A stretch of 64,000 nucleotides of DNA, taken from the NCBI GenBank assembly GCA_001779095.1, contig MFJD01000004.1, forward strand, positions 173,031 through 237,030. The letters are read 5' to 3'. Positions 1-64,000 of this stretch are shown here, in pieces. A program made the position numbers and the translations under genes. Below the pieces are notes generated by a model. It was not told the DNA's origin and did no database searches. It saw only the letters and a program-made list of their open reading frames with translations. The number at the start of each line of letters is the position of its first letter. Position 1 is the stretch's first letter. This DNA comes from Candidatus Gottesmanbacteria bacterium RBG_16_52_11. Its GTDB lineage: Bacteria > Patescibacteriota > Microgenomatia > UBA10105 > UBA927.

Positions 1-1799
1 CCGGTACCGGTGAATTGCCGGCAGCAGCAGCCGGTATCACTTTTGCCCTGTCGGGTTACTTTTCGGCACGGATCTGGTCCGGGCACGTCGATACGATAGC
101 AGCTCAGTCCTATATGCCCTGGGTCGTTGGAGCCATGTTTCTGTTATGGCAAAAACCGTCAGTCAGACGGCTGGCAGCCGCCTCCCTGGCACTGGCTGTC
201 CAGATATATGCCGGTTACCAGACCATGGCCATGTACACGCTGGAGATAGTGGCGCTGGCGGTTATGCTTTTTTCGCTATACCGGAAAAGTCTCCGGCCGC
301 TGGTCCTGACGGCGGCAGCCGTAATCGGAGGATTGGGATTTGCGGCACTTCAAATGATTCCGAACTGGGAGTTTTTCGGTCGGAGTATCCGGACCTTCCC
401 GATGCCATACGAGTACCTCAGCCGGGGATCCCTGGTATGGGGCAGCCTGATCCAGCTTCTGTATCCGTTCCACTGGGGTGACCAGTACAGTTTCCGGGGT
501 CCGCCGCCCAATTACGGCGAGCAGGCGATGTATGTGGGTGTAGTGGGGATAGTTCTGGCAGTTGCCGCCCTTATCATATATCTACCCAAATTTTTTGAGT
601 TTCCCGGTGCTCGGAAAAAGGATGAAAACATTATCTACGTCGCAATATTTGCCGCCGCAGCGGTTATTTCGGTCTGGCTGGCTCTTGGTCCCAATGCTCC
701 GTACGACCTGAACCGGTTTCTCTGGGAATACGTACCCCTGTACCGCGGCATCCGGCATCCTTCACGGCATCTCATCCAGTTTGTCCTGGCGGCCAGCGTT
801 CTGACCGGAGTGGGTCTTTCAAGGGTTAAGCATAGGTTCCTGCAGCTCATGCTGACCGCACTGCTGATTGCTGATATGGGTATATTTGCCAGGCATTTCC
901 TGGAACTGAAGCCCGCTCCCGAAACCCGCCATGACCGTTTACTGGTTGCCGGTTTGACAGGGGGAGGCGGTCCGTACCGGCTATTGCAGAATTTCGGTAC
1001 CTGGGTGCCGCCGCGTGACGCATTGGATTTCGATGCCGCTGTGGTATACGGAATCTTTTCCGCTACCGGATACGATCCTTCGATACTCCGCAACTACTAT
1101 GAATTTGCCGATGCAGTCAACGGTAATCCGGGGACCGGTATCCTTGAGCACAATGTTCAGATTCCATACCTCAATACCGCGTCGCCCTATATCGGTTTTT
1201 TAAATATCCGGTATATTCTGGTGCCGATCGGTTACGATCCGGTCGGCGGCAGTCCGGACCGGTATTCACTGATAGCCGAAAATCCCCAGGAAGGGTACCG
1301 CCTGTACGAAAACCGCAGCGTTAGCCCCAGGTTTTTCGCGGTGAAAACCGTCACTATACTTCCGGCAAGGAGTGATGTGGCCGCCGCCGTCAGATCGAAT
1401 ACCGGTGACATAAGTGAGACGGTGTATGCCGCGTCCGGTGATGTTTCGAATGACGCCGCAACGCAGCCATCCGACTGTAAATCCGGGAGTGACGTCCGGA
1501 TCGTCCTGTCGGAGTATACCGTCAACCGGATTACCCTGAAAACCCAGTCCGACTGCAATGCGGTCCTTGCCAGTTCCGAGGTCATGTATCCGGGGTGGAC
1601 TGCCAGTATCGACGGCCGGCCGGCAAAATTATTCGAATCAAACCTGGCGTTCCGGACACTCATTCTGCCCCGGGGTACGCACACGGTAGAAATGCGGTTC
1701 GTACCCAGGACCGTAGCGTTCGGTCTCTCCATAACGTTCGGAACGGCCCTGTTGTTCGCATTCATACTGCGGACAGATGCTTTCCGGAAAGGTGTGTGA
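1..1799 (+). CDS. YfhO-like polytopic membrane glycosyltransferase (GT-C fold), 5'-truncated by window edge
   Basis: ORF 15..1799 aligns to the middle and C-terminus of three full-length paralogs in this window (the SGYF..ASYLPW block). It carries the shared C-terminal motif SSEVMYPGW.A.IDGR.A.L...NLAFRT...P.G.HTV.M.F. The N-terminus is absent because the ORF runs off the window start. Confidence 0.7.
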   Translation, partial: GTGELPAAAAGITFALSGYFSARIWSGHVDTIAAQSYMPWVVGAMFLLWQKPSVRRLAAASLALAVQIYAGYQTMAMYTLEIVALAVMLFSLYRKSLRPLVLTAAAVIGGLGFAALQMIPNWEFFGRSIRTFPMPYEYLSRGSLVWGSLIQLLYPFHWGDQYSFRGPPPNYGEQAMYVGVVGIVLAVAALIIYLPKFFEFPGARKKDENIIYVAIFAAAAVISVWLALGPNAPYDLNRFLWEYVPLYRGIRHPSRHLIQFVLAASVLTGVGLSRVKHRFLQLMLTALLIADMGIFARHFLELKPAPETRHDRLLVAGLTGGGGPYRLLQNFGTWVPPRDALDFDAAVVYGIFSATGYDPSILRNYYEFADAVNGNPGTGILEHNVQIPYLNTASPYIGFLNIRYILVPIGYDPVGGSPDRYSLIAENPQEGYRLYENRSVSPRFFAVKTVTILPARSDVAAAVRSNTGDISETVYAASGDVSNDAATQPSDCKSGSDVRIVLSEYTVNRITLKTQSDCNAVLASSEVMYPGWTASIDGRPAKLFESNLAFRTLILPRGTHTVEMRFVPRTVAFGLSITFGTALLFAFILRTDAFRKGV

Positions 1800-1803
1800 C
1801 TTT

Positions 1804-3990
1804 ATGAATAAAATCCGGATCCCGGAGCGGATGATACAACTGTCCCCACCGGTTTTGTATCTCATAGTTTTAATAGTTTTACTGGGTAAGGCACTGTTTC
1901 TGCCGCCGGACTTCTATCTGTTCGGATGGGATACGCTGGATATCCAGTACTTCACCAGGGAGTTTTTCCATCAGAGCCTGGCCGGCGGCACCATACCCTG
2001 GTGGGATCCGTACCGTTTCGCCGGCAACCCCTTTGCTGCCGCTGCCGACGGGCCGGTATTCTTTTATCCGCCGACCATTCTATTTGTATTCCTGCCCGTA
2101 GCCCGGGCATTGACCTGGTTTTACCTGATCCATATTTTTTCGGCCATGACCGGGACGTACCTGCTTCTCAGACGCTGGTTCAGACCGGTGCCGGCATGGG
2201 CCGGCGGGATAGTGTTCGGGCTGAGCGGTTACTTCTTCCCGCGGATTCTGGCCGGCACGGCCGGAAACCTGGCATCCGCGTCCTACCTGCCGTGGGTATT
2301 TGCCGCATTTGTGACGCTCAGTGAACCGCGGCAGGGCCGAAGCCGGGGAAAGCAAGTCGCAATCGCCGGACTGGTTTTCGGTCTGCAGCTTCTGGCCGGA
2401 GACCAGAGGATGGCAGTGTTCACGTTCATAGCCTGTCTGATCGCAGTCGTCTTTGCCGCTATCCGGCAGAAACACATAAGACCCGTAATCGGCGCGGTTC
2501 TGGCGGTTCTGACCGGCGTTGGTATCGCCGCCGTCCAGCTGGTCCCTCAGGTTCAGTACATGCAGCTTAGCCAGCGGACGGAACTGCCTTCCTACGAAAC
2601 CGCCAGTGACGGGGCATTGTCGCCGGAACGAATCGGCGAACTCCTGTTTCCGTTTACAAATTCGTACTCAATCAATAATGCAGCGTACCCGCCCTATGCC
2701 GAAAGTCCGTTCTACACGGGTATCCTGCCGCTCGTGTTGGCAGTTGCCGGACTGACCCTGACGCTCCTGACTTCATTAGCAGCAATTTTCCGCCGTCAGC
2801 CGGCAGGGAAGTCAGCGTATCCGGCGCTCCTGTTCGGAACAGTTGCCGCAGTTGCACTGTGGATTGCCATGGCACCGCATGCACCGGTCGACATATTCCG
2901 GATTCTCTGGAAACATATCCCGTTATTTTCCTTTGTCCGACTGCCGGTACGGTTTCTGCTTCTGTTTGCCCTCGGCATATCGGGACTGACCGCCCTGGCT
3001 TTGACCCAACTTGGCAAACGCGTTCTGCAAATTTTCGCCGCCGTATTCATTCTGGCGGAGCTGGTACCGTTTGCCGCAAGATGGCTCCTGCCCCAGCCGG
3101 TCCCACCGTCCCAGCATGACAGTGAACTGGTGTCGGTTCTGACCGGTGACCCGACGCTTAACCGGATCCACCTGAATTACTTCTACGTCGACCGGCTGGG
3201 GCAAAGCATTGATATGAATGCGCCGGTTGTGTACCGCCGGTTCGGGACAAACGGTTATTCACCCCTGATTCTTAAAAACTACTATGATTTCTACGTGGCA
3301 TCGCTTATCTATTATGACGCCCGATACCTGATCGGCATGAATCAGCTGCCGCCTATCACCGTGCTTTCGGGGAAAGCGCTTGATTTCCTAAACGTCAAGT
3401 ACTTATATAACAACCGGTCGTACGCAATCGGTGCCGATCCGACTTCATACCTGACCCGGATAGACAATCCCAATAAATGGTTTACCCTGTACGAAAACAG
3501 AAATGTTCTGCCGAGATTTTATCTGGCACCGGCGGCAAAGCGGATGCCGGACAGGGACGGAATATTTCAGGCAATCCGCCACAGAACCGAAGATTACACC
3601 AAGACCATACTGGTGACGGAGCCACTGGCCGGAAACTCCGATTATTACGCTGCAGACTGCCTTAAGGGTGAGATCGGACAGGTTACAGTCCTGTCGTACG
3701 GCCTGAACCGGGTAGAACTCCTGACGGACGCGCCGTGCGATGCCTACCTGGCAAGTTCGGAAGTCATGTATCCCGGATGGGCGGCCGAAATTGACGGCCG
3801 GCGGGCACCGCTTCTGACCGGAAACCTGGCTTTCCGGACAGTATTCGTCCCGGAAGGGAAGCACACGTTGGTGATGAAGTTCGTGCCGGTGAGTTTTCTG
3901 ACCGGAGGGGGTATTTCCATAGGAACAGTACTTATCTGGTTTCTAATTCTGCGACGAAACAAATTTCAGGCAATCCGGAATCGGGTATAA
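1804..3990 (+). CDS. YfhO-like polytopic membrane glycosyltransferase (GT-C fold)
   Basis: 737-aa ORF (track start 1777). An ATG at 1804 follows an AGGTG RBS-like site and lies 5 nt after the upstream stop. The N-terminal LFGWDTLDIQYF..FPWWDPY motif and C-terminal SSEVMYPGWAAEIDGRRAPL..GKHTLVMKF motif are shared with the 8336, 17904 and 15..1799 paralogs. Many predicted TM segments. Confidence 0.75.
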   Translation: MNKIRIPERMIQLSPPVLYLIVLIVLLGKALFLPPDFYLFGWDTLDIQYFTREFFHQSLAGGTIPWWDPYRFAGNPFAAAADGPVFFYPPTILFVFLPVARALTWFYLIHIFSAMTGTYLLLRRWFRPVPAWAGGIVFGLSGYFFPRILAGTAGNLASASYLPWVFAAFVTLSEPRQGRSRGKQVAIAGLVFGLQLLAGDQRMAVFTFIACLIAVVFAAIRQKHIRPVIGAVLAVLTGVGIAAVQLVPQVQYMQLSQRTELPSYETASDGALSPERIGELLFPFTNSYSINNAAYPPYAESPFYTGILPLVLAVAGLTLTLLTSLAAIFRRQPAGKSAYPALLFGTVAAVALWIAMAPHAPVDIFRILWKHIPLFSFVRLPVRFLLLFALGISGLTALALTQLGKRVLQIFAAVFILAELVPFAARWLLPQPVPPSQHDSELVSVLTGDPTLNRIHLNYFYVDRLGQSIDMNAPVVYRRFGTNGYSPLILKNYYDFYVASLIYYDARYLIGMNQLPPITVLSGKALDFLNVKYLYNNRSYAIGADPTSYLTRIDNPNKWFTLYENRNVLPRFYLAPAAKRMPDRDGIFQAIRHRTEDYTKTILVTEPLAGNSDYYAADCLKGEIGQVTVLSYGLNRVELLTDAPCDAYLASSEVMYPGWAAEIDGRRAPLLTGNLAFRTVFVPEGKHTLVMKFVPVSFLTGGGISIGTVLIWFLILRRNKFQAIRNRV

Positions 3991-4039
3991 TCCTAGATGT
4001 CGGCTTTCCGGGTTGATTTAGTAGTTTCACCATACTGAT

Positions 4040-5092
4040 TTGAAAAATAAAACTCCCATTACCACCGCAACCGATGATACAGCTGGAAAAAACCGTGACG
4101 AAACCAGGCAGCGGTTTACCAGGATTGCCCGGTGTCCCTCCTGCCGCAAAGGCAAATTGCTCTGGAACAGCCGGGTCGTGCGATGCGTCACCTGCTCCGC
4201 CTGGTATCCCATCACTGACGGAGTCCTGCAGTTAGTCCCGCTTACATCTGCATATACCGAAGACAGGAATTCTTTCCGGGAAAAGGTCGGGAAACGCTAC
4301 CGGTTAAAAGTCGACCGTAAAACCGTCAGTCCGGAGTCACCTCAGGAAGTGCAGAGACGGCATTTTGACAGATATGCGACCGACATTGATCAGTCATACA
4401 ACATCTACGAAACGATGGTTTTCTGGAGAGTGATCGACCGGAGTATATTTGACGGATGGATGAAGATTATTCCTAAGAATGCAGTTATTCTGGATGTGGG
4501 CTGTGCCCAGGGAAGAAGCGCCAAACCGTTTGTCGAAAATAAATATACCGTTATCGGTTTTGATATCGCCAAAAAGATGATTGAGGCCGGTAACAGCCGT
4601 TTCAAAGATCTGGCCAAACCGCCGCTTCTGTTTGTCGGCGACGCTACCACCATACCGGTGGCTGATGGCTGTGCTGATGTTGTCGTCCTGTACGGCGTAC
4701 TGCATCATCTGCCTCATCCCCGGCTGATTGCCAAAGAAATTGCCAGAGTACTCAAGCCCAAAGGAATATTTCTATCGTTAGAAAACAACCGGACACCTCT
4801 GCGATTTCTTTTTGACGTACTGCAGCGGCTGATGTGTCTATGGGATGAGAAGGCAGGTGAATCACCGACGATGTCAGCTGCCGATGTATCCGGTTGGTTT
4901 GCGGAAGCGGATATGACCGTGAGAACCCGTACCCATGTTTTCCTGCCGCCGCACTTGATCAACATACTGCCCGTTCCGGTAGGGTACCGGATAACTGCCT
5001 GGACCGATGCGGCAGCCTCAAGAATTCCCCTGATACGGGAGTGGGGAGGATTAATTGAAATTATCGGTACAAAAACCAACCAGATCAAATGA
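4040..5092 (+). CDS. Trm112-like zinc-ribbon domain fused to class I SAM-dependent methyltransferase
   Basis: N-terminal CPSC..17 aa..CVTCSAWYPITDGVLQL matches the Trm112/zinc-ribbon pattern. Downstream VILDVGCAQGRS (motif I, GxGxG) and DVVVLYGVLHHL (motif II/III) are typical of Rossmann-fold methyltransferases. Confidence 0.7.
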   Translation: MKNKTPITTATDDTAGKNRDETRQRFTRIARCPSCRKGKLLWNSRVVRCVTCSAWYPITDGVLQLVPLTSAYTEDRNSFREKVGKRYRLKVDRKTVSPESPQEVQRRHFDRYATDIDQSYNIYETMVFWRVIDRSIFDGWMKIIPKNAVILDVGCAQGRSAKPFVENKYTVIGFDIAKKMIEAGNSRFKDLAKPPLLFVGDATTIPVADGCADVVVLYGVLHHLPHPRLIAKEIARVLKPKGIFLSLENNRTPLRFLFDVLQRLMCLWDEKAGESPTMSAADVSGWFAEADMTVRTRTHVFLPPHLINILPVPVGYRITAWTDAAASRIPLIREWGGLIEIIGTKTNQIK

Positions 5093-6189
5093 TTAAAAAA
5101 ACTATCAGGGATCTGATCATCATTTCCGCAGTCTTTGCTATCGCAACGGAAATTCTTTTCGGGTACTTATCATCTGTAAATAAAATGGACTCCGTCTACC
5201 GGAACTGGGACGGACCGGGATATATCCTGGTTGCCAAAACCCTGTATGATCCCAATCTGATAAACCGGATTAATCCTTTTCCTTTTACACCGAAGTACTG
5301 GACTCTGACATATCCGCTGTACCCGGTTTTCATCCGGTTGTTTTCCTTTATCGGATATCCTCAGTCCATGATTTTAGTCAGTACAATATTTACGCTCCTG
5401 TTTATAATTGCGTTTTACTTTCTTCTGCGGAAACTTAACCCGCAGGCCAACGCTCTTGTCGTATGCCTACTACTAATTTTCTATCCGCCCAGATGGTTCA
5501 TCGTCAGCCATGTGGGGAGTTCGGAACCGCTGTTCCTGTTTCTGGAAGTAATGTTTCTGATTTTCTTCATGAAGAAGCAGTTCTTCCTGTCAGCAATTTG
5601 CGCCGGACTGGCGGCAGTGACCAAAGCTAACGGATTGTTTTTGCTTGCCGCAGTATCTATTTACGGCTTTCTGGAGATTTTCATCTGGCACACAAAATCT
5701 TTGGCTTCAGGTGTACGCCAGTATCTGCCGTTTCTGCTGGTGCCGGTTTTTCCGGCAGCCCTATATACGCTGTACTATTTCCGGTTCGGGGACTTTTTCA
5801 GCTATTCCCACTCGATGTCACAATATTATTACTTCATCTGGGGACATTTCCTGGGTATGTTCACCCATATTCCGGCAGGAGATTATGAAGTATGGAAAGA
5901 AGGCCTGGTATACACTTTCCTGATTTACCTGATTGCGATACATATTCTGGTACAGAAAAAGCAGTACCTAGTGGCAATAATCGGAGGTATTTACTACTTG
6001 GGAATAATGCAGATTACATTCACGGATATCAGCCGGTATTTCCTGCCGCTTCTGCCGATGGCATTTCTGGCTTATGCAAACGGTTTATCGAAAAAGCCGG
6101 TATATCTGGCGATGCTGCTTTGTGTCCCGCTGGTTTACCTTTACGCCATCGGATATATCAACTTTAATGTAGCTGAGGCAATACCGTAA
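5089..6189 (+). CDS. polytopic integral membrane protein, possible GT-C-type glycosyltransferase
   Basis: 366 aa, 8 or more hydrophobic segments. An early loop reads SVYRNWDGPGYILVAKTLYDP, and the start codon overlaps the upstream stop by 4 nt (operonic). The family could not be assigned from sequence alone. Confidence 0.4.
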   Translation: MIKKTIRDLIIISAVFAIATEILFGYLSSVNKMDSVYRNWDGPGYILVAKTLYDPNLINRINPFPFTPKYWTLTYPLYPVFIRLFSFIGYPQSMILVSTIFTLLFIIAFYFLLRKLNPQANALVVCLLLIFYPPRWFIVSHVGSSEPLFLFLEVMFLIFFMKKQFFLSAICAGLAAVTKANGLFLLAAVSIYGFLEIFIWHTKSLASGVRQYLPFLLVPVFPAALYTLYYFRFGDFFSYSHSMSQYYYFIWGHFLGMFTHIPAGDYEVWKEGLVYTFLIYLIAIHILVQKKQYLVAIIGGIYYLGIMQITFTDISRYFLPLLPMAFLAYANGLSKKPVYLAMLLCVPLVYLYAIGYINFNVAEAIP

Positions 6190-6211
6190 AGTCGGGTTCC
6201 ATAAACACGCG

Positions 6212-8185
6212 TCATTCAGCAATCCTTAGTTCGTAGACTTCGAGAAGGCCGAGTGTTTCCACGTAACTTAAGTCCTGACGGAGAAGACTGAAAAGTCGTG
6301 CAACCCGGCCGTTGTGCTGGAATCTGTCAGCGTCAACAAAAAGATGCCTGGCCGGCGACTTATGCACCGCGTCTATGAACGGATCGGGAGATTCCTCCGT
6401 CAGGTAGCAGGCCAGACAGCTGTGGCCGAGGGAATTCCGTGTTTTCAGAAGTATCAGGTACCAGGTATCCCAGACTGAAAGTATGGCAAACCGGCTGGCG
6501 GCGATATCGCTCCCATAGGATTTCCGGATGGAGTCGGCAGTCGGACCGAAGTAGGTAAATTCGTTTTCCGCCGGGCCGGTAATGAAACGCAGAGTAGTGA
6601 CCGGATTGGCATACTCCAGATTGGCAGTGCCCTGTTTGTATAAATAAGTTCCGGGTAAAGCCAAAAGTGCCGCCGCAACCAGAATAAACATTGCCAATGC
6701 CGGTTTAGGACCGGACCTTAATCCGTCCAGGGCTGTTTTCAGAAGATAAAAGGCACAGACTAAGAAGGGCAGGCTCAGGGCATGCAGGCCATTGAGGTGG
6801 CTGGAACCGGTGAAGTAGAGGAAATTGGCAAGTCCGGCAGCGGCTGTGAATAAGACTGTTTTTTCAACCGGAGACAGATGCCCTGTCTTCCGCATCCGGT
6901 AGATAAGATACCCTGTGGCCCCGGCCGGAACCAGAATCATGATCCAGGGATAGGGTGACTGCGGGAACGGCAGGGCAAATGAACTGGCGAAATACAGGCC
7001 GATGAATGCATAGTGTCTGATCCACATCGGCCAGACACCGGAAACCAGAAAACCGGCGAGGGATATAAGTAATGCTGTCCCGAAAGCGCAGGCCAAAACA
7101 GGAATAACCCGGGAGAGCGTATTTTTCAGGGATTCAGCTAAAGTCCGGCCGGAATGGCTGATCCACAGGTAGGCCGTGTAGGCAATCAACGTATACAGAC
7201 CGAAATCAAGCGTCCAAAGAAGCGCTACCGCAATCACTCCAGTTGTTAAATGGCGGGTTTTCAGCGGACCGGATTTGGGGAAACGGTTTTCGAGATAAAT
7301 CAGAATTGCCACCGGCAGCCAGATGCCCATGCGCCAGAATGACTGCTGGGGAAACTCGTAGGGGGCCCCGATTTTAACCAAGTGGTTGGCAAAAATGGCA
7401 TATACAGTCGACACGGACGCCCAGCGCCAGTCGCGCAGCAGTAGCTGAAACAGTACATACAGAAGGACAAATCCCGAAAACTGGATACCGGCGAACACCA
7501 GGTGCAGATTGGTAACGGTTAAGGGGATGAAACGGAATATCGTACTTAAGGTAACGACGGATAAAAAACCGTACCAGGAACGCGACTGAAGAAGCGGCTG
7601 GCCCTCTAAGAGGTCATGGACCGGACCGGCGTAATGGGTGTAGTCATAGAAGTTAAGCTTATTTATGCCGGTAGTCAGCCAGAAGATCAGAAGCACTGAT
7701 CCGCCGTGGAGCAAAATTTTAAATGTCCGGTTCAGGCGGAGGCGGGGAACCAGCAAAAGTAGTATTGCCGCGGCAATGATGACCGCGAACAGGTACTCAC
7801 CCGGTGTAACGTAGTTGTTGCCGGCAAATATGCCCATGTCAAACAGAGCCGGTGCAAACGATGCTGTAGGCTGGAGAGTAACGAAAAAGTACCTGATCCA
7901 AAGGATAACTGCCAAAAGGGCTGCAACAATGATGCCGTAGAGGGCAAAAATCCCGGATTTTGTTTCCGGGTGACCGGATGTTCCGGCGGGCAGGCGAAGA
8001 AGTACGGCCGGCAGAATCAGGGTGAAAATGCCCAGGCCGAACAGGTAAAGAAACGATTCGATCTCCCGCATCCCGGGCGCCAGAGCCTGATGGACAGCCG
8101 GTTCCAGCCGGGAAATAACGGCGATCAGTCCCGCTGAAACGGCGAGGGAAACGGCAATAAATCCGGGTGCGTTTATCCGAAACAT
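6212..8185 (-). CDS. large polytopic membrane protein (possible glycan polymerase / GT-C-like), unknown family
   Basis: 657-aa ORF, highly hydrophobic throughout with 12 or more predicted TM segments and a C-terminal soluble tail. No diagnostic motif was recognised. Confidence 0.4.
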   Translation of the reverse strand: MFRINAPGFIAVSLAVSAGLIAVISRLEPAVHQALAPGMREIESFLYLFGLGIFTLILPAVLLRLPAGTSGHPETKSGIFALYGIIVAALLAVILWIRYFFVTLQPTASFAPALFDMGIFAGNNYVTPGEYLFAVIIAAAILLLLVPRLRLNRTFKILLHGGSVLLIFWLTTGINKLNFYDYTHYAGPVHDLLEGQPLLQSRSWYGFLSVVTLSTIFRFIPLTVTNLHLVFAGIQFSGFVLLYVLFQLLLRDWRWASVSTVYAIFANHLVKIGAPYEFPQQSFWRMGIWLPVAILIYLENRFPKSGPLKTRHLTTGVIAVALLWTLDFGLYTLIAYTAYLWISHSGRTLAESLKNTLSRVIPVLACAFGTALLISLAGFLVSGVWPMWIRHYAFIGLYFASSFALPFPQSPYPWIMILVPAGATGYLIYRMRKTGHLSPVEKTVLFTAAAGLANFLYFTGSSHLNGLHALSLPFLVCAFYLLKTALDGLRSGPKPALAMFILVAAALLALPGTYLYKQGTANLEYANPVTTLRFITGPAENEFTYFGPTADSIRKSYGSDIAASRFAILSVWDTWYLILLKTRNSLGHSCLACYLTEESPDPFIDAVHKSPARHLFVDADRFQHNGRVARLFSLLRQDLSYVETLGLLEVYELRIAE

Positions 8186-8335
8186 ACGATTGCGGGGTAA
8201 AAGCCAGGTCCGGCCAATAACCCAATGTACCAGTCAATGGCGGAATTTACAATTTGCCGGAAAAGTCCGGTATCCTTCGGGTACAGCATTTGACGGTTAT
8301 TTGGTAGTATTGACAGTGACAACTGAATTGCGACT

Positions 8336-10480
8336 ATGTCCGCCCGGCTGAAAAAACTGATCATCCCCATGCTGCCGTATCTGTTTTTGTTTGTTGTGGC
8401 TCTGGTTATTTTCCATCCGGCATTAAACCTCAAGCCGGGAACATACCTGTTCGGATGGGACACGATGGATCAGGAATACTTCATCAAATCATTCTTCGGC
8501 GAAAACATCCGGCGCGGGGTTTTCCCGTGGTGGAATCCGTACGCGATGGGCGGGTATCCGTTCGCGTCAACCATCGACGCGGATACTTTTTATCCTCCGG
8601 TTTACCTGTTTGCGCTGCTGCCCGTGACGCAGGCGATTTCGTGGTATTACTTCATACACCTCCTTTTGGGATTAGCCGGCATGTACATCCTCTGCCGGAG
8701 ATGGTTTTCCGTCATACCGGCGCTTTTGGCAGCAGTCACTTTCATGTTTTCCGGACTATTTACCAGAATTCTGGCCGGGAGCTTCAGCATCGTCCCGTAT
8801 GCATACCTGCCGTGGTTAATGTTCCTGTTCCTCAGATCAGTTGCGGCAAATTCCCGGCGTGCGGTCTTGCGGGCTGCTGCCGCAACCGGAATTATCGGGG
8901 CGCTCCAGGTCACCGGCAGCAATCCCATCACGGTAATCTATAGCCATCTGGCGCTGATATTTGCAACCGCAGTGCTTTCGGTTTCCCGCAGAAGTCTCCG
9001 TCCGGTCCTCATCTATATATCTACCGCAGCGCTGATCGTCGGCCTGTCGGCTGTCACCACCGTGCCGATGCTTGAGGGGATATTAAATTCAGTCAGAAGC
9101 AACCTGACCTATGAATGGGCAGCGTCAGGGACGCTCCGATTTGCTGACCTCAGGCAGATGTTCCTACCCGTATTGTGGTCGTACCGGCCGGATATGAATG
9201 ATTATATGCCGTTTATCGAAAGTCCCTGGTACATCGGCATCCTGCCGCTTGTCCTTGCCGTGTCCGGACTTTTTTATGGGGTTGTTGCCGTCCTGAATTC
9301 CCTGCGCCACCGGGGGAAACGCAATACCGGTCCGGCCGTTATCATTTTCGGGATTCTGGCAGTTTTCGGGTTCTGGATGGCGTTGGGAAACCAGGCACCA
9401 TATGACTTATTCGGTCTTCTCTGGCGGTCCGTGCCGCTGTTCAGATTTATCAGGGTACCGATCAAGATTATGGTACTTTTCGTCTTCGGGATGGCAGGTT
9501 TGGCGGCATATGCAACCGAGTTGATAAGAAACCGGATTATCCGGACAGCAATTCTTTTCATAACCGTAATTGAATTAACCATATTTGCCCGGCAGTACGT
9601 CATTATTGCACTGGTTCCGGAAACCAGACACGATCAGGAGCTGGTAGCGACGCTGAAAAGCTCACAGGGGGATTACCGGATCCATCCCAATTACGTCAAA
9701 AGTTACCGCCTGGGGTATAGCTGGGACCTTAACGCCGCCAGCACCTACCGCTTTTTCTCAACCAGCGGCAATACCACATCGATTCCGGCTAACTATAACG
9801 ACTTATTCTATGCCCTGTTCCCGGGAACCGATCCGCTTTTCAGCGCCACCATGAATCAGATGCCCTGGGTGGGGTTGGATTCAGCCGGGATGGACATCCT
9901 GAATGTCAGATACATCCTGGTGCCGCGGGAAACTGAACTGGCGGAGCCCCATTATTCGCTGGTAATCGACAATCCGTCCCGGTGGTTCAGGCTGTATCGT
10001 AATAACCGGGCCTACCCCAGGTTCCGGCTTCTCAGCCGGGCTGCCGTCTACCCTGACCGGGCGGCTATGCGCCGGGCAATCGAAACCGGAAACGCCGATT
10101 TATCAGATGCCGTTTACCTGACCGAACGGGACGCCGGTGCATTGGGGACAGTTGCGGACTGTCCGTCCGCCAGTCCGGGAACAGTTTCTGTCGATGACTA
10201 TGACATATCCCGCATCAGGCTCAAAGCCGATGCGGTGTGTGATACTTACCTGACGACCGGTGAAACCATGTATCCGGGATGGTTGGCGGCAGTCGACGGA
10301 AAACGGGTGCCTATGGTTGAAGGCAATCTGGCACTGCGGACCCTGAAGATACCGCAGGGCGTTCATACGGTGGATATGTGGTACGATCCGCGTATTTACC
10401 GGATTGGGGGAGCAGTCAGCCTGGTGACCCTGATTGTCCTGGTTTTACTAAACCGAAAGCTTGGTTTTAAAGGAAATTAA
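8336..10480 (+). CDS. YfhO-like polytopic membrane glycosyltransferase (GT-C fold)
   Basis: 714 aa. N-terminal YLFGWDTMDQEYF..FPWWNPY and C-terminal GETMYPGWLAAVDGKRVPM..NLALRTLKIPQGVHTVDMWY motifs are paralogous to the 1804 and 17904 genes. Confidence 0.75.
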   Translation: MSARLKKLIIPMLPYLFLFVVALVIFHPALNLKPGTYLFGWDTMDQEYFIKSFFGENIRRGVFPWWNPYAMGGYPFASTIDADTFYPPVYLFALLPVTQAISWYYFIHLLLGLAGMYILCRRWFSVIPALLAAVTFMFSGLFTRILAGSFSIVPYAYLPWLMFLFLRSVAANSRRAVLRAAAATGIIGALQVTGSNPITVIYSHLALIFATAVLSVSRRSLRPVLIYISTAALIVGLSAVTTVPMLEGILNSVRSNLTYEWAASGTLRFADLRQMFLPVLWSYRPDMNDYMPFIESPWYIGILPLVLAVSGLFYGVVAVLNSLRHRGKRNTGPAVIIFGILAVFGFWMALGNQAPYDLFGLLWRSVPLFRFIRVPIKIMVLFVFGMAGLAAYATELIRNRIIRTAILFITVIELTIFARQYVIIALVPETRHDQELVATLKSSQGDYRIHPNYVKSYRLGYSWDLNAASTYRFFSTSGNTTSIPANYNDLFYALFPGTDPLFSATMNQMPWVGLDSAGMDILNVRYILVPRETELAEPHYSLVIDNPSRWFRLYRNNRAYPRFRLLSRAAVYPDRAAMRRAIETGNADLSDAVYLTERDAGALGTVADCPSASPGTVSVDDYDISRIRLKADAVCDTYLTTGETMYPGWLAAVDGKRVPMVEGNLALRTLKIPQGVHTVDMWYDPRIYRIGGAVSLVTLIVLVLLNRKLGFKGN

Positions 10481-10513
10481 AACGTATACCGTATACCGAA
10501 TACTTCTTCAGTT

Positions 10514-10523
10514 TGTGTATAAT
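10514..10523 (+). promoter_or_regulatory. sigma70-type extended -10 box (TGTGTATAAT) placed for a leaderless transcript of the GT2 gene
   Basis: TGTG-TATAAT lies 7 nt upstream of the ATG at 10530, with no room for an RBS. This is an inference from the consensus only. Confidence 0.35.
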
Positions 10524-10529
10524 CCTTCC

Positions 10530-11258
10530 ATGACGGAATTATCGGTGATTTTTCCCGTCCATAATGAGGCAGAGGGGATCGAGTCGTTTCTGGCCGATGC
10601 CCTGTCCACAATCAGGAAGTTAAATGTTTCCTTCGAGATTATCTGCGTGGAAAACGGTTCGACAGACGGCAGTTTGGCAATTCTTAAAAGTATTTCCAAA
10701 AAGATTAAAGACATCCGTGTCATCCGGTCCCCGAAGGGCTGGGGGAATGCGGTACGCGCGGGCATTGCTCAAGCCCGGGGAAAGCTGACCGTCTACATGG
10801 TCTCCGATTACCAGGTGGATCCCAAATACATCGCCCATATATATCATGCCTACCGTAACAGTCAGCTGGACGGGAGCGGATACCGGCTGGTAAAAGTCCG
10901 GCGGACAAACAGGGAGAATACCACCAGACTGGTGAATTCCCGGACGTATAACCTGCTGGCGTCCTTAATGTTCGGAGTGCCCAGCCGGGACATAAATGCC
11001 ACTCCGAAAGTGGCGGAAACCGCGCTTCTCAGGCGCCTGAACCTGACTTCGGATAACATCGCCATAGACCTCGAGCTGCTGCTCAAGCTGCAGTCAGAGG
11101 GGCTGGCGTGGCAGGAAATTCCTGTTCCTTCGATGCGCCGATCCAGCGGCCGGTCGACCACAAACATGAAAGCCGTATGGGAAATGATCAGCCATATGAT
11201 CGGATTCCGTTACGGAATTATCCGCAAACGCACGCCTTCAGTCACCGCCGGGAAATAA
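10530..11258 (+). CDS. GT2 family glycosyltransferase, polyprenyl-phosphate sugar synthase-like (DPM1/GtrB/CsbB type)
   Basis: Starts MTELSVIFPVHNEAEGI (the GT-A N-terminal signature) and has VENGSTDGS as the DxD-equivalent. It is about 240 aa and soluble. It follows a YfhO-like gene, matching the CsbB-YfhO pairing. The ORF-track start at 10461 is less plausible. Confidence 0.75.
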   Translation: MTELSVIFPVHNEAEGIESFLADALSTIRKLNVSFEIICVENGSTDGSLAILKSISKKIKDIRVIRSPKGWGNAVRAGIAQARGKLTVYMVSDYQVDPKYIAHIYHAYRNSQLDGSGYRLVKVRRTNRENTTRLVNSRTYNLLASLMFGVPSRDINATPKVAETALLRRLNLTSDNIAIDLELLLKLQSEGLAWQEIPVPSMRRSSGRSTTNMKAVWEMISHMIGFRYGIIRKRTPSVTAGK

Positions 11259-11296
11259 TATAAATAATCGGAGCGGGATTTGCTCCAACACCATTG

Positions 11297-12790
11297 ATGC
11301 TTATCGATCATTTTGTTACGATTCTGCCTATGCCCGGTGAAACTGTCCGGTATCGTGCGGTTGAGGATCGGCATGCCGTAGAACGGTACATGACGATGAA
11401 GTCAATCGGCCGGGATTTATTCGCCGACAGTCATGTCGTTCAAACAGGCCGGGTAAACAGCACCGATATTGACCTGGCATACCGCTTTATCGCAGATTCA
11501 GCCAGGGAAACCGATTCCGAAGTCTCCGCGTCCTTCTGGTGTCATCTCTTAATTACCCCCGAATTCATTAAATCACTGTCAGAGGAAGCAAACGCCCATG
11601 GAATTTCGGTCGATACGGATGCGATGGTATTTGCCGGAGTACTCCATGACGCCGCCAGGCTGGCATACCCGTCGGCGTACGCCCGGAACGATCTGATCCT
11701 GGACCGGATGCTCAAGGATTTCGGTATCCCCAAATCCGTCATTGATGTCCTGCCCTCATTCATCGAGCGGCTGGAAATTGCCAGCGCCATGGATTTCAGC
11801 GAGGAACAGCTGCGGGGTGACACCGGTCTGAAACACCATCAAAGCGTACTTCTGAATGCGTACCTGAGGAGTCTGACACCGGAGCAGATTATTTTCAACG
11901 TCGCCGATAATCTGTCGAAAAGGAACCATGTCGGCGTCCTGACAATGAATGATCTCAGGACGTACCTTCTGTACCTTGACGGCACGGTGTATAACGGCGA
12001 AAGCGTCTGGCCTTCAGTCAAAAATGCTTTAGCCAAACGCCGGGAGCACGCTTTGTTTCAGTGGCATCTGGTGCGCAGGTCCGTTGACTGGCTGTCTGAG
12101 AACGGCATACCGCTTGATCCGATAAGGGAAAACCTGAAGGATTACGGGGCCCGGCTGGTAGTTGCCGTCAGGCACGGAGAGGTGGAAAATCCCAGAGGCA
12201 TTGTCTACAACCGCGACAGTGTCATGGATCCGGCGGATATTGTCCGTTTAAGCGACGAGGGGCGGATGCAGATCCGGGGATTAGGGGAAAGGCTGTCCGC
12301 CCGCCGGTTCAGGTTTACCGGAATGCTGGTCAGCCCGAACACCAGAACCCTGGAGTCTGCCGGGGAATTAAGCCGTGTTTCCGGAATCACACCGGATACG
12401 GACGACAGGCTGGATGACACGTATGCACCGAATGTCTACCTGTCGGGCATGTCAATGGACCAGTTTCAGGAGGAGTTCAAAGGTGATATCTATGACGTAT
12501 CAGTATGGGGTGCTACTCACGAAAGACCGGAAACGATAGCTGCCAGAATATCCGACGTTGTACGTGATATGCGGGACAGCCTGTCTGCCGGAGAAGCGGG
12601 GATGGTCGTCACGCACGGAGATCCGCTGGCCTGGTTTCTGAATCAGGAGGAAACCGGACAGCTGCCGGCACCGCAAACGCTGAGGAACTCGCGATACCCG
12701 CCGAAAGGGAGCGCTGTCGTATTCGTATACGGACCGGACGACAGTTTGTTTACCAGCTATTTCATACACGGGACCGGGAAGAAGTATTGA
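11297..12790 (+). CDS. fusion protein: N-terminal HD-like domain (tentative) + C-terminal histidine phosphatase (PGM-like, RHG motif)
   Basis: The C-terminal third has VAVRHGEVENPRG (RHGE catalytic motif) and a second VTHGDPLAW histidine motif. The N-terminal half has H..HD-like residues (FWCHLL...VLHDAARL), which is a weak call. Confidence 0.5.
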   Translation: MLIDHFVTILPMPGETVRYRAVEDRHAVERYMTMKSIGRDLFADSHVVQTGRVNSTDIDLAYRFIADSARETDSEVSASFWCHLLITPEFIKSLSEEANAHGISVDTDAMVFAGVLHDAARLAYPSAYARNDLILDRMLKDFGIPKSVIDVLPSFIERLEIASAMDFSEEQLRGDTGLKHHQSVLLNAYLRSLTPEQIIFNVADNLSKRNHVGVLTMNDLRTYLLYLDGTVYNGESVWPSVKNALAKRREHALFQWHLVRRSVDWLSENGIPLDPIRENLKDYGARLVVAVRHGEVENPRGIVYNRDSVMDPADIVRLSDEGRMQIRGLGERLSARRFRFTGMLVSPNTRTLESAGELSRVSGITPDTDDRLDDTYAPNVYLSGMSMDQFQEEFKGDIYDVSVWGATHERPETIAARISDVVRDMRDSLSAGEAGMVVTHGDPLAWFLNQEETGQLPAPQTLRNSRYPPKGSAVVFVYGPDDSLFTSYFIHGTGKKY

Positions 12791-13428
12791 ATTATTTCTT
12801 TGCTTACCGCAAAGGAAACACCACTTTCTTTGCATATCCCGCGAAAGTGGTCAAAGAAACGACACCCCGGGTGAAGATTTTCCGATTGATCTAACCTCAC
12901 TCCGGCTGAGACAGAACCCGCAATCATACCTACAGGTTATCCGTCAAAAATATCCACAGGTCAGGAAAGTCTCATTCCTGACCTGTCAGCCTCCGTTCGA
13001 AAAGATCCATACCGGAAAATCTTCAACGGGGGAATATACCCAGATACCTATATACTTATATACCTATGTCCTGATGAATACTCCCGGCGGGGTTAATACA
13101 TAAATACGTAAATACCTAGATACCTATATATACTTATATACCTAATTCCGCGGAATACTCCCGGCGGGGATTATATCTAGATACCTAAATACTTATATAT
13201 ACTTCCCACCGGTTAGTCAGCCTGCGCTCGGTAAGTCCATTCCGGAAAATCATCAACGGTGTTTGATTGCGCAAGGCCAGGCCTTGCGAAGCTAACGGCG
13301 GGGTTAATACTTAAATACCCATATACCTAGATACCTAAATACTTATATACTTCTCTCTGACCAGCAAGAGGTGTTTATGGTATGATTGATCGATCTAACG
13401 GTCTAACTGAGTCAAGGAGGGAGAGTTT
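12791..13428. repeat. 638-bp repeat-dense, structure-rich intergenic region (repeat family A), homologous to 56316-56625
   Basis: Contents in order:
- hairpins ctttgc-ttacc-gcaaag (12797-12813) and tttctttg..caaagaaa (12825-12859);
- a conserved block gacaccccgggtgaagattttccg...ctcactccggctgagacaga;
- an 11-bp perfect inverted repeat caggtcaggaa/ttcctgacctg (12957-12985);
- two copies of the motif CAGCCTCCGTTCG...GGAAAATCTTCAACGGGG (about 12987 and 13218);
- three copies of CCCGGCGGGGTTAATA followed by ATACCTA/ATACTTA microrepeats;
- a 19-bp perfect palindrome CGCAAGGCCAGGCCTTGCG (13270-13288);
- AGGAGG RBS at 13415. Confidence 0.7.
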
Positions 13429-14352
13429 ATGCCGAAAAAGTTCAAACTGGTGATGATATCCGCGATGTACGAGAACGGCGGCAACACCCTGCAGCGGCAC
13501 CTCGACGGCCATCCGGAGCTTTACGTATACCCCTTTGAATCCCAGCCGGGTACATTCATGGTTCAGGACTTCCTGACCAGCCTGTTTCCCCAGAAGTACC
13601 GCTGGCCGGAGTTCGGCATCAGCGGCGACACCGGCCGGGACTACGAGATGATCATCGATGAGGAATTTAAGGTCCGCGTCAATACACCCCACGTATCCAA
13701 GTTCCGTCATGTATCGGACCTGGGGTGCACTAATGCCGACCGGAAAAAGGTATTCCTGCGGCTGATGAAAGGGAAAGCCCGAACCCGGGCGAACCTGATG
13801 GAGGCCTTTTACCGTTCGACATTCGAAGCCTGGAAAACACGGAAAAACAGCGGCAGGGAAATAGTTTATGTCGGTTACAGCCCGATCATCGGCGTCGACA
13901 GCGACAAGATCATCGCCGATTTCCCGGATTCCATTATCCTTCATATCGTCCGCAATCCCTATGCCGCATATGCCGAAACCAAAAGGCGGCCGGTGCCGTA
14001 TACGCTCTCAAGGTATACCCGGACCTGGAACATCATGCAGCTGGCGGCCCTGAATTTCGCCGGGCAATACCCTAAGAACGTAGTGGTGGTCCGGTTTGAG
14101 GATATGGTGGCGGATAAGGTCGGGTTTTTCCGGAAACTCAGTAAAACACTGGGTATCAGGTATTCCGACACCATGACGTATCCGTCCTGGAACGGGAAAA
14201 AACTTGACCATCAGTACCCGTGGGGAACGATCGAGATTCCGACGGAAAAAGCTAACCGGGAAACGACAAACGAACTAAACAGATCCGAACGCGAGCTGAT
14301 CAGTTCCCAGTCGGGCGTAATCAATAAGGCCTTAGGATACGACAAGTTATAA
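13429..14352 (+). CDS. sulfotransferase-like protein (tentative)
   Basis: 307 aa. A strong RBS (AGGAGGGAGAGTTT) sits upstream. ILHIVRNPYAAYAET resembles the sulfotransferase 3'-PAPS-binding motif (R[ND]PxDxxxS), and a Gly-rich N-terminal loop (SAMYENGGNT) stands in for the 5'-PSB motif. The call is not certain. Confidence 0.45.
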   Translation: MPKKFKLVMISAMYENGGNTLQRHLDGHPELYVYPFESQPGTFMVQDFLTSLFPQKYRWPEFGISGDTGRDYEMIIDEEFKVRVNTPHVSKFRHVSDLGCTNADRKKVFLRLMKGKARTRANLMEAFYRSTFEAWKTRKNSGREIVYVGYSPIIGVDSDKIIADFPDSIILHIVRNPYAAYAETKRRPVPYTLSRYTRTWNIMQLAALNFAGQYPKNVVVVRFEDMVADKVGFFRKLSKTLGIRYSDTMTYPSWNGKKLDHQYPWGTIEIPTEKANRETTNELNRSERELISSQSGVINKALGYDKL

Positions 14353-14358
14353 ATCCGC

Positions 14359-15468
14359 GTGATCCTGAGGCGTAGCGACCTTGTGACAGGAAAATCGGTT
14401 GTGAAAAAACTTCTGCCTAATCCCGATGAACTGCGGAAATACCGACAATGGCAGCGGGGAGTGTTTTTTTCCAAAGCAGACCTTATTCAAAGTCAAAAGT
14501 CAAAGATCAAAAGTCAAAATTACAGCTTAAAAGTCAAAAGTTTACAGAAAGTTGTTAAATATCACCTCAATTCAGAAATCACCCATCTTGAGAAACTTCC
14601 GCGGGCAACGCTGCACGATGTATTCCGGGTGAAAACCCCCGGGGGAAATTATATTGTCAGGACCAGGGCAGAAGAAATCAGGGCGTTTGAGTTTTACCTC
14701 GATGAACTGGCTTTCAAAGAAATGGCAAAACTCGGCGTGCGGTCCTGCGGGGTTGCTGCCGTCGATGTCTCCCGGACTTTGGTACCGTTTGACTATGAAA
14801 TCCTGACGGAGGCTGCCGGGTCATTGATCCACGACAGAGTCAGGATAGGTCGGATACGGCCGGAGGTATTCCGCGGGTTCGGCAGGGTCGTGGCTGTGAT
14901 TCATAATGTCAAAACCCGGAAATACGGTCCGTTTGACATGGAAAAACTGATATCCGGCGGTATCGCTGAAGGTATCTGGCTAACCTGGACAGATTACCTG
15001 CTGGTGAATCTGGATGAGCACGTCCAGACCTGCTTAGAGGCCGGAATATTAACCGACGCCGATGCAATGACGGTCCGCGAAATACTGCCCCGAATCCTTT
15101 TCAGTCTGCCGCCGGTGCCGCCGACCCTACTTCACGGGGATTTAGCCAACCACAACGCTTTCACCGACGGCAAAAGCATCACTGCGCTTGTCGACTGGGA
15201 GGATGCCGTCAGCGGTGATCCGGTGTACGATATCGCCTATTACGGCACGGGATGCTTCGGCCATGATGACTGGCTGAAGGAATTTATTGAAGGATACGTG
15301 GAAAATGCAGCACTACCTGCCGATTTTGAGCGGCGTTATGCCGGGTATTATATCCGGATTGCCCTGGCCAAAGCGGTAGGCCGCCTGAAGCATGGGAAAA
15401 AAGGACGGGGACTGCCCGACAGCGCAAAGCGGATTCAGGAGGGCGTCCGGGCACTCAAATCTGTTTGA
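14359..15468 (+). CDS. APH/choline-kinase-like phosphotransferase (protein-kinase-like fold)
   Basis: LLHGDLANHNAF (catalytic loop HGD...N) and VDWEDAVSGDPVYDIAY (the D[FW]E...D motif) are characteristic. The start is uncertain: the track start is a GTG, and the first about 60 codons contain a TCAAAAG heptamer tandem repeat. Confidence 0.6.
   Translation: MILRRSDLVTGKSVVKKLLPNPDELRKYRQWQRGVFFSKADLIQSQKSKIKSQNYSLKVKSLQKVVKYHLNSEITHLEKLPRATLHDVFRVKTPGGNYIVRTRAEEIRAFEFYLDELAFKEMAKLGVRSCGVAAVDVSRTLVPFDYEILTEAAGSLIHDRVRIGRIRPEVFRGFGRVVAVIHNVKTRKYGPFDMEKLISGGIAEGIWLTWTDYLLVNLDEHVQTCLEAGILTDADAMTVREILPRILFSLPPVPPTLLHGDLANHNAFTDGKSITALVDWEDAVSGDPVYDIAYYGTGCFGHDDWLKEFIEGYVENAALPADFERRYAGYYIRIALAKAVGRLKHGKKGRGLPDSAKRIQEGVRALKSV
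14486..14540. repeat. heptanucleotide tandem repeat (TCAAAAG)n, 5 contiguous copies plus 1 nearby
   Basis: Copies read ttcaaag tcaaaag tcaaaga tcaaaag tcaaaat ... tcaaaag, lying inside the 5' region of the kinase ORF. A 14-mer ATCAAAAGTCAAAA is shared with the 51821-51848 repeat. Confidence 0.7.
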
Positions 15469-15511
15469 TCAGGCTGACAGGTAATCGTGGCTTCTAGCGG
15501 CAGGGCGTATT

Positions 15512-16864
15512 TTATCTGACCGGATTAGCCGGGAGGTAGATCAGAAAGTTCCTTTGACAGCTCATTTGCTGCTCATCTTCACAGTTAGCTGTAGCTACGA
15601 ATAAGCCGTCAGTCCCAATGGACCATGCCTTAGGCAGGGCGGTAACCGAAAAGGATTTCACCGATCCGAGTGCATACTTCCGTCTTTCAAAGTATCCGGC
15701 GGTATTACTATCGGGGGTGAGTTTAGGATCTACTGCGCGGGCAACGGCTTGCAGCAGGTTAGCATCAGCAGGTACCGGAATTGTTTTTGCCGTTTCCAGT
15801 AAAACCTGCAGATCATAATCGGAGTCAATATTTGTAAGAGTCAGATCCGAAGCACCCAGTGCCAGTATTCTACGGCTCAGTATGATTTCGCGATTGGGGA
15901 TAAGCACGGCGGATGGCTTTCTTCCCGGAGCATCTGCGACAAGTTTCCGGAGCTGCCCTGCGGCCTGGGATACCCCTCCGATGAGTACTCTGAAATCTAC
16001 GGATAAACACCCGGATTTAAGGTAATCCAACCGGTCGTTAATTAATTTCAACCGTACCCCGGCGTCCGATTCAGGAGAGCTCAGATCAGTATCAGTAGCG
16101 CCTATGTTGGCTTGACCGTCAACAGCCGGTTCCGGAATTCCAGGTTCAACCGGAGCGGGCAGAAATTCTGAAAAATCAGGCTGTATGCCACCCACACCGA
16201 ACAATTGCCCCATTTCCTCTTCCGTTACTGACGGAGGCGGTTCAGGCATTACATCAGCAATATCAGGGGCAATTATCGGGAAGTAATTATCCGGTCTGCC
16301 GCCCCCTATTGCGGAATCAGGGTGCTCTACCCAATTATCCGGCTGGAATAAGGCCAGGTAACCAGAGTTCAGACCCGGATTACGCGGTTGGGGATCGTAC
16401 AGGAGATGAAGCCTGATTCGGGTAACCTGCTCTTTGGAATATTTGCTTTTCTGCATCCGTTTCCGGTCAGTCCAGACCCATAATGTTTGCTGTTGGTTCG
16501 TAAATACAAGTTCAGGATTAGCCTGGTAATCCGGGTAACTACGATGCAGGAGTTTACCGATTCTGGTATATGCATCCTGACGGAGACCATCATTATCAAT
16601 TTTGACTAAATTCAGAAGACCCAGGATCCTGTTTAATGGGAGTTCATTAGTTGAGGTTGTCCGCTCAGTAAAGGCACCATATACATATATCGGCGCGTCA
16701 GGAGTCCGGTCCGCCGCATCTTCGGCCAGCCTGGTAATTCCGTTTAAAACACTGATTAAGTCATACTCACCTACCGGAGATGTTCCATTCTGTGATCCAG
16801 CCCACAAGTCAACCACATCCGACCGAAAATAATTTAACGGGTGGTATTCTACACTTGTATTCAT
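15512..16864 (-). CDS. hypothetical protein (450 aa), no recognisable domain
   Basis: Long ORF with a Pro/Glu-rich central linker (PEPPPSVTEEE, PAPVEPGIPEPA). Its 3' end is convergent with the kinase gene, and an AT-rich divergent promoter region lies at 16865-16947. Confidence 0.5.
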   Translation of the reverse strand: MNTSVEYHPLNYFRSDVVDLWAGSQNGTSPVGEYDLISVLNGITRLAEDAADRTPDAPIYVYGAFTERTTSTNELPLNRILGLLNLVKIDNDGLRQDAYTRIGKLLHRSYPDYQANPELVFTNQQQTLWVWTDRKRMQKSKYSKEQVTRIRLHLLYDPQPRNPGLNSGYLALFQPDNWVEHPDSAIGGGRPDNYFPIIAPDIADVMPEPPPSVTEEEMGQLFGVGGIQPDFSEFLPAPVEPGIPEPAVDGQANIGATDTDLSSPESDAGVRLKLINDRLDYLKSGCLSVDFRVLIGGVSQAAGQLRKLVADAPGRKPSAVLIPNREIILSRRILALGASDLTLTNIDSDYDLQVLLETAKTIPVPADANLLQAVARAVDPKLTPDSNTAGYFERRKYALGSVKSFSVTALPKAWSIGTDGLFVATANCEDEQQMSCQRNFLIYLPANPVR

Positions 16865-16947
16865 AATGACCTATAATTATACAATTTGTATTAAAATTAA
16901 TCAAATATTAAGACCTGTAGCGTAATTAGTACTTATTATTCTGTGGT

Positions 16948-17907
16948 ATGATTGTCTCCAGCACTGCCGGGTTTATGAAACAGACTGCCGTAGTAACCGG
17001 GGCATCGGGATTTGTCGGCTCCAATATCGTCAGGAGACTACTGACTGACGGTTACCGGGTACACGCACTGGTCCGTAAAGGCGGCGATCCCTGGCGGCTC
17101 GTCGGCCTTCGAAACAAACTGGTATTGCATGAGGGCGTGCTTGACAGTAAATCCAGGCTGACTGCGCTTATGCACAAAGTGCGGCCGCAGGCGGTTTTCC
17201 ACCTGGCAACATACGGATCCTACCCAACGCAGATTGACCTAAGCCGCGTCATCAGGGTAAATGTCAACGGAACCGCTAATCTCCTTGAAAGCACGCTCCG
17301 CGTGCCGTATACGCGGCTGATTGTCGCCGGCAGCTCTTCGGAATACGGGAAAAAGGACGTCCCGATGCGTGAGGATGACGCTGTCGATCCAAACAACATG
17401 TATGCGGCAGCTAAGACGGCAGCCACCACACTGGCCCGGACATTCGCCCGGGTTTACCGTAAACCGGTTACGATATTCCGGCTATTCAGCGTCTACGGGC
17501 CCGGTGAGGAAAAGGGGAGGCTGGTGCGCTCCGTCATCGAATCGGCACTGGCGGGTGAGCCGGTCAGGCTAGCCAGCGGCAGGGAAGCCCGGGACCTGAT
17601 ATATACGGCGGATATTGCCGACGCTTTCGTATATACGGCCGGTCTGAAGCGGCAGATACCTGACGGGGAAATTTTCAACATCGGAACCGGTGTCCAGACT
17701 ACCATCCGGGAACTGGCGCAGAAAGTCATCCGGTTAACCGGCAGCAAATCGGAAATCAAACTGAACGCTTATGCCGGCCGGTTGTGGGACGCCTACACCT
17801 GGAAAGCCGATACGGCCAAAACCCGCAGTGAAATCGGCTGGACTGCCACAACCGGCCTGACCGACGGACTGAAAAAAACCATAGACTGGTACCGTAGCCG
17901 GGTATGA
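16948..17907 (+). CDS. NAD-dependent sugar epimerase/dehydratase (SDR family)
   Basis: AVVTGASGFVGSNIVRRL is the Rossmann GxxGxxG, and YAAAK is the SDR YxxxK catalytic motif. An alternative ATG lies at 16975 (MKQTAVVTG). ATTATTCTG sits immediately upstream (16934-16942). Confidence 0.8.
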   Translation: MIVSSTAGFMKQTAVVTGASGFVGSNIVRRLLTDGYRVHALVRKGGDPWRLVGLRNKLVLHEGVLDSKSRLTALMHKVRPQAVFHLATYGSYPTQIDLSRVIRVNVNGTANLLESTLRVPYTRLIVAGSSSEYGKKDVPMREDDAVDPNNMYAAAKTAATTLARTFARVYRKPVTIFRLFSVYGPGEEKGRLVRSVIESALAGEPVRLASGREARDLIYTADIADAFVYTAGLKRQIPDGEIFNIGTGVQTTIRELAQKVIRLTGSKSEIKLNAYAGRLWDAYTWKADTAKTRSEIGWTATTGLTDGLKKTIDWYRSRV

Positions 17908-20069
17908 AACGAACCGTATCAGCGGTTTTCCTGTTTGCCATCCTGTCTGCAATACTTCTCTGGCCGGCACTGGCGGCGCCGGACGGGATGATGCTTGCGG
18001 GTTATGACCTCCGGAGGTACTTCTATTTCATATACCGCTTCTGGAACGAAGCGATCGGAAGGAGGGAATTCCCGTGGTGGAACCCATATCTTTTCAACGG
18101 AATCCCGTTTGCCGCCAATCCGAAATCCGGCGTCTGGTATCCGCTTAACTGGATACTGGCAGCCGGTCCGGTGCCCCGGGCATTTGCAATCTATATTTGG
18201 TTTCACCTTGTTATTGCGATGACCGGGATGTACCGGCTGTTAAAGCTGAACCTGAAGACTTCCGGACTTCCGGCAGCAGCGGGGGGCGTGCTTTTCGGAT
18301 TGTCGGGATTCTTCGGGGCGAAGATATTCATCGGCGGGCTGGATATGATCGCCGCGGCAAGTTACATACCCTGGGTATTCGGTGCCTGGTGGCCTTTTCT
18401 TACCGGAACCGGCAGTATCAGGCGCCGGCAGCTGATGTATCCGGTGATTGTCACAGTAGTCCAGTTTGTCAGCGGATACCAGACGATATCGCTTTTTACC
18501 TGGATGTCGCTGGTACTGGCGTCATTGGTAGTTGCCGCAGCCAGAAGAACCGTCAAACCGTTAATCAGGATAGTACTCGGTCTGGCTGCTACTGCGGGAT
18601 TTTTGGGATTCACCCTGCTGCCTAACCGGGAATACCTCATATTAAGTCTGCGCAGCCGGGACATGTCATATGAAAGGTCGGCTCAGGGAGCCCTCACGCC
18701 GGAGCTTCTGGCGGAGCTGGTCCGGCCGGATGCTTTCGGCGGACCGGCGGGGAACACCGGACCGATGCAGTTTTTCTGGGAACGGGCGGGATACATCGGT
18801 GTAATCGGTCTGGTTTTGGCGGTTACGACGTTCTTAATTACCTTACTTCCAGCGCGTCTTGTCGGATCAGTCAGGTTATTCAGGGAATCAGGCAACCGAT
18901 TGCCGGTTCTGATTTTTTCCCTGACTGCGGTACTGGCGGTATGGATCAGCCTCGGGCCGAATGCACCGGTTGACATGTTCGAGGTTTTCTACCGGATTAA
19001 TCCCGTCTACCGGGGCATCCGGATACCGGCAAGGCACATGGTGCTGTTTACTTTTTCCGCCAGTGCCCTTGCCGGGCTTCTGCTGTCGCGGATCCGCCGG
19101 AAGGGAATTGTGCTTTGTATTCTGATATTGGCAACATTGGAACTGCTGCCGGCAGGCCGGAAATACGTGGAGCTTGCTCCGACACCAGCGGCGAAAGCCG
19201 ACCGCGAACTGGTTAGCTTACTGGTAAGCGATCCGGGAGTAAACCGGCTGATGGTTAATTATCCGCACGTATCCTACCCGACTGACAGTCTGGACACGAA
19301 CCAGGTATTGGAATTCCAAATCCGCTCGACCAACGGATATGAAACCGGGCAGCTCCGGGCAATTTACGAACTGGCGGAAATATTAAACGGCAATCCGGTG
19401 ACCGGTAATGAGTCGGACGCCCAGGTGCCGGTAATCGAACGGCCGGACCTGCCGTTCAGCAATGTTCTGGGCGGGACTTATGTTCTCGTTGATGCGTCCG
19501 ACGATCCGGTTACCCGAAGCGGAGTATCCGGGTATATTCCGCTGACAGACAGGACAGACCGTCCCTACCGGCTATACCGCAACCCCGCCGCGGCTCCCCG
19601 GCATTATCTGGTTACGGAATCCGACAATGTGCAGAGCTCAGAGGTATTTACAGCCGCGGTCAGGGATCCTGCGTTCAGTCTGGGCGACAAAGTAATTGGC
19701 TACCCCGATGCCTTACCACCCCTTGAAACAACCGGCTTCTGCAATCCATACGGCCGGGTAGAGACGTTATCATCAACGCTGAACAGCGTGACCGTGGCAG
19801 TTGACACCGGTTGTCCGGCTTATCTGGTTTCCACGGAGACGATGTATCCGGGATGGCGGGCATGGATTGACGGAACGGAAATTCCGGTATATTCGGCAAA
19901 CGGCGCTTTCCGGACTATCATCATCCCCCCGGGCAGCAGTATTGTCCGGTTTGAATTCTTCCCGCGAAGCTTCGTAGGCGGATCGATGCTGACGGTACTT
20001 ACGCTGGTAGTGCTTATACTGTTGCCGGGGAATACGGGTAATTTGCGAACCGTCCGGAACCGGTTATAA
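17904..20069 (+). CDS. YfhO-like polytopic membrane glycosyltransferase (GT-C fold)
   Basis: 721 aa with FPWWNPYLFNGIPFAA and C-terminal TETMYPGWRAWIDGTEIPV..NGAFRTIIIPPGSSIVRFEF motifs. A 4-nt start/stop overlap with the upstream epimerase indicates an operon. Confidence 0.75.
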   Translation: MKRTVSAVFLFAILSAILLWPALAAPDGMMLAGYDLRRYFYFIYRFWNEAIGRREFPWWNPYLFNGIPFAANPKSGVWYPLNWILAAGPVPRAFAIYIWFHLVIAMTGMYRLLKLNLKTSGLPAAAGGVLFGLSGFFGAKIFIGGLDMIAAASYIPWVFGAWWPFLTGTGSIRRRQLMYPVIVTVVQFVSGYQTISLFTWMSLVLASLVVAAARRTVKPLIRIVLGLAATAGFLGFTLLPNREYLILSLRSRDMSYERSAQGALTPELLAELVRPDAFGGPAGNTGPMQFFWERAGYIGVIGLVLAVTTFLITLLPARLVGSVRLFRESGNRLPVLIFSLTAVLAVWISLGPNAPVDMFEVFYRINPVYRGIRIPARHMVLFTFSASALAGLLLSRIRRKGIVLCILILATLELLPAGRKYVELAPTPAAKADRELVSLLVSDPGVNRLMVNYPHVSYPTDSLDTNQVLEFQIRSTNGYETGQLRAIYELAEILNGNPVTGNESDAQVPVIERPDLPFSNVLGGTYVLVDASDDPVTRSGVSGYIPLTDRTDRPYRLYRNPAAAPRHYLVTESDNVQSSEVFTAAVRDPAFSLGDKVIGYPDALPPLETTGFCNPYGRVETLSSTLNSVTVAVDTGCPAYLVSTETMYPGWRAWIDGTEIPVYSANGAFRTIIIPPGSSIVRFEFFPRSFVGGSMLTVLTLVVLILLPGNTGNLRTVRNRL

Positions 20070-20077
20070 TCTCTATC

Positions 20078-20986
20078 ATGGCAGTCAGTCTTAATAGGCC
20101 ACCTCAGCTGAACTCCGGACAGCTCCGGGAAAAAGCCCGCGAAGTCGCACTATCGGTACTCGACATATCATACCGCAACCGGATAGGCCACGTCGGATCG
20201 GCGCTGTCGATTTCGGACATACTGACTGCACTTTACTTTACCCGGTTGCGGATCAACCGGAAGACACTTGACCATCCCGAGCGCGACCGCTTCATCCTGT
20301 CGAAAGGCCACGCCGCCGCGGCGCTTTACGCCGCTCTTTACCATCGGGGAATACTGGATAAACGGGAGTTTGATTCGTTCGGGTGTGACGGGGGCTTATG
20401 CGAACATCCGGAAATTAAGGATCCCGGTGTGGAAATGACAGCCGGCAGCCTGGGACACGGGCTGGCGTTCGGAGCGGGAATCGCCCTGGGACTCCGGAAG
20501 AAGTATGCAGTATCCGGTATCCGGTATACAGTATCAAATCCAAAAAATATTCGGAATACTGAATACCGAACACGGAATACTTTCCCTCATGTCTTCGTGC
20601 TGATCTCGGACGGGGAATGCGGGGAAGGATCGGTATGGGAAGCGGCGTTATTCGCCTCCCGGATGGGTCTTGACAACCTGACGGCAATCCTTGACTACAA
20701 CGGCTGGCAGTGTTTCGGGCGCGTCAAAGACATTACGCCGTTGGAGCCGGTCGGGGATAAATGGCGGTCATTCGGATGGGACGCTGTCGAGGTTAACGGG
20801 CATGATACGACAGCACTGGCCGGTGTTTTCCGGAGCCCCAACCTGTCAGGGAAACCCCGGATAATTATCGCCCGGACCGTATCGGGCAAAGGCGTACCGG
20901 CCATCGAAAACCAGCTGATCGGCCACTATAAAGTTTTCACCGAAGCGGAGTACCTTACCGGGCGTCAGGAATTACTCAGCCACTGA
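20078..20986 (+). CDS. transketolase, N-terminal (ThDP/PP-domain) subunit of a split enzyme
   Basis: Carries DRFILSKGHAAAALYA and GSLGHGL..ISDGECGEGSVWEAA..A (the GDG ThDP-binding region). About 300 aa with no Pyr or C-terminal domains, which is typical of tktA-N split genes. It contains an unusual insertion of about 24 aa (nt about 20504-20590) compared with the paralog at 50943. Confidence 0.8.
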   Translation: MAVSLNRPPQLNSGQLREKAREVALSVLDISYRNRIGHVGSALSISDILTALYFTRLRINRKTLDHPERDRFILSKGHAAAALYAALYHRGILDKREFDSFGCDGGLCEHPEIKDPGVEMTAGSLGHGLAFGAGIALGLRKKYAVSGIRYTVSNPKNIRNTEYRTRNTFPHVFVLISDGECGEGSVWEAALFASRMGLDNLTAILDYNGWQCFGRVKDITPLEPVGDKWRSFGWDAVEVNGHDTTALAGVFRSPNLSGKPRIIIARTVSGKGVPAIENQLIGHYKVFTEAEYLTGRQELLSH

Positions 20987-23233
20987 TTTCAGGCGGCGCG
21001 TCCGGACTGAAAATGCAAGCAATCCAAGAATTCCCAGAACTGCTTCGGTCAGATATATCAGCGGACTGTAGACGCTCCGGACAAACGGCCGGTATTCAAG
21101 GTGCACGGTATGCATTCCCGGGTTGATCTGCACAGCCGATGCGGCAATGTTTGCCCGGATCAAAGGCCTGCTGACACCATCAACCCGGATTTGCCATAAC
21201 GGATCGTACAAAAGTTTGAAGAAAAGGTATCCCCTGTCGGGAGCAGAAATCTCCAGACGGTGACCGTTATAACCCCACTTAAGCCAGCGGTAGGAAAAGC
21301 CATCGGTTTTTGCTTCCGTATTGTAAATATCAGGCGGATCGGCGGGCAACGGTTCCGAAACCAGTATGGCACCCCGCTTAAGCGGTTCCGAAAACAGATC
21401 AACCGTGACAGCCGGGTCGGCTATACCGGCGCTTTTGACAGTTTCAGTGACAAACTCGACCGGTGGACCGGCGGTAGTGCGGTTATAAAACCATCCGGGT
21501 AACTGCCTGATAGTACCCAGCTGAACGTTTTCCAAATATATTGAATTGTCCGGCCAGATGTAGTTAAGAAGCGGCAGGTTGGCGATAATGGCTCCGGCAA
21601 ATCCCTGCTCCGGGTCGGTTTTCCAGGATTGGGAGAGAATTTGTTTCTGACTATCAACCAGCGGAGTAAAGCCGGCGTTAACCAGGTACTGGCCTTCGGT
21701 AAATGCCCGGTCCCGGTTTTCGATATCGCGATAGTAGCGGACCCCGTCAATCCCCACGGCAGCAATCAGAAGCGTGATGACGGCAATCCCGCGGGTGCGG
21801 TAACGGAGAAACAGTAGCGCCACGGTGCCGGCTTGAGCTAAGACCGCGAAAGTCAGAACTTCCGGTACGCGGGGGACAGTTCTCAGAAGCGGTGATGAAG
21901 TAATGATGCTTAATAAAGTGATTAAGACCGTACCGGATACTACGGTCAGCCACTTAACTGCCTGCCGGGAAGAATTCATGACTTGACCGCGGAGAAACCG
22001 GGAGATAAATGAACCGGCCAGAAGCAGCAGTACCAGCTGCAGACTCCAGGTGTTGTACTGGCTGATCTGGCGGATACGGTCGGTAAACGGCGTAATCCGG
22101 ATAAGCACGGCTGTCAGCGGGGTTCCGGCACAGATTGCAGACATAGCGACCACGACGGTCAACAGTGCCAATTCCCGCCTTTTCCAGCCGACGAGGAAGG
22201 ACAGTAATATCCCGGGCAGTACCAAAAGTCCCAGGTACCTGGTCGCGTGGACCACATTGGCTGACGGATTAATGATTTCCGATACGTGAGGGAAAGGATT
22301 AACGAGTCCGGCGTAGAACCTGCGGATATCCGGTGCATCTTCCAGAATCTGTGATTCCGAATTGCGGACCTCTCCGAGACTCGTCCGGATATACTTATCA
22401 GACTGTTCACGGACAATCGTGGCGTATACCACCAGCCAGAAAAGTATGATACCAGCGACCGTAAGCGTCATGACCGTACCCGGAAATGATTTTTTCCTGA
22501 AGTAAGTAAGGAATGCCCCGGCAATTTTCCGGAAGTAAAAGACCCCGGCAACCAGTATTAGAACACCCCAGAACCAGAGGTTATTGACGGTCCAGTAGTT
22601 AAATGTCGCGCCCTGGTAAAGGATGCCCAGGAGAAACAGATAAAAATTTCCCGTGGTGGGCTTTTTCACGAATGACACGGAAGACCAGAGAAGGAGGAAT
22701 ACGGCAATGGTCTCGGAATAGGAAAACCAGGAATTCAGCCAAGCAGCCATGCTGGTGAAGAAGTAGGTAGCGGCTAACATTACGGTCGTTAAGCGGTGGC
22801 GGAACAGGGTCATAACCAGGGCGGTAAAAAACACCAGTGACAGAAAGGGGTACAGCAGATACTGAAGTACCAGATACTGGAAATATTCGGCAACGGGATA
22901 CCCAAGCAGTGTCAGGAACCGTACAATCTGCGACCAGATATGCACAATCGGGGAGGAGGCCAGGGGTGAAGGCGGCATGATGAATGACTGGAAATACAGG
23001 GCAAAGCCGTCGGGAGCAGCCGGGCTCCAGTATGCCGGTTCACCGGATAATTCAAGCGAATGGATAGTCGGTCCGAAGTATGCCAGTCCGCCGGACATGT
23101 CGTGGCCGGGGATCTGTTTCAGTTCGAAGAATGCCCGGTCATAGGCCAGAAATCTGAGAAGGATCAGGCCGGCAGACAGTAGTATGACAAAAAGGGTGTC
23201 GTTCCCCTGGATTTTCCTCATCACCGGCCGCAT
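20972..23233 (-). CDS. divergent YfhO-like / GT-C polytopic membrane protein
   Basis: 753 aa, highly hydrophobic. The C-terminus YDPLWQIRVDGVSRPLIRANIAASAVQINPGMHTVHLEYRPF reproduces the Y-P/D-x-W..[IV]DG..(7)AN.A..(5)P.G.HTV motif of the four plus-strand YfhO-like genes, but the N-terminal region is not alignable with them. Confidence 0.55.
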   Translation of the reverse strand: MRPVMRKIQGNDTLFVILLSAGLILLRFLAYDRAFFELKQIPGHDMSGGLAYFGPTIHSLELSGEPAYWSPAAPDGFALYFQSFIMPPSPLASSPIVHIWSQIVRFLTLLGYPVAEYFQYLVLQYLLYPFLSLVFFTALVMTLFRHRLTTVMLAATYFFTSMAAWLNSWFSYSETIAVFLLLWSSVSFVKKPTTGNFYLFLLGILYQGATFNYWTVNNLWFWGVLILVAGVFYFRKIAGAFLTYFRKKSFPGTVMTLTVAGIILFWLVVYATIVREQSDKYIRTSLGEVRNSESQILEDAPDIRRFYAGLVNPFPHVSEIINPSANVVHATRYLGLLVLPGILLSFLVGWKRRELALLTVVVAMSAICAGTPLTAVLIRITPFTDRIRQISQYNTWSLQLVLLLLAGSFISRFLRGQVMNSSRQAVKWLTVVSGTVLITLLSIITSSPLLRTVPRVPEVLTFAVLAQAGTVALLFLRYRTRGIAVITLLIAAVGIDGVRYYRDIENRDRAFTEGQYLVNAGFTPLVDSQKQILSQSWKTDPEQGFAGAIIANLPLLNYIWPDNSIYLENVQLGTIRQLPGWFYNRTTAGPPVEFVTETVKSAGIADPAVTVDLFSEPLKRGAILVSEPLPADPPDIYNTEAKTDGFSYRWLKWGYNGHRLEISAPDRGYLFFKLLYDPLWQIRVDGVSRPLIRANIAASAVQINPGMHTVHLEYRPFVRSVYSPLIYLTEAVLGILGLLAFSVRTRRLKSVAE

Positions 23234-23315
23234 GCGCCTATCATAGCACGGGAGGCGGGCCGGTCTTGCACAAGCCGCCGGCTATGGGCGATAATACGTG
23301 CTTGTCATACCTGTT

Positions 23316-24248
23316 ATGAGAGCAGCATTTATCAGGGCGTTGTCCCGTGCGGCGGAGAAGGATTCCCGGATCATGCTGATAACCGGTGATTTGGGATACC
23401 GATATCTCGAGCCATTCGCCGAAAAGTTTCCCGACCGATACCTCAATATCGGGGTTGCGGAAGCCAATCTGGTAACGGTAGCCGCAGGACTGGCGACTAC
23501 CGGTTTCATACCGTTTGTGTATTCAATTGCCACGTTCGCCAGCATGCGGGCATTCGAACAGATCCGCAATGATGTCAGCCTCCAGAATCTGAATGTGAAA
23601 ATTGTCGGCATCGGGGCCGGATTTGCCTATACCAAAGCCGGACCGACCCACCATTCGGTGGAGGATATTGCGCTGATACGGACACTGCCGAATATAACGG
23701 TAATCGCGCCGGTTGATACCAACCAGGCGTACAGCGCGACAATTGCGGCAGCCAAACACCGCGGTCCGGTGTATCTTCGGCTCGGCAGGAATCCGGAAAG
23801 CGGGGTATTTGCCAAACCACCGCCTTTCACCATAGGCAAAGGGACGGTTATTTCCGGCGGAAAGGATATGGCAATCCTGGCAACCGGCACCACTGTGGGA
23901 CTAGCCCATGAAATAGCCGGAAAGATATCCGGAGTGGTAAAATCACCGACCATTGCCGTTTTCCCCTCCATAGTTCCGTTGGATCATGCGCTACTGCGAA
24001 CACTGGTGCGCGGGCACAGAATTTGGGTGACGGTGGAAGAGCACCGCCAGAGCGGCGGATTCGGTACGGCCGTCGGCGAGTGGTTGCTGACTCAGACAGG
24101 CAAAATTCCGCGTCTGGTCAAAGCCGGTGCCCGGGATGCACATTCCCAATTGTCTGCTGAACATAAGGAACTGATGAAGGAAGCGGGCTTAACCACCGGT
24201 GATGTTGCCAGGCGGATACGAGCTACTTTGCGGAGTCAGAGAAGGTAA
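23316..24248 (+). CDS. transketolase, C-terminal (Pyr + C-domain) subunit of a split enzyme
   Basis: Begins MRAAFIRAL (typical of tktB-type subunits). Carries FNIGVAEANLV, FASMRAFEQIRNDV and GPTHHSVEDIALIRTLPN. The track start at 23298 is a GTG, and the ATG at 23316 is preferred. Confidence 0.8.
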   Translation: MRAAFIRALSRAAEKDSRIMLITGDLGYRYLEPFAEKFPDRYLNIGVAEANLVTVAAGLATTGFIPFVYSIATFASMRAFEQIRNDVSLQNLNVKIVGIGAGFAYTKAGPTHHSVEDIALIRTLPNITVIAPVDTNQAYSATIAAAKHRGPVYLRLGRNPESGVFAKPPPFTIGKGTVISGGKDMAILATGTTVGLAHEIAGKISGVVKSPTIAVFPSIVPLDHALLRTLVRGHRIWVTVEEHRQSGGFGTAVGEWLLTQTGKIPRLVKAGARDAHSQLSAEHKELMKEAGLTTGDVARRIRATLRSQRR

Positions 24249-24262
24249 AGGGATTTTAGAGT

Positions 24263-24299
24263 ATTCAGTATGCAGTTTACGGTACAAAGCATACTGAAT
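24263..24299. terminator. bidirectional terminator-like hairpin between convergent genes
   Basis: An 11-bp stem ATTCAGTATGC / GCATACTGAAT with a 15-nt loop lies in the convergent gap between the 3' ends at 24248 (+) and 24364 (-). A second palindrome ACACTCG-A-CGAGTGT sits at about 24338-24352, and a T-run gatttttcc follows. Confidence 0.4.
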
Positions 24300-24363
24300 T
24301 CGTTCACCGTTGACTGATTTTTCCGGAGGTGTCTACCTGGTACACTCGACGAGTGTGCAATTA

Positions 24364-24651
24364 TTACGCGCTTAAGACGGTGGTCAGGCCGGCGCGGATG
24401 GCATCGGTGGCGTGGTGAGTGCGGTCACGGTCTTCGTCTTTGGCATCCTTGTCGATATTATCGAGTTCGGTCATGACTTTGTCATTAAACTCCGTCTGTA
24501 TCTCCGCCTGCTTGGCATCGAATTCATCAATGATCGACTCAAGCTCTTTAAGATCGGAAAGCGTAAGAGCATCAAGTGAAGCCAGAATTTCCACTTTGTC
24601 ATCATCTTCAAAAAGCCCGGTATTTTTTATTTTCTGCTTCAGTTCATCCAT
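24364..24651 (-). CDS. small acidic coiled-coil protein (95 aa), unknown function
   Basis: Rich in D/E/K (EDDDKVEIL, DKDAKDEDRDR). It lies immediately downstream of, and is co-oriented with, the 24655-25431 gene. Confidence 0.45.
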   Translation of the reverse strand: MDELKQKIKNTGLFEDDDKVEILASLDALTLSDLKELESIIDEFDAKQAEIQTEFNDKVMTELDNIDKDAKDEDRDRTHHATDAIRAGLTTVLSA

Positions 24652-24654
24652 AGT

Positions 24655-25431
24655 TTAAAGTTGCTGGAATCCGGCGACCATATTTCTAAACCCGGATACG
24701 ACAACCGGATTAACCAGCCGGAGCGGATTAATCTGCCTGTCCACCGATCCCCTCGGAAGCTTCATCCGCGCGTTATATTCGTCAACTGATTCATCGATTC
24801 TGTGTTTAATCCAACTTTTCTTACTAACCGGTTTCTCCGGGAGGAAGGTATCCAGCCGGGTCCGTTGGTTTCTGCCGAAGATTTCAAATAAGCTGGAAAT
24901 CATGAAGTCGGACTTTTTGGCGTGGGGCATGGTCCGTTCGAAATGATTAATGAGTGCGTTATAGCCAAGTCCGACGGCAACATCCTGCGCCAGATTGCTG
25001 AAATCTTTGTTCGGAGTGTACCTCAGTTTGAGTCTTTCCATCACCAGACCGATACCGACGCCGACTGCAGTCTGTTTGGCACCGGCCACGAACTGATCAT
25101 TCTGTTTGAGTGCGCCTAATTTCTCGCCTGCCCTCTGCCGCAGGTCAGCCAGTTTAGACTTGGCATCATTAGTAATTGATATGAAGGAGTCCCGGAACCG
25201 CTTCTGATTGGGTGTCTCAGGCAAATCAGGCGCCTCCTGTTGAGTCACGGTTTCCGACTTCACAGGTGCTTCCGCAGGCGGGAGAACCTCGGATTGTGCA
25301 GGTGATTCCGGTATAGCAGCCGGAGTTTCCGGTGTTTCGGCCCTCTGTTCGAGCTGCTGGATGGGTGTTTCGCCGGTATTTTCCGCCATAGATCTTATTT
25401 CCAGAGTGTCAGAAAACGGCGGAGTTGTCAA
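24655..25431 (-). CDS. hypothetical protein with Pro/Glu/Thr-rich N-terminal low-complexity region (258 aa)
   Basis: The N-terminal 90 aa are ETPETPAAIPESPAQSEVLPPAEAPVKSETVTQQEAPDLPETP. The C-terminal 160 aa look globular with no recognised motif. Confidence 0.45.
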   Translation of the reverse strand: MTTPPFSDTLEIRSMAENTGETPIQQLEQRAETPETPAAIPESPAQSEVLPPAEAPVKSETVTQQEAPDLPETPNQKRFRDSFISITNDAKSKLADLRQRAGEKLGALKQNDQFVAGAKQTAVGVGIGLVMERLKLRYTPNKDFSNLAQDVAVGLGYNALINHFERTMPHAKKSDFMISSLFEIFGRNQRTRLDTFLPEKPVSKKSWIKHRIDESVDEYNARMKLPRGSVDRQINPLRLVNPVVVSGFRNMVAGFQQL

Positions 25432-25469
25432 CCTGTCAGCCTGCCTGTGATATATTGGAGCGGTCAGGT

Positions 25470-26729
25470 ATGAGACTCCGTATTAATTCCATTCTATCCG
25501 GCCGGTACCTGTTTATCCTCCTGTTGGTTATGGGATTAATCTACCGGATAATCTTCGCGTCACTATCTGATTCCGGACTGTTCTGGGACATGGAGAGGTA
25601 CCACGGATTTGCCGTCGATATCCTATCGGGGAGATGGGCCGCCGACTGCTGCAACAAGAACGTCGGGTACGGCGCCTTCCTGGCCGGAATCTACGCAGTT
25701 TTCGGTCTGAACAACCTGACTGCGGTCAGACTCATTCAGGTGGCAGCCGATCTGGCAGTATCGGTATTTGTCTATCTGACTGCCGGGCGGCTGTTCGGAA
25801 GAAGGGAAGCCATGATAGCTTTCATCATCTACCTGACTAATCCCGTCACGTCATCCTATACGGGACTTCGGCTTCCGGAAAGCTTGTCTCTACTGGTGCT
25901 GTCACTTCTCGGATATATCTTTACTCTGCCGGGTTTCAAAACTAAGCCGGGATTATGGATCAGTACGGGATTGCTCCTTGGGGTATTTCTTTTCATACGG
26001 CAGAGTTTTTACCTCTTTGTCCTGGCATTTATGGCATTGGGTGCGTTTCTGTTTTTCCGCAGACTGAAACGGATTGCCTTCCTGGCGGCCGCCCTGGGGG
26101 GATTTTTCGCTGTATCCTGGTATACCCTGGCCGCCAATTATGCTGTGTTTAACAAAATCAGCCTGGTAGCTCCATACCATGCCTCGTACAGCAATATGTA
26201 CTACCAGTTTTACCAGCCGGGTCGCTGGCCGGAACTGACCCGATTCATGCCCCAGGTGGATCCCAGACTGACAGCCATTGTTCTTGAATATTATGCCACC
26301 CCCGATACACAGAAGGACGGTTACGAACGGAAATACAAACGGCTGTTCCTGGAACGGTTAAAAACCGATTGGCCGTTATACCTCCGCATCTGGGCGAGAA
26401 ATGCATATCTTCTTTGGGATAAGGAATACCTTTTTACTTATACCGATCGGTTCTACCCGGCTGACCGGTGGCCGGTCCGGATATATAATACGGCTTTTCT
26501 GGCCCTGTTTTTCGGTGGTTTGGTAAAGTATGCATTACATAATAGGAAGCGGGTAATGAATGACCCGCTGTTGGTATTCGTACTGATGCTTATGGGTTAT
26601 ATAACATTTACTTTCAGCCTGGTATCCAATGAGAGCCGGCATACTGTGGTATGTTATGCGTATGCCGCAATCTGGGCCGGTTACACACTGGCAAAATTAA
26701 TTCCTGAAAAAGCCCAAATTCAGACATAA
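25470..26729 (+). CDS. GT39/PMT_2 family (ArnT/dolichyl-phosphate-mannose-protein mannosyltransferase-like) GT-C glycosyltransferase
   Basis: First periplasmic loop reads DSGLFWDMERYHGFAVDILSGRW (the DE..Y..A..I..G.W signature of PMT_2/ArnT-like enzymes). Twelve or more TM segments. The ATG at 25470 is preferred over the TTG track start at 25425. Confidence 0.65.
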   Translation: MRLRINSILSGRYLFILLLVMGLIYRIIFASLSDSGLFWDMERYHGFAVDILSGRWAADCCNKNVGYGAFLAGIYAVFGLNNLTAVRLIQVAADLAVSVFVYLTAGRLFGRREAMIAFIIYLTNPVTSSYTGLRLPESLSLLVLSLLGYIFTLPGFKTKPGLWISTGLLLGVFLFIRQSFYLFVLAFMALGAFLFFRRLKRIAFLAAALGGFFAVSWYTLAANYAVFNKISLVAPYHASYSNMYYQFYQPGRWPELTRFMPQVDPRLTAIVLEYYATPDTQKDGYERKYKRLFLERLKTDWPLYLRIWARNAYLLWDKEYLFTYTDRFYPADRWPVRIYNTAFLALFFGGLVKYALHNRKRVMNDPLLVFVLMLMGYITFTFSLVSNESRHTVVCYAYAAIWAGYTLAKLIPEKAQIQT

Positions 26730-26731
26730 CC

Positions 26732-27721
26732 ATGTATACACTGGTGACCGGGGGTGCCGGATTTATAGGGAGTCATCTAACCGAGCGGTTGCTCCGGGAC
26801 GGACACACCGTCACGGTACTGGATAACTATTCCACCGGCCGGAAAGAGAACCTGGCACAACTGGCGAATTTCAAAAATCTGAAGGTTGTTGAAACGGATA
26901 TCTCCCGCGGTATAGTACCGATTGAAAAATATTTCCGGGAAGTTGACTGGGTGTTCCACCTGGCGGCACTGGCTGACATCGTCCCGTCAATCGTCAATCC
27001 GGTGGGATATTTCCGGGCGAATGTCGACGGCACCATGCATGTGCTTGAAGCCTGCCGGAAGCATAAAGTGAAACGGATTATCTATGCCGCTTCCTCGTCC
27101 TGTTACGGAATCGCGGACATAATTCCCACTCCGGAAACCGCCCCGATCCGTCCCCAGTACCCTTATGCGCTGACTAAATACCTGGGGGAGTGTGCGGTCC
27201 TTCACTGGGGCAAGGTCTACAAACTTCCGGTGGTGTCCCTGCGGATGTTTAACGTTTACGGGCCCCGCTCCAGAACCGGCGGTACATACGGGGCGGTTTT
27301 CGGCACTTTCCTAGCCCAGAAACTGGCCGGCAAACCCTTTACCATCGTGGGTGACGGTACCCAGACCCGGGATTTTACGTATGTAACCGATGTAGTTGAC
27401 GCGTTTCTGGCTGCGGCAAAATCCGACAACCAAAATGAAATCTTCAACGTCGGCAGCGACCACACCTACAGTGTCAACCGGCTGGTAAAACTGCTGGGCG
27501 GTCCCAGAGTCCGGATTCCCAAGCGGCCGGGCGAACCGGATGTGACCTATGCCGATATCTCAAAAATCAAGCGGATGCTGGGATGGAAACCGCAAGTCAG
27601 TTTCGAAACCGGAGTAGGGGAGATTCTCAAACACATAGACTACTGGAGGAAGGCGCCGGTCTGGACGCCGGATTCAATCGAGAAAGCCACCCGGGACTGG
27701 TTCAGGTATCTGGGTAAATAA
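26732..27721 (+). CDS. NAD-dependent sugar epimerase/dehydratase (UDP-sugar 4-epimerase/UXS-like)
   Basis: LVTGGAGFIGSHLTERL, YALTK (YxxxK) and NVYGPR motifs identify the family. 329 aa. Confidence 0.8.
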   Translation: MYTLVTGGAGFIGSHLTERLLRDGHTVTVLDNYSTGRKENLAQLANFKNLKVVETDISRGIVPIEKYFREVDWVFHLAALADIVPSIVNPVGYFRANVDGTMHVLEACRKHKVKRIIYAASSSCYGIADIIPTPETAPIRPQYPYALTKYLGECAVLHWGKVYKLPVVSLRMFNVYGPRSRTGGTYGAVFGTFLAQKLAGKPFTIVGDGTQTRDFTYVTDVVDAFLAAAKSDNQNEIFNVGSDHTYSVNRLVKLLGGPRVRIPKRPGEPDVTYADISKIKRMLGWKPQVSFETGVGEILKHIDYWRKAPVWTPDSIEKATRDWFRYLGK

Positions 27722-27761
27722 CTCGCCTTTCCGGCTGTTGTGCTCATCCTGAATCCGCCCT

Positions 27762-29159
27762 ATGATGGTTCCTATGGCATTTCAAGTGCTTCGTAACAAG
27801 TCCGGATTTATACCGTGGATCTTGATATTGGCCGTCATCGCCATATCATTTTGGCAGACCATCGCTAACCAGTGGTGGTACTGGGAATCATCCAAATACC
27901 TGGCTTTCTATCTGGGACTGGCGACACCGCTTGCGAAAATATTCGATTTCCGGGGAAATGATGCCTTACCGGCAGGGCAATACCGGATTCGGGACCTGGG
28001 TAACGTACTTAACTGGCTGGATGCGCAGTTGTTAGTACTCGGTTTGAAAGCCGGAATTCCCGCGCTGGTTTCCTATACATATTACGCGGCACTTCTGGCA
28101 ATTGCAGTCATCCAGATGTATTTTTCCCGGTTAAATTTCGGACGGCCGGCCAGATGGGTGGCAGCCGCATCGACATTACTTTTCCTGACGGCACCGGCAC
28201 CGTTTCTGACCGGGTCTTACGGCCGGACGAATAAAATCATCGTAGCCCTGCTTTTCATACTGGTATTCTGGATGGCTGTCGGATTTATCCGCCGGGTGAA
28301 AAGCAGCACCCTGACCCCGGTCTGGCTTTTCCTGCTCCTTTTGGCTGCGGCGCTAACCGACGAAACCGGCTTGGTCTTTCTTTTTGCCCTGGCAGTGATC
28401 GCCGGACTGTCGTCGATGAATCAGGGTTCCAGGCGGATTTTCAGAATTGTGCTATCTGCCGGCCTGGCTATCTTTGCGGTGTTTATATACCGTTATGCCT
28501 TAAGTCCGGCAATTGTATACCGGATTACCAGCATCCGGCCGCACCTCTGGGACGTAAAAACCGCCAATATCATGCAGCCGGAACTCCTGATCGGGGGACT
28601 TAGGATGTTCCTGACATACGTCGGCATGCAGTTCGGAAACACCGGCATATGGGGAGGCCTGGCGGCATTAACCGGCGGATTAGTCCTGGTAATTGCGGCT
28701 CAGTCCGGGCACGGACCGGTGACCGGTATTGTCAGACGGCTCTTCTGGCCCCTGATATACGTATTTGTCGCAGGACTATGCATTATGAGCCTGATACTAA
28801 TGTCCGCGACCCTGCCCGGTATCCTGTCACCGATGTCAGCCCTGATGACGTATCCGATTCCCTTTAATGCACTCTTTGCCTGCGGTGCCTGCCTGATCGG
28901 ATGTGCCGCTACCGCTACGAAGCCGGCGGCGCGGAAGCTTCTGGTCCTGACCCTTCTGGTGATGTCGGGATTTAATGTTTTGTCATTACCGTCCCACACA
29001 TCCCAGGTAAATAAGCTGCCCTGGGAGCGCAAAGACGCCAGGGAAATAATAATACCGGTTCTGGCACCGGGACCGTTTAATTTAAACACCTATCCGTTTA
29101 CCCATTATGAAGCGGCAGACGCGGTGATCAGCATCCGGGCCCGGATGGGGAAAAAATAA
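27762..29159 (+). CDS. polytopic integral membrane protein, unknown family (possible GT-C)
   Basis: 465 aa with about 12 hydrophobic segments and no recognisable catalytic motif. Confidence 0.45.
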   Translation: MMVPMAFQVLRNKSGFIPWILILAVIAISFWQTIANQWWYWESSKYLAFYLGLATPLAKIFDFRGNDALPAGQYRIRDLGNVLNWLDAQLLVLGLKAGIPALVSYTYYAALLAIAVIQMYFSRLNFGRPARWVAAASTLLFLTAPAPFLTGSYGRTNKIIVALLFILVFWMAVGFIRRVKSSTLTPVWLFLLLLAAALTDETGLVFLFALAVIAGLSSMNQGSRRIFRIVLSAGLAIFAVFIYRYALSPAIVYRITSIRPHLWDVKTANIMQPELLIGGLRMFLTYVGMQFGNTGIWGGLAALTGGLVLVIAAQSGHGPVTGIVRRLFWPLIYVFVAGLCIMSLILMSATLPGILSPMSALMTYPIPFNALFACGACLIGCAATATKPAARKLLVLTLLVMSGFNVLSLPSHTSQVNKLPWERKDAREIIIPVLAPGPFNLNTYPFTHYEAADAVISIRARMGKK

Positions 29160-29209
29160 TCCGGAAGTTGCCGGAAGCGCCGCAATAATGTATCTTGTGA
29201 AGAATTAAT

Positions 29210-30181
29210 ATGCGTTCCTTCTGGGAAGGAAAAAAAGTTGCCGTTACCGGGGGTACCGGATTTATCGGCAGCCATCTCGTCGAAGAACTTGTAAAGCAGG
29301 GCGCGCGGGTGACGGTGCCCACGTCTTCCGGAAATACCGGAAATCTCGGGCGTGTCATCAATCAGGTACGGATAGTCCGGGCGGACCTGACCGATCACAA
29401 ATCAGCCCGGAGAGTCTTCAGGGGTCTGGATATCGTGTTGCATCTGGCGGCAAAAGTTGCCGGCATCCTTTATAACAGCACCCATGGTGCGGAAATGTTC
29501 CGGACCAATGCGGCGCTTAACCAGACCGTTATTGACGCTGCTGCCGCAAGCGGGATAAAGCGGATGCTGGTCACTTCCAGCGCCTGCGTCTATGCCCGGT
29601 ATACTCCGCAGCCGATGCGGGAGGAATCCGGCATGGTTGATGAGCCGGAACCGACCAACGGTGGGTACGGTTGGTCCAAGCGGTTCGCGGAAGTCACCGC
29701 CGGATTATATGCCGGGCAGTTCGGCCTGGAGGTTGCCATTGCCCGTCCGTTTAACGCATACGGACCCCGGGACAACTTTGATCCGGCCATGTCCCATGTG
29801 ATTCCGGGTCTGATCACCCGGATCTATTCGGGAGAAAATCCGCTTAAAGTATGGGGATCGGGGAAGCAGACCCGGTCTTTTATATACGTCGATGATCTGG
29901 TGCGGGGGATGATGGATATCACCGAAAAATATGCGGTAGCCGATCCCGTCAACCTGGGCAGCGGTGAGGAAGTGACAATCGCACGTCTGGCCCGGATGCT
30001 GGTGAAACTGTCAGGAAAGAAGACGAAGATTATATTTGACACTTCCAAGCCCGACGGACAACCCCGGCGGCTATGCGACGTTATGTATGCGCGGAATAAG
30101 TTCGGTTTCGTAACGCGGGTAACACTCGAAGCCGGACTGGGTAAAATGCTTTTATGGTACGAACGTCACTTATCATCCTGA
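29210..30181 (+). CDS. NAD-dependent sugar epimerase/dehydratase/reductase
   Basis: VAVTGGTGFIGSHLVEEL, YGWSK (YxxxK) and NAYGPRD motifs identify the family. 323 aa. Confidence 0.8.
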   Translation: MRSFWEGKKVAVTGGTGFIGSHLVEELVKQGARVTVPTSSGNTGNLGRVINQVRIVRADLTDHKSARRVFRGLDIVLHLAAKVAGILYNSTHGAEMFRTNAALNQTVIDAAAASGIKRMLVTSSACVYARYTPQPMREESGMVDEPEPTNGGYGWSKRFAEVTAGLYAGQFGLEVAIARPFNAYGPRDNFDPAMSHVIPGLITRIYSGENPLKVWGSGKQTRSFIYVDDLVRGMMDITEKYAVADPVNLGSGEEVTIARLARMLVKLSGKKTKIIFDTSKPDGQPRRLCDVMYARNKFGFVTRVTLEAGLGKMLLWYERHLSS

Positions 30182-30843
30182 CCCGCAACGAAGTCAGCGG
30201 AATGAAGGCCATGCTGTCGCGGATTCCCTTTACCACCGTTGACGAGTACTTCCTGGTTGATTACCGCTCGACCGACGGGACGGTGGAGCTGGCCCGAAAA
30301 CATAAAATACCCGTCGTCGCCCAAAGGCATCCCGGCCGGGCGGAAGCATTCCGGATTGCGGCCGATAATGCCCGGGGGAATTATCTGATATTCTTCAGTC
30401 CTGACGGTAATGAAGATCCTTCAGACATTCCCAAGATAATCAGATTACTCAAGAAGGGGAATGACCTGGTGATTGCCAGCCGTTTCCTGCCGGGCAGCCG
30501 CAATGAGGAGGACGGGCAGACATTCAAATGGCGGGCTTGGGCAAATATGGGTTTTACCTTGCTGGCCAACCTTCTTTTCAACCGGGGCAGACCGTATGTT
30601 ACCGACTCGATCAACGGATACCGCGGTATCACAAAATCCGCGTTCGGAAAACTCGGGCTGGATGCCCAGGGTTTTGCCGTCGAATTCCAGATGACGATAC
30701 GGGCGATGAAGGCGGAACTGGCAATTACCGAATTCCCCACACTCGAAGGCCCGAGGATCGGGGGCCAAAGCACGTCTTACGCAGTACCCACGGGGCTGAA
30801 GTTTGTATATTATTTTCTCCGGGAAATATTTATCGGAGTCTGA
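30154..30843 (+). CDS. GT2 family glycosyltransferase (polyprenyl-phosphate sugar synthase-like)
   Basis: Begins MVRTSLIILTRNEVSG. Carries DYRSTDGT (the first acidic motif) and FFSPDGNEDPSDI (DxD-like). It overlaps the upstream epimerase by 28 nt. Confidence 0.7.
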   Translation: MVRTSLIILTRNEVSGMKAMLSRIPFTTVDEYFLVDYRSTDGTVELARKHKIPVVAQRHPGRAEAFRIAADNARGNYLIFFSPDGNEDPSDIPKIIRLLKKGNDLVIASRFLPGSRNEEDGQTFKWRAWANMGFTLLANLLFNRGRPYVTDSINGYRGITKSAFGKLGLDAQGFAVEFQMTIRAMKAELAITEFPTLEGPRIGGQSTSYAVPTGLKFVYYFLREIFIGV

Positions 30844-30850
30844 TTGTCCG

Positions 30851-32368
30851 TCAGGAACCGGCGTTAATATTTTCCCCGGTACGCAGGAGTTTCAAACCTG
30901 CCGGATTAGCGTATAGCCAGAAGTTGTCGTTTTTTCCCCAGAAGTACACCGCCGGTGAATGGTGGATCAGGGTAAATCCTTCGGGATCGTTTTCCGGAAG
31001 CGGAAAATCCAACAGAAGAAGGAAAGGGCGGGATTTGGGAAATGCATTTTTTGCCAGACTTACAGCTACATCGGGCGGAAGTGCATCATTTATCCGTTTA
31101 TGTCGTGCATCGATAACGTTGAACGAACCGGCCCGTTGATACTCCGGATACCAGAATTGCCTGTCATTAAAATAGACCAGCACATCTATGGTCATATAAG
31201 CGTGATATGCGGCAATATCCCAGTTTTCAATTCTGTTCCGTTTAATAAAAGCAGCCATGTCTTTTCCGCCGGAAAACGGATAACGGTAATCATTCACATA
31301 CGAAAATCCCGTGTAAATCCAGGAGATACCCAGGAGGCAACTGAAAACAAAAAGGAATATATTCCAGGATATTCTACGGATCAAATCGCGGTGCTGATGT
31401 TTGCCGGTCATCCAAAGGAAAAATATTATGGATATTAACGTGAGACCATGATGCCGGTTGTATCCGGAATACACATAAACATTGATGTAATAAAAGTAAC
31501 CCCAGGTAACCAGCGCCATCAATGTCAGAGGAATATTGTGTATGAGAATTGGGATAAGAGTGGCCAAACAAATGACAGTTCCAATCCTGATTATTTGGGA
31601 AAAGTAAGGCAACTGAATAATGTCCGGTTTGTCAATCGGGAGTGAAGGGACGATGGATTGACGGAGTACTTTCGTAAACTGGGAAGATATGTCCTGTGGT
31701 TTTGCCCAATTCACCAGCTCGGGATTCGGGGTCAGAAGCGCGGCAGTGAATACACCCTGCGCAACCATCAGCGTCAGCACTGTAAAACGGGCGACATTGA
31801 ATTTCCCATACCGGTACATCTCAAATCCGTAAAGGACCGTCAGAAATCCCGCCGGAACCAAAGAGAAAATATTTGCCTGATACAGGAGTACGATCAGCAT
31901 TCCGTATAAAACGGGTTTATCGAACCGTCTGGGGTAGATGGCGGCGACTGATAACAGAAGTGCCCAGGTCAGGACATAATTGCGCTGAACGACAGCGTAC
32001 TCATATGCCAGGAGATACGAAAAAATAAGCAGGATCTTCACTGGCAGGGGAATATTCTTATTGACAAACAGCAGGAGCCAGATAGCGAATATCGCGATGC
32101 CCGCATGGATAATGCCCATGGTTTCAAACGGCAGACCGGCTTTGGCAAACGGAGACAGGATAACAAACCAGGTAATCGGCACGCCTTCATTGGGAACATT
32201 GGCGACCATTTCCGGAATCGATGCTTCCCTGGCCCACCTCCAGGGATGGGCTTCATCCCGCCAGGGCTCATGATGGGATATGCCGAAAAGTACCAATAAG
32301 GAATAAATGGCAAAAATGATAAAGAGTACAGCATTATTCTTCGGTATATATGGCCGCTTCATGTCCAT
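30851..32368 (-). CDS. 'HEPWRDEAHPW'-family polytopic membrane protein, paralog 1 (putative GT-C glycosyltransferase)
   Basis: 505 aa. The first loop is GISHHEPWRDEAHPWRWAREAS, which has a DE catalytic-loop-like motif as in GT-C enzymes. About 11 TM segments and a C-terminal soluble domain of about 150 aa (YPFSGGKDMAAFIKRN..FWYPEY). Paralogous to the 33513 and 35191 genes. Confidence 0.5.
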   Translation of the reverse strand: MDMKRPYIPKNNAVLFIIFAIYSLLVLFGISHHEPWRDEAHPWRWAREASIPEMVANVPNEGVPITWFVILSPFAKAGLPFETMGIIHAGIAIFAIWLLLFVNKNIPLPVKILLIFSYLLAYEYAVVQRNYVLTWALLLSVAAIYPRRFDKPVLYGMLIVLLYQANIFSLVPAGFLTVLYGFEMYRYGKFNVARFTVLTLMVAQGVFTAALLTPNPELVNWAKPQDISSQFTKVLRQSIVPSLPIDKPDIIQLPYFSQIIRIGTVICLATLIPILIHNIPLTLMALVTWGYFYYINVYVYSGYNRHHGLTLISIIFFLWMTGKHQHRDLIRRISWNIFLFVFSCLLGISWIYTGFSYVNDYRYPFSGGKDMAAFIKRNRIENWDIAAYHAYMTIDVLVYFNDRQFWYPEYQRAGSFNVIDARHKRINDALPPDVAVSLAKNAFPKSRPFLLLLDFPLPENDPEGFTLIHHSPAVYFWGKNDNFWLYANPAGLKLLRTGENINAGS

Positions 32369-32937
32369 GATTTGTGGTAAAGCCGGTTCAGAATAATTAC
32401 AGCATAACCGTTGAAATAGAGGGGGAGTGAGTTTTTTTTTATCATATAAGATTTATCCGATCCGGCAATAATTCCCGAAACGAGCATCCGGTTGATTCTT
32501 TTTCGGATAATCGTATCGGTATTATATGTTTTTAAAATCTGGGCAGCAGTTATTCCCTTGTATCCAGCATTGGCAATGACAGCCAATAGTCTGATTCGGA
32601 TGGCAGATTCAAGAAGTGCTCCGAAGACGACCAGCACATAGACTCCGATAATTAACGTGTAAAGAATCAGAGCACCGATAAGTATTATCAGCTGAGCAAA
32701 TAACGGATAATAGGCCGCAATCGTTATATATCGGAAGAAAGGGAAGTAGATCAGAATCGAAATAACTGACGAGGCGACATACAACATAATAGGCCATATG
32801 TATATTTTTTCCGGCGGCAAAAACCTGACTATTACCAGGTGAATAACATAGAAAATCGAGGAAAACGCCAAGGCGTTTAATACTATCAGCATATCTAGAG
32901 ATAAGTACATATCGGGTATCATCCGCTTGACCTCCAA
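32359..32937 (-). CDS. small membrane protein with C-terminal winged-helix-like domain (type B, 192 aa)
   Basis: Four or five N-terminal TM helices, then GITAAQILKTYNTDTIIRKRINRMLVSGIIAGSDKSYMIKKN (helix-turn-helix plus wing pattern). AT-rich. Paired with the 32919-33443 gene, and homologous in architecture to the 40152-40742 gene. Confidence 0.5.
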   Translation of the reverse strand: MEVKRMIPDMYLSLDMLIVLNALAFSSIFYVIHLVIVRFLPPEKIYIWPIMLYVASSVISILIYFPFFRYITIAAYYPLFAQLIILIGALILYTLIIGVYVLVVFGALLESAIRIRLLAVIANAGYKGITAAQILKTYNTDTIIRKRINRMLVSGIIAGSDKSYMIKKNSLPLYFNGYAVIILNRLYHKSWT

Positions 32938-33443
32938 CCGATGATTCTGCGATAGATTTCAATTAGGATATACAGGAATTTGCCTTTGGTCGAAACAAAA
33001 TAAGCATCTGATTTCCGGCCAACAAAACCCATGTGTATCAGGTCGTTGATCCGGTTAGTCACGAGTTCGGTATCTGAGAACAATTTTTTCAGTTCCTTTT
33101 CAGTAGCCCGTCCGCGCTTTACCAGGTAAAGATATATTTTTGCCGACGGGCTGTAATCGCCGTATACGGCGCTGCCGGAATAAAGGATATAAATGACAGA
33201 TATCACAACGTATATGACAGTAGCCGTCAGCGGTAACGGATACATCAGCAACGCCGCCCAACCTGAGTGACCCAAACGGGGTAAAGTATTAAGTACCATC
33301 CAGTTCAGTAGACCACCTGATATAAAAAACAGAAAAATACTCCGAGGCAGATAAATCCGGCCGGAAGCTGCTGCGTTGTGGATTAGGATATGTGCCCCGG
33401 CCACCAGGAGAAATATGGTGATACTTACAAAAATATCCAGCAT
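32919..33443 (-). CDS. small membrane protein with C-terminal winged-helix (MarR/ArsR-like) domain (type A, 174 aa)
   Basis: Three N-terminal TM helices, then SAKIYLYLVKRGRATEKELKKLFSDTELVTNRINDLIHMGFVGRKSDAYFVSTKGKFLY, a typical wHTH. Counterpart of the 39652-40155 gene. Confidence 0.55.
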   Translation of the reverse strand: MLDIFVSITIFLLVAGAHILIHNAAASGRIYLPRSIFLFFISGGLLNWMVLNTLPRLGHSGWAALLMYPLPLTATVIYVVISVIYILYSGSAVYGDYSPSAKIYLYLVKRGRATEKELKKLFSDTELVTNRINDLIHMGFVGRKSDAYFVSTKGKFLYILIEIYRRIIGWRSSG

Positions 33444-33512
33444 ATTCTGAAAATATTCGTTACTCTAACAGTGTATATGAACCACTATCCAATATGTTCC
33501 GAGGCAGTCAGT

Positions 33513-34982
33513 TCATAAGGCAATACCGCGGCCGTATAACCATAAATTTTCCGTTTCGTTCGACCAGAAGTATGTAGCACCCGATGTATGAAGCAGCGAA
33601 TATCCTGCGGATTCCTCATCCGGGAGGGGAAATGACAGAAGCAGTAATACCGGTTTTCCTGGCGGAAAAGCGCGGTCTATCCGTCGGAAGGCATCATACG
33701 TCGAGAGACTGAAAAATAGTGCGTGATACCGATTATCACTGGTATTATAGTATCCCTTCGCACCGAATTCGGGGTACCAAAACTGTTTGTTATTCAGGTA
33801 CGGCAGAACGGCCAGCCCGTGGGATGCAATATAAGCCACAGTATCATATTTATCCAGGTTATTCTGTTTCAGGTAGGTAGCCATATCCCGGGCACCGGAA
33901 GAAGCATAAGTATAGTCAGCACTGTATATATACTTCGTATACCCGAGGGAAACAGTAAATAATACTGCCAGACTGACGAGTAAAACACTACGAACAGCTT
34001 GTCTCACCGGGGTCAACGGCTTCTGGTCGATTCCGCCTAACCAGAAAAAAACAACAAGATATATCAGCAGCAGTCCGTGGTGCCGGATTGATCCTTTATG
34101 GACGTACAGATTAACATACAACCACCAGGAGACGGTAGAAACGCACAGGATAAAAATATGCGTATTCCTCCAGAGAAAAAGCAGAATACCAGGGATCAGT
34201 AGTGCAGTCAGAATAGTAATAATAGTATTAATTTCCGGGGATAGGAAAGGTGCTGCAGGGTGCTGGGGAAATGAAGGAACAATTGCGTTACGGATGATAA
34301 CCGGCAGCTCAAGTAATGGATTGTCGGGAGGGTAATTAATAATCCGAGCAGCACCGTTTCGGAGAGTCAGAAACGTAAAAGCGGCGCTGACCGATAAAAC
34401 CGCAACAGATAGGATAGTCCCTGGTGCCAGTAATTTTTTCCGTAAGATGTCAAAAACAAATAACATCATGAACACCCCTGCAGGAAGTATACTGAATGAG
34501 TTCGTCTGAAACAGCAAAGAGATAAGCAAACTGTAAAGGATGGGTTTAGTAAGCCTCTTATCATACAGGGCTGCGATGGCAAATGTGAGTAAAACAGTCA
34601 GTACATAATTTCTTGATATAACCGAGTATTCATATGCCATATAGTAGGTAAACGGGAATAGGATTTTCAGAAGCATCGGTAATTTCGCGAATCGGAGTAA
34701 TATGTAGACTGCGGTTATGGCAAGTCCCGCATGGATAAATGACATTGTCAGGTAAGGAAAGCCGGCAGGCGCGAAAGGCTTGAGGATCAAAAACCAAAGT
34801 ATCGGCGTGCCTTCATTCCGGATATCTTCTGAAACAATAATACCAAGCGGAGTCTCCCGGGCTTTCATCCAAGGATGTGCCTCGTCCCTCCAGGGTTCAT
34901 GGTACAGAACTCCGAAGATGATGAGGCTGGCGTATATAAACCAAATTGCCACGTACGGCAGAGTCTTCCGCGGAAATGACAT
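33513..34982 (-). CDS. 'HEPWRDEAHPW'-family polytopic membrane protein, paralog 2
   Basis: 489 aa with GVLYHEPWRDEAHPWMKARETP. Same architecture as the 30851 and 35191 genes. Confidence 0.5.
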   Translation of the reverse strand: MSFPRKTLPYVAIWFIYASLIIFGVLYHEPWRDEAHPWMKARETPLGIIVSEDIRNEGTPILWFLILKPFAPAGFPYLTMSFIHAGLAITAVYILLRFAKLPMLLKILFPFTYYMAYEYSVISRNYVLTVLLTFAIAALYDKRLTKPILYSLLISLLFQTNSFSILPAGVFMMLFVFDILRKKLLAPGTILSVAVLSVSAAFTFLTLRNGAARIINYPPDNPLLELPVIIRNAIVPSFPQHPAAPFLSPEINTIITILTALLIPGILLFLWRNTHIFILCVSTVSWWLYVNLYVHKGSIRHHGLLLIYLVVFFWLGGIDQKPLTPVRQAVRSVLLVSLAVLFTVSLGYTKYIYSADYTYASSGARDMATYLKQNNLDKYDTVAYIASHGLAVLPYLNNKQFWYPEFGAKGYYNTSDNRYHALFFSLSTYDAFRRIDRAFPPGKPVLLLLSFPLPDEESAGYSLLHTSGATYFWSNETENLWLYGRGIAL

Positions 34983-35190
34983 ACCTGTGCCAGTATATAG
35001 AGAATCGAATCAGCGGGAAAGTGACTGTCTCCATTCACAAATGCTACTATCCGCTGACAGTGCATGACCGATAGTGTCAACGGCTTCAACTAATTCTGCT
35101 CCATTCCCACGGGTATTGAGTTTATCTACTGTCTGATCGGGGAGGTTTTGTCAGAACCTGAAAGGGCACGTAACACGTCGGAAGACTCCG

Positions 35191-36678
35191 TCAATTCACA
35201 TCCCCATAGGAATACAAAAAGAATTCCTCGGGCCAACTGGACCATATATAAGAGCCGCGGGATTCATACAGCAGCTCGTACCCATCGTAACCTCCCGGGA
35301 AAGTGTATTCGATCGGTGAGGACAGAAGGAGCAAATGGGGCTTCGTACCGAAAGTTGCTTTTATCCTAACCAATGCATCGGCGGGTTTGAGCACATCCGC
35401 CGGTTTATGATACCGGACGTCGAATAAATTATAATATCCGGTTTTCCCGTATTCCGGATACCAGAACTGTTTATCCTTAAAATACGGTAATACGGCAATT
35501 CCGTGGGAACTGCGGTATGCAACTATATCCATATGCAGGAGATTACGAGTCACAATGAATTCCGCCGTATTTTTTGATCCTGAAAAATTGGAAGTATAGT
35601 CCTGGCTATAGAGATAAGCGGTATACGCCCATGAAATAACAAGGAGTATCGAGAGAGAAGTGAAGAAAATGGCTTTCACACCCGATTCAAATTTTGATTT
35701 CCCTGCCTGTACTGTTTCCGAAAACCACCATAAGAAAATAATATAGACCTGAAACAGACCATGGTGTCTGGTATTTCCCGTATGGATAAATGCATTAATA
35801 AGGAGAAGCCATCCAAGACTTGCTGCTGTGATGAGGAGAGCTGACCCGTTCCGTAATACTTTCACAAAAAGAGCAATGAAAAGTATTGCCGTAATAATTG
35901 ATATGGCACCGTCCATTGATTGCACATCAAGGTTCAGGGGACGGTAATGGTCAAACGAGGGGATGAACGCGTTTCGGAGTATAACTGGTATTTGTTCCAG
36001 AGGATATTTGGGTATATCCGGATTTATTGAATATGCCGGGTCGGGTATTAGCATGAAGAATGTAATCAAGGCACTGGCGAACATTATGGATAAAGCTGCC
36101 AGGCGTTGCGGTGATAGTAAACGGCTTCTCATTAATTGAAAGCCGTTAAGTACCATTAATACACCTGCGGGTACGATACTGTAGAGATTCGTCTGGAACA
36201 GGAGGGCAACCAGTGTTGCATAGCGCAGGGGTCTATCGAACCGTAGGGCATGCAAAGAAGCAATGGCGAACAGAAGCACAACTGTAAGTACGTAATTCCT
36301 GGCAATAATTGAGTACTCATACGCGAAAAAATAGGAAAAAAGCATCAATACCTTGACCACCGAGGGAAATTTACCGTACTTCAGGAGCAAAAAAGCAAAC
36401 GTAATCGCGATGACACCATGGAGAAAATTCATCGTCTGATACGGAAATCCGAATTTGGCAAACGGCACCAGCATCATAAACCAGAGAACCGGAGTGCCTT
36501 CGTATTTGGCGTTATCGATGATAGTTGGAATGGAATCCTGACGTGCCATCATCCAGGCATGTGCCTCGTCCCTCCAGGGTTCATGATGAAATACTCCGAA
36601 GAGTATCAGCGCAATGTAAAGCAGAAAAACAATAGTTAATAACGTTTGTTTGCGGATCAGAACCGGTATAAGCCTCAT
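35191..36678 (-). CDS. 'HEPWRDEAHPW'-family polytopic membrane protein, paralog 3
   Basis: 495 aa with GVFHHEPWRDEAHAWMMARQDS and a C-terminal FWYPEYGKTGYYN block shared with paralogs 1 and 2. Confidence 0.5.
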   Translation of the reverse strand: MRLIPVLIRKQTLLTIVFLLYIALILFGVFHHEPWRDEAHAWMMARQDSIPTIIDNAKYEGTPVLWFMMLVPFAKFGFPYQTMNFLHGVIAITFAFLLLKYGKFPSVVKVLMLFSYFFAYEYSIIARNYVLTVVLLFAIASLHALRFDRPLRYATLVALLFQTNLYSIVPAGVLMVLNGFQLMRSRLLSPQRLAALSIMFASALITFFMLIPDPAYSINPDIPKYPLEQIPVILRNAFIPSFDHYRPLNLDVQSMDGAISIITAILFIALFVKVLRNGSALLITAASLGWLLLINAFIHTGNTRHHGLFQVYIIFLWWFSETVQAGKSKFESGVKAIFFTSLSILLVISWAYTAYLYSQDYTSNFSGSKNTAEFIVTRNLLHMDIVAYRSSHGIAVLPYFKDKQFWYPEYGKTGYYNLFDVRYHKPADVLKPADALVRIKATFGTKPHLLLLSSPIEYTFPGGYDGYELLYESRGSYIWSSWPEEFFLYSYGDVN

Positions 36679-36774
36679 GGTACTTCCGGTATGGAAACTT
36701 CGATTTCCCTTAAAGTCATGATTATACTAACATATAGGATTATGACAGAGAGGAATTGAATTCCATATATACTT

Positions 36775-37518
36775 ATGCGTCTTTATAAAGAGGAAAAACA
36801 CGAAGTCATATATCAGACCCAGGTTAATGATCCGTTTTTTAATTACGTAACGGAACTCATGTTTTCCCGGATGACCGGGCCAGGCCGCCTGCTGGATATG
36901 GGTTGCGGCAGCGGACGTAACATCATATTGGCTGCACAAAGGGGATTTGAGGGAGTCGGAATAGATATCAACAGTAAGTCACTTGAGGTTGCCGGGGAAT
37001 ATGCCAAAAGGATGGGCGTTGATAAGAAGACCAGGTTTATCAGGGCAGACCTGAGAAACCTGACATTGCTGGGATTAGGCAAGTTTGATTACGTGATGAT
37101 GCAGGAAGTGATCGAGCATGTCGAGGATTATCAGGCGCTGATCGATCTGTCATACCGGTTGCTTAAGAAAGGCGGCAGACTACTGTTAAGTACGCCGAAC
37201 GATCCGTCTCAGTGGAACCTGCTGGATGAGTATGCTGAACATGTGCGTCGCTTCAGACCGGTGGAGATACGTAGTGCGCTGAAGGAATTTTCCAGGATAG
37301 AAATATTTACTGTTGGGTTTCCCATACAGAGACTGACGATAACCATCTATGATCTGATGCTGAGAATCCTAAAGCGCCAGCATAAAGCCAAACTGTTCCG
37401 CCGCAACGACTTATTCCACGCGTTGTATTTCACTATAGGCGCTGCAGTCATGAATTTCGACGGACTATTTAACGGAATTCACATGGGAACTACTATAGTG
37501 GCGGGTGCGGAGAAGTGA
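36775..37518 (+). CDS. class I SAM-dependent methyltransferase
   Basis: LLDMGCGSGRN (motif I), DYVMMQEVIEHV and LLLSTPN motifs identify the family. Confidence 0.7.
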   Translation: MRLYKEEKHEVIYQTQVNDPFFNYVTELMFSRMTGPGRLLDMGCGSGRNIILAAQRGFEGVGIDINSKSLEVAGEYAKRMGVDKKTRFIRADLRNLTLLGLGKFDYVMMQEVIEHVEDYQALIDLSYRLLKKGGRLLLSTPNDPSQWNLLDEYAEHVRRFRPVEIRSALKEFSRIEIFTVGFPIQRLTITIYDLMLRILKRQHKAKLFRRNDLFHALYFTIGAAVMNFDGLFNGIHMGTTIVAGAEK

Positions 37519-37577
37519 ATCCCGTAAAATACTAATGGTATACTCGATAATTATCGTCCGGTAATAATTTTATTAGA

Positions 37578-38282
37578 ATGACCAGAAATCCCGGCGTCAG
37601 TATTGTCGTCATGGCGTATAACGAGGAACAGAACCTCGGTCCTACTATCGACGGGATCATGCGGGAAGTCCCCAAGGCAACCCGGAATTATGAAATCATA
37701 ATCGTCGAAGACGGCAGCACCGACGGGACGCTTGCAGTGGCAAAACAATATGCCCGGAGAAACCGTCGCATCAGGATAGTCCGGCACCGGATAAATTTCG
37801 GATTCGGAACTTCGTTTAAGGACGGTGTTGCCGCCGCGGAAAAAAAATACGTAATCGGTTTCCCCGGTGATAACGACACGTCACCGGTGTCCCTGAGACA
37901 GATTATCGGGCGCGCAAATGACCGGACAGTCGTTATTTCCTATCCAATCGACTGGAAACAGCGTTCCCTGGCGCGGCACATTATTTCCAGAAGCGTCGTG
38001 ATCCTGTTTAACCTCCTGTTTGGGATGCGACTCCGGTATTATACCGGACAGTTCCTGTGCCGGACTGGCGAACTGCAGAGGATGAATTTAAAGTCCAAAG
38101 GATTTGCCGTATACGCCGAAGCCAAAGTCCGGTTCCGGTATATGGGGATGAAATTTGAAGAAATACCGTTTGAGCATATCGGCCGGAAATTCGGTACCAC
38201 CAAAGCGATATCGTTCAGAAGCCTCTTAGAGACTCTGGAAACGATCGGAATACTCTTAACCGATATTTTTTTCAGAAAGTAA
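37578..38282 (+). CDS. GT2 family glycosyltransferase (DPM1/GtrB-like), paralog of 41787-42539
   Basis: VSIVVMAYNEEQNLGPTIDGIMREVP..IIVEDGSTDGT. About 60% identical to the 41787 gene product. Confidence 0.75.
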   Translation: MTRNPGVSIVVMAYNEEQNLGPTIDGIMREVPKATRNYEIIIVEDGSTDGTLAVAKQYARRNRRIRIVRHRINFGFGTSFKDGVAAAEKKYVIGFPGDNDTSPVSLRQIIGRANDRTVVISYPIDWKQRSLARHIISRSVVILFNLLFGMRLRYYTGQFLCRTGELQRMNLKSKGFAVYAEAKVRFRYMGMKFEEIPFEHIGRKFGTTKAISFRSLLETLETIGILLTDIFFRK

Positions 38283-38373
38283 TTCCTTAATTATTCGAAC
38301 AGACAGATGTGGGATTTCCCGGTAAGAATAGATTATTTTTACTTTAAAGTAGTATAGCTGTTTTTGAGTTGGT

Positions 38374-39579
38374 ATGAAATTATTGCGGACGCTTTTACTA
38401 ACAACAAAAGCTTATGATCCACTGTTGGCTTTACGTGGTTATTCAATTATTCTGATTGTCTGGTGGCACGTCTATTCATATTACCCAGTATATGCTTTTC
38501 ATAATGCCAGCCCTAACTACTGGTTACTATCATCAAGCCCATATGTAGGAGTCTGGACGTTTTTTATACTTTCGGGCTACTTAATCGGAAAGGGTTTTTT
38601 TGCCGGAAGATATACATTATCACCCCGAAATCTAATCCGTTTTTATATACATCGGTTAATGAAGATTGCGCCTTTATACTACCTGACAATAATATATATC
38701 TATTTTGTTCATATAATTCCCTATGGATATACCGAAACCAAACTTGCTCCATTTTTTTTCTTTAATGCAGCCAATCTGATTAATGACAGGTATTTGGGAT
38801 ATCTCTGGTTTGTATCGGTAGTGATTCAGCTTTATATCCTGTCTCCGCTAATCTATCTTGTGAACCGTATGATCCGGTTATTTCGAGTACCTGTATACGT
38901 ACCGTGGTTAATCATATTGGTATATTTTTTACTAATTCCGTTCACCTTTTCCATGCCATATTTACTTCAGAACAGGATGTATTATGATATCACTTTCTAT
39001 TCTTCCGTAGCAGTTAATTTAAGCTTCTTTCTTATCGGATTTTTCATAAATATACTATTTACGAATAAAAACAGTAGTGAGCAACAGGAAAGAATTACAG
39101 GTCGCCCGGCAGTAAAAAAAGTGATGGAAATAGGAGCCAACGTAAGTCTCGTGATACTATATATTATTTCCTCTTATGTTACCGAAAAATTTCTAATCGA
39201 TTATAATTCTAATCTTTTTAATATTATGTTCATTTTGCCTATTTTAACCGTAAGCATAGTCATATATTTCATAGTCACATCAGAGGGTGAAAACCATAAG
39301 AGAAACCGACACAGACAGATACAAGCTAATCACCGGACAATAAATATATTTGAAAAAGTCGGTCAATATTCCTATGGAGTATATTTGATTCACTACCTGG
39401 TTATTTATAGGCTTAAGTATAATTGCCATGCCAACTGTACAATTGCGGATTTACTTTATAAGCAATTACTAGTGTTCGGATGGAGCATGATCATAACAGT
39501 TATTATATACACGATTGCTGGAACTCTGAGAAAACGGATAATCCGAATCAAGCTGAATCCGTTTAAGTATTTACTGTGA
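38374..39579 (+). CDS. acyltransferase family 3 (membrane O-acyltransferase, OafA/WecH-like)
   Basis: LRGYSIILIVWWHV is the acyltransferase-3 N-terminal signature (RG..ILLVV..H). About 10 TM segments. The gene is strongly AT-rich compared with its flanks. Confidence 0.65.
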   Translation: MKLLRTLLLTTKAYDPLLALRGYSIILIVWWHVYSYYPVYAFHNASPNYWLLSSSPYVGVWTFFILSGYLIGKGFFAGRYTLSPRNLIRFYIHRLMKIAPLYYLTIIYIYFVHIIPYGYTETKLAPFFFFNAANLINDRYLGYLWFVSVVIQLYILSPLIYLVNRMIRLFRVPVYVPWLIILVYFLLIPFTFSMPYLLQNRMYYDITFYSSVAVNLSFFLIGFFINILFTNKNSSEQQERITGRPAVKKVMEIGANVSLVILYIISSYVTEKFLIDYNSNLFNIMFILPILTVSIVIYFIVTSEGENHKRNRHRQIQANHRTINIFEKVGQYSYGVYLIHYLVIYRLKYNCHANCTIADLLYKQLLVFGWSMIITVIIYTIAGTLRKRIIRIKLNPFKYLL

Positions 39580-39651
39580 AAATAAGGGAAAGGATCGTGT
39601 TCGCAATAAATTAATAAGACACTGCGGAGCGTTATTCCGCTGCCAGCATAT

Positions 39652-40155
39652 ATGATTAGCGTACTTGCCAGCATCCTACTGTTTATTGCAACTCTAGTGA
39701 TTCATATTATGGTCAGGCGTCCCAATGCCCGGAGTATCGGAATCGGAAAGGTGGTAGCGGATTTTGCGGTTGCCTGTATCCTAGCGGCAGTGGCAATTGT
39801 GGCACTTGGGGAATGGTTCAGGGACATCACGCCACCGCTGCCGCTGACCGGAATTGCGATATACGGATTTGCGGCTTTTTCGTATGTGTCTTTTTCCGCT
39901 AGCCCGTTTCTGGGGGATGAAAGCCCTTCGTCCGTAATCGTACTTTTGGCGAGGGAGAAGGGCAGTATGACGCTTGACGATGTATTATCCGAATTCCCGG
40001 ACCGGTCGATTGTCGACAAGCGGATTGCGGATCTGATCAGTACCGGCTGGATAAAAAGGACCCGGAAGGGACTGGTGGCAACCGGGACAGGCCGGATTAT
40101 CGCTGCAGCGTTTGGTACATACCGGCGGTTACTGGGATTAGGGGAGACGGGATGA
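39652..40155 (+). CDS. small membrane protein with C-terminal winged-helix domain (type A, 167 aa)
   Basis: Three TM helices, then SVIVLLAREKGSMTLDDVLSEFPDRSIVDKRIADLISTGWIKRTRKGLVATGTGRII (wHTH). A 4-nt overlap with the next gene. Confidence 0.55.
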   Translation: MISVLASILLFIATLVIHIMVRRPNARSIGIGKVVADFAVACILAAVAIVALGEWFRDITPPLPLTGIAIYGFAAFSYVSFSASPFLGDESPSSVIVLLAREKGSMTLDDVLSEFPDRSIVDKRIADLISTGWIKRTRKGLVATGTGRIIAAAFGTYRRLLGLGETG

Positions 40156-40742
40156 ATATTGACCGGCTGATAATAATCCAGGCGATAACCAGCTCAGCCG
40201 CAATGATGGCGCTGCAGACGTTCGTAATGTCCGGGAAATACAAACAGGCAATCCTCAGGAGCCTTATGGCTGCATTCGGATACGCCACAATTTGCCATTA
40301 CCTGATATCCGCGGCAGTTCTAGCGTATTTACTAAACAGCGGACCGGTGCCGGATTTGTTACCGCTTTATGCTTATCCGGTAATATCATTCATTCTCTTC
40401 GGACTGGTCTGTTTTTCCGTTGTCCTGACGGTTTTCGGCCTCACAGTTACGTCACTCCGGATCCATATCCTGACCGAAATAGCTGATGCAGGAGAACCCG
40501 GAATCGCAGAGACTGCACTTGAGAAGAAATATTCCAAGCGGGAAGTCATGGTTGTGCGGCTGATCCGGCTGACCGAATCCGGCGAACTTGTGAATCGGGG
40601 CCGGCGGTATTTCCCGGTTTACCACCGCTCCTACTTTCTGCTGCATACATTTATCCTGATGTTATACAATCGGCTGTATAATCTGCCCGGGTATGCCCGG
40701 TATTGGAAGAGCGTGGGAGCGAAGTTATTGACGGGAAAATAA
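40152..40742 (+). CDS. small membrane protein with C-terminal winged-helix-like domain (type B, 196 aa)
   Basis: Four TM helices, then IAETALEKKYSKREVMVVRLIRLTESGELVNRGRRYFPV. Counterpart of the 32359-32937 gene. Confidence 0.5.
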   Translation: MNIDRLIIIQAITSSAAMMALQTFVMSGKYKQAILRSLMAAFGYATICHYLISAAVLAYLLNSGPVPDLLPLYAYPVISFILFGLVCFSVVLTVFGLTVTSLRIHILTEIADAGEPGIAETALEKKYSKREVMVVRLIRLTESGELVNRGRRYFPVYHRSYFLLHTFILMLYNRLYNLPGYARYWKSVGAKLLTGK

Positions 40743-40800
40743 TTATTCTGATTATTCTAATTAACCTAATTATTCTAAGCATCCCACAATTTATTTACCG
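40742..40800 (+). promoter_or_regulatory. ATTATTCTAA motif array (3 copies) immediately upstream of epimerase gene
   Basis: attattctgATTATTCTAAttaacctaATTATTCTAAgc...tttattt lies 7 nt before the ATG at 40807. Related arrays occur at 42521-42567 and 46453-46500, with single copies at 16934 and 38291. Confidence 0.45.
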
Positions 40801-40806
40801 GATTTT

Positions 40807-41790
40807 ATGAACGTACTGGTTACCGGCGCGGGGGGTTTCATCGGCAGTCACATGGTGGATCACTTACTGGAAAAGGGCCACAGTGTTACCGGCTTGGATA
40901 TATTTTCCCGGGGTAAGGAAGAGCATCTACCGTCGAAACAGTATGGAAACCTGCTCCGGCTGATCCAGGCAGACGTGTCTGACCGCACGGCGCTACGGGA
41001 GAAATATTTCCGGGGCGTCGACTGGGTGTTTCACTTCGCCGGCCGCTCCAGTAACGTCAAGTCGCTCGAGAATCCGCCGGAGTACCATGCCGTCAATGCC
41101 ACCGGTACGCTGAACATGCTGATTGCTGCCCATAAGGCTAAGGTGAAACGGTTCGTCTACGCGGCATCGTATTCGTGTTACGGCCAGCCACGAAAGTTTC
41201 CTACCCCGGAAACGGCGCTACTCAAGCCGGAATTCCCGTATGCCCTGACTAAGCTGGCAGGCGAACGCTATACACTGCACTGGCATCGGGCATTCGGATT
41301 GCCGACGATATCCCTGAGGATGACCAGCGTTTATGGGCCGAAAATCCGGACCGGTGGGAACTTCGGGCCAGTAGTCTCACTTTTTGTCGGGCAGAAAACG
41401 GACAGGAAGCCGTTTACAGTAGCCGGTGACGGCAGCCAGAGCCGGGATTTCGTGTATATCGATGACGTGGTTGAAGCGTTTCTGGCTGCTGCCCGGTCGG
41501 ATGTTGCCGGGGAAGTATTTAACGTCGGCAGCGGCCGGTCAGTCAGCCTCAATCGACTGGTGGAACTGCTAGGCGGTCCGGTGACATATGTCTCCAGAAG
41601 GCCGGGAGAAGTCAATAAAACTCTGGCGGATATAAAGAAAATTAAAAAATATTTGGGGTGGACTCCAAAGGTACGTTTTAACCACGGAATCAGAAGGGTG
41701 CTTGAAAGTGCAGGACAAACGGTGAAGCCCGGATTTAATGTCAGAACAATCCGTCCGTCAACAAACAGGCGGAAAGGCGGACACGTATGA
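40807..41790 (+). CDS. NAD-dependent sugar epimerase/dehydratase
   Basis: LVTGAGGFIGSHMVDHL, YALTK and SVYGPK motifs identify the family. About 55% identical to the 26732 gene product. Confidence 0.8.
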   Translation: MNVLVTGAGGFIGSHMVDHLLEKGHSVTGLDIFSRGKEEHLPSKQYGNLLRLIQADVSDRTALREKYFRGVDWVFHFAGRSSNVKSLENPPEYHAVNATGTLNMLIAAHKAKVKRFVYAASYSCYGQPRKFPTPETALLKPEFPYALTKLAGERYTLHWHRAFGLPTISLRMTSVYGPKIRTGGNFGPVVSLFVGQKTDRKPFTVAGDGSQSRDFVYIDDVVEAFLAAARSDVAGEVFNVGSGRSVSLNRLVELLGGPVTYVSRRPGEVNKTLADIKKIKKYLGWTPKVRFNHGIRRVLESAGQTVKPGFNVRTIRPSTNRRKGGHV

Positions 41791-42539
41791 AGAAGGTTAG
41801 TAAATTGAGCAGGGCGAAGACAGGAAAAACCGGTACCGGTATCATCGTGATGGCATACAACGAAGAAAAGAATCTGGGTCCGGCCCTGGACGGTCTGTTG
41901 CGGGAAGTCCCCAAAGTTACCGATGACTTCGAGATACTGGTCATAGACGACGGATCGGATGACTCAACCGGCAATGTTGCCGATAAGTACGGCCGGAAAA
42001 GCCGGCATATCCGGGTGGTCCACCACCGGGAAAACCGGGGATTCGGCCGTTCTTTCCGCAGTGGTGTCAGCCTGACCCGGAAGCGGTACGTGGTGGGATT
42101 CCCCGGTGATAACGATACATCACCCGCATCCCTGGCGCAGCTAGTCAGGCGGGCAAACGACCGCACGGTCGTGACCTGTTATCCGACGGACCTCAGTAAC
42201 CGTTCGGCATTCCGCCATCTGATATCCAAGTCGTTCGTGGTGCTGATGAACGCTGTTTTCAGAATGAACCTGAAATACTTCAACGGGTCATTCATATACC
42301 TCACCGAAGCGGTTAAAAACCTGAATCTTAAGTCAGACGGATTTGCCATATACGCCGAAGCCAAAGTCCGGCTGCGGCATCTGGGATATCCTTTTGAGGA
42401 AATTCCGTTCATTTATACGGGCAGAAAGCACGGTACGTCCAAAGCAGTAACCGGCAAAAGCGTCCGGGAGACTCTGGAAACGATCATTACTTTAGTGAAG
42501 GATATATATCTTAAAAAAAGAATAAATTATTCTAATTAA
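41787..42539 (+). CDS. GT2 family glycosyltransferase (DPM1/GtrB-like)
   Basis: GIIVMAYNEEKNLGPALDGLLREVP..LVIDDGSDDST. The C-terminal 6 codons (RINYSN) are encoded by the ATTATTCTAATTAA repeat motif. Confidence 0.75.
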   Translation: MKKVSKLSRAKTGKTGTGIIVMAYNEEKNLGPALDGLLREVPKVTDDFEILVIDDGSDDSTGNVADKYGRKSRHIRVVHHRENRGFGRSFRSGVSLTRKRYVVGFPGDNDTSPASLAQLVRRANDRTVVTCYPTDLSNRSAFRHLISKSFVVLMNAVFRMNLKYFNGSFIYLTEAVKNLNLKSDGFAIYAEAKVRLRHLGYPFEEIPFIYTGRKHGTSKAVTGKSVRETLETIITLVKDIYLKKRINYSN

Positions 42540-42567
42540 CCTAATTGACCTGATTATTCTAAAAAAG
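42521..42567 (+). promoter_or_regulatory. ATTATTCTAA motif array (2 copies) upstream of epimerase gene
   Basis: aataaATTATTCTAAttaacctaattgacctgATTATTCTAAaaaag lies 4-19 nt before the ATG(s) at 42572/42587. Confidence 0.4.
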
Positions 42568-42571
42568 AAGT

Positions 42572-43600
42572 ATGGCTAAAATAAATATGAAAAGGACAGT
42601 GCTGGTAACCGGAGCCGGAGGCTTTATCGGCAGCCATCTGGTCGACAGGCTATACGCCGACGGACATGATGTGACCGGTATCGGTAACTTTGCCGGGGGT
42701 TCCGATGAGCATCTGGCAGGTAAAACCGACCGGTCACGGATCAGATTCATTGAGGCCGATATCACTGACAGCCGGCAGCTGAAGGCTGAATATTTCCACG
42801 GTACCGACTGGGTATTTCATTTGGCAGCGCGTTCGGGGAATGCCAAGTCTTTGGCAGAACCTTTTGCATTCCATGAAACCAATGTCAGCGGAACGGTCAA
42901 TGTACTCGAAGCCGCGCGCAAAGCAAACGTAAAAAAGCTTATTTACGCTGCGTCATCCACCTGCTACGGCAATGCCCGGTGCCCGACGCCGGAAACGGCA
43001 CCGGTTGCACCCGTGTCACCCTACGGACTGACGAAGTTCCTGGGTGAGGAGTACGTCATGCACTGGGGCCAGGTTTTCCGGCTGCCGGTCGTCAGCCTCC
43101 GGCTTTACTACGTTTACGGACCGAAAATCAGGCCCGGCGGTTCATACGGAGCATTAGTAACCATGTTTCTTAACCAGCTCCTGACTGAAGGACATGTGAC
43201 CCTCAGCGGCGACGGAAGTCAGAAACGTGACTTTACGTACGTCGCCGATGCCGTTGACGCCCTGGTAACCGCTGCGCGGTCTTCCATATTCGGGGAAATT
43301 TTCAACGCCGGCAGCGGTCAAGTTTCGGACCTGAAAAAACTTGCCGGTCTGTTAGGCGGCAGGATAGTGCATGCCAAGCCGCTGTCCGGTGAAATAATGT
43401 CAGCCTACCCGGATCTCCATAAAATCAGGAGAATCCTGAAATGGAAACCAAAGACTGATATCATAACCGGAATTGCAATGGTTCTGGCCAGCCGGGATAT
43501 GTGGGAGAAAAATCCCGGTAACGCGCCGGACCGGATGCGTGACAATCTTAAAAATCGTCAGAGGAACAGCAGGATCAGAAGATTAAAAATTAATGTATGA
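42572..43600 (+). CDS. NAD-dependent sugar epimerase/dehydratase
   Basis: LVTGAGGFIGSHLVDRL, YGLTK and YVYGPK motifs identify the family. An alternative ATG at 42587 would begin MKRTVLVTG. Confidence 0.8.
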   Translation: MAKINMKRTVLVTGAGGFIGSHLVDRLYADGHDVTGIGNFAGGSDEHLAGKTDRSRIRFIEADITDSRQLKAEYFHGTDWVFHLAARSGNAKSLAEPFAFHETNVSGTVNVLEAARKANVKKLIYAASSTCYGNARCPTPETAPVAPVSPYGLTKFLGEEYVMHWGQVFRLPVVSLRLYYVYGPKIRPGGSYGALVTMFLNQLLTEGHVTLSGDGSQKRDFTYVADAVDALVTAARSSIFGEIFNAGSGQVSDLKKLAGLLGGRIVHAKPLSGEIMSAYPDLHKIRRILKWKPKTDIITGIAMVLASRDMWEKNPGNAPDRMRDNLKNRQRNSRIRRLKINV

Positions 43601-44307
43601 AAAAATCTAAGAAAACCGTCGATGCGGGCAGGTATAACCGGGATAAAGAACTCTTATCGTCCCATTACAGCCAATATTACCGGGATTATCCGGACGGGGT
43701 CACCCTGCCGCCGGAAATTGCCGAACTGGTCGACAAAAACATGATCCGGCTCTTAATCCGCCTGGCCCGTTACAAGTTCGTCGCCCGGATTGTCAAACCG
43801 TCGGATACGGTACTGGATGTGGGTTGCGGCCTGGGATTGGGAGACATCTTCCTCGGACAGCATGCCGGACACGTCACCGGTATCGATATCAGGGAGCATG
43901 AAATTGCCGAAGCCCGGTCCGTAAACCGGCGTGATAATGTAACTTTCAAGGTAATAGATCTTTACAATCTACCCCGGAACCGGAAGTTCGACGTGGTCAT
44001 TGCCCTGGACGTAATCGAGCATATGGCAGTTGAAGACGGCCGGAAACTCCTGAAAGCCATGGCAACGCACCTGAAACCTGACGGCATGGCCGTCATCGGA
44101 ACCCCGAGCATCTATTCATATCCGTATCAGGGACACTTGAGCCAGGCCGGGCATATCAAATGTTACGATCAGAAGGAGCTGACGGACCTGATGGAATCCG
44201 TGTTCGGCCGGACGGTCGCGTTATCGATGAACGACGAGGTAGTGCATACGGGACACCCCAAAATGAGCTGGTATTATTTCGTCCTGGCATTTAACCCGAA
44301 AAAGTAA
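43597..44307 (+). CDS. class I SAM-dependent methyltransferase
   Basis: VLDVGCGLGLG (motif I) and DVVIALDVIEHM motifs identify the family. 4-nt overlap with the upstream gene. Confidence 0.7.
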   Translation: MKKSKKTVDAGRYNRDKELLSSHYSQYYRDYPDGVTLPPEIAELVDKNMIRLLIRLARYKFVARIVKPSDTVLDVGCGLGLGDIFLGQHAGHVTGIDIREHEIAEARSVNRRDNVTFKVIDLYNLPRNRKFDVVIALDVIEHMAVEDGRKLLKAMATHLKPDGMAVIGTPSIYSYPYQGHLSQAGHIKCYDQKELTDLMESVFGRTVALSMNDEVVHTGHPKMSWYYFVLAFNPKK

Positions 44308-44320
44308 AGAAATTACGGTT

Positions 44321-44845
44321 ATGCTAAAAAAATACCCGTCCGCTAAAAGCACGACGTTTTATTTCAACGAAAGCATTATCACCATTGACACCGGTCTGAT
44401 CAGAAGGCTGAAGGATTCATCCCGGAAGGACAAGTTAGGCAGGGCGCGGGTATGCCTCCATTCCGGACCGGATGCAGCGGTACAGGAAATGATCATCGCC
44501 ATGGACCGGAAAACGTATGTCAGGCCGCACCGGCACCACACGAAAACCGAGTCCACACATATTATCGAGGGAGAACTGCTGATAATACTTTTTGACGATA
44601 CCGGTAAACCGGTCCGGCGGATCAGTTTGCGGGCTGGAAAAACGGGGCAACCGTTTGCCTGCCGCATACCGCAGATGACCTGGCATACCCAGATACCTCA
44701 GACCCAAACCGCCGTGATCCACGAAATCATCAGCGGTCCTTTCAGTTCCGGCAGTTCAGATTTTGCTACCTGGGCACCGGAGGAGGGGGATACGGAAGCC
44801 TCAGACCGGTACATCAGAAAAATTAACCGCATAGCCCGCAGATAG
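44321..44845 (+). CDS. cupin-fold protein, WbuC-like (sugar-pathway associated)
   Basis: 174 aa. RVCLHSG...VRPHRHH.TESTHIIEGELLI is a cupin metal-binding His cluster arranged as in the WbuC family. The call is tentative. Confidence 0.45.
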   Translation: MLKKYPSAKSTTFYFNESIITIDTGLIRRLKDSSRKDKLGRARVCLHSGPDAAVQEMIIAMDRKTYVRPHRHHTKTESTHIIEGELLIILFDDTGKPVRRISLRAGKTGQPFACRIPQMTWHTQIPQTQTAVIHEIISGPFSSGSSDFATWAPEEGDTEASDRYIRKINRIARR

Positions 44846-44898
44846 ATTGGTTTTCTTTCCTTGAATCCCGTAAGAAAGATGATATTATCATTGCGAAG

Positions 44899-46440
44899 AT
44901 GGAAGGGCAGTTATCCAAAATAAAACGCGTCTCAAGTCTGGCAAAGATTACCGCCAGACTGAAGAAAGACGGCAAAAGAATAGTTCTGTGCCACGGGGTT
45001 TTTGACCTCGTACATCCGGGTCATGTCAGGCATTTCGCCTCCGCCCGTAACCACGGTGACGTGCTGATCGTCACCATCACCGCCGATAAGTTCGTCAACA
45101 AAGGGCCCGGCAGGCCGATATTCCGTCAGGAGCTGCGGGCCGAAGTGCTGGCTGCGATTGCCTTCATTGACTACATAGCGATAGTTAACTCCGGTTCGGC
45201 TGTTGACGCTATCCGGAAAATCCGGCCGGATTATTACGTAAAAGGGCCTGATTACCGCAACCGTAAGCCGACACCGTCGGTACCCCGGAAGCTGGGCGAA
45301 GAGGAGAAGGCGGTGCTGTCAGTCGGCGGACAGCTGATATTTACCGATGATGCGGTCATCTACAGCTCGTCCAAAATCATCAGCGATTACCTGGAGGTGT
45401 ATCCTCCCCGGACTAAACGGTTCCTGACGGAAATGAAACGGAAATACACGTCGGAAAAACTGATTGCCGACCTGACAAAACTGAAAAAACTCAAAATTCT
45501 AGTAATCGGGGATGCCATTATCGACCAGTACCATTACTGCCTGCCGATGGGAAAATCATCCAAGGAACCGGTAATGGTGCACCGGTATGTGGCGGACGAG
45601 TCCTACATGGGCGGAGTCCTGGCGACTGTCAACCACCTGTCATCCCTTTCCCGAAACCTGACGCTCCTGACAGTACTCGGGAAGAAAAATTCATTCAGGT
45701 CGTTTATCACCCGTCGTCTGCGTCCCCAGGTCAAGCCGGTCTTTCTTTACCAGTCCAAAGACCCCACCATCATTAAACGCAGGTTCCTCGACTTGAATAA
45801 CCGGCAGAAATTGTTCCAGATCAGCTACCTGCATGAGGATTTCGTGCTGCCGGAGCAAACGGAAAAATTAATCCTGGGGTACCTGAAAAAAGAACTGCCG
45901 AAGTTCGACCTGGTGGTGGTCAACGATTACGGCCACGGCATGATGACACCCAAGACCATCCGCCATATCTGCCGGCACGCCAGATATATCGCATTAAACG
46001 TCCAGACCAACAGCGCTAATTTCGGATTCAATGTCGTCACTAAATACCCGCGGGCTGACTTCGTTTGCATCGATAACCAGGAAATCCGGCTGGCGACCCA
46101 GGACCGTTTCAGCGACCTGACACTGTTGATCCGCTCGATCCAGCGGAAACTGAAATGTTCGTTCATGATCGTCACCAAGGGACCATACGGCGCAGTCGGT
46201 TATTCCCAGCAGGCGGGATTCGTCGAGGTGCCGGCGCTAACCGACCGGATCGTGGACCGGGTCGGAGCCGGGGACGCGCTGTTTGCCATTGCCTCACCCT
46301 GCGTTTACGCCGGCATGCCGCCGGACGTGGTGACTTTTATGGGTAACGTAGCCGGCGCTCTCAAAGTCCAGGTCATCGGCAACAAAAAGCAGATCGAGTT
46401 TGTGGACCTGGCAAAATATATCACCAGATTACTAAAATAA
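44899..46440 (+). CDS. bifunctional sugar-phosphate nucleotidyltransferase (cytidylyl/adenylyltransferase-like, HxGH) + pfkB-family sugar kinase; HldE-like with reversed domain order
   Basis: The N-terminal part (IVLCHGVFDLVHPGHVRHFASARNHGDVLIVTITAD) resembles TagD / RfaE domain II. The C-terminal 300 aa form a ribokinase-like domain with VDRVGAGDALFA (the DTxGAGD anion hole). Neighbouring genes fit a nucleotide-heptose pathway. Confidence 0.7.
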   Translation: MEGQLSKIKRVSSLAKITARLKKDGKRIVLCHGVFDLVHPGHVRHFASARNHGDVLIVTITADKFVNKGPGRPIFRQELRAEVLAAIAFIDYIAIVNSGSAVDAIRKIRPDYYVKGPDYRNRKPTPSVPRKLGEEEKAVLSVGGQLIFTDDAVIYSSSKIISDYLEVYPPRTKRFLTEMKRKYTSEKLIADLTKLKKLKILVIGDAIIDQYHYCLPMGKSSKEPVMVHRYVADESYMGGVLATVNHLSSLSRNLTLLTVLGKKNSFRSFITRRLRPQVKPVFLYQSKDPTIIKRRFLDLNNRQKLFQISYLHEDFVLPEQTEKLILGYLKKELPKFDLVVVNDYGHGMMTPKTIRHICRHARYIALNVQTNSANFGFNVVTKYPRADFVCIDNQEIRLATQDRFSDLTLLIRSIQRKLKCSFMIVTKGPYGAVGYSQQAGFVEVPALTDRIVDRVGAGDALFAIASPCVYAGMPPDVVTFMGNVAGALKVQVIGNKKQIEFVDLAKYITRLLK

Positions 46441-46452
46441 CCGGAAACAAAT

Positions 46453-46500
46453 CCAATTAATCTAATTGTTCTAAACAGGGAAATTATTCTAATTTAAATC
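46453..46500 (+). promoter_or_regulatory. ATTATTCTAA-related motif array upstream of epimerase gene
   Basis: atccaattaatctaattgttctaaacagggaaATTATTCTAAtttaaatc lies 10 nt before the ATG at 46510. Confidence 0.4.
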
Positions 46501-46509
46501 ATTAATGGG

Positions 46510-47565
46510 ATGACAGACTCAGGGAAAAAGGTATCAAGAGAGGGATCCATAAAGACGGTCCTGGTGACCGGCGGCGGAGGATATGTCGGGGCTGTATTGG
46601 TGCCGAAACTGCTGGCCGCAGGGTACCGGGTGAGAGTGCTTGACTGGTTTATTTACGGTGAAGACGTCTTTGGTAAATACGGTAAGGATCCGAAACTGAC
46701 TATACTCCGGGGAGACTTACGGGACCGGAAATCAGTGGAAAAAGCTCTGAAAGGCGCCGATGCCGTCATCCATCTGGCATGTATATCCAATGATCCCAGT
46801 TTCGAACTCGATCCGGCTCTTGGCAGGACAGTGAATTACGATGCGACCGCACTTCTCACCGACTTGTCCTGCGACGAAGGTGTAACGCGTTTCGTTTTTG
46901 CCTCCTCATCGAGCGTCTACGGGGTCAAAACCGAATCCGACGTCACCGAGGACCTGCCGCTTAAACCGCTCACCGATTACTCTAAATACAAGGCGCTCTC
47001 GGAGGAATACATATTAAAAAAAGGCAGCCGGGATTTTACCGTGCTGATCCTGCGGCCGGCTACGGTCTGCGGCTATTCCCCGCGGATGCGGCTGGATCTG
47101 ACCGTGAATATCCTGACCATCAATGCCCTGATTAACAACCGGATAACGGTATTCGGCGGCTCGCAGCTGCGGCCCAACATCCACATCGGCGACATGACCG
47201 ACCTCTACGTCAAAACCATGGAGTTCCCCGGGGAAAAAATTGCCGGAAAGATTTATAATGCCGGTTACGAGAACATGAAGGTATTGGATATTGCGCGCAT
47301 GGTCAAAAAAGTCCTGGGAAAAAGGGATATAGAAATATCCGTCAAACCGACGGACGACCTGCGGTCCTACCACATCAATTCGGACAAAATCAGGCGGGAG
47401 CTGGGATTTGCCCCCCGGCACACCATCCGGGAAGCCATATCCGATATTAAAAGCGCCTACGAATCGGGAAAGCTGCCGGACCCCACGACGGATATCAGAT
47501 ATGTAAACATCAAAACCATGAAAGCCCTGTCCGGAAAGCTTGCGGGTAAATCCGGGTATGCCTAA
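46510..47565 (+). CDS. NAD-dependent sugar-nucleotide epimerase (candidate heptose 6-epimerase role)
   Basis: VLVTGGGGYVGAVLVPKL and YSKYK (YxxxK) motifs identify the family. 351 aa. Located between the HldE-like and GmhA-like genes. Confidence 0.75.
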   Translation: MTDSGKKVSREGSIKTVLVTGGGGYVGAVLVPKLLAAGYRVRVLDWFIYGEDVFGKYGKDPKLTILRGDLRDRKSVEKALKGADAVIHLACISNDPSFELDPALGRTVNYDATALLTDLSCDEGVTRFVFASSSSVYGVKTESDVTEDLPLKPLTDYSKYKALSEEYILKKGSRDFTVLILRPATVCGYSPRMRLDLTVNILTINALINNRITVFGGSQLRPNIHIGDMTDLYVKTMEFPGEKIAGKIYNAGYENMKVLDIARMVKKVLGKRDIEISVKPTDDLRSYHINSDKIRRELGFAPRHTIREAISDIKSAYESGKLPDPTTDIRYVNIKTMKALSGKLAGKSGYA

Positions 47566-48238
47566 AACCAAAGCAGCCAATACGATATCCCCTGTCAACC
47601 AAATACTCGAAGATCATATCTCCTCCTACATCATGGAACTGATCCGCTGCCTGGTGATGCTGGATAAAATAAAGATAGGGGAGGCAGTCGGAATCCTGAC
47701 CCAGGCTTACCGGGACGGGAAAAAGGTCTTCATCATCGGTAACGGCGGCAGCGCTTCCAACGCTTCGCATATGTCCTGCGATCTGAGCAAAGGCACGCTG
47801 TCGCGGATTTACGATGACAGCGAACCCCGGTTCAAAGCCTATTCACTGACTGATAACGTCGCCATCATGACTGCATTCGGCAATGACCTGAGTTACGAGG
47901 ATATTTTCGTCCAGCAGCTGCGAAACCTGGTGGAAAGCGGGGACGTGGTTATAGCGCTGTCAGGCAGCGGGAACAGTCCGAACGTGATAAAAGCCGTCCT
48001 GTATGCCAGGAAGTGTCAGGCAAAAACAATCGGATTCTTAGGGTTTAAGACCGGGGGGAAACTGGCTGCCATCGTAGACTGCGCCGTCATTGCTGACAGC
48101 AACAAGTACGGCCAGTGTGAGGACATACAGCTGATACTGGACCATATCCTGACGTCCTGGCTGGCCATCGTGAAAGCAGAGCACGATAACGGGAATAAGG
48201 GGAGACGTAAAGCGGGAAGGCCCCGAAAGACGGGTTAA
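47540..48238 (+). CDS. gmhA: SIS-domain sedoheptulose-7-phosphate isomerase (GmhA-like)
   Basis: KKVFIIGNGGSASNASHMSCDL and VVIALSGSGNSPNVIKAV are the GmhA-type SIS motifs. The start is uncertain: in-frame Met codons lie at 47558 and 47633, and the track start overlaps the upstream gene by 26 nt. Confidence 0.7.
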   Translation: MRVNPGMPKTKAANTISPVNQILEDHISSYIMELIRCLVMLDKIKIGEAVGILTQAYRDGKKVFIIGNGGSASNASHMSCDLSKGTLSRIYDDSEPRFKAYSLTDNVAIMTAFGNDLSYEDIFVQQLRNLVESGDVVIALSGSGNSPNVIKAVLYARKCQAKTIGFLGFKTGGKLAAIVDCAVIADSNKYGQCEDIQLILDHILTSWLAIVKAEHDNGNKGRRKAGRPRKTG

Positions 48239-48239
48239 A

Positions 48240-49301
48240 CTAATTTACTTCAGGACGGCGGGCAAAGGCGGTGCCGGCCGGCGTGTCAGAATCCCCGTTG
48301 ATCCGGAAATTTTCCGGCTGTTTGGCGGAGTATCCGGACTCCAGAAGCGATTTGGCACCGAAGGCTTTCACCAGTGTTCCGGTCACCCTGCCTTCGGCAT
48401 CACTAACTGAGAAAGTATCACCCCGGTTGTTCCTGACCCCTTCCAGGTAAATATAGGTGTTGTTTTCGATATATTTAACAACTTCATTCCAGTTGTCAAA
48501 GACCCTGGCTGCTCCGGATTCCGTCAGTGTCTTTACCATCAGTTCAGTTGGCTTGTTTCCTTCTCCGACAACGGCAGGCACGGCAAAAACCGTTGCACCG
48601 GCTGCGACTGCAGCCTTAACTCCGGTCGGCGAGTCTTCGAAAACCAGAAGCCCTGAAGGGGAGATATTCATCTCTTTTGCCGCCAGCTGATAGACGTCCG
48701 GCGAAGGTTTGCCGTGTTTGACGTCATGCCTAAGAAGGACCGGATTACCGTACAGCATCTCCCGCAGTCCCGAACGGTCAATAATGATGCCGGCCTGGGT
48801 GCTCCTGGTCACCGAACAGATGGTGTACGGCACTCCGAGCTGGGAGACCATCTGGATCAGTCTGGCGGAACCTTCGCGCGGCCGGAAAACGGCCTCACTG
48901 AACATCCCGTCGAATATCGCATCCTTAAGTTCGATCATCTTCCCGACATTCCAGGCTTTGAGCAGATCTCCGGAACCGGGATTTTTCCGGGCAAGTTCAA
49001 GCAGTTGCTCCATAACCGCGGTATCGGGACCGCCGACAAATGACGGAACCTGCCGCATGATTTCGTCCACCGAATCGGGAAGAGTAATTCCCAAAGCTCC
49101 GGCTACTTCCCGGTGCGCCCGGTGATGAAGTGATTCAAGATCCACCAGGGTGCCTTCCAGGTCCAGTGCCACACCGGAGAATATTTTCAGCGTATCCTCG
49201 GCTTCTGGTTTAAGTATCAGGGCGCCATGCATATAATAAACTAGATTGTTAATTATAGGATTAAAGTTACCTTTCGTCAATTTCAGACTACCTAAGCTCA
49301 A
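48240..49301 (-). CDS. HAD-superfamily hydrolase (subfamily IA, phosphatase/beta-PGM-like) with about 100-aa C-terminal extension
   Basis: VALDLEGTLVD (motif I DxDGT), SVTRS (motif II), KPSPDVY (motif III) and FEDSPTGVKAAVAAG (motif IV). A candidate heptose-bisphosphate phosphatase by context. Confidence 0.65.
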   Translation of the reverse strand: MSLGSLKLTKGNFNPIINNLVYYMHGALILKPEAEDTLKIFSGVALDLEGTLVDLESLHHRAHREVAGALGITLPDSVDEIMRQVPSFVGGPDTAVMEQLLELARKNPGSGDLLKAWNVGKMIELKDAIFDGMFSEAVFRPREGSARLIQMVSQLGVPYTICSVTRSTQAGIIIDRSGLREMLYGNPVLLRHDVKHGKPSPDVYQLAAKEMNISPSGLLVFEDSPTGVKAAVAAGATVFAVPAVVGEGNKPTELMVKTLTESGAARVFDNWNEVVKYIENNTYIYLEGVRNNRGDTFSVSDAEGRVTGTLVKAFGAKSLLESGYSAKQPENFRINGDSDTPAGTAFARRPEVN

Positions 49302-49349
49302 AAATGGTAAAATTGACGGTCAGAGTAGTGTGGGTAGAAACCGGATATT

Positions 49350-49952
49350 ATGGAAACCGTCATCGGCATTGACCTTGATAATACGATAATCAGTTTTGAC
49401 CGCATTCTCCATGCCAGCGCATCGGAACTGGGGCTGGTCGGCCGGGGGATACCGGTCCGCAAGGATGCGGTGAAGCAGGCCATACTTGAGCGCCACGGAG
49501 ACCGGGTGTGGCACCATATCCAGAAAATTGCCTACGGCCTCAGGATGGAGGAAGCCCGACTTATCCGGGGAGCGGTGCCATTCATCAGCGAATGTCTCAG
49601 AAGTGGTATCAGGGTATATATAATCAGCCATAAAGCTGAATTAGTGGAGGTGAACGGAGTCAGAATTAATCTGAGGAATAAAGCTATGCAGTTTTTAAAG
49701 AAAAGGTTCATAATAGGGTCTGAAACTGATCGGCTTAATGAACAGAATATCTTTTTCGAGCCGACACGGGCCGACAAGCTGGCACGGATTGCCAAACTCA
49801 GGTGTACGCATTTCATCGATGACCTGGAAGATGTTTTTCGCGAAGACGGATTCCCGGAAACCGTCACAAAAATCCTGCTCGGCCATACGACTGATAGTTC
49901 CTGGATGACCTGTCCGACATGGGGAAAAGTAAGTCAATACTTTTTCGGGTGA
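49350..49952 (+). CDS. small HAD-like phosphatase (tentative)
   Basis: N-terminal IGIDLDNTII (DxDxT motif I) in a 200-aa protein. The other HAD motifs were not clearly resolved. Confidence 0.4.
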   Translation: METVIGIDLDNTIISFDRILHASASELGLVGRGIPVRKDAVKQAILERHGDRVWHHIQKIAYGLRMEEARLIRGAVPFISECLRSGIRVYIISHKAELVEVNGVRINLRNKAMQFLKKRFIIGSETDRLNEQNIFFEPTRADKLARIAKLRCTHFIDDLEDVFREDGFPETVTKILLGHTTDSSWMTCPTWGKVSQYFFG

Positions 49953-49956
49953 GCAA

Positions 49957-50946
49957 ATGAAGGCAGCATTAGAAGATATTGTGAGCAGGATATTGGGGAC
50001 AACCGGCTTATCCCTAAGACCGGGTCCGGCCGGATTCAACAGTACAATTTATATATCGGATACGGATTCCGGACGGTACCTGGTCAAGGTGTATAAGCGA
50101 AGACCCCGGGACCATCGGAACCGGCTGGAAACGGAATTCCGGAGCCTCAAGTACCTCTGGGCGCAGGGTTTGCGGCAAGTGCCGGAACCGGTGGGACGAA
50201 ACCAAAGCCGGGCAATCGGAATATACCGGCATATGACCGGAGTACGCCCAGAGACAAAAACAATCGCTGATTTCGATCAGGCAGTCCGGTTCCTGCGGCA
50301 GCTTAGGTCATTAAGCCGCAAGACCTCTTCTGAGAGGTTCAGCCGGGCCTCGGAAGCGTGTTTCTCGCTTTCCGAATACCTGGATGCGGTACGCCGACGG
50401 TATGCCCGACTGGTGCGGGTAGCCGATACCCGACTGCAGAAGTTTCTCAGGGACGGGTTTCTGCCGTATTTCCGGGAGACTGCCGATTATGCAGCCGGAG
50501 AATATGCCCGGGCCGGACTGACACGGTTTACCCGTCTGCCCCGTAAAGCCAGGACTTTAAGCCCTTCCGACTTCGGATTCCACAATGCGCTCAAAGATGA
50601 CCGGGGACGGATTATTTTCCTGGATTTTGAGTATTTCGGCTGGGATGATCCGGCCAAACTTATTTCGGATTTCCTGCTCCATCCGGCAATGGAACTGGCC
50701 CAGGTGGAGCAGCGCTATTTCTTCCATAAGGCATACCCCCTTTACAAAAATGCGGATCTCCGGGCCCGCCTGCCGTCTGTATACCGGATTTGCGCTCTGA
50801 AATGGTGTATGATCATGCTCAATGCGTTTCTCCGGAAGGAAGACGCCGGGGTCCAGAGCCGGCAACTGACTAAAGCCAAGTCAATGCTGTCACGGATTGC
50901 CGCGGAAGTCCGGACCGGAAATTTGCCCTTCAGCGGCGAATTATGA
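49957..50946 (+). CDS. APH/choline-kinase-like phosphotransferase
   Basis: GFHNALKDDRGRIIFLDFEYFGWDDPAKLISDF carries the catalytic loop and the D[FW]E..(6)D motif of the family. 4-nt overlap with the downstream gene. Confidence 0.6.
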   Translation: MKAALEDIVSRILGTTGLSLRPGPAGFNSTIYISDTDSGRYLVKVYKRRPRDHRNRLETEFRSLKYLWAQGLRQVPEPVGRNQSRAIGIYRHMTGVRPETKTIADFDQAVRFLRQLRSLSRKTSSERFSRASEACFSLSEYLDAVRRRYARLVRVADTRLQKFLRDGFLPYFRETADYAAGEYARAGLTRFTRLPRKARTLSPSDFGFHNALKDDRGRIIFLDFEYFGWDDPAKLISDFLLHPAMELAQVEQRYFFHKAYPLYKNADLRARLPSVYRICALKWCMIMLNAFLRKEDAGVQSRQLTKAKSMLSRIAAEVRTGNLPFSGEL

Positions 50947-51788
50947 GGAATAATTACCGTAAATCCATTCCGCTTGACCGGCGCTCGCTGGCGCTGCGGA
51001 AACTGATCCTGTCCGCATATACCTCAGCCCGGCGGGGACACCTGGGCAGTTATTTGTCGCTGGTTGAGATCCTCAGAGTGCTGTATGACTCGGTTCTCAG
51101 GTACGATCCGCGCAAACCCGACTGGCCCGGGCGTGACAGGTTTATCCTGAGCAAAGGCCATGGGTCAGTGGCCCTCTATGCCATACTTGCCGATAAGGGA
51201 TTTTTCTCTCCGGAACTGCTGCCTACATTCGTGAAATTTGACAGCATGTTCGGTCAGCATCCGGACAGCCGCAAAGTCCCGGGAGTCGAGGCTTGTACCG
51301 GATCGCTGGGGCATGGGTTGTCAGTCGGGGTGGGGATGGCGCTTTCTGCCCGAATCGACAAACAGAAGCACCGGGTCTTCGTAGTCATTAGTGACGCTGA
51401 GAGCCAGGAGGGTTCGGTCTGGGAAGCGGCGCTTTCCATTGCCAAGCATAACCTGACAAATCTGGTGGTAATTGTTGACTATAACCACATGCAGAGCTAC
51501 GGGCGGACGCGGGAAGTGCTTGATTTGGAGCCGCTGGCTGCCAAATGGAAAAGCTTCGGATTTGGCGTAGAACAGGTGAACGGGCATGACGTAAAAAAGC
51601 TCAGGCAGTCATTTCTGAAAGCAGTGAATAAACCCAGCCGGCCACAGGTAGTCATCTGCCATACGGTCAAGGGCAAGGGGATTGCGGGGATAGAAAATAA
51701 CGTGTCCTGGCACCACAAAACAAAACTCAGTGATGAGGATGTGGAAATGTTATACGCGAATCTAAGACAACGGGGGTCAGAGAATTAA
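50943..51788 (+). CDS. transketolase, N-terminal subunit (second copy)
   Basis: DRFILSKGHGSVALYA and GSLGHGLSVGVGMAL..VVISDAESQEGSVWEAAL identify the subunit. About 55% identical to the 20078 gene product and lacks its insertion. Confidence 0.8.
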   Translation: MRNNYRKSIPLDRRSLALRKLILSAYTSARRGHLGSYLSLVEILRVLYDSVLRYDPRKPDWPGRDRFILSKGHGSVALYAILADKGFFSPELLPTFVKFDSMFGQHPDSRKVPGVEACTGSLGHGLSVGVGMALSARIDKQKHRVFVVISDAESQEGSVWEAALSIAKHNLTNLVVIVDYNHMQSYGRTREVLDLEPLAAKWKSFGFGVEQVNGHDVKKLRQSFLKAVNKPSRPQVVICHTVKGKGIAGIENNVSWHHKTKLSDEDVEMLYANLRQRGSEN

Positions 51789-51820
51789 GCGCTGGTGAAA
51801 ATGTTTAGTATGCCGTTAAT

Positions 51821-51848
51821 TCAAAACTCAAAAATCAAAAGTCAAAAC
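51821..51848. repeat. heptanucleotide tandem repeat (TCAAAAN)4 in the transketolase N/C intergenic spacer
   Basis: tcaaaac tcaaaaa tcaaaag tcaaaac. Shares the 14-mer ATCAAAAGTCAAAA with the 14486-14540 repeat. Confidence 0.6.
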
Positions 51849-51934
51849 TACAACGTAAAATTCAAGACCGGAAAACGATAAAGAAATTTTCCATTGCATG
51901 CAGCTTAAATCATAATAACCGGAACCGTAATCAT

Positions 51935-52957
51935 ATGAGAAAGACCAGCCTGGAACAGGTTTATCTGTTAGCTAAAAAAGACAAACGGGTGGTATTCGTG
52001 GGATCGGACCTGGGACACGGGACACTCGATAAGTTCAAAGCCGAAATGCCGGACCGGTTCTTCATGGAAGGAGTGTCGGAGCAGCATCTTACGGGCATGC
52101 TGGCCGGAATGGCGTTATCGGGCAAAGTGCCGTACTTCAATACCATCGCCGTGTTTGCCTACCGGCGGTGCCTGGAGCAGGTGATACTCGACGTAGCCAT
52201 CCCGAACCTGCCGGTCAGGATCATCGCCTCGGGTGGCGGATTCGTCTACGTGCCGCTGGGACCGACCCACCTGGCGACAGATGACCTGGCGATACTCCGG
52301 ACCGTACCCAACATGACGGTTATCGCTCCGGCTGATGCAGCGGAGATGGCACGGCTGATGCCTCTGACACTCAACTGGCCCGGGCCGATATATATCAGGC
52401 TCGCCAAAGGCGGGGATCCCGTAGTCACCCCGGCCGACGTACCCTTCAGAATCGGCAAAGCCGTGCCGGTAGCTACCGGCTCGGACTTACTGATCATTAC
52501 CACCGGCATCACCCTGCAGTTTGCACTTGTTGCCCGGAAAATGCTGGCTGCTGAGGGGATTAAAGCCGGAGTTCTCCATGTCCCGACCGTCAAGCCGCTG
52601 GACCAAGACGGGATTCTGTCGCGGATCGCCAAAGTCCGGGGTGTAGTCACTATTGAGGAGGGAGTCCGGCTTGGGGGGTTGGGCAGCGCCATCGGGGAGC
52701 TGATGCTTGACGAGGGACTCGTGCGGCCGCTGACGCGGATCGGACTTCCGGACGAATTCACCCTCCACTACGGTACACAACTGGAGCAGTTGGCATATTA
52801 CGGCATATCCGGGGATGGGATAGTCCGGGCAGCCCGGAAGCTCCTGGGTGGTCGGGTCAGGACGCGGACGCTGGCTCACGCAGCGCGTCGTAAACTCTTA
52901 AGAGTCCGTCCTCAACCCTCAACACAGGTACAACGGGGTACAAGTCGTCGGGCGTAA
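51935..52957 (+). CDS. transketolase, C-terminal subunit (second copy)
   Basis: FFMEGVSEQHLTGMLAGMAL and GPTHLATDDLAILRTVPNM identify the subunit. The last 40 aa are a basic tail that overlaps the convergent gene at 52857-53657 by about 100 nt. Confidence 0.8.
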   Translation: MRKTSLEQVYLLAKKDKRVVFVGSDLGHGTLDKFKAEMPDRFFMEGVSEQHLTGMLAGMALSGKVPYFNTIAVFAYRRCLEQVILDVAIPNLPVRIIASGGGFVYVPLGPTHLATDDLAILRTVPNMTVIAPADAAEMARLMPLTLNWPGPIYIRLAKGGDPVVTPADVPFRIGKAVPVATGSDLLIITTGITLQFALVARKMLAAEGIKAGVLHVPTVKPLDQDGILSRIAKVRGVVTIEEGVRLGGLGSAIGELMLDEGLVRPLTRIGLPDEFTLHYGTQLEQLAYYGISGDGIVRAARKLLGGRVRTRTLAHAARRKLLRVRPQPSTQVQRGTSRRA

Positions 52958-53657
52958 AAATCAGGGCAAAGTCCTCGGGAGTGGTGGCGTCGGTAGGCGG
53001 ATACTGTATCCGGTAAAATTCCATGGATTTAGCAAATACCGCCGGCAGGTCAGGATCATTACCCAGCAGCAAATCCCTGACAGTCTCGGCGCAGAGCTGG
53101 TCCTCCATCAGGTTAGGATCTCCGGCAAATACCGGTTCCCGGCCGCCCGAGGGTACCAGTGTGATCCGTTCCGCCCTGCCGTGATTTGTAACCAGCCATT
53201 CCGACAGGGTCCGGAGATTGGAGTAATTGCCCACCACTATCGGACCGGCCCCCTTACTCCACAGCTCGCTTAAGGTGTAGGTACCGTTGTTGGTCAGAAT
53301 TACGACCGTCTTCCCACTAACGTCGGCAGCTGCCACTTCGGCCGGATGATTGGAACAGGTGAATTTCCCGGACAGGTCCGGATCAGGACTTTCGCCGAAG
53401 AGGGCGGCATCGGGAAACCGATTGAGGGCTGCGCGGACGGTGTCCCGGGTCACCACATAAAGTCTTTTCGCGCTGATAGCCAGGCGGTTGATGTTCTGGG
53501 AGGCAGAGATCACATCAAACATTACCGCCGGACCTGTCAGTTTTTCCGGCAGATCCCAGGGATAGGCAATGTCAATGGTGCCTTGGTACGTAAATTCTCC
53601 GGACTTGGGTGTTTCCTGGGCCAGCATATATGCCGCGGGAAAATTATGGTCAGTCAA
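52857..53657 (-). CDS. hypothetical protein (266 aa); weak resemblance to 2-phosphosulfolactate phosphatase (ComB) fold
   Basis: PAVMFDVISASQNI and VVILTNNGTY blocks are reminiscent of ComB-family motifs. This is low confidence. Confidence 0.3.
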   Translation of the reverse strand: MTDHNFPAAYMLAQETPKSGEFTYQGTIDIAYPWDLPEKLTGPAVMFDVISASQNINRLAISAKRLYVVTRDTVRAALNRFPDAALFGESPDPDLSGKFTCSNHPAEVAAADVSGKTVVILTNNGTYTLSELWSKGAGPIVVGNYSNLRTLSEWLVTNHGRAERITLVPSGGREPVFAGDPNLMEDQLCAETVRDLLLGNDPDLPAVFAKSMEFYRIQYPPTDATTPEDFALIFTPDDLYPVVPVLRVEDGLLRVYDALREPASAS

Positions 53658-54081
53658 GCGGCAGCTGCATCAGCTCACGCAGCTCGGCGACCGTATGATA
53701 TTCAACGAAAACCCGTTCCCGGCCGCTCTGGACGTGAGTCAGGACATTAAAACGCCGGTTATCAGGATCATACGCAGCATCGATCAATTCAATCCTGGTT
53801 CCGTCAGCGGTGACGTAAAAGGGAGTGATTGTTTCTGTTTGTCCGCCTGAATCGTCATTCTCCAGACGGTAGGTAAGTGGTTCGTGGACGTTGCCGTTAT
53901 CGCGGATAATCTGCCTTTCCAAGCCTTCCGCGACTCCGTACCAGGAATCCCCCGGATCTCCCCGGACGACAAAATTCGCTCCGTCAAATCCCAGATTACG
54001 CAGCAGTCCGGCCAGGCTTTCTTCAGGCATGATTTGCGCCTGAAGCTCCAGGTAACGGCGTCTATCGTCCTCAACAGCCAT
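53650..54081 (-). CDS. hypothetical protein (143 aa)
   Basis: ORF co-oriented with, and overlapping by 8 nt, the downstream 52857-53657 gene. No recognisable motif. Confidence 0.4.
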   Translation of the reverse strand: MAVEDDRRRYLELQAQIMPEESLAGLLRNLGFDGANFVVRGDPGDSWYGVAEGLERQIIRDNGNVHEPLTYRLENDDSGGQTETITPFYVTADGTRIELIDAAYDPDNRRFNVLTHVQSGRERVFVEYHTVAELRELMQLPLD

Positions 54082-54113
54082 AGGAGATTGTGCGGGCCAG
54101 GAAACTGATTATA

Positions 54114-55586
54114 TCACAGGATTCTTTTGACCGGCTGGTCGGGACCGGCAAAATCCCGGTCACCGGCCGGATGCTTCGCCGGTGCATCATATTCACCGAT
54201 AGACTCCAGTGGCAGATAAGAGACCATGGTGTGATCATACGCATATTTGGCATTCACATCGGGAATTTCCGGCATTTCTCCGTGCTGGTGGGCATAGATC
54301 AGCTGACGGGGGCGGTAACGGTGTATCAGAGATTTCAGATTATCGATCATCAGGACATCCTGCTTTCCCGGTTTTCTGCCCGGGGCGTGGCGCCGGTTAT
54401 CCAGATGGTGGTGGGCCAGCATGATTATTTCCAGACCCTCGGATCTGGCCTGACTGACCTCGTCAGCAATTAGCTCCAATCTGTCTTCCGGCACGTTTCC
54501 CAGATACTTGAGTTCGTTAAACGGTACCAGGATGTGGTAGGTCGCTTTAGAACGAAGTCCGCTGATTTCTTTGGTGCAGTTTATCCCCATACCCTCCAGA
54601 TATTTTTGGGTATCAAATACCCGGTCCAGGCCGTGGGAAATCGCGTCCTGACCGGCCGGCATGTCTTCGTTACCCTCGATCCAGACTATTTTGACGCCCC
54701 GACCTTTCAGTTTCAGAAGCGGCAGGGAAAGCTGTCTAGCACTTTCTTCGTACTGGTCCATATAGTTCTGGCGGATTTCTTTGGGCAGAGTCTTCACCCA
54801 GGTGCCGGAGTTAAGCCCGACTGCCGGGGGTTCCGCCACGGCCTGCCTGATCCAGGAAATATATGTTCCGAGTACCCCGTCGGGTGGAGTTTCATCCGTT
54901 ATAGCGGGTAAATCCGCAACCGGATATGCCTTCATCTGTTGCCGGGCTAGTGATAGAAGCGGTGTTAGGTCACCGGGATCGGTAAGCTTTGTCCCCCCCA
55001 TATCTTCGATGGCAAAACGCAGAAGCCGGATGGCTCCGGCGCGGATGGTGGGACTTTCGGTGCCGGCCGCACCGGCAGTGCTGCCAAGAATTTCCGCCGG
55101 CGAGATATCGGGATTTTGGGAGACGAGGAGATTCACCCGGTTCATCAGGTTGTCGTAGAAAAGCTTCTTCTGGCGGACCGTGCTCAGGTCTTTGGCGCCC
55201 GGCAAATCGCCGCCCAGAAATACCGTATCAGGCAGATCAGCTTCCCTGGCGTCGGCCAGTTCATTCAGGTGTGATAAAAGTTCCGGACTGCCGCCGTGGA
55301 TACAGCCGATGTAGAACATCCGGTCTTCGTACTTACGGCGGATTTCGGCAGCTTTTTCCGGGGAAAGCGACGCGCGGTATGATCCGATGACCAAAGACCG
55401 GTCAACATTGTTGTCCACGGCTGCCGATTCGATTTCCAATCGGAGCGCTGACGGGAAATGTGACCCGGTCGACCGGTCAAGTGCAGCCGCGTCATCCAGA
55501 CGGGTTTTCCGGCCGGGACTGATACCGGTTTCCTGGGATGGGGGAATATGCCATTCGTGCGCGCCAGGGACTATTTCGGCTGACAT
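54114..55586 (-). CDS. metallophosphoesterase (calcineurin-like)-related protein with atypical metal-ligand motifs
   Basis: Shows the ordered motif pattern FYIGCIHGG (I), FLGGDLPG (II), IEGNED (III, GNH[DE]-like), IMLAHHH (V) and YAHQHGE (VI, GHxH-like). Several canonical His/Asp ligands are substituted. Confidence 0.4.
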
Positions 55587-55652
55587 GGGGGAATTATACC
55601 ACGGCGCTTGACAGGCTATTAGCGTTGCCGTACCCTTCCCGGTAAAGGATTT

Positions 55653-56315
55653 ATGGGTAAGCTGCTTCGGATCATTACCCCACTACATAAACGGACAACC
55701 CGGGACTATATCGGCCGGATGACGGACAACAAGGTCGAGGCCATGGGAGTGGCCAAAAAGTACGGCCGGGATTACTGGGACGGGGACAGGCGGTACGGTT
55801 ACGGCGGATACCGCTACGACGGGAGATGGGAAAAAGTCGCCCGGAAACTGATCCGTACCTACAAACTGAAAAAGAATGCCAGGATTCTCGATGTCGGCTG
55901 CGGCAAGGCGTTCCTTCTCTATGAACTCAAGAAACTGCTGCCCCAATCCACTATCGTGGGCATGGATATTTCCCGCTGGGGGCTGTCACACGCTCCGAAG
56001 GAAATCCGGAAATACTTACGGGTCCACCGGGCAGAGGATACATACCCATTTAAGGACTGGGAGTTCGATCTGGTAATTTCCATCACTACGCTCCACAATC
56101 TGACCATCGACAAACTGGCTGCGGCATTGGGCGAAATCGAGCGGGTGGGAAAACACAAGTATATTGCGGTCGAGAGCTATAGGAACGACCCGGAGCAGTT
56201 CAATTTACAGTGCTGGGCGCTCACCTGCGCTGCCTTTTTCAGCAAAAGGGAATGGGTCTGGCTCTACCGGCATTTCGGGTATACCGGGGATTACGAGTTT
56301 ATTTATTTTGAGTAA
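55653..56315 (+). CDS. class I SAM-dependent methyltransferase
   Basis: [12 protein letters not shown] (motif I) and [12 protein letters not shown] motifs identify the family. Confidence 0.7.
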
Positions 56316-56625
56316 ACCCTTTTTTCGTTGCTTGCTCAAATAACATACTCGATTTCTTTGCTCGTCCAAAGAAATCGGGGAAAGAAAGGACGCCCCGGGT
56401 GAAATTTTTCCGGGATTTCTAATCCTCACTCTGGCTGGGACAGAGAGGATTTATCAGATCCGAATATACAGTTGGTATGGACTTCCCAAGTATTAGGTAT
56501 AGTACTGTGAACAACTAGCCAGCCTCCGTTCGGAAAGGAATCCGCTGAAAAATTCCAACGGGGATTATTATTAAAGGTATGATGTATAATCCTTCTCGGA
56601 AAATCTTCAACGGGGAAAATCTAGT
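56316..56625. repeat. 310-bp structured intergenic region (repeat family B), homologous to 12791-13030
   Basis: Contains hairpin atttctttg-ctcgtc-caaagaaat (56352-56375), where the stem is conserved and the loop differs from copy A. Also the conserved block gacgccccgggtgaaatttttccggg...ctcactctggctgggacaga, and two copies of the CAGCCTCCGTTCGG...CAACGGGG motif. The second copy carries the exact 18-mer GGAAAATCTTCAACGGGG found at about 13014, ending 10 nt before the ATG at 56626. Confidence 0.65.
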
Positions 56626-57660
56626 ATGAAAGCGGCAATCCTGACAGAACTAAAAAAACCGCTGGTGGTGGCGGATATCGATCTGCCGAAAACCCCGGAC
56701 TACGGACAGGTCCTGGTGAGGGTCAGGTATTCCGGCATCTGCGGGGCGCAGCTTAATGAAATCGACGGCGCCAAAGGTCCCGATAAGTTCCTGCCGCACC
56801 TGTTGGGGCATGAAGGCGGGGGAGTAGTGGAAAAAGTCGGGCAGGGTGTGACACAAGTTAAACGGGGCGACCATGTGGTGCTCCATTGGCGGCAGGGACG
56901 GGGCATCCAGTCCGCCACTCCGGTATACCGGTGGGGTAAGAAAAAGGTGAATGCCGGCTGGGTGACTACTTTCAACGAGTACGCCGTGGTATCGGAAAAC
57001 CGGGTGACGCCGATACCCAGAGATTACAGTCTGGAGTCAGCATCCCTTTACGGCTGCGCCATTACATCGGCATTCGGGGTGGTGCATAACGACGCCGGCC
57101 TGAAAAGCGGCGAGTCGATTATCATATACGGGGCCGGAGGAGTCGGATCGGCAATAATTCTGGCCGCCCGGGTAGCCGGCGCCAATCCGATAGTGGCGGT
57201 TGACATCCTGGATTCCAAACTCAATTTTGCCCGGACAATCGGGGCAACCCATACTTTAAACGGTTCAAAAACAGATATTGAAAAGGCGGTCCGACCGGTC
57301 GTTGGTGATGCCGGGGCTGATGTGACTGTCGACACTACCGGCATAGCCGGTATCCGGGAACTGGCTTACCGGAGCGCATCGCCGGCCGGCCGGACGGTGC
57401 TGGTGGGCGTACCGAGAAAGGGCGAAACCATGTCTATCGATTCATTCCCGCTGCATTTTGACAAAGTTCTGACCGGCAGCCACGGCGGCGACGCCGATCC
57501 GGCCTACGATATCCCCAGGCTGATCCGGCTGGAGAGAACCGGAGCATTCGATCCTGCTAAACTGATTACGAAAACATACCCCCTGGACAGGATAAATGAA
57601 GCAATTGCCGCAGTCAGAAACGGCAGCGTCATCCGGGCGGCAGTGAAAATGGATTTATAA
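56626..57660 (+). CDS. zinc-type medium-chain alcohol/sugar dehydrogenase (MDR family)
   Basis: GICGAQLNEIDG (the GHE/C zinc-ligand region), LLGHEGGGVVEKVG and GAGGVGSAIILAARVAG (NAD Rossmann fold). Confidence 0.8.
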   Translation: MKAAILTELKKPLVVADIDLPKTPDYGQVLVRVRYSGICGAQLNEIDGAKGPDKFLPHLLGHEGGGVVEKVGQGVTQVKRGDHVVLHWRQGRGIQSATPVYRWGKKKVNAGWVTTFNEYAVVSENRVTPIPRDYSLESASLYGCAITSAFGVVHNDAGLKSGESIIIYGAGGVGSAIILAARVAGANPIVAVDILDSKLNFARTIGATHTLNGSKTDIEKAVRPVVGDAGADVTVDTTGIAGIRELAYRSASPAGRTVLVGVPRKGETMSIDSFPLHFDKVLTGSHGGDADPAYDIPRLIRLERTGAFDPAKLITKTYPLDRINEAIAAVRNGSVIRAAVKMDL

Positions 57661-57694
57661 GTCCGCTGATATTCATCAGATCCCGGAGCATCAG

Positions 57695-58498
57695 ATGTTT
57701 AACAGTCAAAAGCTAAGACAGGCGGATTGTGTAATGTCAGGGAGATTACGCCATACGGCAAAAACCATCGACTGGGGGGATGAAGCTTCCTTCACCGGGC
57801 CGCAGCATTATTTCCGGGAAAGTTTGATAATCCGGACAATAAAGTCAGTTCTCCCTAAGGGAAATGTGCTGGATCTGGGGTGCGGCGGCGGCAGCCTGAT
57901 GGTACGGCTGGCCAGACAGGGATACCACGCATACGGAATTGATATGTCCCCCAAAGCGGTTGCCCGGGTGAAGGCAACGGTTGCGGGATATGCCTGGCGC
58001 AAAATGGTGCATGTCCGGACGGGCGATGCGACAAAAATCCCCTACCCCCCGGCCAGTATGGACGCGGTCGTAGCCGGTGAAACCCTGGAACATGTCATCC
58101 ATGACCGGGTAGCGGTCAGCGAAGCGTACCGGGTACTAAAACCGGGCGGCAGTTTCATCATTACGGTACCGGCAAATCCCCGTAAATTCGGTGAGATTGA
58201 CCGCCTGGCCGGTCATGTCAGACGGTATACCCGGAATGATCTGAGCTACATTCTGAAAAACGCCGGATTTACGGTCGAACGGATTTTTCAGTGGGGTTTT
58301 CCGCTGACGAACCTGTGGCAGACGTATCTGCTTCTGCCCCTGATCCGGTGGCGGATAAAGCAGGGGGATGCCGTACCTGCGCCTGTCTGGCCGGAGCCGG
58401 CACTACGACTACTGTCTCAGGTATTTTCCGTAGATCTTGTAATCCGCCGGGGCGATCGGGGAGACTGTCTGTTTGCCGTTGCCCGGAAAAATCCATAG
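57695..58498 (+). CDS. class I SAM-dependent methyltransferase
   Basis: VLDLGCGGGSL (motif I) and DAVVAGETLEHV motifs identify the family. Confidence 0.7.
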   Translation: MFNSQKLRQADCVMSGRLRHTAKTIDWGDEASFTGPQHYFRESLIIRTIKSVLPKGNVLDLGCGGGSLMVRLARQGYHAYGIDMSPKAVARVKATVAGYAWRKMVHVRTGDATKIPYPPASMDAVVAGETLEHVIHDRVAVSEAYRVLKPGGSFIITVPANPRKFGEIDRLAGHVRRYTRNDLSYILKNAGFTVERIFQWGFPLTNLWQTYLLLPLIRWRIKQGDAVPAPVWPEPALRLLSQVFSVDLVIRRGDRGDCLFAVARKNP

Positions 58499-58515
58499 TG
58501 TATGCTATACGTTGT

Positions 58516-59757
58516 ATGACGGGGAGACGGATATATATCCTGGCAGTGCTTCTGGCCGGGTTACTTCTCAGGTTGTGGCTGTCAGATCTGGCGCCGAAGA
58601 ATCTGGAATGGGACGCGTATTACTACTTTCAGGCGGGACGTGATATCGCAGCCGGGACAGCCCGGGCGAACTGCTGCAATATGGCTCCGGGCTACCCGCT
58701 GTTTCTGGCGGTCCATCAGATTATATTCGGTCCGGCGGCCCTCTCTGCAGTCCGAATCAGTCAGGCAGTTCTGGATCTTATCACAGCTGTCCTGGTCTAC
58801 GTGCTCGCCCGGCGTCTGTTCGGCGCGAAAGCAGCCATGCCAGCTTTCACAGTGGCAGCGCTGCAACCTCTGACGCCTTCATATACCGGACTGATCCTCA
58901 CGGAAACCCTGACGCTGACACTGGTCACTGGGGCGGCCTCAATCCTGACGGCCCGGAAATTCAGCCGGACACCGTATCTCTGGTTTGCGCTGGGTGCGGT
59001 ACTCGGGTATACGGCAATCGTGAAAATGTCCCTGTTTCAGTTTACTGCCGTCATGCTGGCTGTCATGGCATTATACTTCGTGATACGGAAAAAGTGGCTG
59101 TTCGTACCCGTTGCTTTGGGGGGGTTTGCCGCAGCGGTATCCTACTCGGTGTACCTTAATTTGCAGACATTCGGAATTGCCAGCATTGTCCCTCCGTACC
59201 GGACCCTGATCGGCCCGCTTTACATCTCATCTTCCATGGGCAGAAGCGGTGAAATGCAGGGAGAACCCTACACCGTGACACCCGAGTATACGGAGTATAT
59301 CGGGGAGTATTACCGGTTGTATAATTCCGATCCGGAAAAACTGGTCGCCCACGACCGCAGCTACCGGGAGAAACTGATTTCCAAGATAAAAAGCGAGCCC
59401 GGGTATTACGTCAGACAGTTGCTGCGCAATAATATCTGGATGTGGGACAAGTATCACCTGTTTATTTACCGCGACCCGTTTTATCCGGCTGACGCAATAT
59501 GGCTGCGGACCGGAAACCTGCTGATACTATCCCTGCATCTGGTCGGGCTTTTCAGTTTCGTGATTCCGGACCGGCGCCGGCTGAGGCATCCGCTGGTTTT
59601 ATGGTCGCTGGCAATGGGGGGTTATACGGCGCTTGCCTACCCGGTATTCAATAATGAAACCAGACTGTCATTGCCGTATTACCCCCTGGTATTCCTGTGG
59701 GCGGGATACGGAATATGGACAGTTACGCAAAAAATCCTTTTACGGAGGCAGTCGTGA
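58516..59757 (+). CDS. GT39/PMT_2 family GT-C glycosyltransferase (ArnT-like)
   Basis: LEWDAYYYFQAGRDIAAG (the DE/D.YY..A..I loop), TETLTL and about 11 TM segments. The ATG at 58516 (MTGRRIYILAVLLAG) is preferred, because the track start at 58291 overlaps the upstream methyltransferase. Confidence 0.65.
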   Translation: MTGRRIYILAVLLAGLLLRLWLSDLAPKNLEWDAYYYFQAGRDIAAGTARANCCNMAPGYPLFLAVHQIIFGPAALSAVRISQAVLDLITAVLVYVLARRLFGAKAAMPAFTVAALQPLTPSYTGLILTETLTLTLVTGAASILTARKFSRTPYLWFALGAVLGYTAIVKMSLFQFTAVMLAVMALYFVIRKKWLFVPVALGGFAAAVSYSVYLNLQTFGIASIVPPYRTLIGPLYISSSMGRSGEMQGEPYTVTPEYTEYIGEYYRLYNSDPEKLVAHDRSYREKLISKIKSEPGYYVRQLLRNNIWMWDKYHLFIYRDPFYPADAIWLRTGNLLILSLHLVGLFSFVIPDRRRLRHPLVLWSLAMGGYTALAYPVFNNETRLSLPYYPLVFLWAGYGIWTVTQKILLRRQS

Positions 59758-60533
59758 GTTTCCCGGTAAAGGTTGCCTCTGCAGAACGGACCGATCCGGA
59801 TAATCCGTCAGTTTACCCCGTGCTTCTTGAGCACCTGGCAGCTTACCGGTTTGCCGTGGCCTACGTCCGCGGCAAAAAGGTGCTGGAGCTGGGGTGCGGA
59901 ACCGGGTACGGAGCGCAGTTAATAGCCCGCAATGCCAGGCAGGTTACGGCAATTGATATAGACAGGGCAACCATAGAAACGTGTCAGGCCGCAAATACCA
60001 GACGAAACCTGAAATTCCTGACTTCCCCGGTGGAGACGTTTTCGGACGGGCGCAGGTATGACGTGGTGGTGTCTTTTCAGGTGATCGAGCATCTGAGGAA
60101 TCCGGCGAAGCTTCTTGAGACGGCCGGGAAGCATCTGACGAAGCCGGGAGTTCTGATACTGTCAACGCCGAACAAGACGACCCAGGGATACAACGAGAAT
60201 CCGTTTCACTTCCGGGAATTTACCGCGGGCGAGCTGGAGGAATTTCTGGGGAAACGTTTCCGGAAAACCGTACTCTTCGGAGTATACGGAAACCGGACGG
60301 TTGAAACCTACGAATCCGGGCGCAGGGAGAAAATCGGACGGATCTTCGCCCTGGATCCGCTGCGGATAAGGCGCGTCATTCCCCGGCCGGTGAGGCAGGT
60401 AATCTTCAATTACGCTGCCATGGCAGTCAAAGGCAGCATCGGACAGCCGCAACCGGGGCGGGGGAATTATATATACCGGGTGCTGTCCCGGACAATCGGG
60501 GCGATAGACCTGATTGCGGTTTCGGATACCTAA
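59715..60533 (+). CDS. class I SAM-dependent methyltransferase
   Basis: VLELGCGTGYGA (motif I) and DVVVSFQVIEHL motifs identify the family. The track start at 59697 is a GTG, and an ATG lies at 59715. Confidence 0.7.
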   Translation: MDSYAKNPFTEAVVSFPVKVASAERTDPDNPSVYPVLLEHLAAYRFAVAYVRGKKVLELGCGTGYGAQLIARNARQVTAIDIDRATIETCQAANTRRNLKFLTSPVETFSDGRRYDVVVSFQVIEHLRNPAKLLETAGKHLTKPGVLILSTPNKTTQGYNENPFHFREFTAGELEEFLGKRFRKTVLFGVYGNRTVETYESGRREKIGRIFALDPLRIRRVIPRPVRQVIFNYAAMAVKGSIGQPQPGRGNYIYRVLSRTIGAIDLIAVSDT

Positions 60534-61602
60534 TATGGACCGGCCTCACGTTGATATCCTGATTATCAGCTTCGACAACATATCGGATACCCGGGAATGC
60601 CTGGATTCGGTACTCCGGACTGTATACCCGGATTTCACGGTGCATGTGGTTGATAACGGGTCCGATAATGCCGGGTTCAGGCAGCTCAAACAGGAATTCC
60701 CTGATCCGCGGTTGCGCTTTACCAGAAACAGGGACAATCCCGGATTTGCAGTCACCAACAACCGGCTGCTGTCCCGGGTGGGCGGACCGTTGGCGGTGCT
60801 TCTGAATAACGATACGACGGTAGATCCGAAGTGGCTGACACATCTGGTGAGAAGGATGATGTCGGATACCATACTGATAGCCTGCCAGCCGAAAATCCGT
60901 TCCTACTACCACCGCAGTTACTTCGACTATGCCGGCGGCGGGGGAGGGTATATCGATGCTCTGGGATATCCGTATGTGCGCGGCCGGGTCGGATTTGTGC
61001 TGGAGAAGGACACCGGCCAGTACGATGATCCGGCCGGGATCCAGTGGGCCAGCGGTTCGGCCATGATGGTACGGATCCGTGACTTTGCCCGGGTGGGCAA
61101 ACTGGAAGAGACGTTTTTCATGTACCAGGAAGAGATCGACTGGTGCTGGCGGGCGCTGCGGCTGGGGTACCGGATCGGATTTACCCCGGAATCCGTGGTG
61201 TATCACAAAGGCGCCCAGGCGGCCAAGCATAATCTGGACCGGCGGACCTACCTGGTCCACCGGAATAACCTGCTGATGGTAGCCCGCAATGCTCCCGTGA
61301 CTGCGCTTATATGGATCATTCCCGTCCGGATAGTTCTGGATTTGGCCGCGGCGGCGTACTACCTGGGTAAGGGTCATGCGGGTTTTGTCGGATCGGTGGT
61401 GGCGGCGTATGCGGCATTCCTCCGCAGGCTGCCGGGTGTAATAGCCAGCCGGAAAAGTTCCGGCATAACGGAACGGAAAATCCGCTTCCGGCCGCTGAGC
61501 ATGTACTTGGCGTATTTTCTTCTCGGGCGAAGACGCTACAGCGAGCTGGTGGGGTTGCGGCAGCGGAACACGTCGCAGCTTATTGCCTATACCATATACT
61601 AA
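60514..61602 (+). CDS. GT2 family glycosyltransferase (larger, rhamnosyl/galactofuranosyl-transferase-like type)
   Basis: ILIISFDNISDTRECLDSVL..VVDNGSDN (the N-terminal GT-A and DxD-like motifs). 362 aa with a hydrophobic C-terminal tail. Confidence 0.7.
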   Translation: MRFRIPNMDRPHVDILIISFDNISDTRECLDSVLRTVYPDFTVHVVDNGSDNAGFRQLKQEFPDPRLRFTRNRDNPGFAVTNNRLLSRVGGPLAVLLNNDTTVDPKWLTHLVRRMMSDTILIACQPKIRSYYHRSYFDYAGGGGGYIDALGYPYVRGRVGFVLEKDTGQYDDPAGIQWASGSAMMVRIRDFARVGKLEETFFMYQEEIDWCWRALRLGYRIGFTPESVVYHKGAQAAKHNLDRRTYLVHRNNLLMVARNAPVTALIWIIPVRIVLDLAAAAYYLGKGHAGFVGSVVAAYAAFLRRLPGVIASRKSSGITERKIRFRPLSMYLAYFLLGRRRYSELVGLRQRNTSQLIAYTIY

Positions 61603-61634
61603 TCTAGAGCGCCTGGTATGGTAGATTTGGGTAT

Positions 61635-62879
61635 ATGAAAAGCAAATGGGAAACGGTTCTACTCACCGGACTTCTGACCGGCGGGGTAATATTTAAGTTC
61701 TGGTTTGCCCGGCTGAATCCCCAGCCGTTTATCTACGACCAGTGGCAGTATTTCAATTACGCCGTGCAGATGCTCCACAATGGTATCTGGGCGGATCCGT
61801 CCCGACTGTACGGTTTTCCGCTGCTTCTGGTTCCTCTGGTCCGGTTTTTCGGCGATGCCCGGATTCCGTTCACAGTGTGGAATGCGGTTGTGGATTCATT
61901 AACCGGACTGTTGGTCTTTGCCATAGCCAGGCGCACCATCGGGGGGACCGTGCCCTGGATAGCGCTGGTACTGTACCTGGTTAATCCCTTCACCGCCGGA
62001 TACGTCGGGGTGATGCTGACTGAGATGCCGGCAATCCTTTTCGTAACACTGCTTGGTTATCTGGTCGTAATTTCAAGCCGGACAAGGCAGCCGGCGGCAA
62101 TGCTTCTGACCGGACTGATTGCCGGATTCCTGCCGCAGATCCGGCCGGGATATGCGTACTTTTCGGCAGGAGTCCTCGTCTGGCTTCTTATTCATGTTGT
62201 CAGGTCCGTGAAGCGGTCGGGGCTGCCGGTAGCGCTGATCACGCTGGTGCTTTTTGCACTACCTTTTTTCTACAATATCGCAGCCAACCTGCGGATTTTC
62301 AATCAGTTCTCGGTCCAGTCGGTGGATGATGCGTTCTGGCGGGAAGCGTACCTGTCTGTTGTAGTTGACAAGGCACTGCCGACCGGGGATAACCGCCTCT
62401 GGCAGTGGCCGGCGGAAGCGCATCTGACCTGGGTCGAGTACTCATCTCCGACGACGCCGGAGGGGAGAGCCGCCATGGCGGATAAGTATAAGGACAAGGT
62501 TCTGTCCCATTTCCGGCAGGATCCGAAGGGGTTCATACTGTCGCATATCATCAGGATGAAGAATTCGTGGGAGAAGACGTATGTATATCCGTATGACGTA
62601 ATCCGGGAACTGCCCTACCGGAATCTGACGTACAACGGAAACGCCTTACTCCTGATTCTGGGATCCGGGGGTCTTATTGCCGGGCTTATACAATCACGCA
62701 AGCGCCGGGAAATCCGGCCGGCAGTCTGGTACAGCCTGGCTTTATTTGCCTACATGACCGTCACCCACGCCTTCACAACCGGCGAGGAGCGGTTTACTTT
62801 GCCGGCGTATCCGCTGGTGATACTGTGGACTGCTTACCTTATTCAGAAGTTATTTAAATCAGTCAGGTTACTTAGCTGA
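61635..62879 (+). CDS. GT39/PMT_2-like GT-C membrane glycosyltransferase
   Basis: IYDQWQYFNYAVQMLHNGIW first loop, LTEMPAILFV, and about 10 TM segments. Similar in architecture to the 25470 and 58516 genes. Confidence 0.6.
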   Translation: MKSKWETVLLTGLLTGGVIFKFWFARLNPQPFIYDQWQYFNYAVQMLHNGIWADPSRLYGFPLLLVPLVRFFGDARIPFTVWNAVVDSLTGLLVFAIARRTIGGTVPWIALVLYLVNPFTAGYVGVMLTEMPAILFVTLLGYLVVISSRTRQPAAMLLTGLIAGFLPQIRPGYAYFSAGVLVWLLIHVVRSVKRSGLPVALITLVLFALPFFYNIAANLRIFNQFSVQSVDDAFWREAYLSVVVDKALPTGDNRLWQWPAEAHLTWVEYSSPTTPEGRAAMADKYKDKVLSHFRQDPKGFILSHIIRMKNSWEKTYVYPYDVIRELPYRNLTYNGNALLLILGSGGLIAGLIQSRKRREIRPAVWYSLALFAYMTVTHAFTTGEERFTLPAYPLVILWTAYLIQKLFKSVRLLS

Positions 62880-64000
62880 AGGAGACGGGTTAACCCGGAA
62901 GATGACCGCTTCCGGGATGGCGGCGGCTTCATGGAAATTCTCGAGAATGTAGTCTTCTATGACGGTAAACTCCCGGAATGACGGGTCGACCGGCAAAGGT
63001 ATGAGGACGATCTCAACCTGTTTATTTTTCAGCTCCGAGATGACACGCATTTCGATATCCGGCGTATAGATACGGTTGAATCCGAACATTACCGGATAGT
63101 ACGTCGGCGGCTGCGAATCCCTGAGGTAGTAGTACTCCGGCTGGTTGCCGAAAACGTAGAACCGGCCGGCCGGAGGATTTGCCAAGTCCAACAGTCCCAG
63201 AACCCGCCCGGTGCGGGGATTTCGGAACTGGTCGGTCCGTTTCGGAAGCATGTCAAAATATTCGTGAGCGGTTTTGCGGTAGGTAACCAGCAGGAGCCCC
63301 AGTACCAGAACCGCGTAGAGAATCCGGTGGTGGCCTTTCGATTGCGAAATAACGGCGGCGACGAACAGGGAAAAGAAAGCTACTGCCGGAGGCATATGGA
63401 ATTCCTGGCAGCAGGGGACGAAACTCAAAAAAAGCGATACCGTAAGAAATCCCAGGAGAAGCCCCAGAGATCTGATTCTTTTACCGGCGGCAGCGACAGT
63501 CAGACCGGCAACCAATACTATAACCGAGGTAAACAATACGTCGCGGTAAAGCACGTTGGTGGGATGCAGCAGGGCAAACCTGCCCTGGGCCCGGTTAAAC
63601 AGAATCAGGTTATCGACAAACTCCTCTATCCCTCCGGCCAGATAGTAGTAGACAGCGGGCAATAACCAGCCGGCTGCGATGACGAAAAGATAGACTGTCC
63701 GACGGCGCAATATCATCACGGGAATAAGGAGTGCCGCGGCCGTCGGTTTGATAAAGGATGCCAGAAGTATCAGGATAGCGGTCGCGGTGTCAGTCCGTTT
63801 GCCGGGAATTCCGAGCATCAGGAGGTAGACGGTCAGGCAGAAGGCAGTAATGACGGTTTCATCCCAGAGATTGTTCAGATACATCTGATACCCCAGGAGG
63901 AGGTACAAAGCCGTACCGGCGGCAAATCCTGCTGCGCTGGAGGTTTTCCATAAGATTCTCAGCACCAGAAGCAGATTCAGGGTCAGAACCGACAGGTAGA
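62868..64000 (-). CDS. polytopic membrane protein, 5'-truncated by window edge (possible GT-C)
   Basis: The track start at 63965 is a GTG, and the reading frame stays open to the window end (64000), so the true N-terminus lies outside the window. Highly hydrophobic. The C-terminal soluble domain resembles those of the HEPW-family paralogs (..FWYP..-like). Confidence 0.45.
   Translation of the reverse strand, partial: YLSVLTLNLLLVLRILWKTSSAAGFAAGTALYLLLGYQMYLNNLWDETVITAFCLTVYLLMLGIPGKRTDTATAILILLASFIKPTAAALLIPVMILRRRTVYLFVIAAGWLLPAVYYYLAGGIEEFVDNLILFNRAQGRFALLHPTNVLYRDVLFTSVIVLVAGLTVAAAGKRIRSLGLLLGFLTVSLFLSFVPCCQEFHMPPAVAFFSLFVAAVISQSKGHHRILYAVLVLGLLLVTYRKTAHEYFDMLPKRTDQFRNPRTGRVLGLLDLANPPAGRFYVFGNQPEYYYLRDSQPPTYYPVMFGFNRIYTPDIEMRVISELKNKQVEIVLIPLPVDPSFREFTVIEDYILENFHEAAAIPEAVIFRVNPSPSAK

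What the first reader, a model, noticed from the sequence alone, without database searches (positions are those of the whole stretch)
11297..15468. Glycan-decoration module: HD/histidine-phosphatase fusion, sulfotransferase-like protein and APH-like kinase
Three consecutive plus-strand genes are separated by the 638-bp repeat region. They encode a two-domain phosphohydrolase (RHGE histidine phosphatase with an HD-like N-terminal domain), a putative sulfotransferase (RNPYAAYAE 3'-PB-like motif) and an APH-family kinase. Sulfation and phosphorylation of envelope glycans are rare in bacteria and well known in some archaea and symbionts. This combination next to the glycosyltransferases suggests anionic modification of the glycan.
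Basis: partly seen in the sequence, partly recalled or inferred. Interest (0 to 1): 0.5.

Follow-up and report, generated by a model that had tools for sequence, protein, structure and literature searches.

The report
Atypical sulfotransferase-like sugar-tailoring gene cassette
The three genes are real, but the 'sulfotransferase' lacks the residues that normally hold the sulfate donor and instead marks a widespread, unstudied gene set that probably builds an unusual branched sugar for decorating the cell envelope.

Summary
Three plus-strand genes encode an HD-like/histidine-phosphatase fusion (11294-12790), a sulfotransferase-fold protein (13429-14352) and an APH-type kinase (14359-15468), with a 638-bp repeat-rich spacer after the first.

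ORF2 marks a cassette found in about 350 species across many phyla. The cassette comprises an NDP-hexose 4,6-dehydratase-like SDR, a further SDR, a split transketolase, a GtrB-like GT2 and sometimes a glucose-1-P cytidylyltransferase. ORF2 is flanked either by the APH kinase or by DUF4915, never both (32 vs 26 vs 0 of 64 loci). The cassette transketolases keep their catalytic residues but have lost two classical acceptor-site residues.

Most likely the cassette makes a branched 6-deoxyhexose that is loaded on polyprenyl phosphate for the window's GT-C transferases. ORF1 is a rare accessory of the same pathway (5 of 7 family members lie beside such genes). The chemistry of ORF2 is unknown, and canonical sulfation is not excluded.

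The parts
10461..11258 (+). GT2 glycosyltransferase, polyprenyl-phosphate sugar synthase-like (ArnC/PgfS/GtrB type). It is the first gene of the conserved cassette.
   Evidence: Pfam Glycos_transf_2 4.6e-22. Best NCBIfam similarities are ArnC, PgfS, AglJ and dolichyl-P hexose transferase, all below equivalog cutoffs. Its orthologue lies 35-50 bp upstream of the ST-like gene in L005, L008, L009 and L011.
11294..12790 (+). ORF1: two-domain phosphohydrolase. The HD-superfamily domain spans about aa 26-280 (nt 11369-12133) and the branch-1 histidine phosphatase about aa 286-492 (nt 12149-12769). It is a rare accessory gene inserted between GT2 and the ST-like gene.
12791..13428 (.). 638-bp non-coding spacer with AT-rich octamer arrays flanked by CGGCGGGG, 24-nt direct repeats and a 20-nt inverted repeat. 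It contains a promoter-like site and the Shine-Dalgarno sequence of ORF2.
   Evidence: 11 octamer-pair matches against 0.05 expected. Promoter-like site 13357-13386 with TG-extended -10. AAGGAGG lies 8 nt before the ATG at 13429. No Rfam family.
13429..14352 (+). ORF2: sulfotransferase-fold enzyme with a non-canonical (acidic) donor site. It is the marker gene of the cassette.
14359..15468 (+). ORF3: APH/eukaryotic-like small-molecule kinase, the coupled partner of ORF2.
   Evidence: APH 1.4e-20. Nearest solved relative is hygromycin B 4-O-kinase, 7e-11. H259, D261, N266 and D279 are conserved in 37 orthologues, whose start overlaps the ST-like stop by 4-38 nt in most loci. Present in 32 of 64 loci and never together with DUF4915.
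15512..16864 (-). 450-aa ORF with no family match. It interrupts the cassette relative to the compact operon of relatives.
   Evidence: No Pfam, NCBIfam or PADLOC hit. Absent from the compact operons.
16948..17907 (+). SDR epimerase/dehydratase/reductase ('SDR1'), a conserved cassette member that precedes the transketolase in relatives.
   Evidence: Epimerase 9.8e-52. Orthologues score 320-380 bits in L001 and L005-L009, directly upstream of TK-N.
17904..20069 (+). YfhO-like GT-C membrane glycosyltransferase inserted between SDR1 and TK-N. It is a candidate final transferase.
   Evidence: YfhO C-terminal match 24.5 bits (cutoff 28.5); weak PgfM2 similarity.
20078..20986 (+). Split transketolase, N-terminal (ThDP/PP-domain) subunit.
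   Evidence: Transketolase_N 1.6e-35. H26, H66, H100, D155, N185 and H261 equivalents are conserved.
20972..23233 (-). 753-aa ORF with no family match, lying between the two transketolase subunits.
   Evidence: No Pfam hit.
23298..24248 (+). Split transketolase, C-terminal (Pyr + C domain) subunit with an altered acceptor site.
   Evidence: Transket_pyr 5.5e-37. Closest solved structure is the Carboxydothermus split TK, 2.2e-54. E411 and H473 are kept; the His461 equivalent is Gly and the Asp469 equivalent is Ala.

Best explanation
ORF2 and ORF3 are the coupled core pair of a widely distributed, uncharacterized nucleotide-sugar tailoring cassette. They are not a stand-alone sulfation/phosphorylation module.

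Proposed pathway:
1. An NDP-glucose is formed. It is CDP-glucose where the cassette carries its own glucose-1-P cytidylyltransferase.
2. An SDR 4,6-dehydratase converts it to an NDP-4-keto-6-deoxyhexose.
3. The split transketolase, which keeps its ThDP and donor-side residues but has lost classical sugar-phosphate acceptor residues, adds a two-carbon hydroxyacetyl branch to the keto sugar.
4. A second SDR reduces the product.
5. ORF3 phosphorylates a sugar hydroxyl, and ORF2 carries out a transfer or substitution step on the same intermediate.
6. The GtrB/ArnC-like GT2 loads the finished sugar onto polyprenyl phosphate. It is flipped, and one of the many GT-C (YfhO/PMT_2-like) enzymes of this window attaches it outside the membrane.

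ORF2 is a sulfotransferase-fold transferase. Its nucleotide pocket has been remodelled (Glu for the catalytic Arg/Lys, Asp/Glu for the 3'-phosphate Ser), so it probably does not use PAPS in the canonical way. ORF1 (HD + histidine phosphatase) is a rare accessory phosphohydrolase of the same pathway, plausibly removing a phosphate introduced earlier.

Shown: the folds, the residue substitutions, the gene linkage and the partner exclusivity.
Inferred: every chemical step, the substrate of each enzyme and the final acceptor.
For: Fold and active site of ORF2:
- The TPST1 alignment puts family Y-E-N-G-G-N on P-R-S-G-T-T, and family RNP.....D/E on TPST and CurM R.......S.
- hhalign against the canonical outgroup: probability 100%, E 2.7e-44, with the same column equivalences.
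- Glu15 in 76/76; position 183 is Asp in 50 and Glu in 26; Arg175, Thr184, Arg187 and Glu37 are invariant.
- The Arg->acid and Ser->acid switch is shared by the sister clade N-D-S-G-G-G.

Cassette:
- In 84 loci: SDR 65, TK-N 57, TK-C 57, GT2 51, APH 38, NTP-transferase 24. TK is present in 38 of 46 loci with at least 6 kb of flank.
- Compact operon GT2-ST-APH-SDR-SDR-TKN-TKC in the closest relatives.
- The sister clade, including the isolate Kaistia algarum, has SDR-GtrA-GT2-NTP-DUF4915-SDR-TKN-TKC-ST.
- The NTP-transferase is a glucose-1-P cytidylyltransferase, 325.9 bits against a cutoff of 300.25. The neighbouring SDRs best match CDP- or dTDP-glucose 4,6-dehydratase.

Partners:
- APH only 32, DUF4915 only 26, both 0, neither 6.
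- DUF4915-ST fusion proteins occur in both domain orders.
- Kinase catalytic residues are conserved and the genes overlap.

Transketolase:
- Catalytic and cofactor residues are conserved. His461->Gly in 43/43 and Asp469 lost in 42/43, whereas the characterized split TK keeps both.

Precedent:
- Split-gene TKs have been proposed to hydroxyacetylate keto sugars, and YerE branches a CDP-4-keto sugar (PMC12247030).

Sulfate activation:
- No CysC or CysD homologue in the window or in 1.38 Mb of related loci.
- The family occurs in reduced-genome lineages (CPR, Babeliales, Micrarchaeota).
Against: - No biochemical datum exists for any member, and no paper in the library mentions the family, DUF4915 or the cassette.
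- The 3'-PB Arg175 and many invariant basic residues (R23, K81, K91, R105, R118, R120, K185, R187) remain. A compensating cationic residue could restore PAPS binding, so true sulfotransfer is not excluded.
- I could not inspect model coordinates. The pocket geometry is inferred from sequence-to-structure alignment only.
- SDR assignments to '4,6-dehydratase' are best hits below equivalog cutoffs.
- The window itself has no cytidylyltransferase of this type, and its cassette is interrupted four times.
- Transketolase action on a keto sugar has never been demonstrated for any enzyme.
- The order of steps and the roles of ORF2, ORF3 and ORF1 are guesses constrained only by gene linkage.
Confidence: 0.55

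Rival explanations
1. ORF2 is a genuine PAPS- or APS-dependent sulfotransferase and ORF3 a glycan or sugar kinase. Together with ORF1 they add or trim anionic groups (sulfate, phosphate) on the envelope glycan or its precursor.
For: - The 3'-PB Arg175 and a likely catalytic base (Glu37, conserved out to the canonical outgroup) are retained.
- Many invariant basic residues could bind an anionic nucleotide.
- The kinase is catalytically intact.
- The glycan context is real.
Against: - The 5'-PSB Lys/Arg is a basic residue in every solved sulfotransferase aligned here and in the closest outgroup. In the family it is Glu in 76/76. The 3'-phosphate Ser is Asp/Glu in 76/76.
- No sulfate-activation genes lie near any of 84 loci or in the window.
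- The family is frequent in CPR, Dependentiae and DPANN genomes. That these lineages generally lack sulfate assimilation is my own background knowledge and was not tested here.
Confidence: 0.2
2. A heptose-like de novo route. The split transketolase works on ordinary sugar phosphates to make an unusual ketose/aldose phosphate. ORF3 is an anomeric sugar-1-kinase. ORF1's histidine phosphatase removes the distal phosphate, as GmhB does. A nucleotidyltransferase then activates the sugar-1-phosphate. ORF2 has an auxiliary role such as isomerase or regulator.
For: - The kinase + phosphatase + nucleotidyltransferase + transketolase combination mirrors the GmhA/HldE/GmhB logic.
- The window carries a second APH + split-TK pair directly beside a bona fide heptose gene set.
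- ORF1 homologues sit between TK and NTP-transferase in L093.
- APH co-occurs with the NTP-transferase in 13 of 15 loci that have the latter.
- Some APH-fold enzymes are anomeric sugar kinases (own knowledge: NahK, AmgK).
Against: - The cassette transketolases have lost the phosphate-binding His461 and the Asp469 equivalents in 43/43 and 42/43.
- The nucleotidyltransferase scores as a glucose-1-P cytidylyltransferase above the equivalog cutoff, a substrate that needs no special kinase.
- Half of the loci have no kinase at all (DUF4915 instead), and ORF1 is present in very few.
- No isomerase is conserved in the cassette.
- ORF3 is closest to kinases of secondary hydroxyls (APH(4)), not to known anomeric kinases.
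Confidence: 0.15
3. ORF2 is a non-catalytic pseudo-sulfotransferase. It would be a scaffold or substrate-binding subunit that partners with the kinase or DUF4915.
For: - Loss of two hallmark cofactor contacts.
- Obligate pairing with one of two partners, and gene fusions with DUF4915.
Against: - Conservation is extreme: at least 50% identity across phyla, with about 50 invariant columns, many of them polar or charged and clustered in the P-loop, the E-S-Q motif, the D-E-E motif and RNP...TKKRP. That pattern is typical of an active site, not a scaffold.
- The substitutions are specific (always acidic) rather than degenerate.
Confidence: 0.07

Closest known systems
PAPS-dependent sulfotransferases of the TPST / CurM-OLS 'activating' ST type (Pfam Sulfotransfer_3 clan)
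   Different: The catalytic 5'-PSB Arg/Lys is Glu and the 3'-phosphate Ser is Asp/Glu, both invariant. Pfam matches only the C-terminal two-thirds of the model. There is no NCBIfam model. The family is genomically tied to a transketolase/SDR cassette rather than to PAPS synthesis.
Yersiniose-type branched-sugar pathways (DdhA, DdhB, ThDP enzyme YerE, reductase YerF)
   Same: CDP-glucose synthase, NDP-hexose 4,6-dehydratase, a ThDP-dependent C-C ligase and an SDR reductase encoded together for an envelope glycan (PMC12247030 for YerE; remainder from own knowledge).
   Different: The ThDP enzyme here is a split transketolase, not a YerE-like decarboxylase. There are no 3-deoxygenation genes. The cassette adds an ST-fold protein plus kinase or DUF4915. 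Export appears to go through a Gtr-like lipid-monosaccharide route.
Split-gene transketolases proposed for miharamycin/amipurimycin sugar branching
   Same: A two-subunit transketolase encoded beside sugar oxidoreductases. [quoted passage not shown]
   Different: Those are Streptomyces antibiotic clusters (13 predicted, none characterized). This cassette is a cell-envelope glycan system found in hundreds of species of many phyla.
Three-component lipid-linked monosaccharide decoration systems (GtrA/GtrB/GtrC; CsbB-YfhO; PgfS-PgfM; ArnC-ArnT)
   Same: A GT2 of the ArnC/PgfS/GtrB type, a GtrA-family protein in sister-clade loci, and YfhO/PMT_2-type GT-C enzymes in the window.
   Different: The transferred sugar would be a heavily tailored, probably branched, deoxyhexose rather than glucose, GlcNAc or Ara4N. 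The acceptor is unknown. All similarities are below equivalog cutoffs.
APH(4)-Ia hygromycin B kinase and kinase-plus-partner pairs such as class V lanthipeptide LxmK
   Same: APH fold with intact HxDxxxxN and Mg-binding Asp. Best solved match is APH(4)-Ia (7e-11). There is a weak LxmK hit (4e-4). The kinase gene is translationally coupled to a partner enzyme.
   Different: This is not a resistance gene context. The substrate is presumably a (nucleotide-)sugar, and the partner is an ST-fold protein.
Nucleotide-heptose pathway (GmhA, HldE, GmhB, HldD)
   Same: It uses kinase, phosphatase and nucleotidyltransferase logic. A true copy of this set lies at 44899-49301 in the same window, next to a second APH + split-TK pair.
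   Different: ORF1-3 share no orthology with these genes. The cassette lacks an isomerase, and its transketolase lacks phosphate-binding acceptor residues.

Membership tests
PAPS-dependent sulfotransferase (Sulfotransfer_1/3 superfamily) | Sulfotransferase alpha/beta fold | tested here: met
PAPS-dependent sulfotransferase (Sulfotransfer_1/3 superfamily) | Profile match above the curated threshold | tested here: met
   PF13469, 43.3 bits against a cutoff of 27, but only model positions 81-216. No NCBIfam model matches.
PAPS-dependent sulfotransferase (Sulfotransfer_1/3 superfamily) | 5'-phosphosulfate-binding loop with catalytic Lys/Arg (PKxGTT / xRSGTT) | tested here: not met
   Y-E15-N-G-G-N aligns to TPST1 P-R-S-G-T-T and to outgroup Q-R-S-G-G-T. 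Glu in 76/76.
PAPS-dependent sulfotransferase (Sulfotransfer_1/3 superfamily) | 3'-phosphate-binding motif R-x7-S | tested here: not met
   Arg175 is kept (76/76), but the Ser position is Asp (50) or Glu (26). TPST1, CurM ST and the outgroup all have Ser.
PAPS-dependent sulfotransferase (Sulfotransfer_1/3 superfamily) | Catalytic base (Glu/His) for acceptor deprotonation | tested here: inconclusive
   Invariant Glu37 (P-F-E-S-Q) is conserved into the canonical outgroup and lies within one residue of the TPST CGEE motif in the alignment. It was not verified in 3D.
PAPS-dependent sulfotransferase (Sulfotransfer_1/3 superfamily) | PAPS supply in the organism (sat/cysDN, cysC) | tested here: inconclusive
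   None among about 53 window ORFs or in 1.38 Mb around 84 loci.
APH / eukaryotic-like small-molecule kinase (PF01636) | Profile match above threshold, with catalytic HxDxxxxN and Mg-binding Asp | tested here: met
   74.6 bits against a cutoff of 23.2. H259, D261, N266 and D279 are at least 95% conserved in 37 orthologues.
Aminoglycoside resistance kinase APH(4)-Ia | Equivalog-level similarity or a resistance context | tested here: not met
   NF000107, 33 bits against a cutoff of 725. The context is a sugar-biosynthesis operon.
Histidine phosphatase superfamily, branch 1 | RHG catalytic motif, second His, and fold | tested here: met
HD-domain metal-dependent phosphohydrolase superfamily | H...HD...D metal ligands and the all-helical HD fold | tested here: inconclusive
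ThDP-dependent keto-sugar branching pathway (YerE-like or split-TK type) | ThDP enzyme with intact cofactor and catalytic residues, encoded with an NDP-hexose 4,6-dehydratase and a reductase | tested here: met
   Split TK with H26, H66, H100, D155, N185, H261, E411 and H473 equivalents conserved. SDRs best match CDP-/dTDP-glucose 4,6-dehydratase, below equivalog cutoffs. Linkage in 38/46 loci.
ThDP-dependent keto-sugar branching pathway (YerE-like or split-TK type) | Carboligation onto an NDP-keto sugar | not testable with these tools
   Only indirect: loss of the phosphate-binding His461 and of Asp469 in the acceptor site. This activity has never been shown for any TK.
Gtr-like lipid-linked monosaccharide decoration system | GtrB-type GT2 + GtrA-family flippase + GT-C transferase | tested here: inconclusive
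   GT2 is present. GtrA_DPMS_TM is present in sister-clade loci L089 and L090 but was not identified in the window. YfhO-like matches are just below the cutoff, and three PMT_2 proteins are above it.

The most novel reading that the evidence does not exclude
ORF2-type proteins (YENGGN and NDSGGG clades) are a new functional class of sulfotransferase-fold enzymes that no longer use PAPS.

The acidic residues that replace the Arg/Lys and the Ser would bind a metal and the free ribose 3'-OH of an ordinary nucleotide such as a CDP-sugar. Two reactions are then conceivable. The enzyme could transfer a phospho-group (phosphosugar transfer analogous to sulfuryl transfer). Alternatively, it could displace the phosphate installed by the coupled APH kinase. 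Together with a split transketolase that branches an NDP-4-keto-6-deoxyhexose, this would yield a previously undescribed branched or bicyclic envelope sugar.

That would make the cassette the first transketolase-based sugar-branching pathway in cell-envelope glycans. It is spread by horizontal transfer through at least 350 species, from CPR bacteria and Planctomycetes to DPANN archaea.
Probability: 0.3. Interest if true: 0.8.

Novelty: new variant of a known kind. Interest (0 to 1): 0.6.

Why it matters
Databases label thousands of these proteins 'sulfotransferase', and that label would be read as evidence for sulfated glycans in CPR bacteria and many other uncultured lineages. The residue analysis shows the label is unsafe.

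If the family uses another donor, it defines a new chemistry on a classic fold. If the linked split transketolase really branches a nucleotide keto-sugar, that would be the first natural envelope-glycan example of a reaction so far only postulated for two Streptomyces antibiotics.

The cassette also occurs in the cultured Kaistia algarum, so the question can be tested directly. The strict APH-or-DUF4915 alternation gives a handle on the function of DUF4915/TIGR03032, for which I found no literature.

Tried and rejected
- Sequence searches of ORF1 and ORF2 against PDB chains found nothing significant. Fold searches were needed.
- NCBIfam has no model for ORF2.
- Rfam, tRNA and PADLOC scans were negative. 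A defence-system or RNA-element reading of the locus is rejected.
- Eight literature searches found nothing on the family, on DUF4915/TIGR03032 or on the gene combination. The Actinoplanes EPS paper only shows that split TKs occur in other uncharacterized EPS clusters.
- I first concluded that ORF1 was unrelated to the pathway, because two homologues lie in housekeeping contexts. I withdrew this after the other contexts showed TK/SDR/GT2 neighbours.
- The second APH in the window (49957-50946) is not a paralogue of ORF3 (BLASTP E 0.007).
- CysC/CysD/CysN searches of all fetched DNA gave only one GTPase-type CysN-like hit.
- A greedy longest-ORF gene call under-counted genes in high-GC loci, producing spurious antisense 'family 6'. 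The counts used here come from the profile-based scan instead.
- I could not obtain model coordinates, so no pocket or docking analysis was possible.

Full report
ORIGIN AND OBSERVATION

The window comes from Candidatus Gottesmanbacteria bacterium RBG_16_52_11 (CPR/Microgenomates), from a 266,770-bp contig. ORF1 and ORF2 are identical to NCBI proteins A2Z33_03900 and A2Z33_03905, both named 'hypothetical protein'.

The three plus-strand ORFs exist as described: 11294-12790 (TTG at 11294; the ATG at 11297 gives the 497-aa database protein), 13429-14352 and 14359-15468. The 638-bp gap at 12791-13428 is also as described. Pfam gives His_Phos_1 5.2e-17, Sulfotransfer_3 6.5e-11 and APH 1.4e-20, all above gathering scores. 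The spacer really is repeat-rich: an octamer-pair pattern occurs 11 times there against 0.05 expected in the whole window.

ORF2: RIGHT FOLD, WRONG COFACTOR SITE

The family's invariant N-terminal motif MISAMYENGGNT occupies the 5'-phosphosulfate-binding loop. The HMMER alignment to TPST1 places Y-E-N-G-G-N on P-R-S-G-T-T. It also places the family's vRnPysayaD on TPST1 VRDGRASVHS and on CurM VRHPYSVIES. So the catalytic Arg/Lys is Glu15, and the Ser that binds the 3'-phosphate is Asp/Glu183.

In the 76-sequence alignment Glu15 is present in 76/76, and position 183 is Asp in 50 and Glu in 26. Arg175, Thr184, Arg187 and Glu37 are invariant.

An exhaustive profile search (3,837 representatives with E at most 1e-3) shows three shells:
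- The ORF2 clade has YENGGN and RNP.....D/E.
- A sister clade has NDSGGG and R.P.....D.
- An outgroup has canonical QRSGGT and RNPxSWYAS.

Profile-profile alignment of the ORF2 family against that outgroup has probability 100% and E 2.7e-44, with exactly these column equivalences. Two cofactor contacts thus switched together from (Arg, Ser) to (acid, acid) in a large clade. I infer that the nucleotide pocket no longer accommodates PAPS in the canonical way. An acidic residue at a ribose-phosphate site usually selects for a free hydroxyl, as in NAD versus NADP discrimination (established principle, used here by analogy). An acidic residue in the P-loop suggests metal-mediated binding. This is inference; I had no access to model coordinates.

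THE REAL UNIT IS A CONSERVED CASSETTE

The ORF2 family is large and very conserved: more than 3,500 hits, and the top 120 are all at least 53% identical. In one-genome-per-species data, 350 loci encode it. They come from CPR phyla, Planctomycetota, Bacteroidota, Actinomycetota, Armatimonadota, Melainabacteria, Acidobacteriota, Pseudomonadota, Dependentiae, Dormibacterota and a Micrarchaeota archaeon.

In 84 fetched loci, profile scans with the window's own proteins find an SDR in 65, each split-transketolase subunit in 57, a GT2 in 51, the APH kinase in 38 and a nucleotidyltransferase in 24. Among 46 loci with at least 6 kb on both sides, 38 have the transketolase.

The closest relatives carry a compact operon GT2-ST-APH-SDR-SDR-TKN-TKC, with 35-50 bp between GT2 and ST. 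The window has the same genes in the same order, interrupted four times:
1. ORF1 plus the repeat spacer.
2. A 450-aa minus-strand ORF.
3. A YfhO-like gene.
4. A 753-aa minus-strand ORF.

Where present, the nucleotidyltransferase is a glucose-1-phosphate cytidylyltransferase (TIGR02623, 325.9 bits against a cutoff of 300.25). The adjacent SDRs best match CDP- or dTDP-glucose 4,6-dehydratase, below equivalog cutoffs.

The sister clade sits in the same cassette with a GtrA-family gene. In the cultured Kaistia algarum and in two metagenomic contigs the order is SDR-GtrA-GT2-NTP-DUF4915-SDR-TKN-TKC-ST.

TWO ALTERNATIVE PARTNERS

Unbiased clustering of neighbouring genes revealed a 387-aa family directly upstream of the ST-like gene in kinase-less loci. 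It is DUF4915/TIGR03032, an NHL-type beta-propeller by its only PDB sequence matches.

Of 64 loci with at least 1.5 kb on both sides, 32 have APH only, 26 have DUF4915 only, none has both and 6 have neither. DUF4915-ST fusion proteins occur in both domain orders. The kinase orthologues keep H259, D261, N266 and D279, and usually overlap the ST-like stop codon by 4-38 nt. ORF2 therefore works as a pair with one of two non-homologous partners.

THE TRANSKETOLASE IS ACTIVE BUT NOT CLASSICAL

Residues were mapped onto E. coli TktA, whose numbering I verified against the sequence. Equivalents of H26, H66, H100, D155, N185, H261, E411, F437 and H473 are conserved in 43-51 cassette enzymes. The phosphate-binding His461 is Gly in 43/43, and Asp469 is replaced in 42/43.

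The characterized Carboxydothermus split transketolase is the closest solved relative (2.2e-54). It keeps both residues: ATHAG...GEDGASH against the window's GIGAG...TKAGPTH. This fits a non-phosphorylated, non-aldose acceptor.

A recent review states that split-gene transketolases have been proposed, but never shown, to transfer a hydroxyacetyl unit to a keto sugar in miharamycin and amipurimycin biosynthesis. It adds that the 13 predicted enzymes of this kind are all from Streptomyces. It also notes that YerE branches CDP-3,6-dideoxy-4-keto-glucose in yersiniose formation (PMC12247030).

ORF1

The architecture is very rare: 6 proteins in the 5.8-billion-sequence collection, plus one more found in L008. 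Their seven contexts are:
- The window and L092: YfhO-GT2-ORF1.
- L093: TKN-TKC-ORF1-NTP-SDR.
- L094: TKC-SDR-ORF1-GT2.
- L008: inside the cassette, between two SDRs.
- Two housekeeping neighbourhoods.

Five of seven beside split-TK sugar genes is far more than chance would give. ORF1 is a rare accessory of the pathway, although it is separated from ORF2 here by a spacer with its own promoter-like site and Shine-Dalgarno sequence.

SULFATE ACTIVATION

None of the roughly 53 window ORFs is a sulfate-activation enzyme. E. coli CysC, CysD and CysN, searched against all ORFs of the window and 87 loci (1.38 Mb), gave only one GTPase-type CysN-like hit. The rest of the genome could not be searched.

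MOST LIKELY MECHANISM (INFERRED)

1. NDP-glucose is converted to an NDP-4-keto-6-deoxyhexose by the SDR dehydratase.
2. The split transketolase adds a C2 hydroxyacetyl branch.
3. An SDR reduces the product.
4. The ORF3/ORF2 pair tailors it: ORF3 phosphorylates, and ORF2 performs a transfer or displacement step that uses a non-PAPS nucleotide or acts on the phosphate ester.
5. The GtrB/ArnC-like GT2 transfers the sugar to polyprenyl phosphate, and it is flipped.
6. One of the window's many GT-C enzymes (YfhO-like x4-6, PMT_2 x3) attaches it outside the membrane.

ORF1 would remove a phosphate at some stage. I give this overall scheme 0.55. Rivals:
- Canonical sulfation plus phosphorylation: 0.2.
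- A heptose-like sugar-phosphate route with ORF3 as an anomeric kinase: 0.15.
- A pseudoenzyme reading of ORF2: about 0.07.

NOVELTY AND VERDICT

The domain families are known. The new points are:
- The acidic-loop sulfotransferase-fold clade.
- Its obligate linkage to an atypical split transketolase.
- The APH/DUF4915 alternation.
- The breadth of distribution.

I found no literature on any of these. I rate it a new variant of a known kind, with interest 0.6. The finding as written (interest 0.5) was right about what is there and wrong, or at least unproven, about what it does.

Noticed in passing
window 12791-13428: The spacer between ORF1 and ORF2 has a peculiar repeat architecture. Three blocks begin with CGGCGGGG followed by arrays of the octamer ATACCTAn. 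There is also a 24-nt direct repeat (13006/13236) and a 20-nt inverted repeat (12865/13013). The octamer pattern is essentially unique to this spacer in the window (11 of 12 matches). There is no Rfam hit, and its function (regulatory array, or remnant of a mobile element that brought in ORF1) is unknown.
   Followed up: partly
window 44899-52957: A nucleotide-heptose gene set is directly followed by a second, unrelated APH-like kinase (49957-50946) and a second split transketolase (50943-51788, 51935-52957). The heptose set comprises an HldE-like protein with reversed domain order (cytidylyltransferase-PfkB, 44899-46440), an SDR (46510), GmhA (47540) and a HAD phosphatase (48240, minus strand). 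The second TK-N is 42% identical to the first. This second transketolase also lacks the His461 and Asp469 equivalents.
   Followed up: partly
related loci L036-L084, L089-L091: DUF4915/TIGR03032 is an uncharacterized NHL-like beta-propeller family. It is the mutually exclusive alternative to the APH kinase next to the ST-like gene (26 vs 32 vs 0 of 64 loci), and it occurs fused to the ST-like domain in both orders. No paper in the library mentions it.
   Followed up: partly
window 15-1799, 1777-3990, 6212-8185(-), 8336-10480, 17904-20069, 20972-23233(-), 25425-26729, 58291-59757, 61635-62879: The density of large polytopic GT-C-type proteins within 64 kb is unusually high: four with YfhO-like C-termini, two similar-sized proteins with no hit, and three PMT_2. 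They come with at least six GT2s, seven SDRs and five methyltransferases. This suggests many parallel lipid-linked glycosylation routes in a small CPR genome.
   Followed up: no
window 15512-16864(-) and 20972-23233(-): Two minus-strand ORFs (450 aa and 753 aa) with no Pfam, NCBIfam or PADLOC match interrupt the otherwise conserved operon. The second splits the two transketolase subunit genes.
   Followed up: no
window 30851-40000: A low-GC stretch (0.39-0.46 against about 0.52 elsewhere) contains five consecutive minus-strand ORFs (30851-36678) with no Pfam match, followed by a methyltransferase, a GT2 and an Acyl_transf_3 gene. It may be a horizontally acquired island.
   Followed up: no
loci L005, L008, L009, L011, L018, L034: Several MAGs titled 'uncultured Gammaproteobacteria' carry cassettes 59-71% identical to, and syntenic with, the Gottesmanbacteria/Levybacteria version. 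Either the cassette was recently transferred or these automated taxonomic labels are unreliable.
   Followed up: no
window 14489-14541: A short 7-nt tandem array (AAAGTCA x7.7) lies inside the 5' part of ORF3. It encodes a K/S/Q-rich low-complexity stretch (KSKIKSQNYSLKVKS) upstream of the conserved kinase core.
   Followed up: no

What the first reader, a model, noticed from the sequence alone, without database searches (positions are those of the whole stretch)
12791..13428. 638-bp non-coding region packed with conserved hairpins, perfect palindromes and nested repeats; a second copy lies 43 kb away
The 12791-12920 segment aligns at about 75% identity with 56340-56450 (both have tttctttg...caaagaaa hairpins whose stems are conserved and loops differ, then GAC(A/G)CCCCGGGTGAA..TTTTCCG..CTCACTC(C/T)GGCTG(A/G)GACAGA). 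The motif CAGCCTCCGTTCG-[small stem-loop]-TCAACGGGG occurs four times (about 12987, 13218, 56520, 56591), with an exact shared 18-mer GGAAAATCTTCAACGGGG. Compensatory changes in the internal stem (aagat/atctt versus ggaat/attcc) point to selection on RNA structure. Copy A additionally carries three CCCGGCGGGGTTAATA units, each followed by ATACCTA/ATACTTA microrepeats. These features fit a family of structured cis-regulatory RNAs, small ncRNAs or miniature mobile elements flanking modification genes (sulfotransferase/kinase downstream of A, dehydrogenase downstream of B).
Basis: seen in the sequence. Interest (0 to 1): 0.7.

Follow-up and report, generated by a model that had tools for sequence, protein, structure and literature searches.

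The report
Dispersed palindromic intergenic repeat, CPR genome
The 638-bp gap holds one copy, extended by tandem duplication, of a non-coding hairpin-forming repeat that recurs in at least four intergenic sites of one Candidatus Gottesmanbacteria genome, so it looks like a REP/BIME-type interspersed repeat rather than a gene-specific regulatory RNA.

Summary
Regions A (12791-13428) and B (56316-56625) share a collinear block of about 260 nt. The block has two small hairpins built on TTTCTTTG/CAAAGAAA, then two palindromic units of about 50 nt.

- The "left" conserved segment is an inverted copy of the CAGCC...CAACGGGG motif, so the two units pair into a hairpin of about 175 nt (z about -7).
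- A unit fragment sits in a third gap (24297-24350).
- Part of the rest of region A (13036-13199) is a 77-nt tandem duplication carrying nested 8-nt ATACCTAN arrays; further 8-nt arrays follow at 13306-13350.

The window comes from Candidatus Gottesmanbacteria bacterium RBG_16_52_11 (CPR). A fourth locus (L053) carries a block 85% identical to A. It is tied to the same genome, or the same population, by one identical protein. It lies among unrelated genes that apparently run in the opposite direction.

Across the three full copies, 12 base pairs change on both sides and stay paired (3.9 expected). Neither strand folds consistently better. There is no Rfam hit. No transposase, recombinase or reverse-transcriptase domain was found in the large ORFs. 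No target-site duplication is visible. Distant relatives lack the element.

Best reading: a lineage-specific interspersed mosaic palindromic repeat (REP/BIME/ERIC-like), probably mobile or spread by recombination, sitting at gene 3' ends. Strict REP or MITE membership is not shown. Interest is modest.

The parts
12795..12818 (.). Hairpin HP0a (TTTCTTTG / CAAAGGAAA), starting 5 nt after the stop codon of the upstream gene (TGA at 12788-12790).
   Evidence: helix 1: 87.5% of cells paired, with one both-sided change (TTTCTCTG/CAGAGGAAA in L053).
12821..12859 (.). Hairpin HP0b (CCACTTTC...GAAAGTGG) with an alternative TTTCTTTG/CAAAGAAA pairing.
   Evidence: helix 2: 92% paired, 2 both-sided changes.
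12859..12914 (-). Palindromic unit of the L type. It is an inverted copy of the CAGCC...CGGAAAATCTTCA(A/C)C(G/C)GGG unit.
   Evidence: Unit HMM E=6.7e-10. I1. One search hit at 12866-12884 on the minus strand.
12915..12981 (.). Spacer between the arms. It holds a perfect 12-bp hairpin running 12956-12986, whose 3' arm overlaps the first bases of the M unit. It is conserved in L053 and unrelated in B.
   Evidence: I8. A against L053 z=10.5; A against B z=-0.4 and -0.8 in the two orientations.
12982..13037 (+). Palindromic unit of the M type. It pairs with the L unit to form a hairpin of about 175 nt.
   Evidence: Unit HMM E=6.9e-12. Folds (z=-7.9 and -7.3). helix 3: 96% paired, 6 both-sided changes.
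13036..13199 (+). 77-nt tandem repeat (2.1 copies). Each copy has a CCCGGCGGGG G-box followed by 8-nt ATACCTAN microrepeats. It also contains the TTCCGCGGAA palindrome.
   Evidence: score 212, 82% matches. (11 hits against 0.02 expected). D1.
13213..13268 (+). Second M-type unit, degenerate and solo.
   Evidence: Unit HMM E=4.7e-13. 94% identical to the L053 M unit over 36 nt (blastn).
13270..13288 (.). 19-nt palindrome CGCAAGGCC-A-GGCCTTGCG.
   Evidence: self reverse match, 94.7% over 19 nt..
13294..13350 (+). Third G-box plus an ATACCTAN array (5.6 copies), ending 79 nt upstream of the sulfotransferase start codon at 13429.
24297..24364 (-). Locus C: a partial palindromic unit fused to a second module, CCGGAGGTGTCTACCTGGTACACTCGACGAGTGTG. 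It lies between the transketolase C-terminal gene (plus strand) and what appears to be a small convergent ORF read from the sequence.
   Evidence: Unit HMM E=7e-07. 24323-24357 is 94% identical to L053 8795-8829..
56316..56376 (.). Copy B: a degenerate HP0a, then HP0b (GATTTCTTTG/CAAAGAAATC, 56351-56376). The block starts 4 nt after the stop codon of the methyltransferase gene.
56386..56443 (-). Copy B, L-type unit.
   Evidence: Unit HMM E=1.2e-10.
56515..56570 (+). Copy B, M-type unit.
   Evidence: Unit HMM E=2.5e-10.
56580..56621 (+). Copy B, an extra 3' half-unit carrying the exact 19-mer. It ends 5 nt before the dehydrogenase ATG at 56626.
   Evidence: Unit HMM E=8e-08..

Best explanation
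Regions A and B, the fragment at 24297-24364, and a fourth copy on another contig are members of one non-coding interspersed repeat family. All are tied to a single CPR genome or population, Candidatus Gottesmanbacteria bacterium RBG_16_52_11.

**Shown: anatomy.** The family is a mosaic of modules:
- two small TTTCTTTG/CAAAGAAA hairpins;
- two types of imperfect palindromic unit of about 50 nt (L and M), in inverted orientation around a variable spacer of about 70 nt, which can fold either as two local hairpins or as one hairpin of about 175 nt;
- a CCGGAGGTGTCTACC...ACACTCG/CGAGTGT module;
- G-box plus (ATACCTAN)n arrays. In region A, the arrays at 13036-13199 were expanded by a 77-nt tandem duplication.

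**Shown: distribution and conservation.**
- Copies sit only in gaps between co-directional or convergent genes, starting at or within about 15 nt of a stop codon.
- Copies apparently occur in both orientations relative to transcription.
- Arm complementarity is kept by both-sided changes between copies.

**Inferred: mechanism.**
- The block behaves like REP/BIME, ERIC or Correia-type elements. It is a non-autonomous DNA repeat, spread either by a structure-recognising enzyme encoded elsewhere in the genome or by recombination.
- It is tolerated or retained at gene 3' ends. When transcribed, its very stable and nearly strand-symmetric hairpin would block 3' exonucleases or read-through.
- It therefore acts as orientation-independent punctuation between transcription units, not as a sensor specific to the glycan-modification genes next to it.
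For: **Repeat family.**
- The unit HMM finds 9 significant copies in 74.5 kb, all intergenic.
- Three full blocks align collinearly.

**Same genome, different context.**
- Six window proteins are exact matches to RBG_16_52_11 proteins.
- The PEGA protein of L053 is 100% identical to A2Z33_02240 of that genome.
- L053 8526-8787 is 85% identical to window 12794-13053. tblastx finds no other homology between the two contigs.
- The ORFs flanking the L053 copy lie on the opposite strand.

**Structure.**
- z-scores are -7.9, -7.3, -3.6 and -6.7.
- 92.5% of cells are paired. 12 pairs change on both sides, against 3.9 +/- 1.7 in shuffles (0 of 500 reach 12) and 1-2 in slid controls.
- An 8-bp inner helix is AUUGAUCU/AGAUCCAU in A and GGAUUUCU/AGGAAUCC in B.
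- No consistent strand preference: the minus strand folds better in A and L053, the plus strand in B.

**Other.**
- Arms are conserved while the spacer is replaced in B.
- Location beside stop codons is read. The PEGA C-terminus stays conserved right up to the stop codon.
- No Rfam family matches.
- The published REP distribution matches: repeats lie mainly between unidirectional and convergent ORFs, downstream of coding regions, with units in opposite orientation that fold into larger structures (PMC3733652 abstract; PMC2817692 abstract).
Against: - Only four loci are known, all tied to one genome or population. Genome-wide copy number is unknown.
- One metagenome scan with a 19-nt pattern returned a single true hit. 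The species-representative genome scan returned none. High abundance is therefore unproven.
- No target-site duplication or defined termini are visible.
- No transposase, recombinase or reverse-transcriptase domain was found in the large ORFs of the window or L053. Several ORFs have no Pfam match.
- Units are 45-58 nt, longer than the 20-40 bp of REPs, and lack a consistent GTAG or CGTC tag.
- With three sequences, both-sided changes could come from arm-to-arm gene conversion or from copying a diverged master element, rather than from selection.
- A and B both lie in one glycan island in the same orientation, which a regulatory reading would also predict.
- The reversed orientation in L053 rests partly on a 173-aa ORF with no Pfam or PHROG match and no clear ribosome-binding site.
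- No transcription data are available.
Confidence: 0.6

Rival explanations
1. A strand-specific structured cis-acting RNA, either a leader or 3'-UTR element or a small RNA, that regulates the adjacent glycan-modification operons. The hairpins would form alternative structures: each unit folding on itself, or L pairing with M.
For: - A and B both lie in the plus orientation between plus-strand genes of one glycan island.
- Compensatory changes occur in every helix.
- Alternative pairings exist: local hairpins of -8 to -16 kcal/mol against the long L:M helix.
- The half-unit in B ends 5 nt before the start codon.
Against: - The L053 copy has unrelated neighbours and apparently the opposite orientation to flanking transcription.
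- The locus C fragment lies between what appear to be convergent genes.
- No strand folds consistently better.
- No Rfam match even at E<=10 beyond noise.
- The spacer is not conserved between A and B.
Confidence: 0.12
2. An invertible (phase-variable) DNA switch. The L and M arms would be the inverted repeats recognised by a site-specific recombinase encoded elsewhere. Flipping the spacer of about 70-130 nt would switch surface-glycan operons on or off, as in Bacteroides capsule loci.
For: - Inverted arms (20 nt, 90% complementary; about 50 nt at 69-76%) flank a short segment upstream of glycan-modification operons.
- The same arms recur at several loci, as expected for a global invertase.
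Against: - No recombinase domain was found in the window's large ORFs.
- The spacer has the same orientation in A and L053.
- No above-chance promoter lies in the region.
- The arms are imperfect, and the L-type and M-type differences are fixed across copies.
- The L053 copy is not next to a glycan operon.
Confidence: 0.07
3. A passive relic. A few segmental duplications or recombination scars in a plastic genome region, with hairpins kept only by intra-palindrome gene conversion. No mobility and no function.
For: - Only four loci are known, and no transposase or target-site duplication was found.
- Tandem duplication is clearly active in region A.
- The L053 copy lies at the edge of about 5 kb of ORFan genes that are absent between the same two genes in a relative.
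Against: - Copies at 72-85% identity lie in unrelated contexts on two contigs, each placed exactly at a stop codon.
- Arms are conserved while the spacer is swapped.
- Both-sided changes also occur in the small HP0 hairpins. These are independent of the big palindrome.
Confidence: 0.15
4. Integron attC-like recombination sites marking gene cassettes.
For: Imperfect palindromes placed directly after stop codons, with conserved ends and a variable middle.
Against: - On the coding strand the 5' arm reads GGGTGAAG and the 3' arm CTTCAAC. That is the reverse of the R''(RYYYAAC)...R'(GTTRRRY) layout.
- The palindrome is 175 nt, outside the usual attC range of 57-141 nt (figure from my own knowledge).
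- Most genes in the window have no such site.
- No integrase was found.
Confidence: 0.02

Closest known systems
REP / BIME / REPIN elements (Proteobacteria and others; mobilised by RAYT transposases)
   Same: - Extragenic imperfect palindromes, placed downstream of ORFs between co-directional or convergent genes.
- Two unit types in alternating, inverted orientation, able to fold into a larger hairpin.
- A mosaic with other short motifs, specific to one lineage.
- Compensatory changes keep the stems paired.
   Different: - Units are 45-58 nt rather than 20-40 bp.
- There is no consistent GTAG or CGTC tag: the L arms carry GACA or GACG, the M arms carry nothing comparable.
- The L-M pair spans about 175 nt, whereas REPINs are about 100 nt (figure from my own knowledge).
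- Copy number and a cognate RAYT are unknown.
- The host is a small-genome CPR bacterium. My literature searches found no report of such repeats in CPR.
ERIC/IRU and Neisseria Correia (NEMIS) elements (compared from my own knowledge)
   Same: - Imperfect palindromes of 100-170 bp in transcribed intergenic regions.
- Found in either orientation.
- Conserved arms with variable or inserted internal segments.
- Proposed roles in mRNA processing, stability or termination.
   Different: - Correia elements have defined terminal inverted repeats and a TA target duplication, which are not seen here.
- There is no sequence similarity to either family.
- Homology between copies extends about 70 nt outside the left arm (the HP0 hairpins) and into the ATACCTAN arrays.
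MITEs (miniature inverted-repeat transposable elements)
   Same: - Small and non-coding.
- Inverted arms.
- Several copies in unrelated contexts within one genome.
   Different: - No target-site duplication is visible.
- The arms are not at the ends of the repeated block.
- No related autonomous insertion sequence is known.
Pneumococcal BOX elements (compared from my own knowledge)
   Same: A modular mosaic (boxA/B/C-like) of short intergenic modules with variable module number, forming stable secondary structures.
   Different: Unrelated sequence and unrelated host. Here the modules include an inverted pair of one unit type plus 8-nt microsatellite arrays.

Membership tests
REP / BIME / REPIN | Small palindromic unit of 20-40 bp (PMC3733652 abstract). 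| tested here: not met
   Unit HMM hits span 42-58 nt; full units are about 48-55 nt.
REP / BIME / REPIN | Unpaired GTAG or CGTC tag at one end of the palindrome (PMC3733652). | tested here: not met
   There is no GTAG at either end of any unit. CGTC (GACG on the plus strand) occurs only beside the L arm of B. A and L053 have TGTC. The M units have no tag.
REP / BIME / REPIN | Extragenic, mainly downstream of ORFs between unidirectional or convergent genes. | tested here: met
   All 9 units are intergenic. The loci lie between +/+, +/+ and, as read, +/- and -/- gene pairs. None lies in the 5 divergent gaps of the window.
REP / BIME / REPIN | Neighbouring units in opposite orientation that can fold into a larger structure. 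| tested here: met
   There is an L/M inverted pair in all three full copies. Folds have z of -3.6 to -7.9. Helix 3 is 96% paired.
REP / BIME / REPIN | High copy number (more than 100 per genome) (PMC2817692). | not testable with these tools
   Only 74.5 kb of the genome could be read (9 units). The collection scans returned one further locus.
REP / BIME / REPIN | A cognate RAYT (Y1 transposase) gene flanked by the units. | not testable with these tools
   None was found among the window or L053 ORFs scanned.
MITE | Terminal inverted repeats at the ends of the repeated unit. | tested here: inconclusive
   The inverted arms exist (I1). However, homology between copies continues about 70 nt to the left of the L arm and to the right into the arrays.
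MITE | Target-site duplication flanking the element. | tested here: not met
   No direct repeat flanks either the L-M palindrome or the full block in A, B or L053 (flanks read).
MITE | Multiple copies in unrelated genomic contexts. | tested here: met
Integron attC | R'' (RYYYAAC) at the 5' end and R' (GTTRRRY) at the 3' end on the cassette coding strand, with an integron integrase nearby. | tested here: not met
   The arm cores are in the opposite order (GGGTGAAG ... CTTCAAC). No integrase was found in the window (and the Pfam calls).
Invertible promoter (inverton) | Both orientations of the segment between the inverted repeats present in the population, with a cognate invertase. | not testable with these tools
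   No reads are available. No recombinase domain was found in the window. A and L053 have the same spacer orientation.
Any curated RNA family (Rfam 15) | A match at or above the family's gathering score. | tested here: not met
   There are 0 matches at gathering score in the whole window. Only noise appears at E<=10 in A and B.

The most novel reading that the evidence does not exclude
The block is a functional, self-contained punctuation or switch cassette specific to this CPR lineage. A strand-symmetric hairpin of about 175 nt, with alternative local folds, would be coupled to short-period A/T-rich arrays. Together they would terminate the upstream unit and set, or phase-vary, expression of the next unit. 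The variation could come from inversion between the arms or from change in array copy number. This would give an episymbiotic, small-genome bacterium a way to vary its surface-glycan modification.
Probability: 0.1. Interest if true: 0.6.

Novelty: new member of a known kind. Interest (0 to 1): 0.33.

Why it matters
CPR/Patescibacteria genomes are small and streamlined, and little is known about their non-coding DNA. I found no paper describing REP-, BIME- or MITE-type repeats in them.

A structured interspersed repeat family here would show that such elements persist even in reduced genomes. It would also give a marker for genome plasticity in the large surface-glycan island, and a candidate for 3'-end or terminator signals in a lineage where none have been described.

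It remains one more lineage-specific example of a well-known class. It is seen so far in one genome, so the general interest is modest.

Tried and rejected
- **Rfam.** Gathering-score scan of the whole window, then E<=10 scans of A and B: nothing but noise.
- **tRNA/tmRNA scan.** None found.
- **Promoter and terminator scan of A.** Not above shuffles. The only terminator-like site is the spacer hairpin, on the minus strand.
- **Scan of 185,579 species-representative genomes with CGGAAAATCTTCAMCSGGG.** 27 hits, all coding or chance, including three Poribacteria hits in one conserved gene.
- **The same pattern in JGI metagenomes.** 38 hits, only L053 real.
- **Three viral-contig scans with other conserved patterns.** Chance matches only.
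- **blastn of the element against plasmids and phages.** No match.
- **Looking for orthologous loci.** The closest homologues of the transketolase and PEGA proteins are only 61-65% identical. Their contigs (L066, L067, L068) contain neither the element nor comparable long palindromes.
- **Exact look-ups of window proteins and of the PEGA protein P0121 (identical to L053's) in the contig index.** Failed, so no more of the source genome could be read.
- **Strand inference from G-U pairs and folding energy.** No consistent answer.
- **Automatic consensus fold of the seven units.** Uninformative.
- **B spacer as an inverted version of the A spacer.** Rejected.
- **A and B as att-like direct repeats bounding a 43-kb island.** Rejected: they are only 72% identical and there is no compositional step at either site.
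- **Replication origin** (one DnaA-box-like ATATCCACA in the A spacer). Rejected: the box is not conserved in L053, there is no skew change, and no dnaA is present.
- **DGR template/variable repeat.** Rejected: no reverse-transcriptase domain was found, the copies lie in non-coding DNA, and I saw no adenine-specific pattern when reading the alignments (not counted formally).
- **PHROG scan of the ORFan block next to the L053 copy.** Nothing.

Full report
**1. What is in the sequence.**

The gap 12791-13428 lies between a histidine-phosphatase-family gene (11294-12790) and a sulfotransferase gene (13429-14352). It has no ORF confined to it longer than 56 aa. It is the largest non-coding stretch in the window. 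The second region, 56316-56625, lies between a methyltransferase gene and a zinc-dehydrogenase gene and is among the larger gaps at 310 nt.

- The 19-mer CGGAAAATCTTCAACGGGG is exact at 13013 and 56597. Within 3 mismatches it occurs 4 times, against 0.01 expected.
- A and B align collinearly at 72-74% identity.
- The ATACCTAN microrepeat gives 11 hits against 0.02 expected.
- The G-box units are real as parts of a 46-nt repeat and a 77-nt tandem repeat.
- The perfect palindromes are present.

**2.

The conserved "left" segment is GAC(A/G)CCCCGGGTGAA..TTTTCCG..CCTCACTC(C/T)GGCTG(A/G)GAC. It is the reverse complement of the CAGCC...CGGAAAATCTTCAACGGGG motif (I1; alignment).

A profile of the unit finds nine significant copies, all intergenic:
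- window 12859-12914 (minus strand), 12982-13037 (plus), 13213-13268 (plus);
- window 24297-24350 (minus);
- window 56386-56443 (minus), 56515-56570 (plus), 56580-56621 (plus, half unit);
- two copies in locus L053.

Each full element therefore reads: two small hairpins on TTTCTTTG/CAAAGAAA, an L unit, a spacer of about 70 nt, then an inverted M unit. The L and M units pair into a hairpin of about 175 nt. Fold energies lie 3.6 to 7.9 standard deviations below shuffled sequence, on either strand.

Beyond 13036, region A continues as follows:
- a 77-nt tandem duplication (13036-13199) of G-box plus 8-nt array;
- a solo degenerate M unit (13213-13268);
- a 19-nt palindrome (13270-13288);
- a third G-box and array (13294-13350).

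**3. Where it comes from and where else it occurs.**

Six window proteins are exact matches to proteins of Candidatus Gottesmanbacteria bacterium RBG_16_52_11, a CPR/Patescibacteria genome from an aquifer, on a 266.8-kb contig.

A pattern scan of the species-representative genomes gave only chance hits. The same scan of JGI metagenomes gave one true hit, L053. In L053, positions 8526-8787 are 85% identical to window 12794-13053, and 8795-8836 is about 90% identical to the module at window 24323-24364.

The PEGA-domain protein of L053 is 100% identical to A2Z33_02240 of the same Gottesmanbacteria genome. This copy is therefore a paralogue within one genome or population, not evidence from another species.

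Apart from the repeat, L053 and the window share no homology (tblastx). The ORFs flanking the L053 copy are on the opposite strand relative to the element. The downstream 173-aa ORF has no family match, so that orientation is not certain.

The nearest relatives in the protein collections are only 61-65% identical. Their contigs lack the element and lack comparable palindromes. In one relative, the PEGA gene and an MFS gene are adjacent and convergent with a 71-nt gap. In L053 about 5 kb of ORFan genes and the repeat lie between them.

**4. Structure conservation.**

On the three-copy alignment, 92.5% of cells in the consensus structure are paired. Twelve pairs show a change on both sides. The expectation is 3.9 +/- 1.7 in column shuffles (0 of 500 reach 12) and 1-2 when the partners are slid.

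The clearest case is an inner 8-bp helix of the L:M stem. It reads AUUGAUCU/AGAUCCAU in A and GGAUUUCU/AGGAAUCC in B. The small hairpins also show both-sided changes, for example TTTCTTTG/CAAAGGAAA against TTTCTCTG/CAGAGGAAA.

The L arms are 80-96% identical between copies, but only 69-76% identical to the reverse complement of their own M arm. The block was therefore copied as a whole, with two distinct unit types. The spacer of B is unrelated to that of A in either orientation.

With only three sequences, selection on pairing cannot be separated from arm-to-arm gene conversion.

**5. RNA or DNA?**

Nothing favours one strand. The minus strand folds better in A and L053 and the plus strand in B. 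Wobble pairs give no consistent signal. Orientation relative to the flanking genes appears not to be conserved.

No Rfam family matches. All four loci begin at or within about 15 nt of a stop codon, and none lies in a divergent, promoter-only gap.

This is the distribution described for REP-type repeats: between unidirectional and convergent ORFs, downstream of coding regions, with units in opposite orientation that fold into larger structures (PMC3733652 and PMC2817692 abstracts).

**6. Interpretation.**

The best-supported reading is a lineage-specific, non-coding, mosaic palindromic interspersed repeat, like BIME/REPIN, ERIC or Correia elements in how it looks and where it sits.

Inferred, not shown:
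- It spreads through an enzyme or recombination process that depends on the hairpin.
- Once transcribed as part of a 3' region, the strand-symmetric hairpin acts as a barrier to exonucleases or read-through.

Strict membership fails or is untestable. Units are longer than REPs and lack GTAG or CGTC tags. There is no target-site duplication, and the arms are not terminal. No transposase, recombinase or reverse-transcriptase domain was found in the large ORFs scanned, although several ORFs have no Pfam match. Copy number in the whole genome could not be measured.

Rival readings are not excluded, but each has specific evidence against it: a cis-regulatory RNA for glycan operons, an invertible switch, a passive duplication relic, and an attC-like site.

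**7. Verdict.**

It is a new member of a known class, in an unusual host, seen in one genome so far. Interest is modest at 0.33.

The decisive step is a scan of the complete assembly and its reads for copy number, a cognate transposase, insertion polymorphism and spacer inversion.

Noticed in passing
window 14489-14541, 51821-51849; L053 10265-10309: Period-7 TCAAAAN arrays (4-8 copies). Two lie in promoter-proximal DNA: upstream of the second transketolase C-terminal gene, and in the divergent PEGA/mreB-like gap of L053. The third lies inside the 5' part of ORF 14359-15468, so either that start codon is set too far upstream or the array encodes a Lys-rich stretch.
   Followed up: partly
window 40740-40778, 42532-42556, 46441-46509: Period-9 TAATTATTC / CTAATTAAC arrays lie directly upstream of gene starts. 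Together with the ATACCTAN and TCAAAAN arrays, this suggests short-period A/T-rich arrays are a general feature of gene-upstream DNA in this genome. A relative's contig (L066 1-40) starts with a period-7 array.
   Followed up: no
window 1-64000: The whole window is one very large glycan biosynthesis and modification island for a CPR genome. It holds several YfhO/PMT_2-like membrane proteins, GT2 glycosyltransferases, seven NAD-epimerase/dehydratases, many SAM methyltransferases, a sulfotransferase, two APH-type kinases, and two split transketolase pairs (20078-20986 with 23298-24248; 50943-51788 with 51935-52957).
   Followed up: partly
window 31000-40000: A low-GC block (39-45%, against about 52% elsewhere). 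Most of its ORFs have no Pfam match, so it may have been acquired separately.
   Followed up: no
L053 2696-3895 and 3900-8435: The MFS transporter homologous to L067 1442-2725 is split over four overlapping ORFs in L053, either a pseudogene or frameshift errors. About 5 kb of ORFan genes (no Pfam or PHROG hit) separates it from the PEGA gene, whereas the two genes are adjacent in the relative. The repeat element sits at the PEGA edge of this block.
   Followed up: partly
window 24262-24299: A perfect 11-bp hairpin, ATTCAGTATGC...GCATACTGAAT, lies just after the transketolase C-terminal stop codon. It sits immediately next to the unit fragment, and no T-run follows it.
   Followed up: no
window 13379-13399 versus 12884-12930: The 21 nt just upstream of the sulfotransferase ribosome-binding site (GGTATGATTGATCGATCTAAC) repeats GATTGATCTAAC from the L arm. 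It is also perfectly complementary over 10 nt to CAATCATACC in the spacer (D5 and I12). This could be chance or a long-range pairing.
   Followed up: no

What the first reader, a model, noticed from the sequence alone, without database searches (positions are those of the whole stretch)
32359..33443. Conserved two-gene module of membrane-anchored winged-helix proteins, present twice in the island
Two loci (32919-33443 / 32359-32937 on the minus strand, and 39652-40155 / 40152-40742 on the plus strand) each encode the following:
- a 'type A' protein of about 170 aa (3 TM helices plus a clear MarR/ArsR-like wHTH, e.g. IYLYLVKRGRATEKELKKLF...VTNRINDLIHMGFVGRK);
- an overlapping 'type B' protein of about 195 aa (4-5 TM helices plus an HTH-like tail).

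Gene order, sizes and the overlapping start/stop are conserved, while the sequences have diverged. Membrane-tethered one-component regulators, or wHTH domains repurposed as protein or sugar-nucleotide binding modules, embedded next to GT-C and acyltransferase genes are not a described component of glycosylation loci. They could couple envelope state to expression of the cassette, and might bind the nearby ATTATTCTAA arrays.
Basis: partly seen in the sequence, partly recalled or inferred. Interest (0 to 1): 0.75.

Follow-up and report, generated by a model that had tools for sequence, protein, structure and literature searches.

The report
Paired membrane winged-helix glycosylation subunits
Two copies of a conserved gene pair encode small membrane proteins (three membrane helices plus a cytoplasmic winged-helix domain). 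The pair always travels with a membrane-anchor-less sugar-lipid synthase and usually a GT-C glycosyltransferase, so it is more likely an undescribed accessory subunit of surface glycosylation than a gene regulator.

Summary
The window comes from Candidatus Gottesmanbacteria RBG_16_52_11, a CPR bacterium. Both loci encode an A protein (174 and 167 aa) followed by a B protein (about 187 and 196 aa) with an ATGA stop/start overlap.

- **Family size.** A belongs to an uncurated family of 671 clusters at 50% identity, with no Pfam or NCBIfam model.
- **Paralogy.** B is a paralogue of A (hhalign 98.6%). It has three TM helices, not 4-5.
- **Pairing.** In all 16 other loci fetched (15 independent), A is followed directly by B.
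- **Context.** In about nine of these loci a 230-250 aa GT2 without TM helices lies directly upstream; this GT2 resembles ArnC and DPM synthase. In four to five loci a GT-C enzyme follows B.

The best reading is that A and B form a heterodimeric membrane partner that anchors and activates the anchor-less polyprenyl-phosphate glycosyltransferase. That would make them analogues of GacJ, DPM2/DPM3 or Ppm2. They may also flip the lipid-linked sugar.

The transcription-regulator and array-binding reading is not supported. The ATTATTCTAA arrays are absent from the 14 related loci searched. No function has been tested experimentally.

The parts
32919..33443 (-). A1: 174-aa type A protein. It has three TM helices (2-26, 33-53, 71-93), a winged helix (99-150) and a C-terminal amphipathic helix (152-168).
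32359..32922 (-). B1: type B paralogue, about 187 aa from the ATG at 32922, which overlaps the A1 stop as ATGA. The longest ORF runs from TTG 32937 (192 aa).
   Evidence: B-profile hit at E 2.7e-55. NCBI aa.
39652..40155 (+). A2: 167-aa type A protein, second copy.
   Evidence: A-profile hit at E 1.7e-45. NCBI A2Z33_04020.
40152..40742 (+). B2: 196-aa type B protein with an ATGA overlap with A2. It has three TM helices; TM3 is continuous with winged-helix helix 1, followed by the winged helix and two C-terminal helices.
37578..38282 (+). GT2 of 234 aa without a TM helix. It is the proposed catalytic partner of A2/B2 and belongs to the GT2 subfamily that sits directly upstream of A in other genomes.
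   Evidence: Pfam PF00535. No TM segment. Aligns over residues 7-222 to ArnC 10-223 and to P. furiosus DPM synthase 24-239. 33-56% identical to the GT2 next to A in L001-L005, L008, L010 and L013.
38374..39579 (+). Acyltransferase_3 membrane protein inserted between the GT2 and A2. It is not present at this position in the related cassettes.
   Evidence: Pfam PF01757, E 2.2e-29. Contexts.
41787..42539 (+). Second GT2 of the same TM-less subfamily (250 aa), two genes downstream of B2.
   Evidence: 56% identical to the GT2 at 37578-38282.
30851..32368 (-). 505-aa polytopic membrane protein directly downstream of B1; its start overlaps the B1 stop. It occupies the position held by PMT_2/GT-C enzymes in related cassettes. 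It has no Pfam or PDB sequence match.
   Evidence: Position analogy.
33513..34982 (-). 489-aa paralogue of the previous protein, directly upstream of A1.
   Evidence: 39% identical.
35191..36678 (-). 495-aa third paralogue of the same polytopic membrane protein.
30154..30843 (+). 229-aa TM-less GT2 of a more distant type, convergent with the A1/B1 operon.
   Evidence: 22-27% identical to the others.

Best explanation
A and B are paralogous small membrane proteins. Each has an extracytoplasmic N-terminus, three TM helices, a cytoplasmic winged-helix domain held at the membrane surface, and a C-terminal interfacial helix. I propose that they form a 1:1 heterodimer that is the non-catalytic membrane part of a split polyprenyl-phosphate glycosyltransferase.

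**Proposed mechanism**
- The catalytic GT2 encoded beside them is a complete ArnC/GtrB/DPM-synthase-type GT-A domain. It stops where those enzymes begin their transmembrane helices.
- The A/B heterodimer tethers this GT2 to the membrane through the two winged-helix domains.
- A/B present the lipid carrier phosphate. The conserved His-x4-Arg/Lys at the cytoplasmic end of TM1 in A, mirrored by a His/Gln-x4-Arg motif in B, is the candidate site.
- A/B thereby stimulate synthesis of the polyprenyl-P-sugar, which the neighbouring GT-C enzymes use outside the membrane.
- This is the role played by GacJ for GacI, by Rv3632 for PpgS, by Ppm2 for Ppm1 and by DPM3/DPM2 for DPM1.

**Shown**
- The fold, the topology inferred from charge bias, A/B paralogy, strict A-to-B pairing with tight spacing, synteny with a specific TM-less GT2 subfamily and with GT-C genes, and the absence of TM helices in the GT2.

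**Inferred**
- Heterodimer formation, binding of the GT2 by the winged helices, lipid-phosphate binding, and stimulation of catalysis.
For: 1. **Pairing.** Sixteen of 16 fetched loci and both window loci have A immediately followed by B. The gap is -4 to +15 nt in 13 measured pairs, which suggests translational coupling and equal stoichiometry.
2. **Paralogy.** A and B are paralogues with the same architecture, as expected for a pseudo-symmetric heterodimer.
3. **GT2 upstream.** A GT2 of 229-254 aa lies directly upstream of A in L001-L005, L010, L013 and probably L008. It is often overlapping or within 12 nt of A, and it is within two genes in L007, L009 and both window loci. These GT2s form one subfamily of 33-83% identity.
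4. **The GT2 lacks an anchor.** Most of these GT2s have no hydrophobic segment of TM strength; three have a single borderline peak. The window GT2 aligns over residues 7-222 to ArnC 10-223, and the ArnC TM helices are residues 230-305.
5. **Topology.** Charge bias puts loop 1 and the winged-helix domain in the cytoplasm, where the GT2 acts. K+R is 3.4 in loop 1 against 0.9 in loop 2, and 14.5 in the C-terminal domain.
6. **Precedents.**
   - GacJ is 113 aa with three TM helices, is encoded immediately downstream of the TM-less GacI, forms a complex with it and stimulates it. Rv3632 does the same for PpgS (bioRxiv 10.1101/180810).
   - A Dpm1 without a TM domain needs Dpm3 (PMC7728079).
   - Ms-Ppm1 binds the membrane protein Ms-Ppm2 (PMC3460810).
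Against: - No physical interaction was tested.
- There is no detectable sequence homology to GacJ/DUF2304, DPM2 or DPM3, so the argument rests on analogy and synteny.
- The window holds at least five TM-less GT2 genes but only two A/B pairs. Either A/B are shared between GT2s or some GT2s work without them.
- In L012, L015 and L016 no GT2 is seen next to the pair, although these contigs are short.
- The winged-helix domain is strongly basic (mean net charge +6.8). Its closest structural matches for A are DNA-binding regulators.
- The cassettes and the whole 64-kb window lack a recognised flippase. That fits the flippase rival equally well.
Confidence: 0.42

Rival explanations
1. A/B form a heterodimeric flippase or scramblase for polyprenyl-phosphate-sugars. 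The six TM helices would move the lipid-linked sugar made by the GT2 to the outer leaflet for the GT-C enzymes. This fills the slot held by GtrA/GtcA dimers or the ArnE/ArnF pair in multi-component transmembrane glycosylation systems. The winged helices would dock the synthase. This reading can coexist with the anchoring role.
For: - The cassette order GT2-A-B-GT-C (PMT_2) in L002, L003 and L008, with a 541-aa polytopic protein in L001, puts A/B in the position of the flippase in three-component systems.
- GtrA-type flippases are small proteins with 3-4 TM helices thought to act as dimers (PMC8035078).
- ArnE/ArnF is likewise a pair of paralogous small membrane proteins (my own knowledge).
- No GtrA, Wzx/MOP or EamA-type protein was found among the proteins scanned in the 64-kb window. 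The window nevertheless carries two PMT_2 enzymes, four sub-threshold YfhO-like proteins and at least five further large polytopic proteins without family matches.
- Polar residues are conserved in or at the TM helices of both paralogues: His18 and Arg/Lys23 in A; the invariant Asp and an His/Gln-x4-Arg motif in B.
Against: - There is no homology to any known flippase family.
- Known small flippases carry no soluble domain, and three TM helices per subunit is at the low end of the range.
- The most constant neighbour is the GT2, not the GT-C. L005, L007, L010 and L013 have no GT-C adjacent.
- A flippase could be encoded elsewhere in the genome.
Confidence: 0.25
2. A/B are membrane-tethered one-component transcription regulators whose winged-helix domains bind DNA, for example the 9-nt ATTATTCTA arrays. 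They would couple envelope state to expression of the glycosylation genes.
For: - The fold is a genuine winged helix, closest to MarR, ArsR, PadR and AspA.
- The domain is basic (+6.8) and has an invariant Arg in the recognition helix.
- The arrays are enriched in the window (15 against 4.2 expected), and one begins at the B2 stop codon.
Against: - The arrays are absent from the 14 related loci searched. In the window they precede three epimerase paralogues, so they may be copied along with those modules.
- None of the four window proteins reaches the curated cut-off of any regulator family, and the 113 A members give only weak matches.
- The genes are wedged between enzyme genes with 1-10 nt spacers. 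They exist as an obligate paralogue pair, duplicated and diverged within one island. That pattern fits subunits co-evolving with enzymes.
- The winged helix follows TM3 after 5 residues or fewer in A and as a continuous helix in B. It is followed by an interfacial helix, so it is pinned to the membrane.
- Asp134 in the recognition helix is the majority residue (62 of 113 sequences), which is unusual for a DNA reader.
Confidence: 0.07
3. A/B are accessory subunits of the GT-C enzymes rather than of the GT2. They might act as assembly, stabilising or acceptor-selecting partners.
For: - B is followed within 1-5 nt by a PMT_2 or polytopic protein in L001, L002, L003 and L008, and in window locus 1 the downstream gene overlaps B1's stop.
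- In window locus 1 the pair is flanked on both sides by polytopic paralogues.
- In L014 a large protein ends where A starts.
Against: - Several loci have no GT-C next to the pair (L005, L007, L010, L013, L015).
- The conserved soluble domain is cytoplasmic, whereas GT-C catalysis is extracytoplasmic.
- The window has more than ten candidate GT-C proteins but only two pairs.
Confidence: 0.1

Closest known systems
GacJ (DUF2304, PF10066) with GacI in Streptococcus pyogenes; Rv3632 with PpgS in M. tuberculosis
   Same: [quoted passage not shown]
- Encoded immediately downstream of a GT2 of about 230 aa that lacks TM helices and makes a polyprenyl-P-sugar for a GT-C enzyme.
- GacJ forms a complex with the GT2 and raises its catalytic efficiency (bioRxiv 10.1101/180810; PMC8035078).
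   Different: - No sequence match to DUF2304.
- A/B come as an obligate pair of paralogues.
- Each carries a winged-helix domain of about 55 residues plus a further helix, giving 165-196 aa against 113 aa.
- No fusion with GT2 was seen among the 150 best family members, whereas GacJ-GacI fusions are known.
DPM2/DPM3 subunits of eukaryotic dolichol-phosphate-mannose synthase; Ms-Ppm2 with Ms-Ppm1
   Same: - A catalytic GT2 without a TM domain depends on separately encoded membrane proteins for anchoring, stability and activity.
- Two small membrane subunits serve one catalytic subunit (PMC7728079; PMC3460810).
   Different: - DPM2 and DPM3 have two TM helices each. They are not paralogues of each other, and DPM3 binds DPM1 through a coiled-coil tail, not a winged helix.
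- Ppm2 is an Lnt-type acyltransferase.
- No homology to any of these was found.
GtrA/GtcA-type flippases and the ArnE/ArnF pair
   Same: [quoted passage not shown]
- Encoded with a GT2 polyprenyl-P-sugar synthase and a GT-C transferase in multi-component transmembrane glycosylation systems (PMC8035078).
- ArnE/ArnF is a heterodimer of paralogues (own knowledge).
   Different: - No Pfam match to GtrA or EamA.
- Those flippases have no cytoplasmic domain.
- Their partner GT2 enzymes (GtrB, CsbB, ArnC) carry their own TM helices.
MarR/ArsR/PadR-type winged-helix transcription regulators (e.g. AspA of pNOB8, RosR, MarR)
   Same: - The same alpha1-beta1-alpha2-alpha3-beta2-beta3 winged-helix fold, followed by a C-terminal helix as in PadR and AspA.
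   Different: - Those regulators are soluble homodimers.
- Here the domain is fused directly behind three TM helices, occurs in a heteromeric pair, and lies in an enzyme operon.
- Sequence scores of the window proteins stay far below every family cut-off, and family members give only weak matches.

Membership tests
Winged-helix (wHTH) fold | alpha1-beta1-alpha2-alpha3-beta2-beta3 topology superposable on solved winged-helix domains | tested here: met
MarR/ArsR/PadR/TrmB transcription regulators | Sequence match above the curated family threshold | tested here: not met
   - Best Pfam hits for the window proteins are 13-17 bits against cut-offs of 22-35.
- NCBIfam Sta1 and Lrs14 score 16-18 bits against cut-offs of 80-90.
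- Among 113 family members only weak HTH_45 (20 members) and DUF1803 (18 members) hits appear, best E about 5e-5.
MarR/ArsR/PadR/TrmB transcription regulators | Sequence-specific DNA binding and a conserved operator | tested here: inconclusive
   - DNA binding cannot be tested with these tools.
- The proposed operator arrays are absent from the 14 related loci searched.
GacJ / DUF2304 accessory subunit of polyprenyl-P GT2 | Small three-TM membrane protein encoded directly next to a GT2 lacking TM helices | tested here: met
   - Three TM helices.
- GT2 directly upstream in L001-L005, L010, L013 and probably L008.
- The GT2 lacks TM helices.
GacJ / DUF2304 accessory subunit of polyprenyl-P GT2 | Sequence membership in PF10066 (DUF2304) | tested here: not met
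   - There was no DUF2304 hit for the four window proteins at E<=10.
- There was none for the 113 A members at E<=0.01.
- No profile-profile test against DUF2304 could be run, because no GacJ sequence was available.
GacJ / DUF2304 accessory subunit of polyprenyl-P GT2 | Forms a complex with the GT2 and stimulates it | not testable with these tools
GtrA-type or ArnE/ArnF-type polyprenyl-P-sugar flippase | Sequence membership (PF04138 GtrA, or EamA/SMR) | tested here: not met
   No such hits.
GtrA-type or ArnE/ArnF-type polyprenyl-P-sugar flippase | Small dimeric membrane protein encoded between or beside the GT2 synthase and the GT-C transferase | tested here: met
   GT2-A-B-PMT_2 order in L002, L003 and L008, and GT2-A-B-polytopic in L001.
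GtrA-type or ArnE/ArnF-type polyprenyl-P-sugar flippase | Translocation of the lipid-linked sugar | not testable with these tools
   This needs a biochemical assay.
Multi-component transmembrane glycosylation system (GT-A synthase, membrane partner or flippase, GT-C) | Co-located polyprenyl-P GT2 and GT-C genes | tested here: met
   - Window: GT2 at 30154, 37578, 41787 and 10461; PMT_2 at 25425 and 58291; YfhO-like C-termini, below threshold, at 15, 1777, 8336 and 17904.
- Related loci.
- The three polytopic paralogues next to A1/B1 have no GT-C sequence match. Their GT-C status is inferred from position only.

The most novel reading that the evidence does not exclude
A/B define a new family of heterodimeric polyprenyl-phosphate-sugar translocators. 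They would physically couple synthesis to flipping: the two cytoplasmic winged helices dock the anchor-less GT2, and the six-helix membrane core hands the finished lipid-linked sugar across the bilayer to GT-C enzymes. This would be a synthase-flippase machine with no homology to GtrA, Wzx or ArnE/F. It would also be the first case of a winged-helix domain as an integral part of a lipid-carrier glycosylation complex.
Probability: 0.2. Interest if true: 0.85.

Novelty: new variant of a known kind. Interest (0 to 1): 0.6.

Why it matters
Extracytoplasmic glycosylation in all domains of life depends on making a polyprenyl-phosphate-sugar and moving it across the membrane. The accessory and flipping components are the least understood steps of that pathway.

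- **A sizeable unnamed family.** This family has 671 clusters at 50% identity and is not curated in Pfam or NCBIfam. It marks a recurrent cassette of an anchor-less GT2, A, B and often a GT-C enzyme. The cassette occurs in a CPR bacterium and in uncultured organisms with 34-60% G+C.
- **A repurposed DNA-binding fold.** If A/B are the anchor and activator, a DNA-binding fold has been recruited as a docking module in a membrane enzyme complex. This would be an independent solution to the problem solved by GacJ and by DPM2/DPM3.
- **A possible new flippase class.** If they also flip the lipid intermediate, they would be a new flippase class.
- **Practical use.** Either way, they give a handle for annotating glycosylation islands in CPR genomes. 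They also offer a compact system for structural work.

Tried and rejected
- **Word-indexed homology searches.** Searches with A1, B1 and the 113-sequence alignment returned almost only self or a handful of hits. The exhaustive HMMER scan was needed.
- **Pattern scans.** The genome and metagenome collections gave only one and three loci. The first attempt, with the full alignment, failed for lack of a conserved stretch.
- **Structure tools.**
  - The AFDB50 fold library was not available.
  - B2 was therefore modelled with an alignment made mostly of A-family sequences, which biases it towards the A fold.
- **Negative homology tests.**
  - The three polytopic paralogues next to A1/B1 against PMT_2 neighbours from other loci gave no relation (hhalign). 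Against PDB sequences they also gave nothing.
  - The A profile against a GT2 that has its own C-terminal TM domain (L009) gave no relation.
  - The B profile against the PDB gave only a weak TMEM175 match, taken as TM-composition noise.
- **Rejected ideas.**
  - A third copy of the module is not present. The 174-aa ORF at 44321-44845 is not a member.
  - The arrays are not a conserved partner of A/B.
- **Taxonomy.** The taxonomic range of the family could not be established because nearly all members are unnamed metagenome proteins.
Full report
**1. What is in the sequence**

The window is from Candidatus Gottesmanbacteria bacterium RBG_16_52_11, a member of the Candidate Phyla Radiation (CPR), on a contig of 266,770 bp. 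The four ORFs exist as described:
- A1: 32919-33443, minus strand, 174 aa.
- B1: 32359-32937, minus strand, longest ORF 192 aa.
- A2: 39652-40155, plus strand, 167 aa.
- B2: 40152-40742, plus strand, 196 aa.

A1 and A2 align end to end at 27% identity, E 1e-19. B1 and B2 are 31% identical over 117 residues, E 2e-10.

A2 and B2 overlap as ATGA. For B1, an ATG at 32922 overlaps the A1 stop in the same ATGA arrangement. This start keeps an Asp that is invariant in the B family. The NCBI start (177 aa) would remove that Asp.

**2. The family is real, widespread and unnamed**

Pfam and NCBIfam give only sub-threshold hits to assorted winged-helix families: TrmB, DUF1803, HVO_A0261_N, Sta1, Lrs14 and TFIIIC B-block. 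Word-indexed searches returned only the query itself.

An exhaustive HMMER scan of 1.84 billion representatives with the A1+A2 profile found 671 clusters at E<=1e-3 and 184 at E<=1e-10. Nearly all of the 150 listed are 150-180 aa and most match full length.

Scanning 113 members against Pfam gave no family above threshold. There were only weak HTH_45 hits (20 members) and DUF1803 hits (18 members). Almost all members are unnamed metagenome proteins. The fetched loci range from 34 to 60% G+C. Literature searches found no description of such proteins.

**3. Structure**

With a 113-sequence alignment, AlphaFold2 models A1 at mean pLDDT 92.2 and pTM 0.78. The elements are:
- Three TM helices: 2-26, 33-53 and 71-93.
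- A five-residue link carrying the conserved G-D-E-S-P-S motif.
- A canonical winged helix: H99-110, strand 112-114, H115-119, H125-137, hairpin 141-150.
- A C-terminal amphipathic helix, 152-168, ending in the conserved Y-R-x-x-L-G-W motif.

Independently of the models, A and B are homologous. hhalign gives probability 98.6% and E 7.8e-16 over 144 columns spanning TM1 to the wing. Each HMM finds the other family at about 1e-4 to 1e-12.

Charge bias is clear across both families:

| Region | K+R, A family | K+R, B family |
|---|---|---|
| N-terminus | about 0 | 0.2 |
| Loop 1 | 3.4 | 2.6 |
| Loop 2 | 0.9 | 0.6 |
| C-terminal domain | 14.5 | 15.4 |

The N-terminus is therefore outside and the winged helix is cytoplasmic.

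**4. Conservation as a unit, and genomic context**

I fetched 16 loci carrying an A homologue, 15 of them independent. Profile searches over all ORFs show exactly one A and one B per locus, two pairs in the window, and no further copies.

B always follows A. The gap is -4 to +15 nt in 13 measured pairs.

Directly upstream of A, often overlapping it, lies a GT2 of 229-254 aa. This holds in L001-L005, L010, L013 and probably L008. In L007, L009 and both window loci a GT2 lies within two genes.

Directly downstream of B lies a PMT_2 (GT-C) enzyme in L002, L003 and L008, and a 541-aa polytopic protein in L001. The spacers are 1-5 nt.

The GT2s next to A form one subfamily at 33-83% identity, which includes the window genes at 37578 and 41787. 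Most have no hydrophobic segment of TM strength; three show a single borderline peak. The subfamily members end just after the G-x-S-K motif and one amphipathic helix. The window GT2 aligns over residues 7-222 with ArnC 10-223 and with Pyrococcus DPM synthase 24-239. The ArnC TM helices are residues 230-305 (PMC12690121). The cassette GT2 is therefore a polyprenyl-phosphate-GT-type catalytic domain without its membrane anchor.

The window as a whole is a large glycosylation island:
- At least five TM-less GT2s.
- Two PMT_2 proteins and four proteins with YfhO-like C-termini (below threshold).
- At least five further large polytopic proteins without family matches.
- Seven epimerases, plus methyltransferases and an acyltransferase.
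- No GtrA, Wzx or EamA-type flippase among the proteins scanned.

**5. How it most likely works**

The anatomy and synteny match a known solution to a known problem. A GT2 that must act on a membrane lipid but has no anchor is served by a separately encoded small membrane protein. The precedents are:
- GacJ (113 aa, three TM helices) is encoded immediately downstream of GacI, forms a complex with it and raises its efficiency. Rv3632 does the same for PpgS (bioRxiv 10.1101/180810).
- Dpm1 without a TM domain needs Dpm3 and is tuned by Dpm2 (PMC7728079).
- Ms-Ppm1 binds the membrane protein Ms-Ppm2 (PMC3460810).

I therefore propose that A and B form a pseudo-symmetric heterodimer. Its cytoplasmic winged helices would dock the GT2. 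Its TM core would present the carrier-lipid phosphate; the candidate site is the conserved His-x4-Arg/Lys at the cytoplasmic end of TM1 in A, with a related His/Gln-x4-Arg motif in B.

This is inference. No interaction was tested, and there is no sequence homology to GacJ, DPM2 or DPM3.

**6. Rivals**

- **Flippase.** A flippase role is nearly as consistent with the evidence, either as an analogue of a GtrA dimer or of ArnE/ArnF. A/B occupy the flippase slot between the GT2 and the GT-C, and no other flippase is visible. This reading is compatible with the anchoring role.
- **Accessory to the GT-C.** This is less likely because several loci lack an adjacent GT-C and the conserved soluble domain is cytoplasmic.
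- **Transcription regulator.** This reading is the weakest.
  - In its favour, the fold is right and the domain is basic (+6.8).
  - Against it, the ATTATTCTA arrays are absent from the 14 related loci searched.
  - In the window the arrays sit upstream of three epimerase paralogues.
  - The genes are embedded between enzyme genes with minimal spacers.
  - The winged helix is pinned to the membrane at both ends.

**7. Verdict**

The regulator and array-binding idea is not.

[quoted passage not shown] Its architecture has not been described before. About one chance in five remains that it is a new kind of synthase-coupled flippase.

Noticed in passing
window 40742-40778, 42526-42562, 46456-46492: Three intergenic blocks of four tandem 9-nt units (ATTATTCTA, ATTAACCTA and similar). 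Each lies about 10-30 nt upstream of an NAD-epimerase paralogue (starts at 40807, 42572 and 46510). The motif is enriched: 15 matches with at most one mismatch against 4.2 expected. It is absent from the 14 related loci searched. It may be a promoter or operator element copied with the epimerase modules, or a genome-specific repeat.
   Followed up: partly
window 13034-13350: A second family of short tandem arrays with an 8-nt unit (AATACCTA, 4-6 copies each). It is embedded in a repeat of 77-nt period (13036-13199) in the long intergenic region between 12790 and 13429. The function is unknown.
   Followed up: no
window 30851-32368, 33513-34982, 35191-36678 (all minus strand); L010 52-1557: Three paralogous polytopic membrane proteins of 489-505 aa (39% identical). 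They share an H-E-P-W-R-D-E-A-H-P-W motif after TM1. They have no Pfam, NCBIfam or PDB sequence match and no hhalign relation to the PMT_2 neighbours of other cassettes. They occupy the GT-C position and may be an uncurated GT-C family.
   Followed up: partly
window 1-29200 and 58291-59757: The island carries many further large polytopic proteins. Four have only their C-termini matching YfhO, below threshold (starts at 15, 1777, 8336, 17904). Two are PMT_2 (25425, 58291). Several have no hit at all (5089, 6212, 20972, 27762). No recognised flippase of the GtrA, Wzx or EamA type was found among the proteins scanned in the 64 kb.
   Followed up: partly
window 20078-20986, 23298-24248, 50943-51788: Split transketolase genes (N-terminal TPP-binding parts, and pyrimidine-binding plus C-terminal parts) lie inside the glycosylation island. 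A PfkB kinase fused to a cytidylyltransferase (44899-46440), a SIS-domain protein and APH-like kinases are also present. Together they hint at synthesis of an unusual activated sugar.
   Followed up: no
window 32359-32937 (B1): The public annotation (177 aa, A2Z33_03985) starts B1 at an internal Met and drops a family-invariant Asp. An ATG at 32922 that overlaps the A1 stop as ATGA is the more likely start.
   Followed up: yes
L006 405-2146: In this metagenome contig the GT2, A and B genes are each broken into two ORFs by frameshifts. This is either assembly error or a decaying cassette.
   Followed up: no
L001 (CAZYQZ010000087.1): The only hit in the GTDB species-representative genomes is a 5.9-kb contig of a MAG labelled 'uncultured Gammaproteobacteria' with 36% G+C. 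It carries a complete GT2-A-B-polytopic-methyltransferase cassette. The methyltransferase resembles the window gene at 36775-37518. The bin assignment may be wrong.
   Followed up: no
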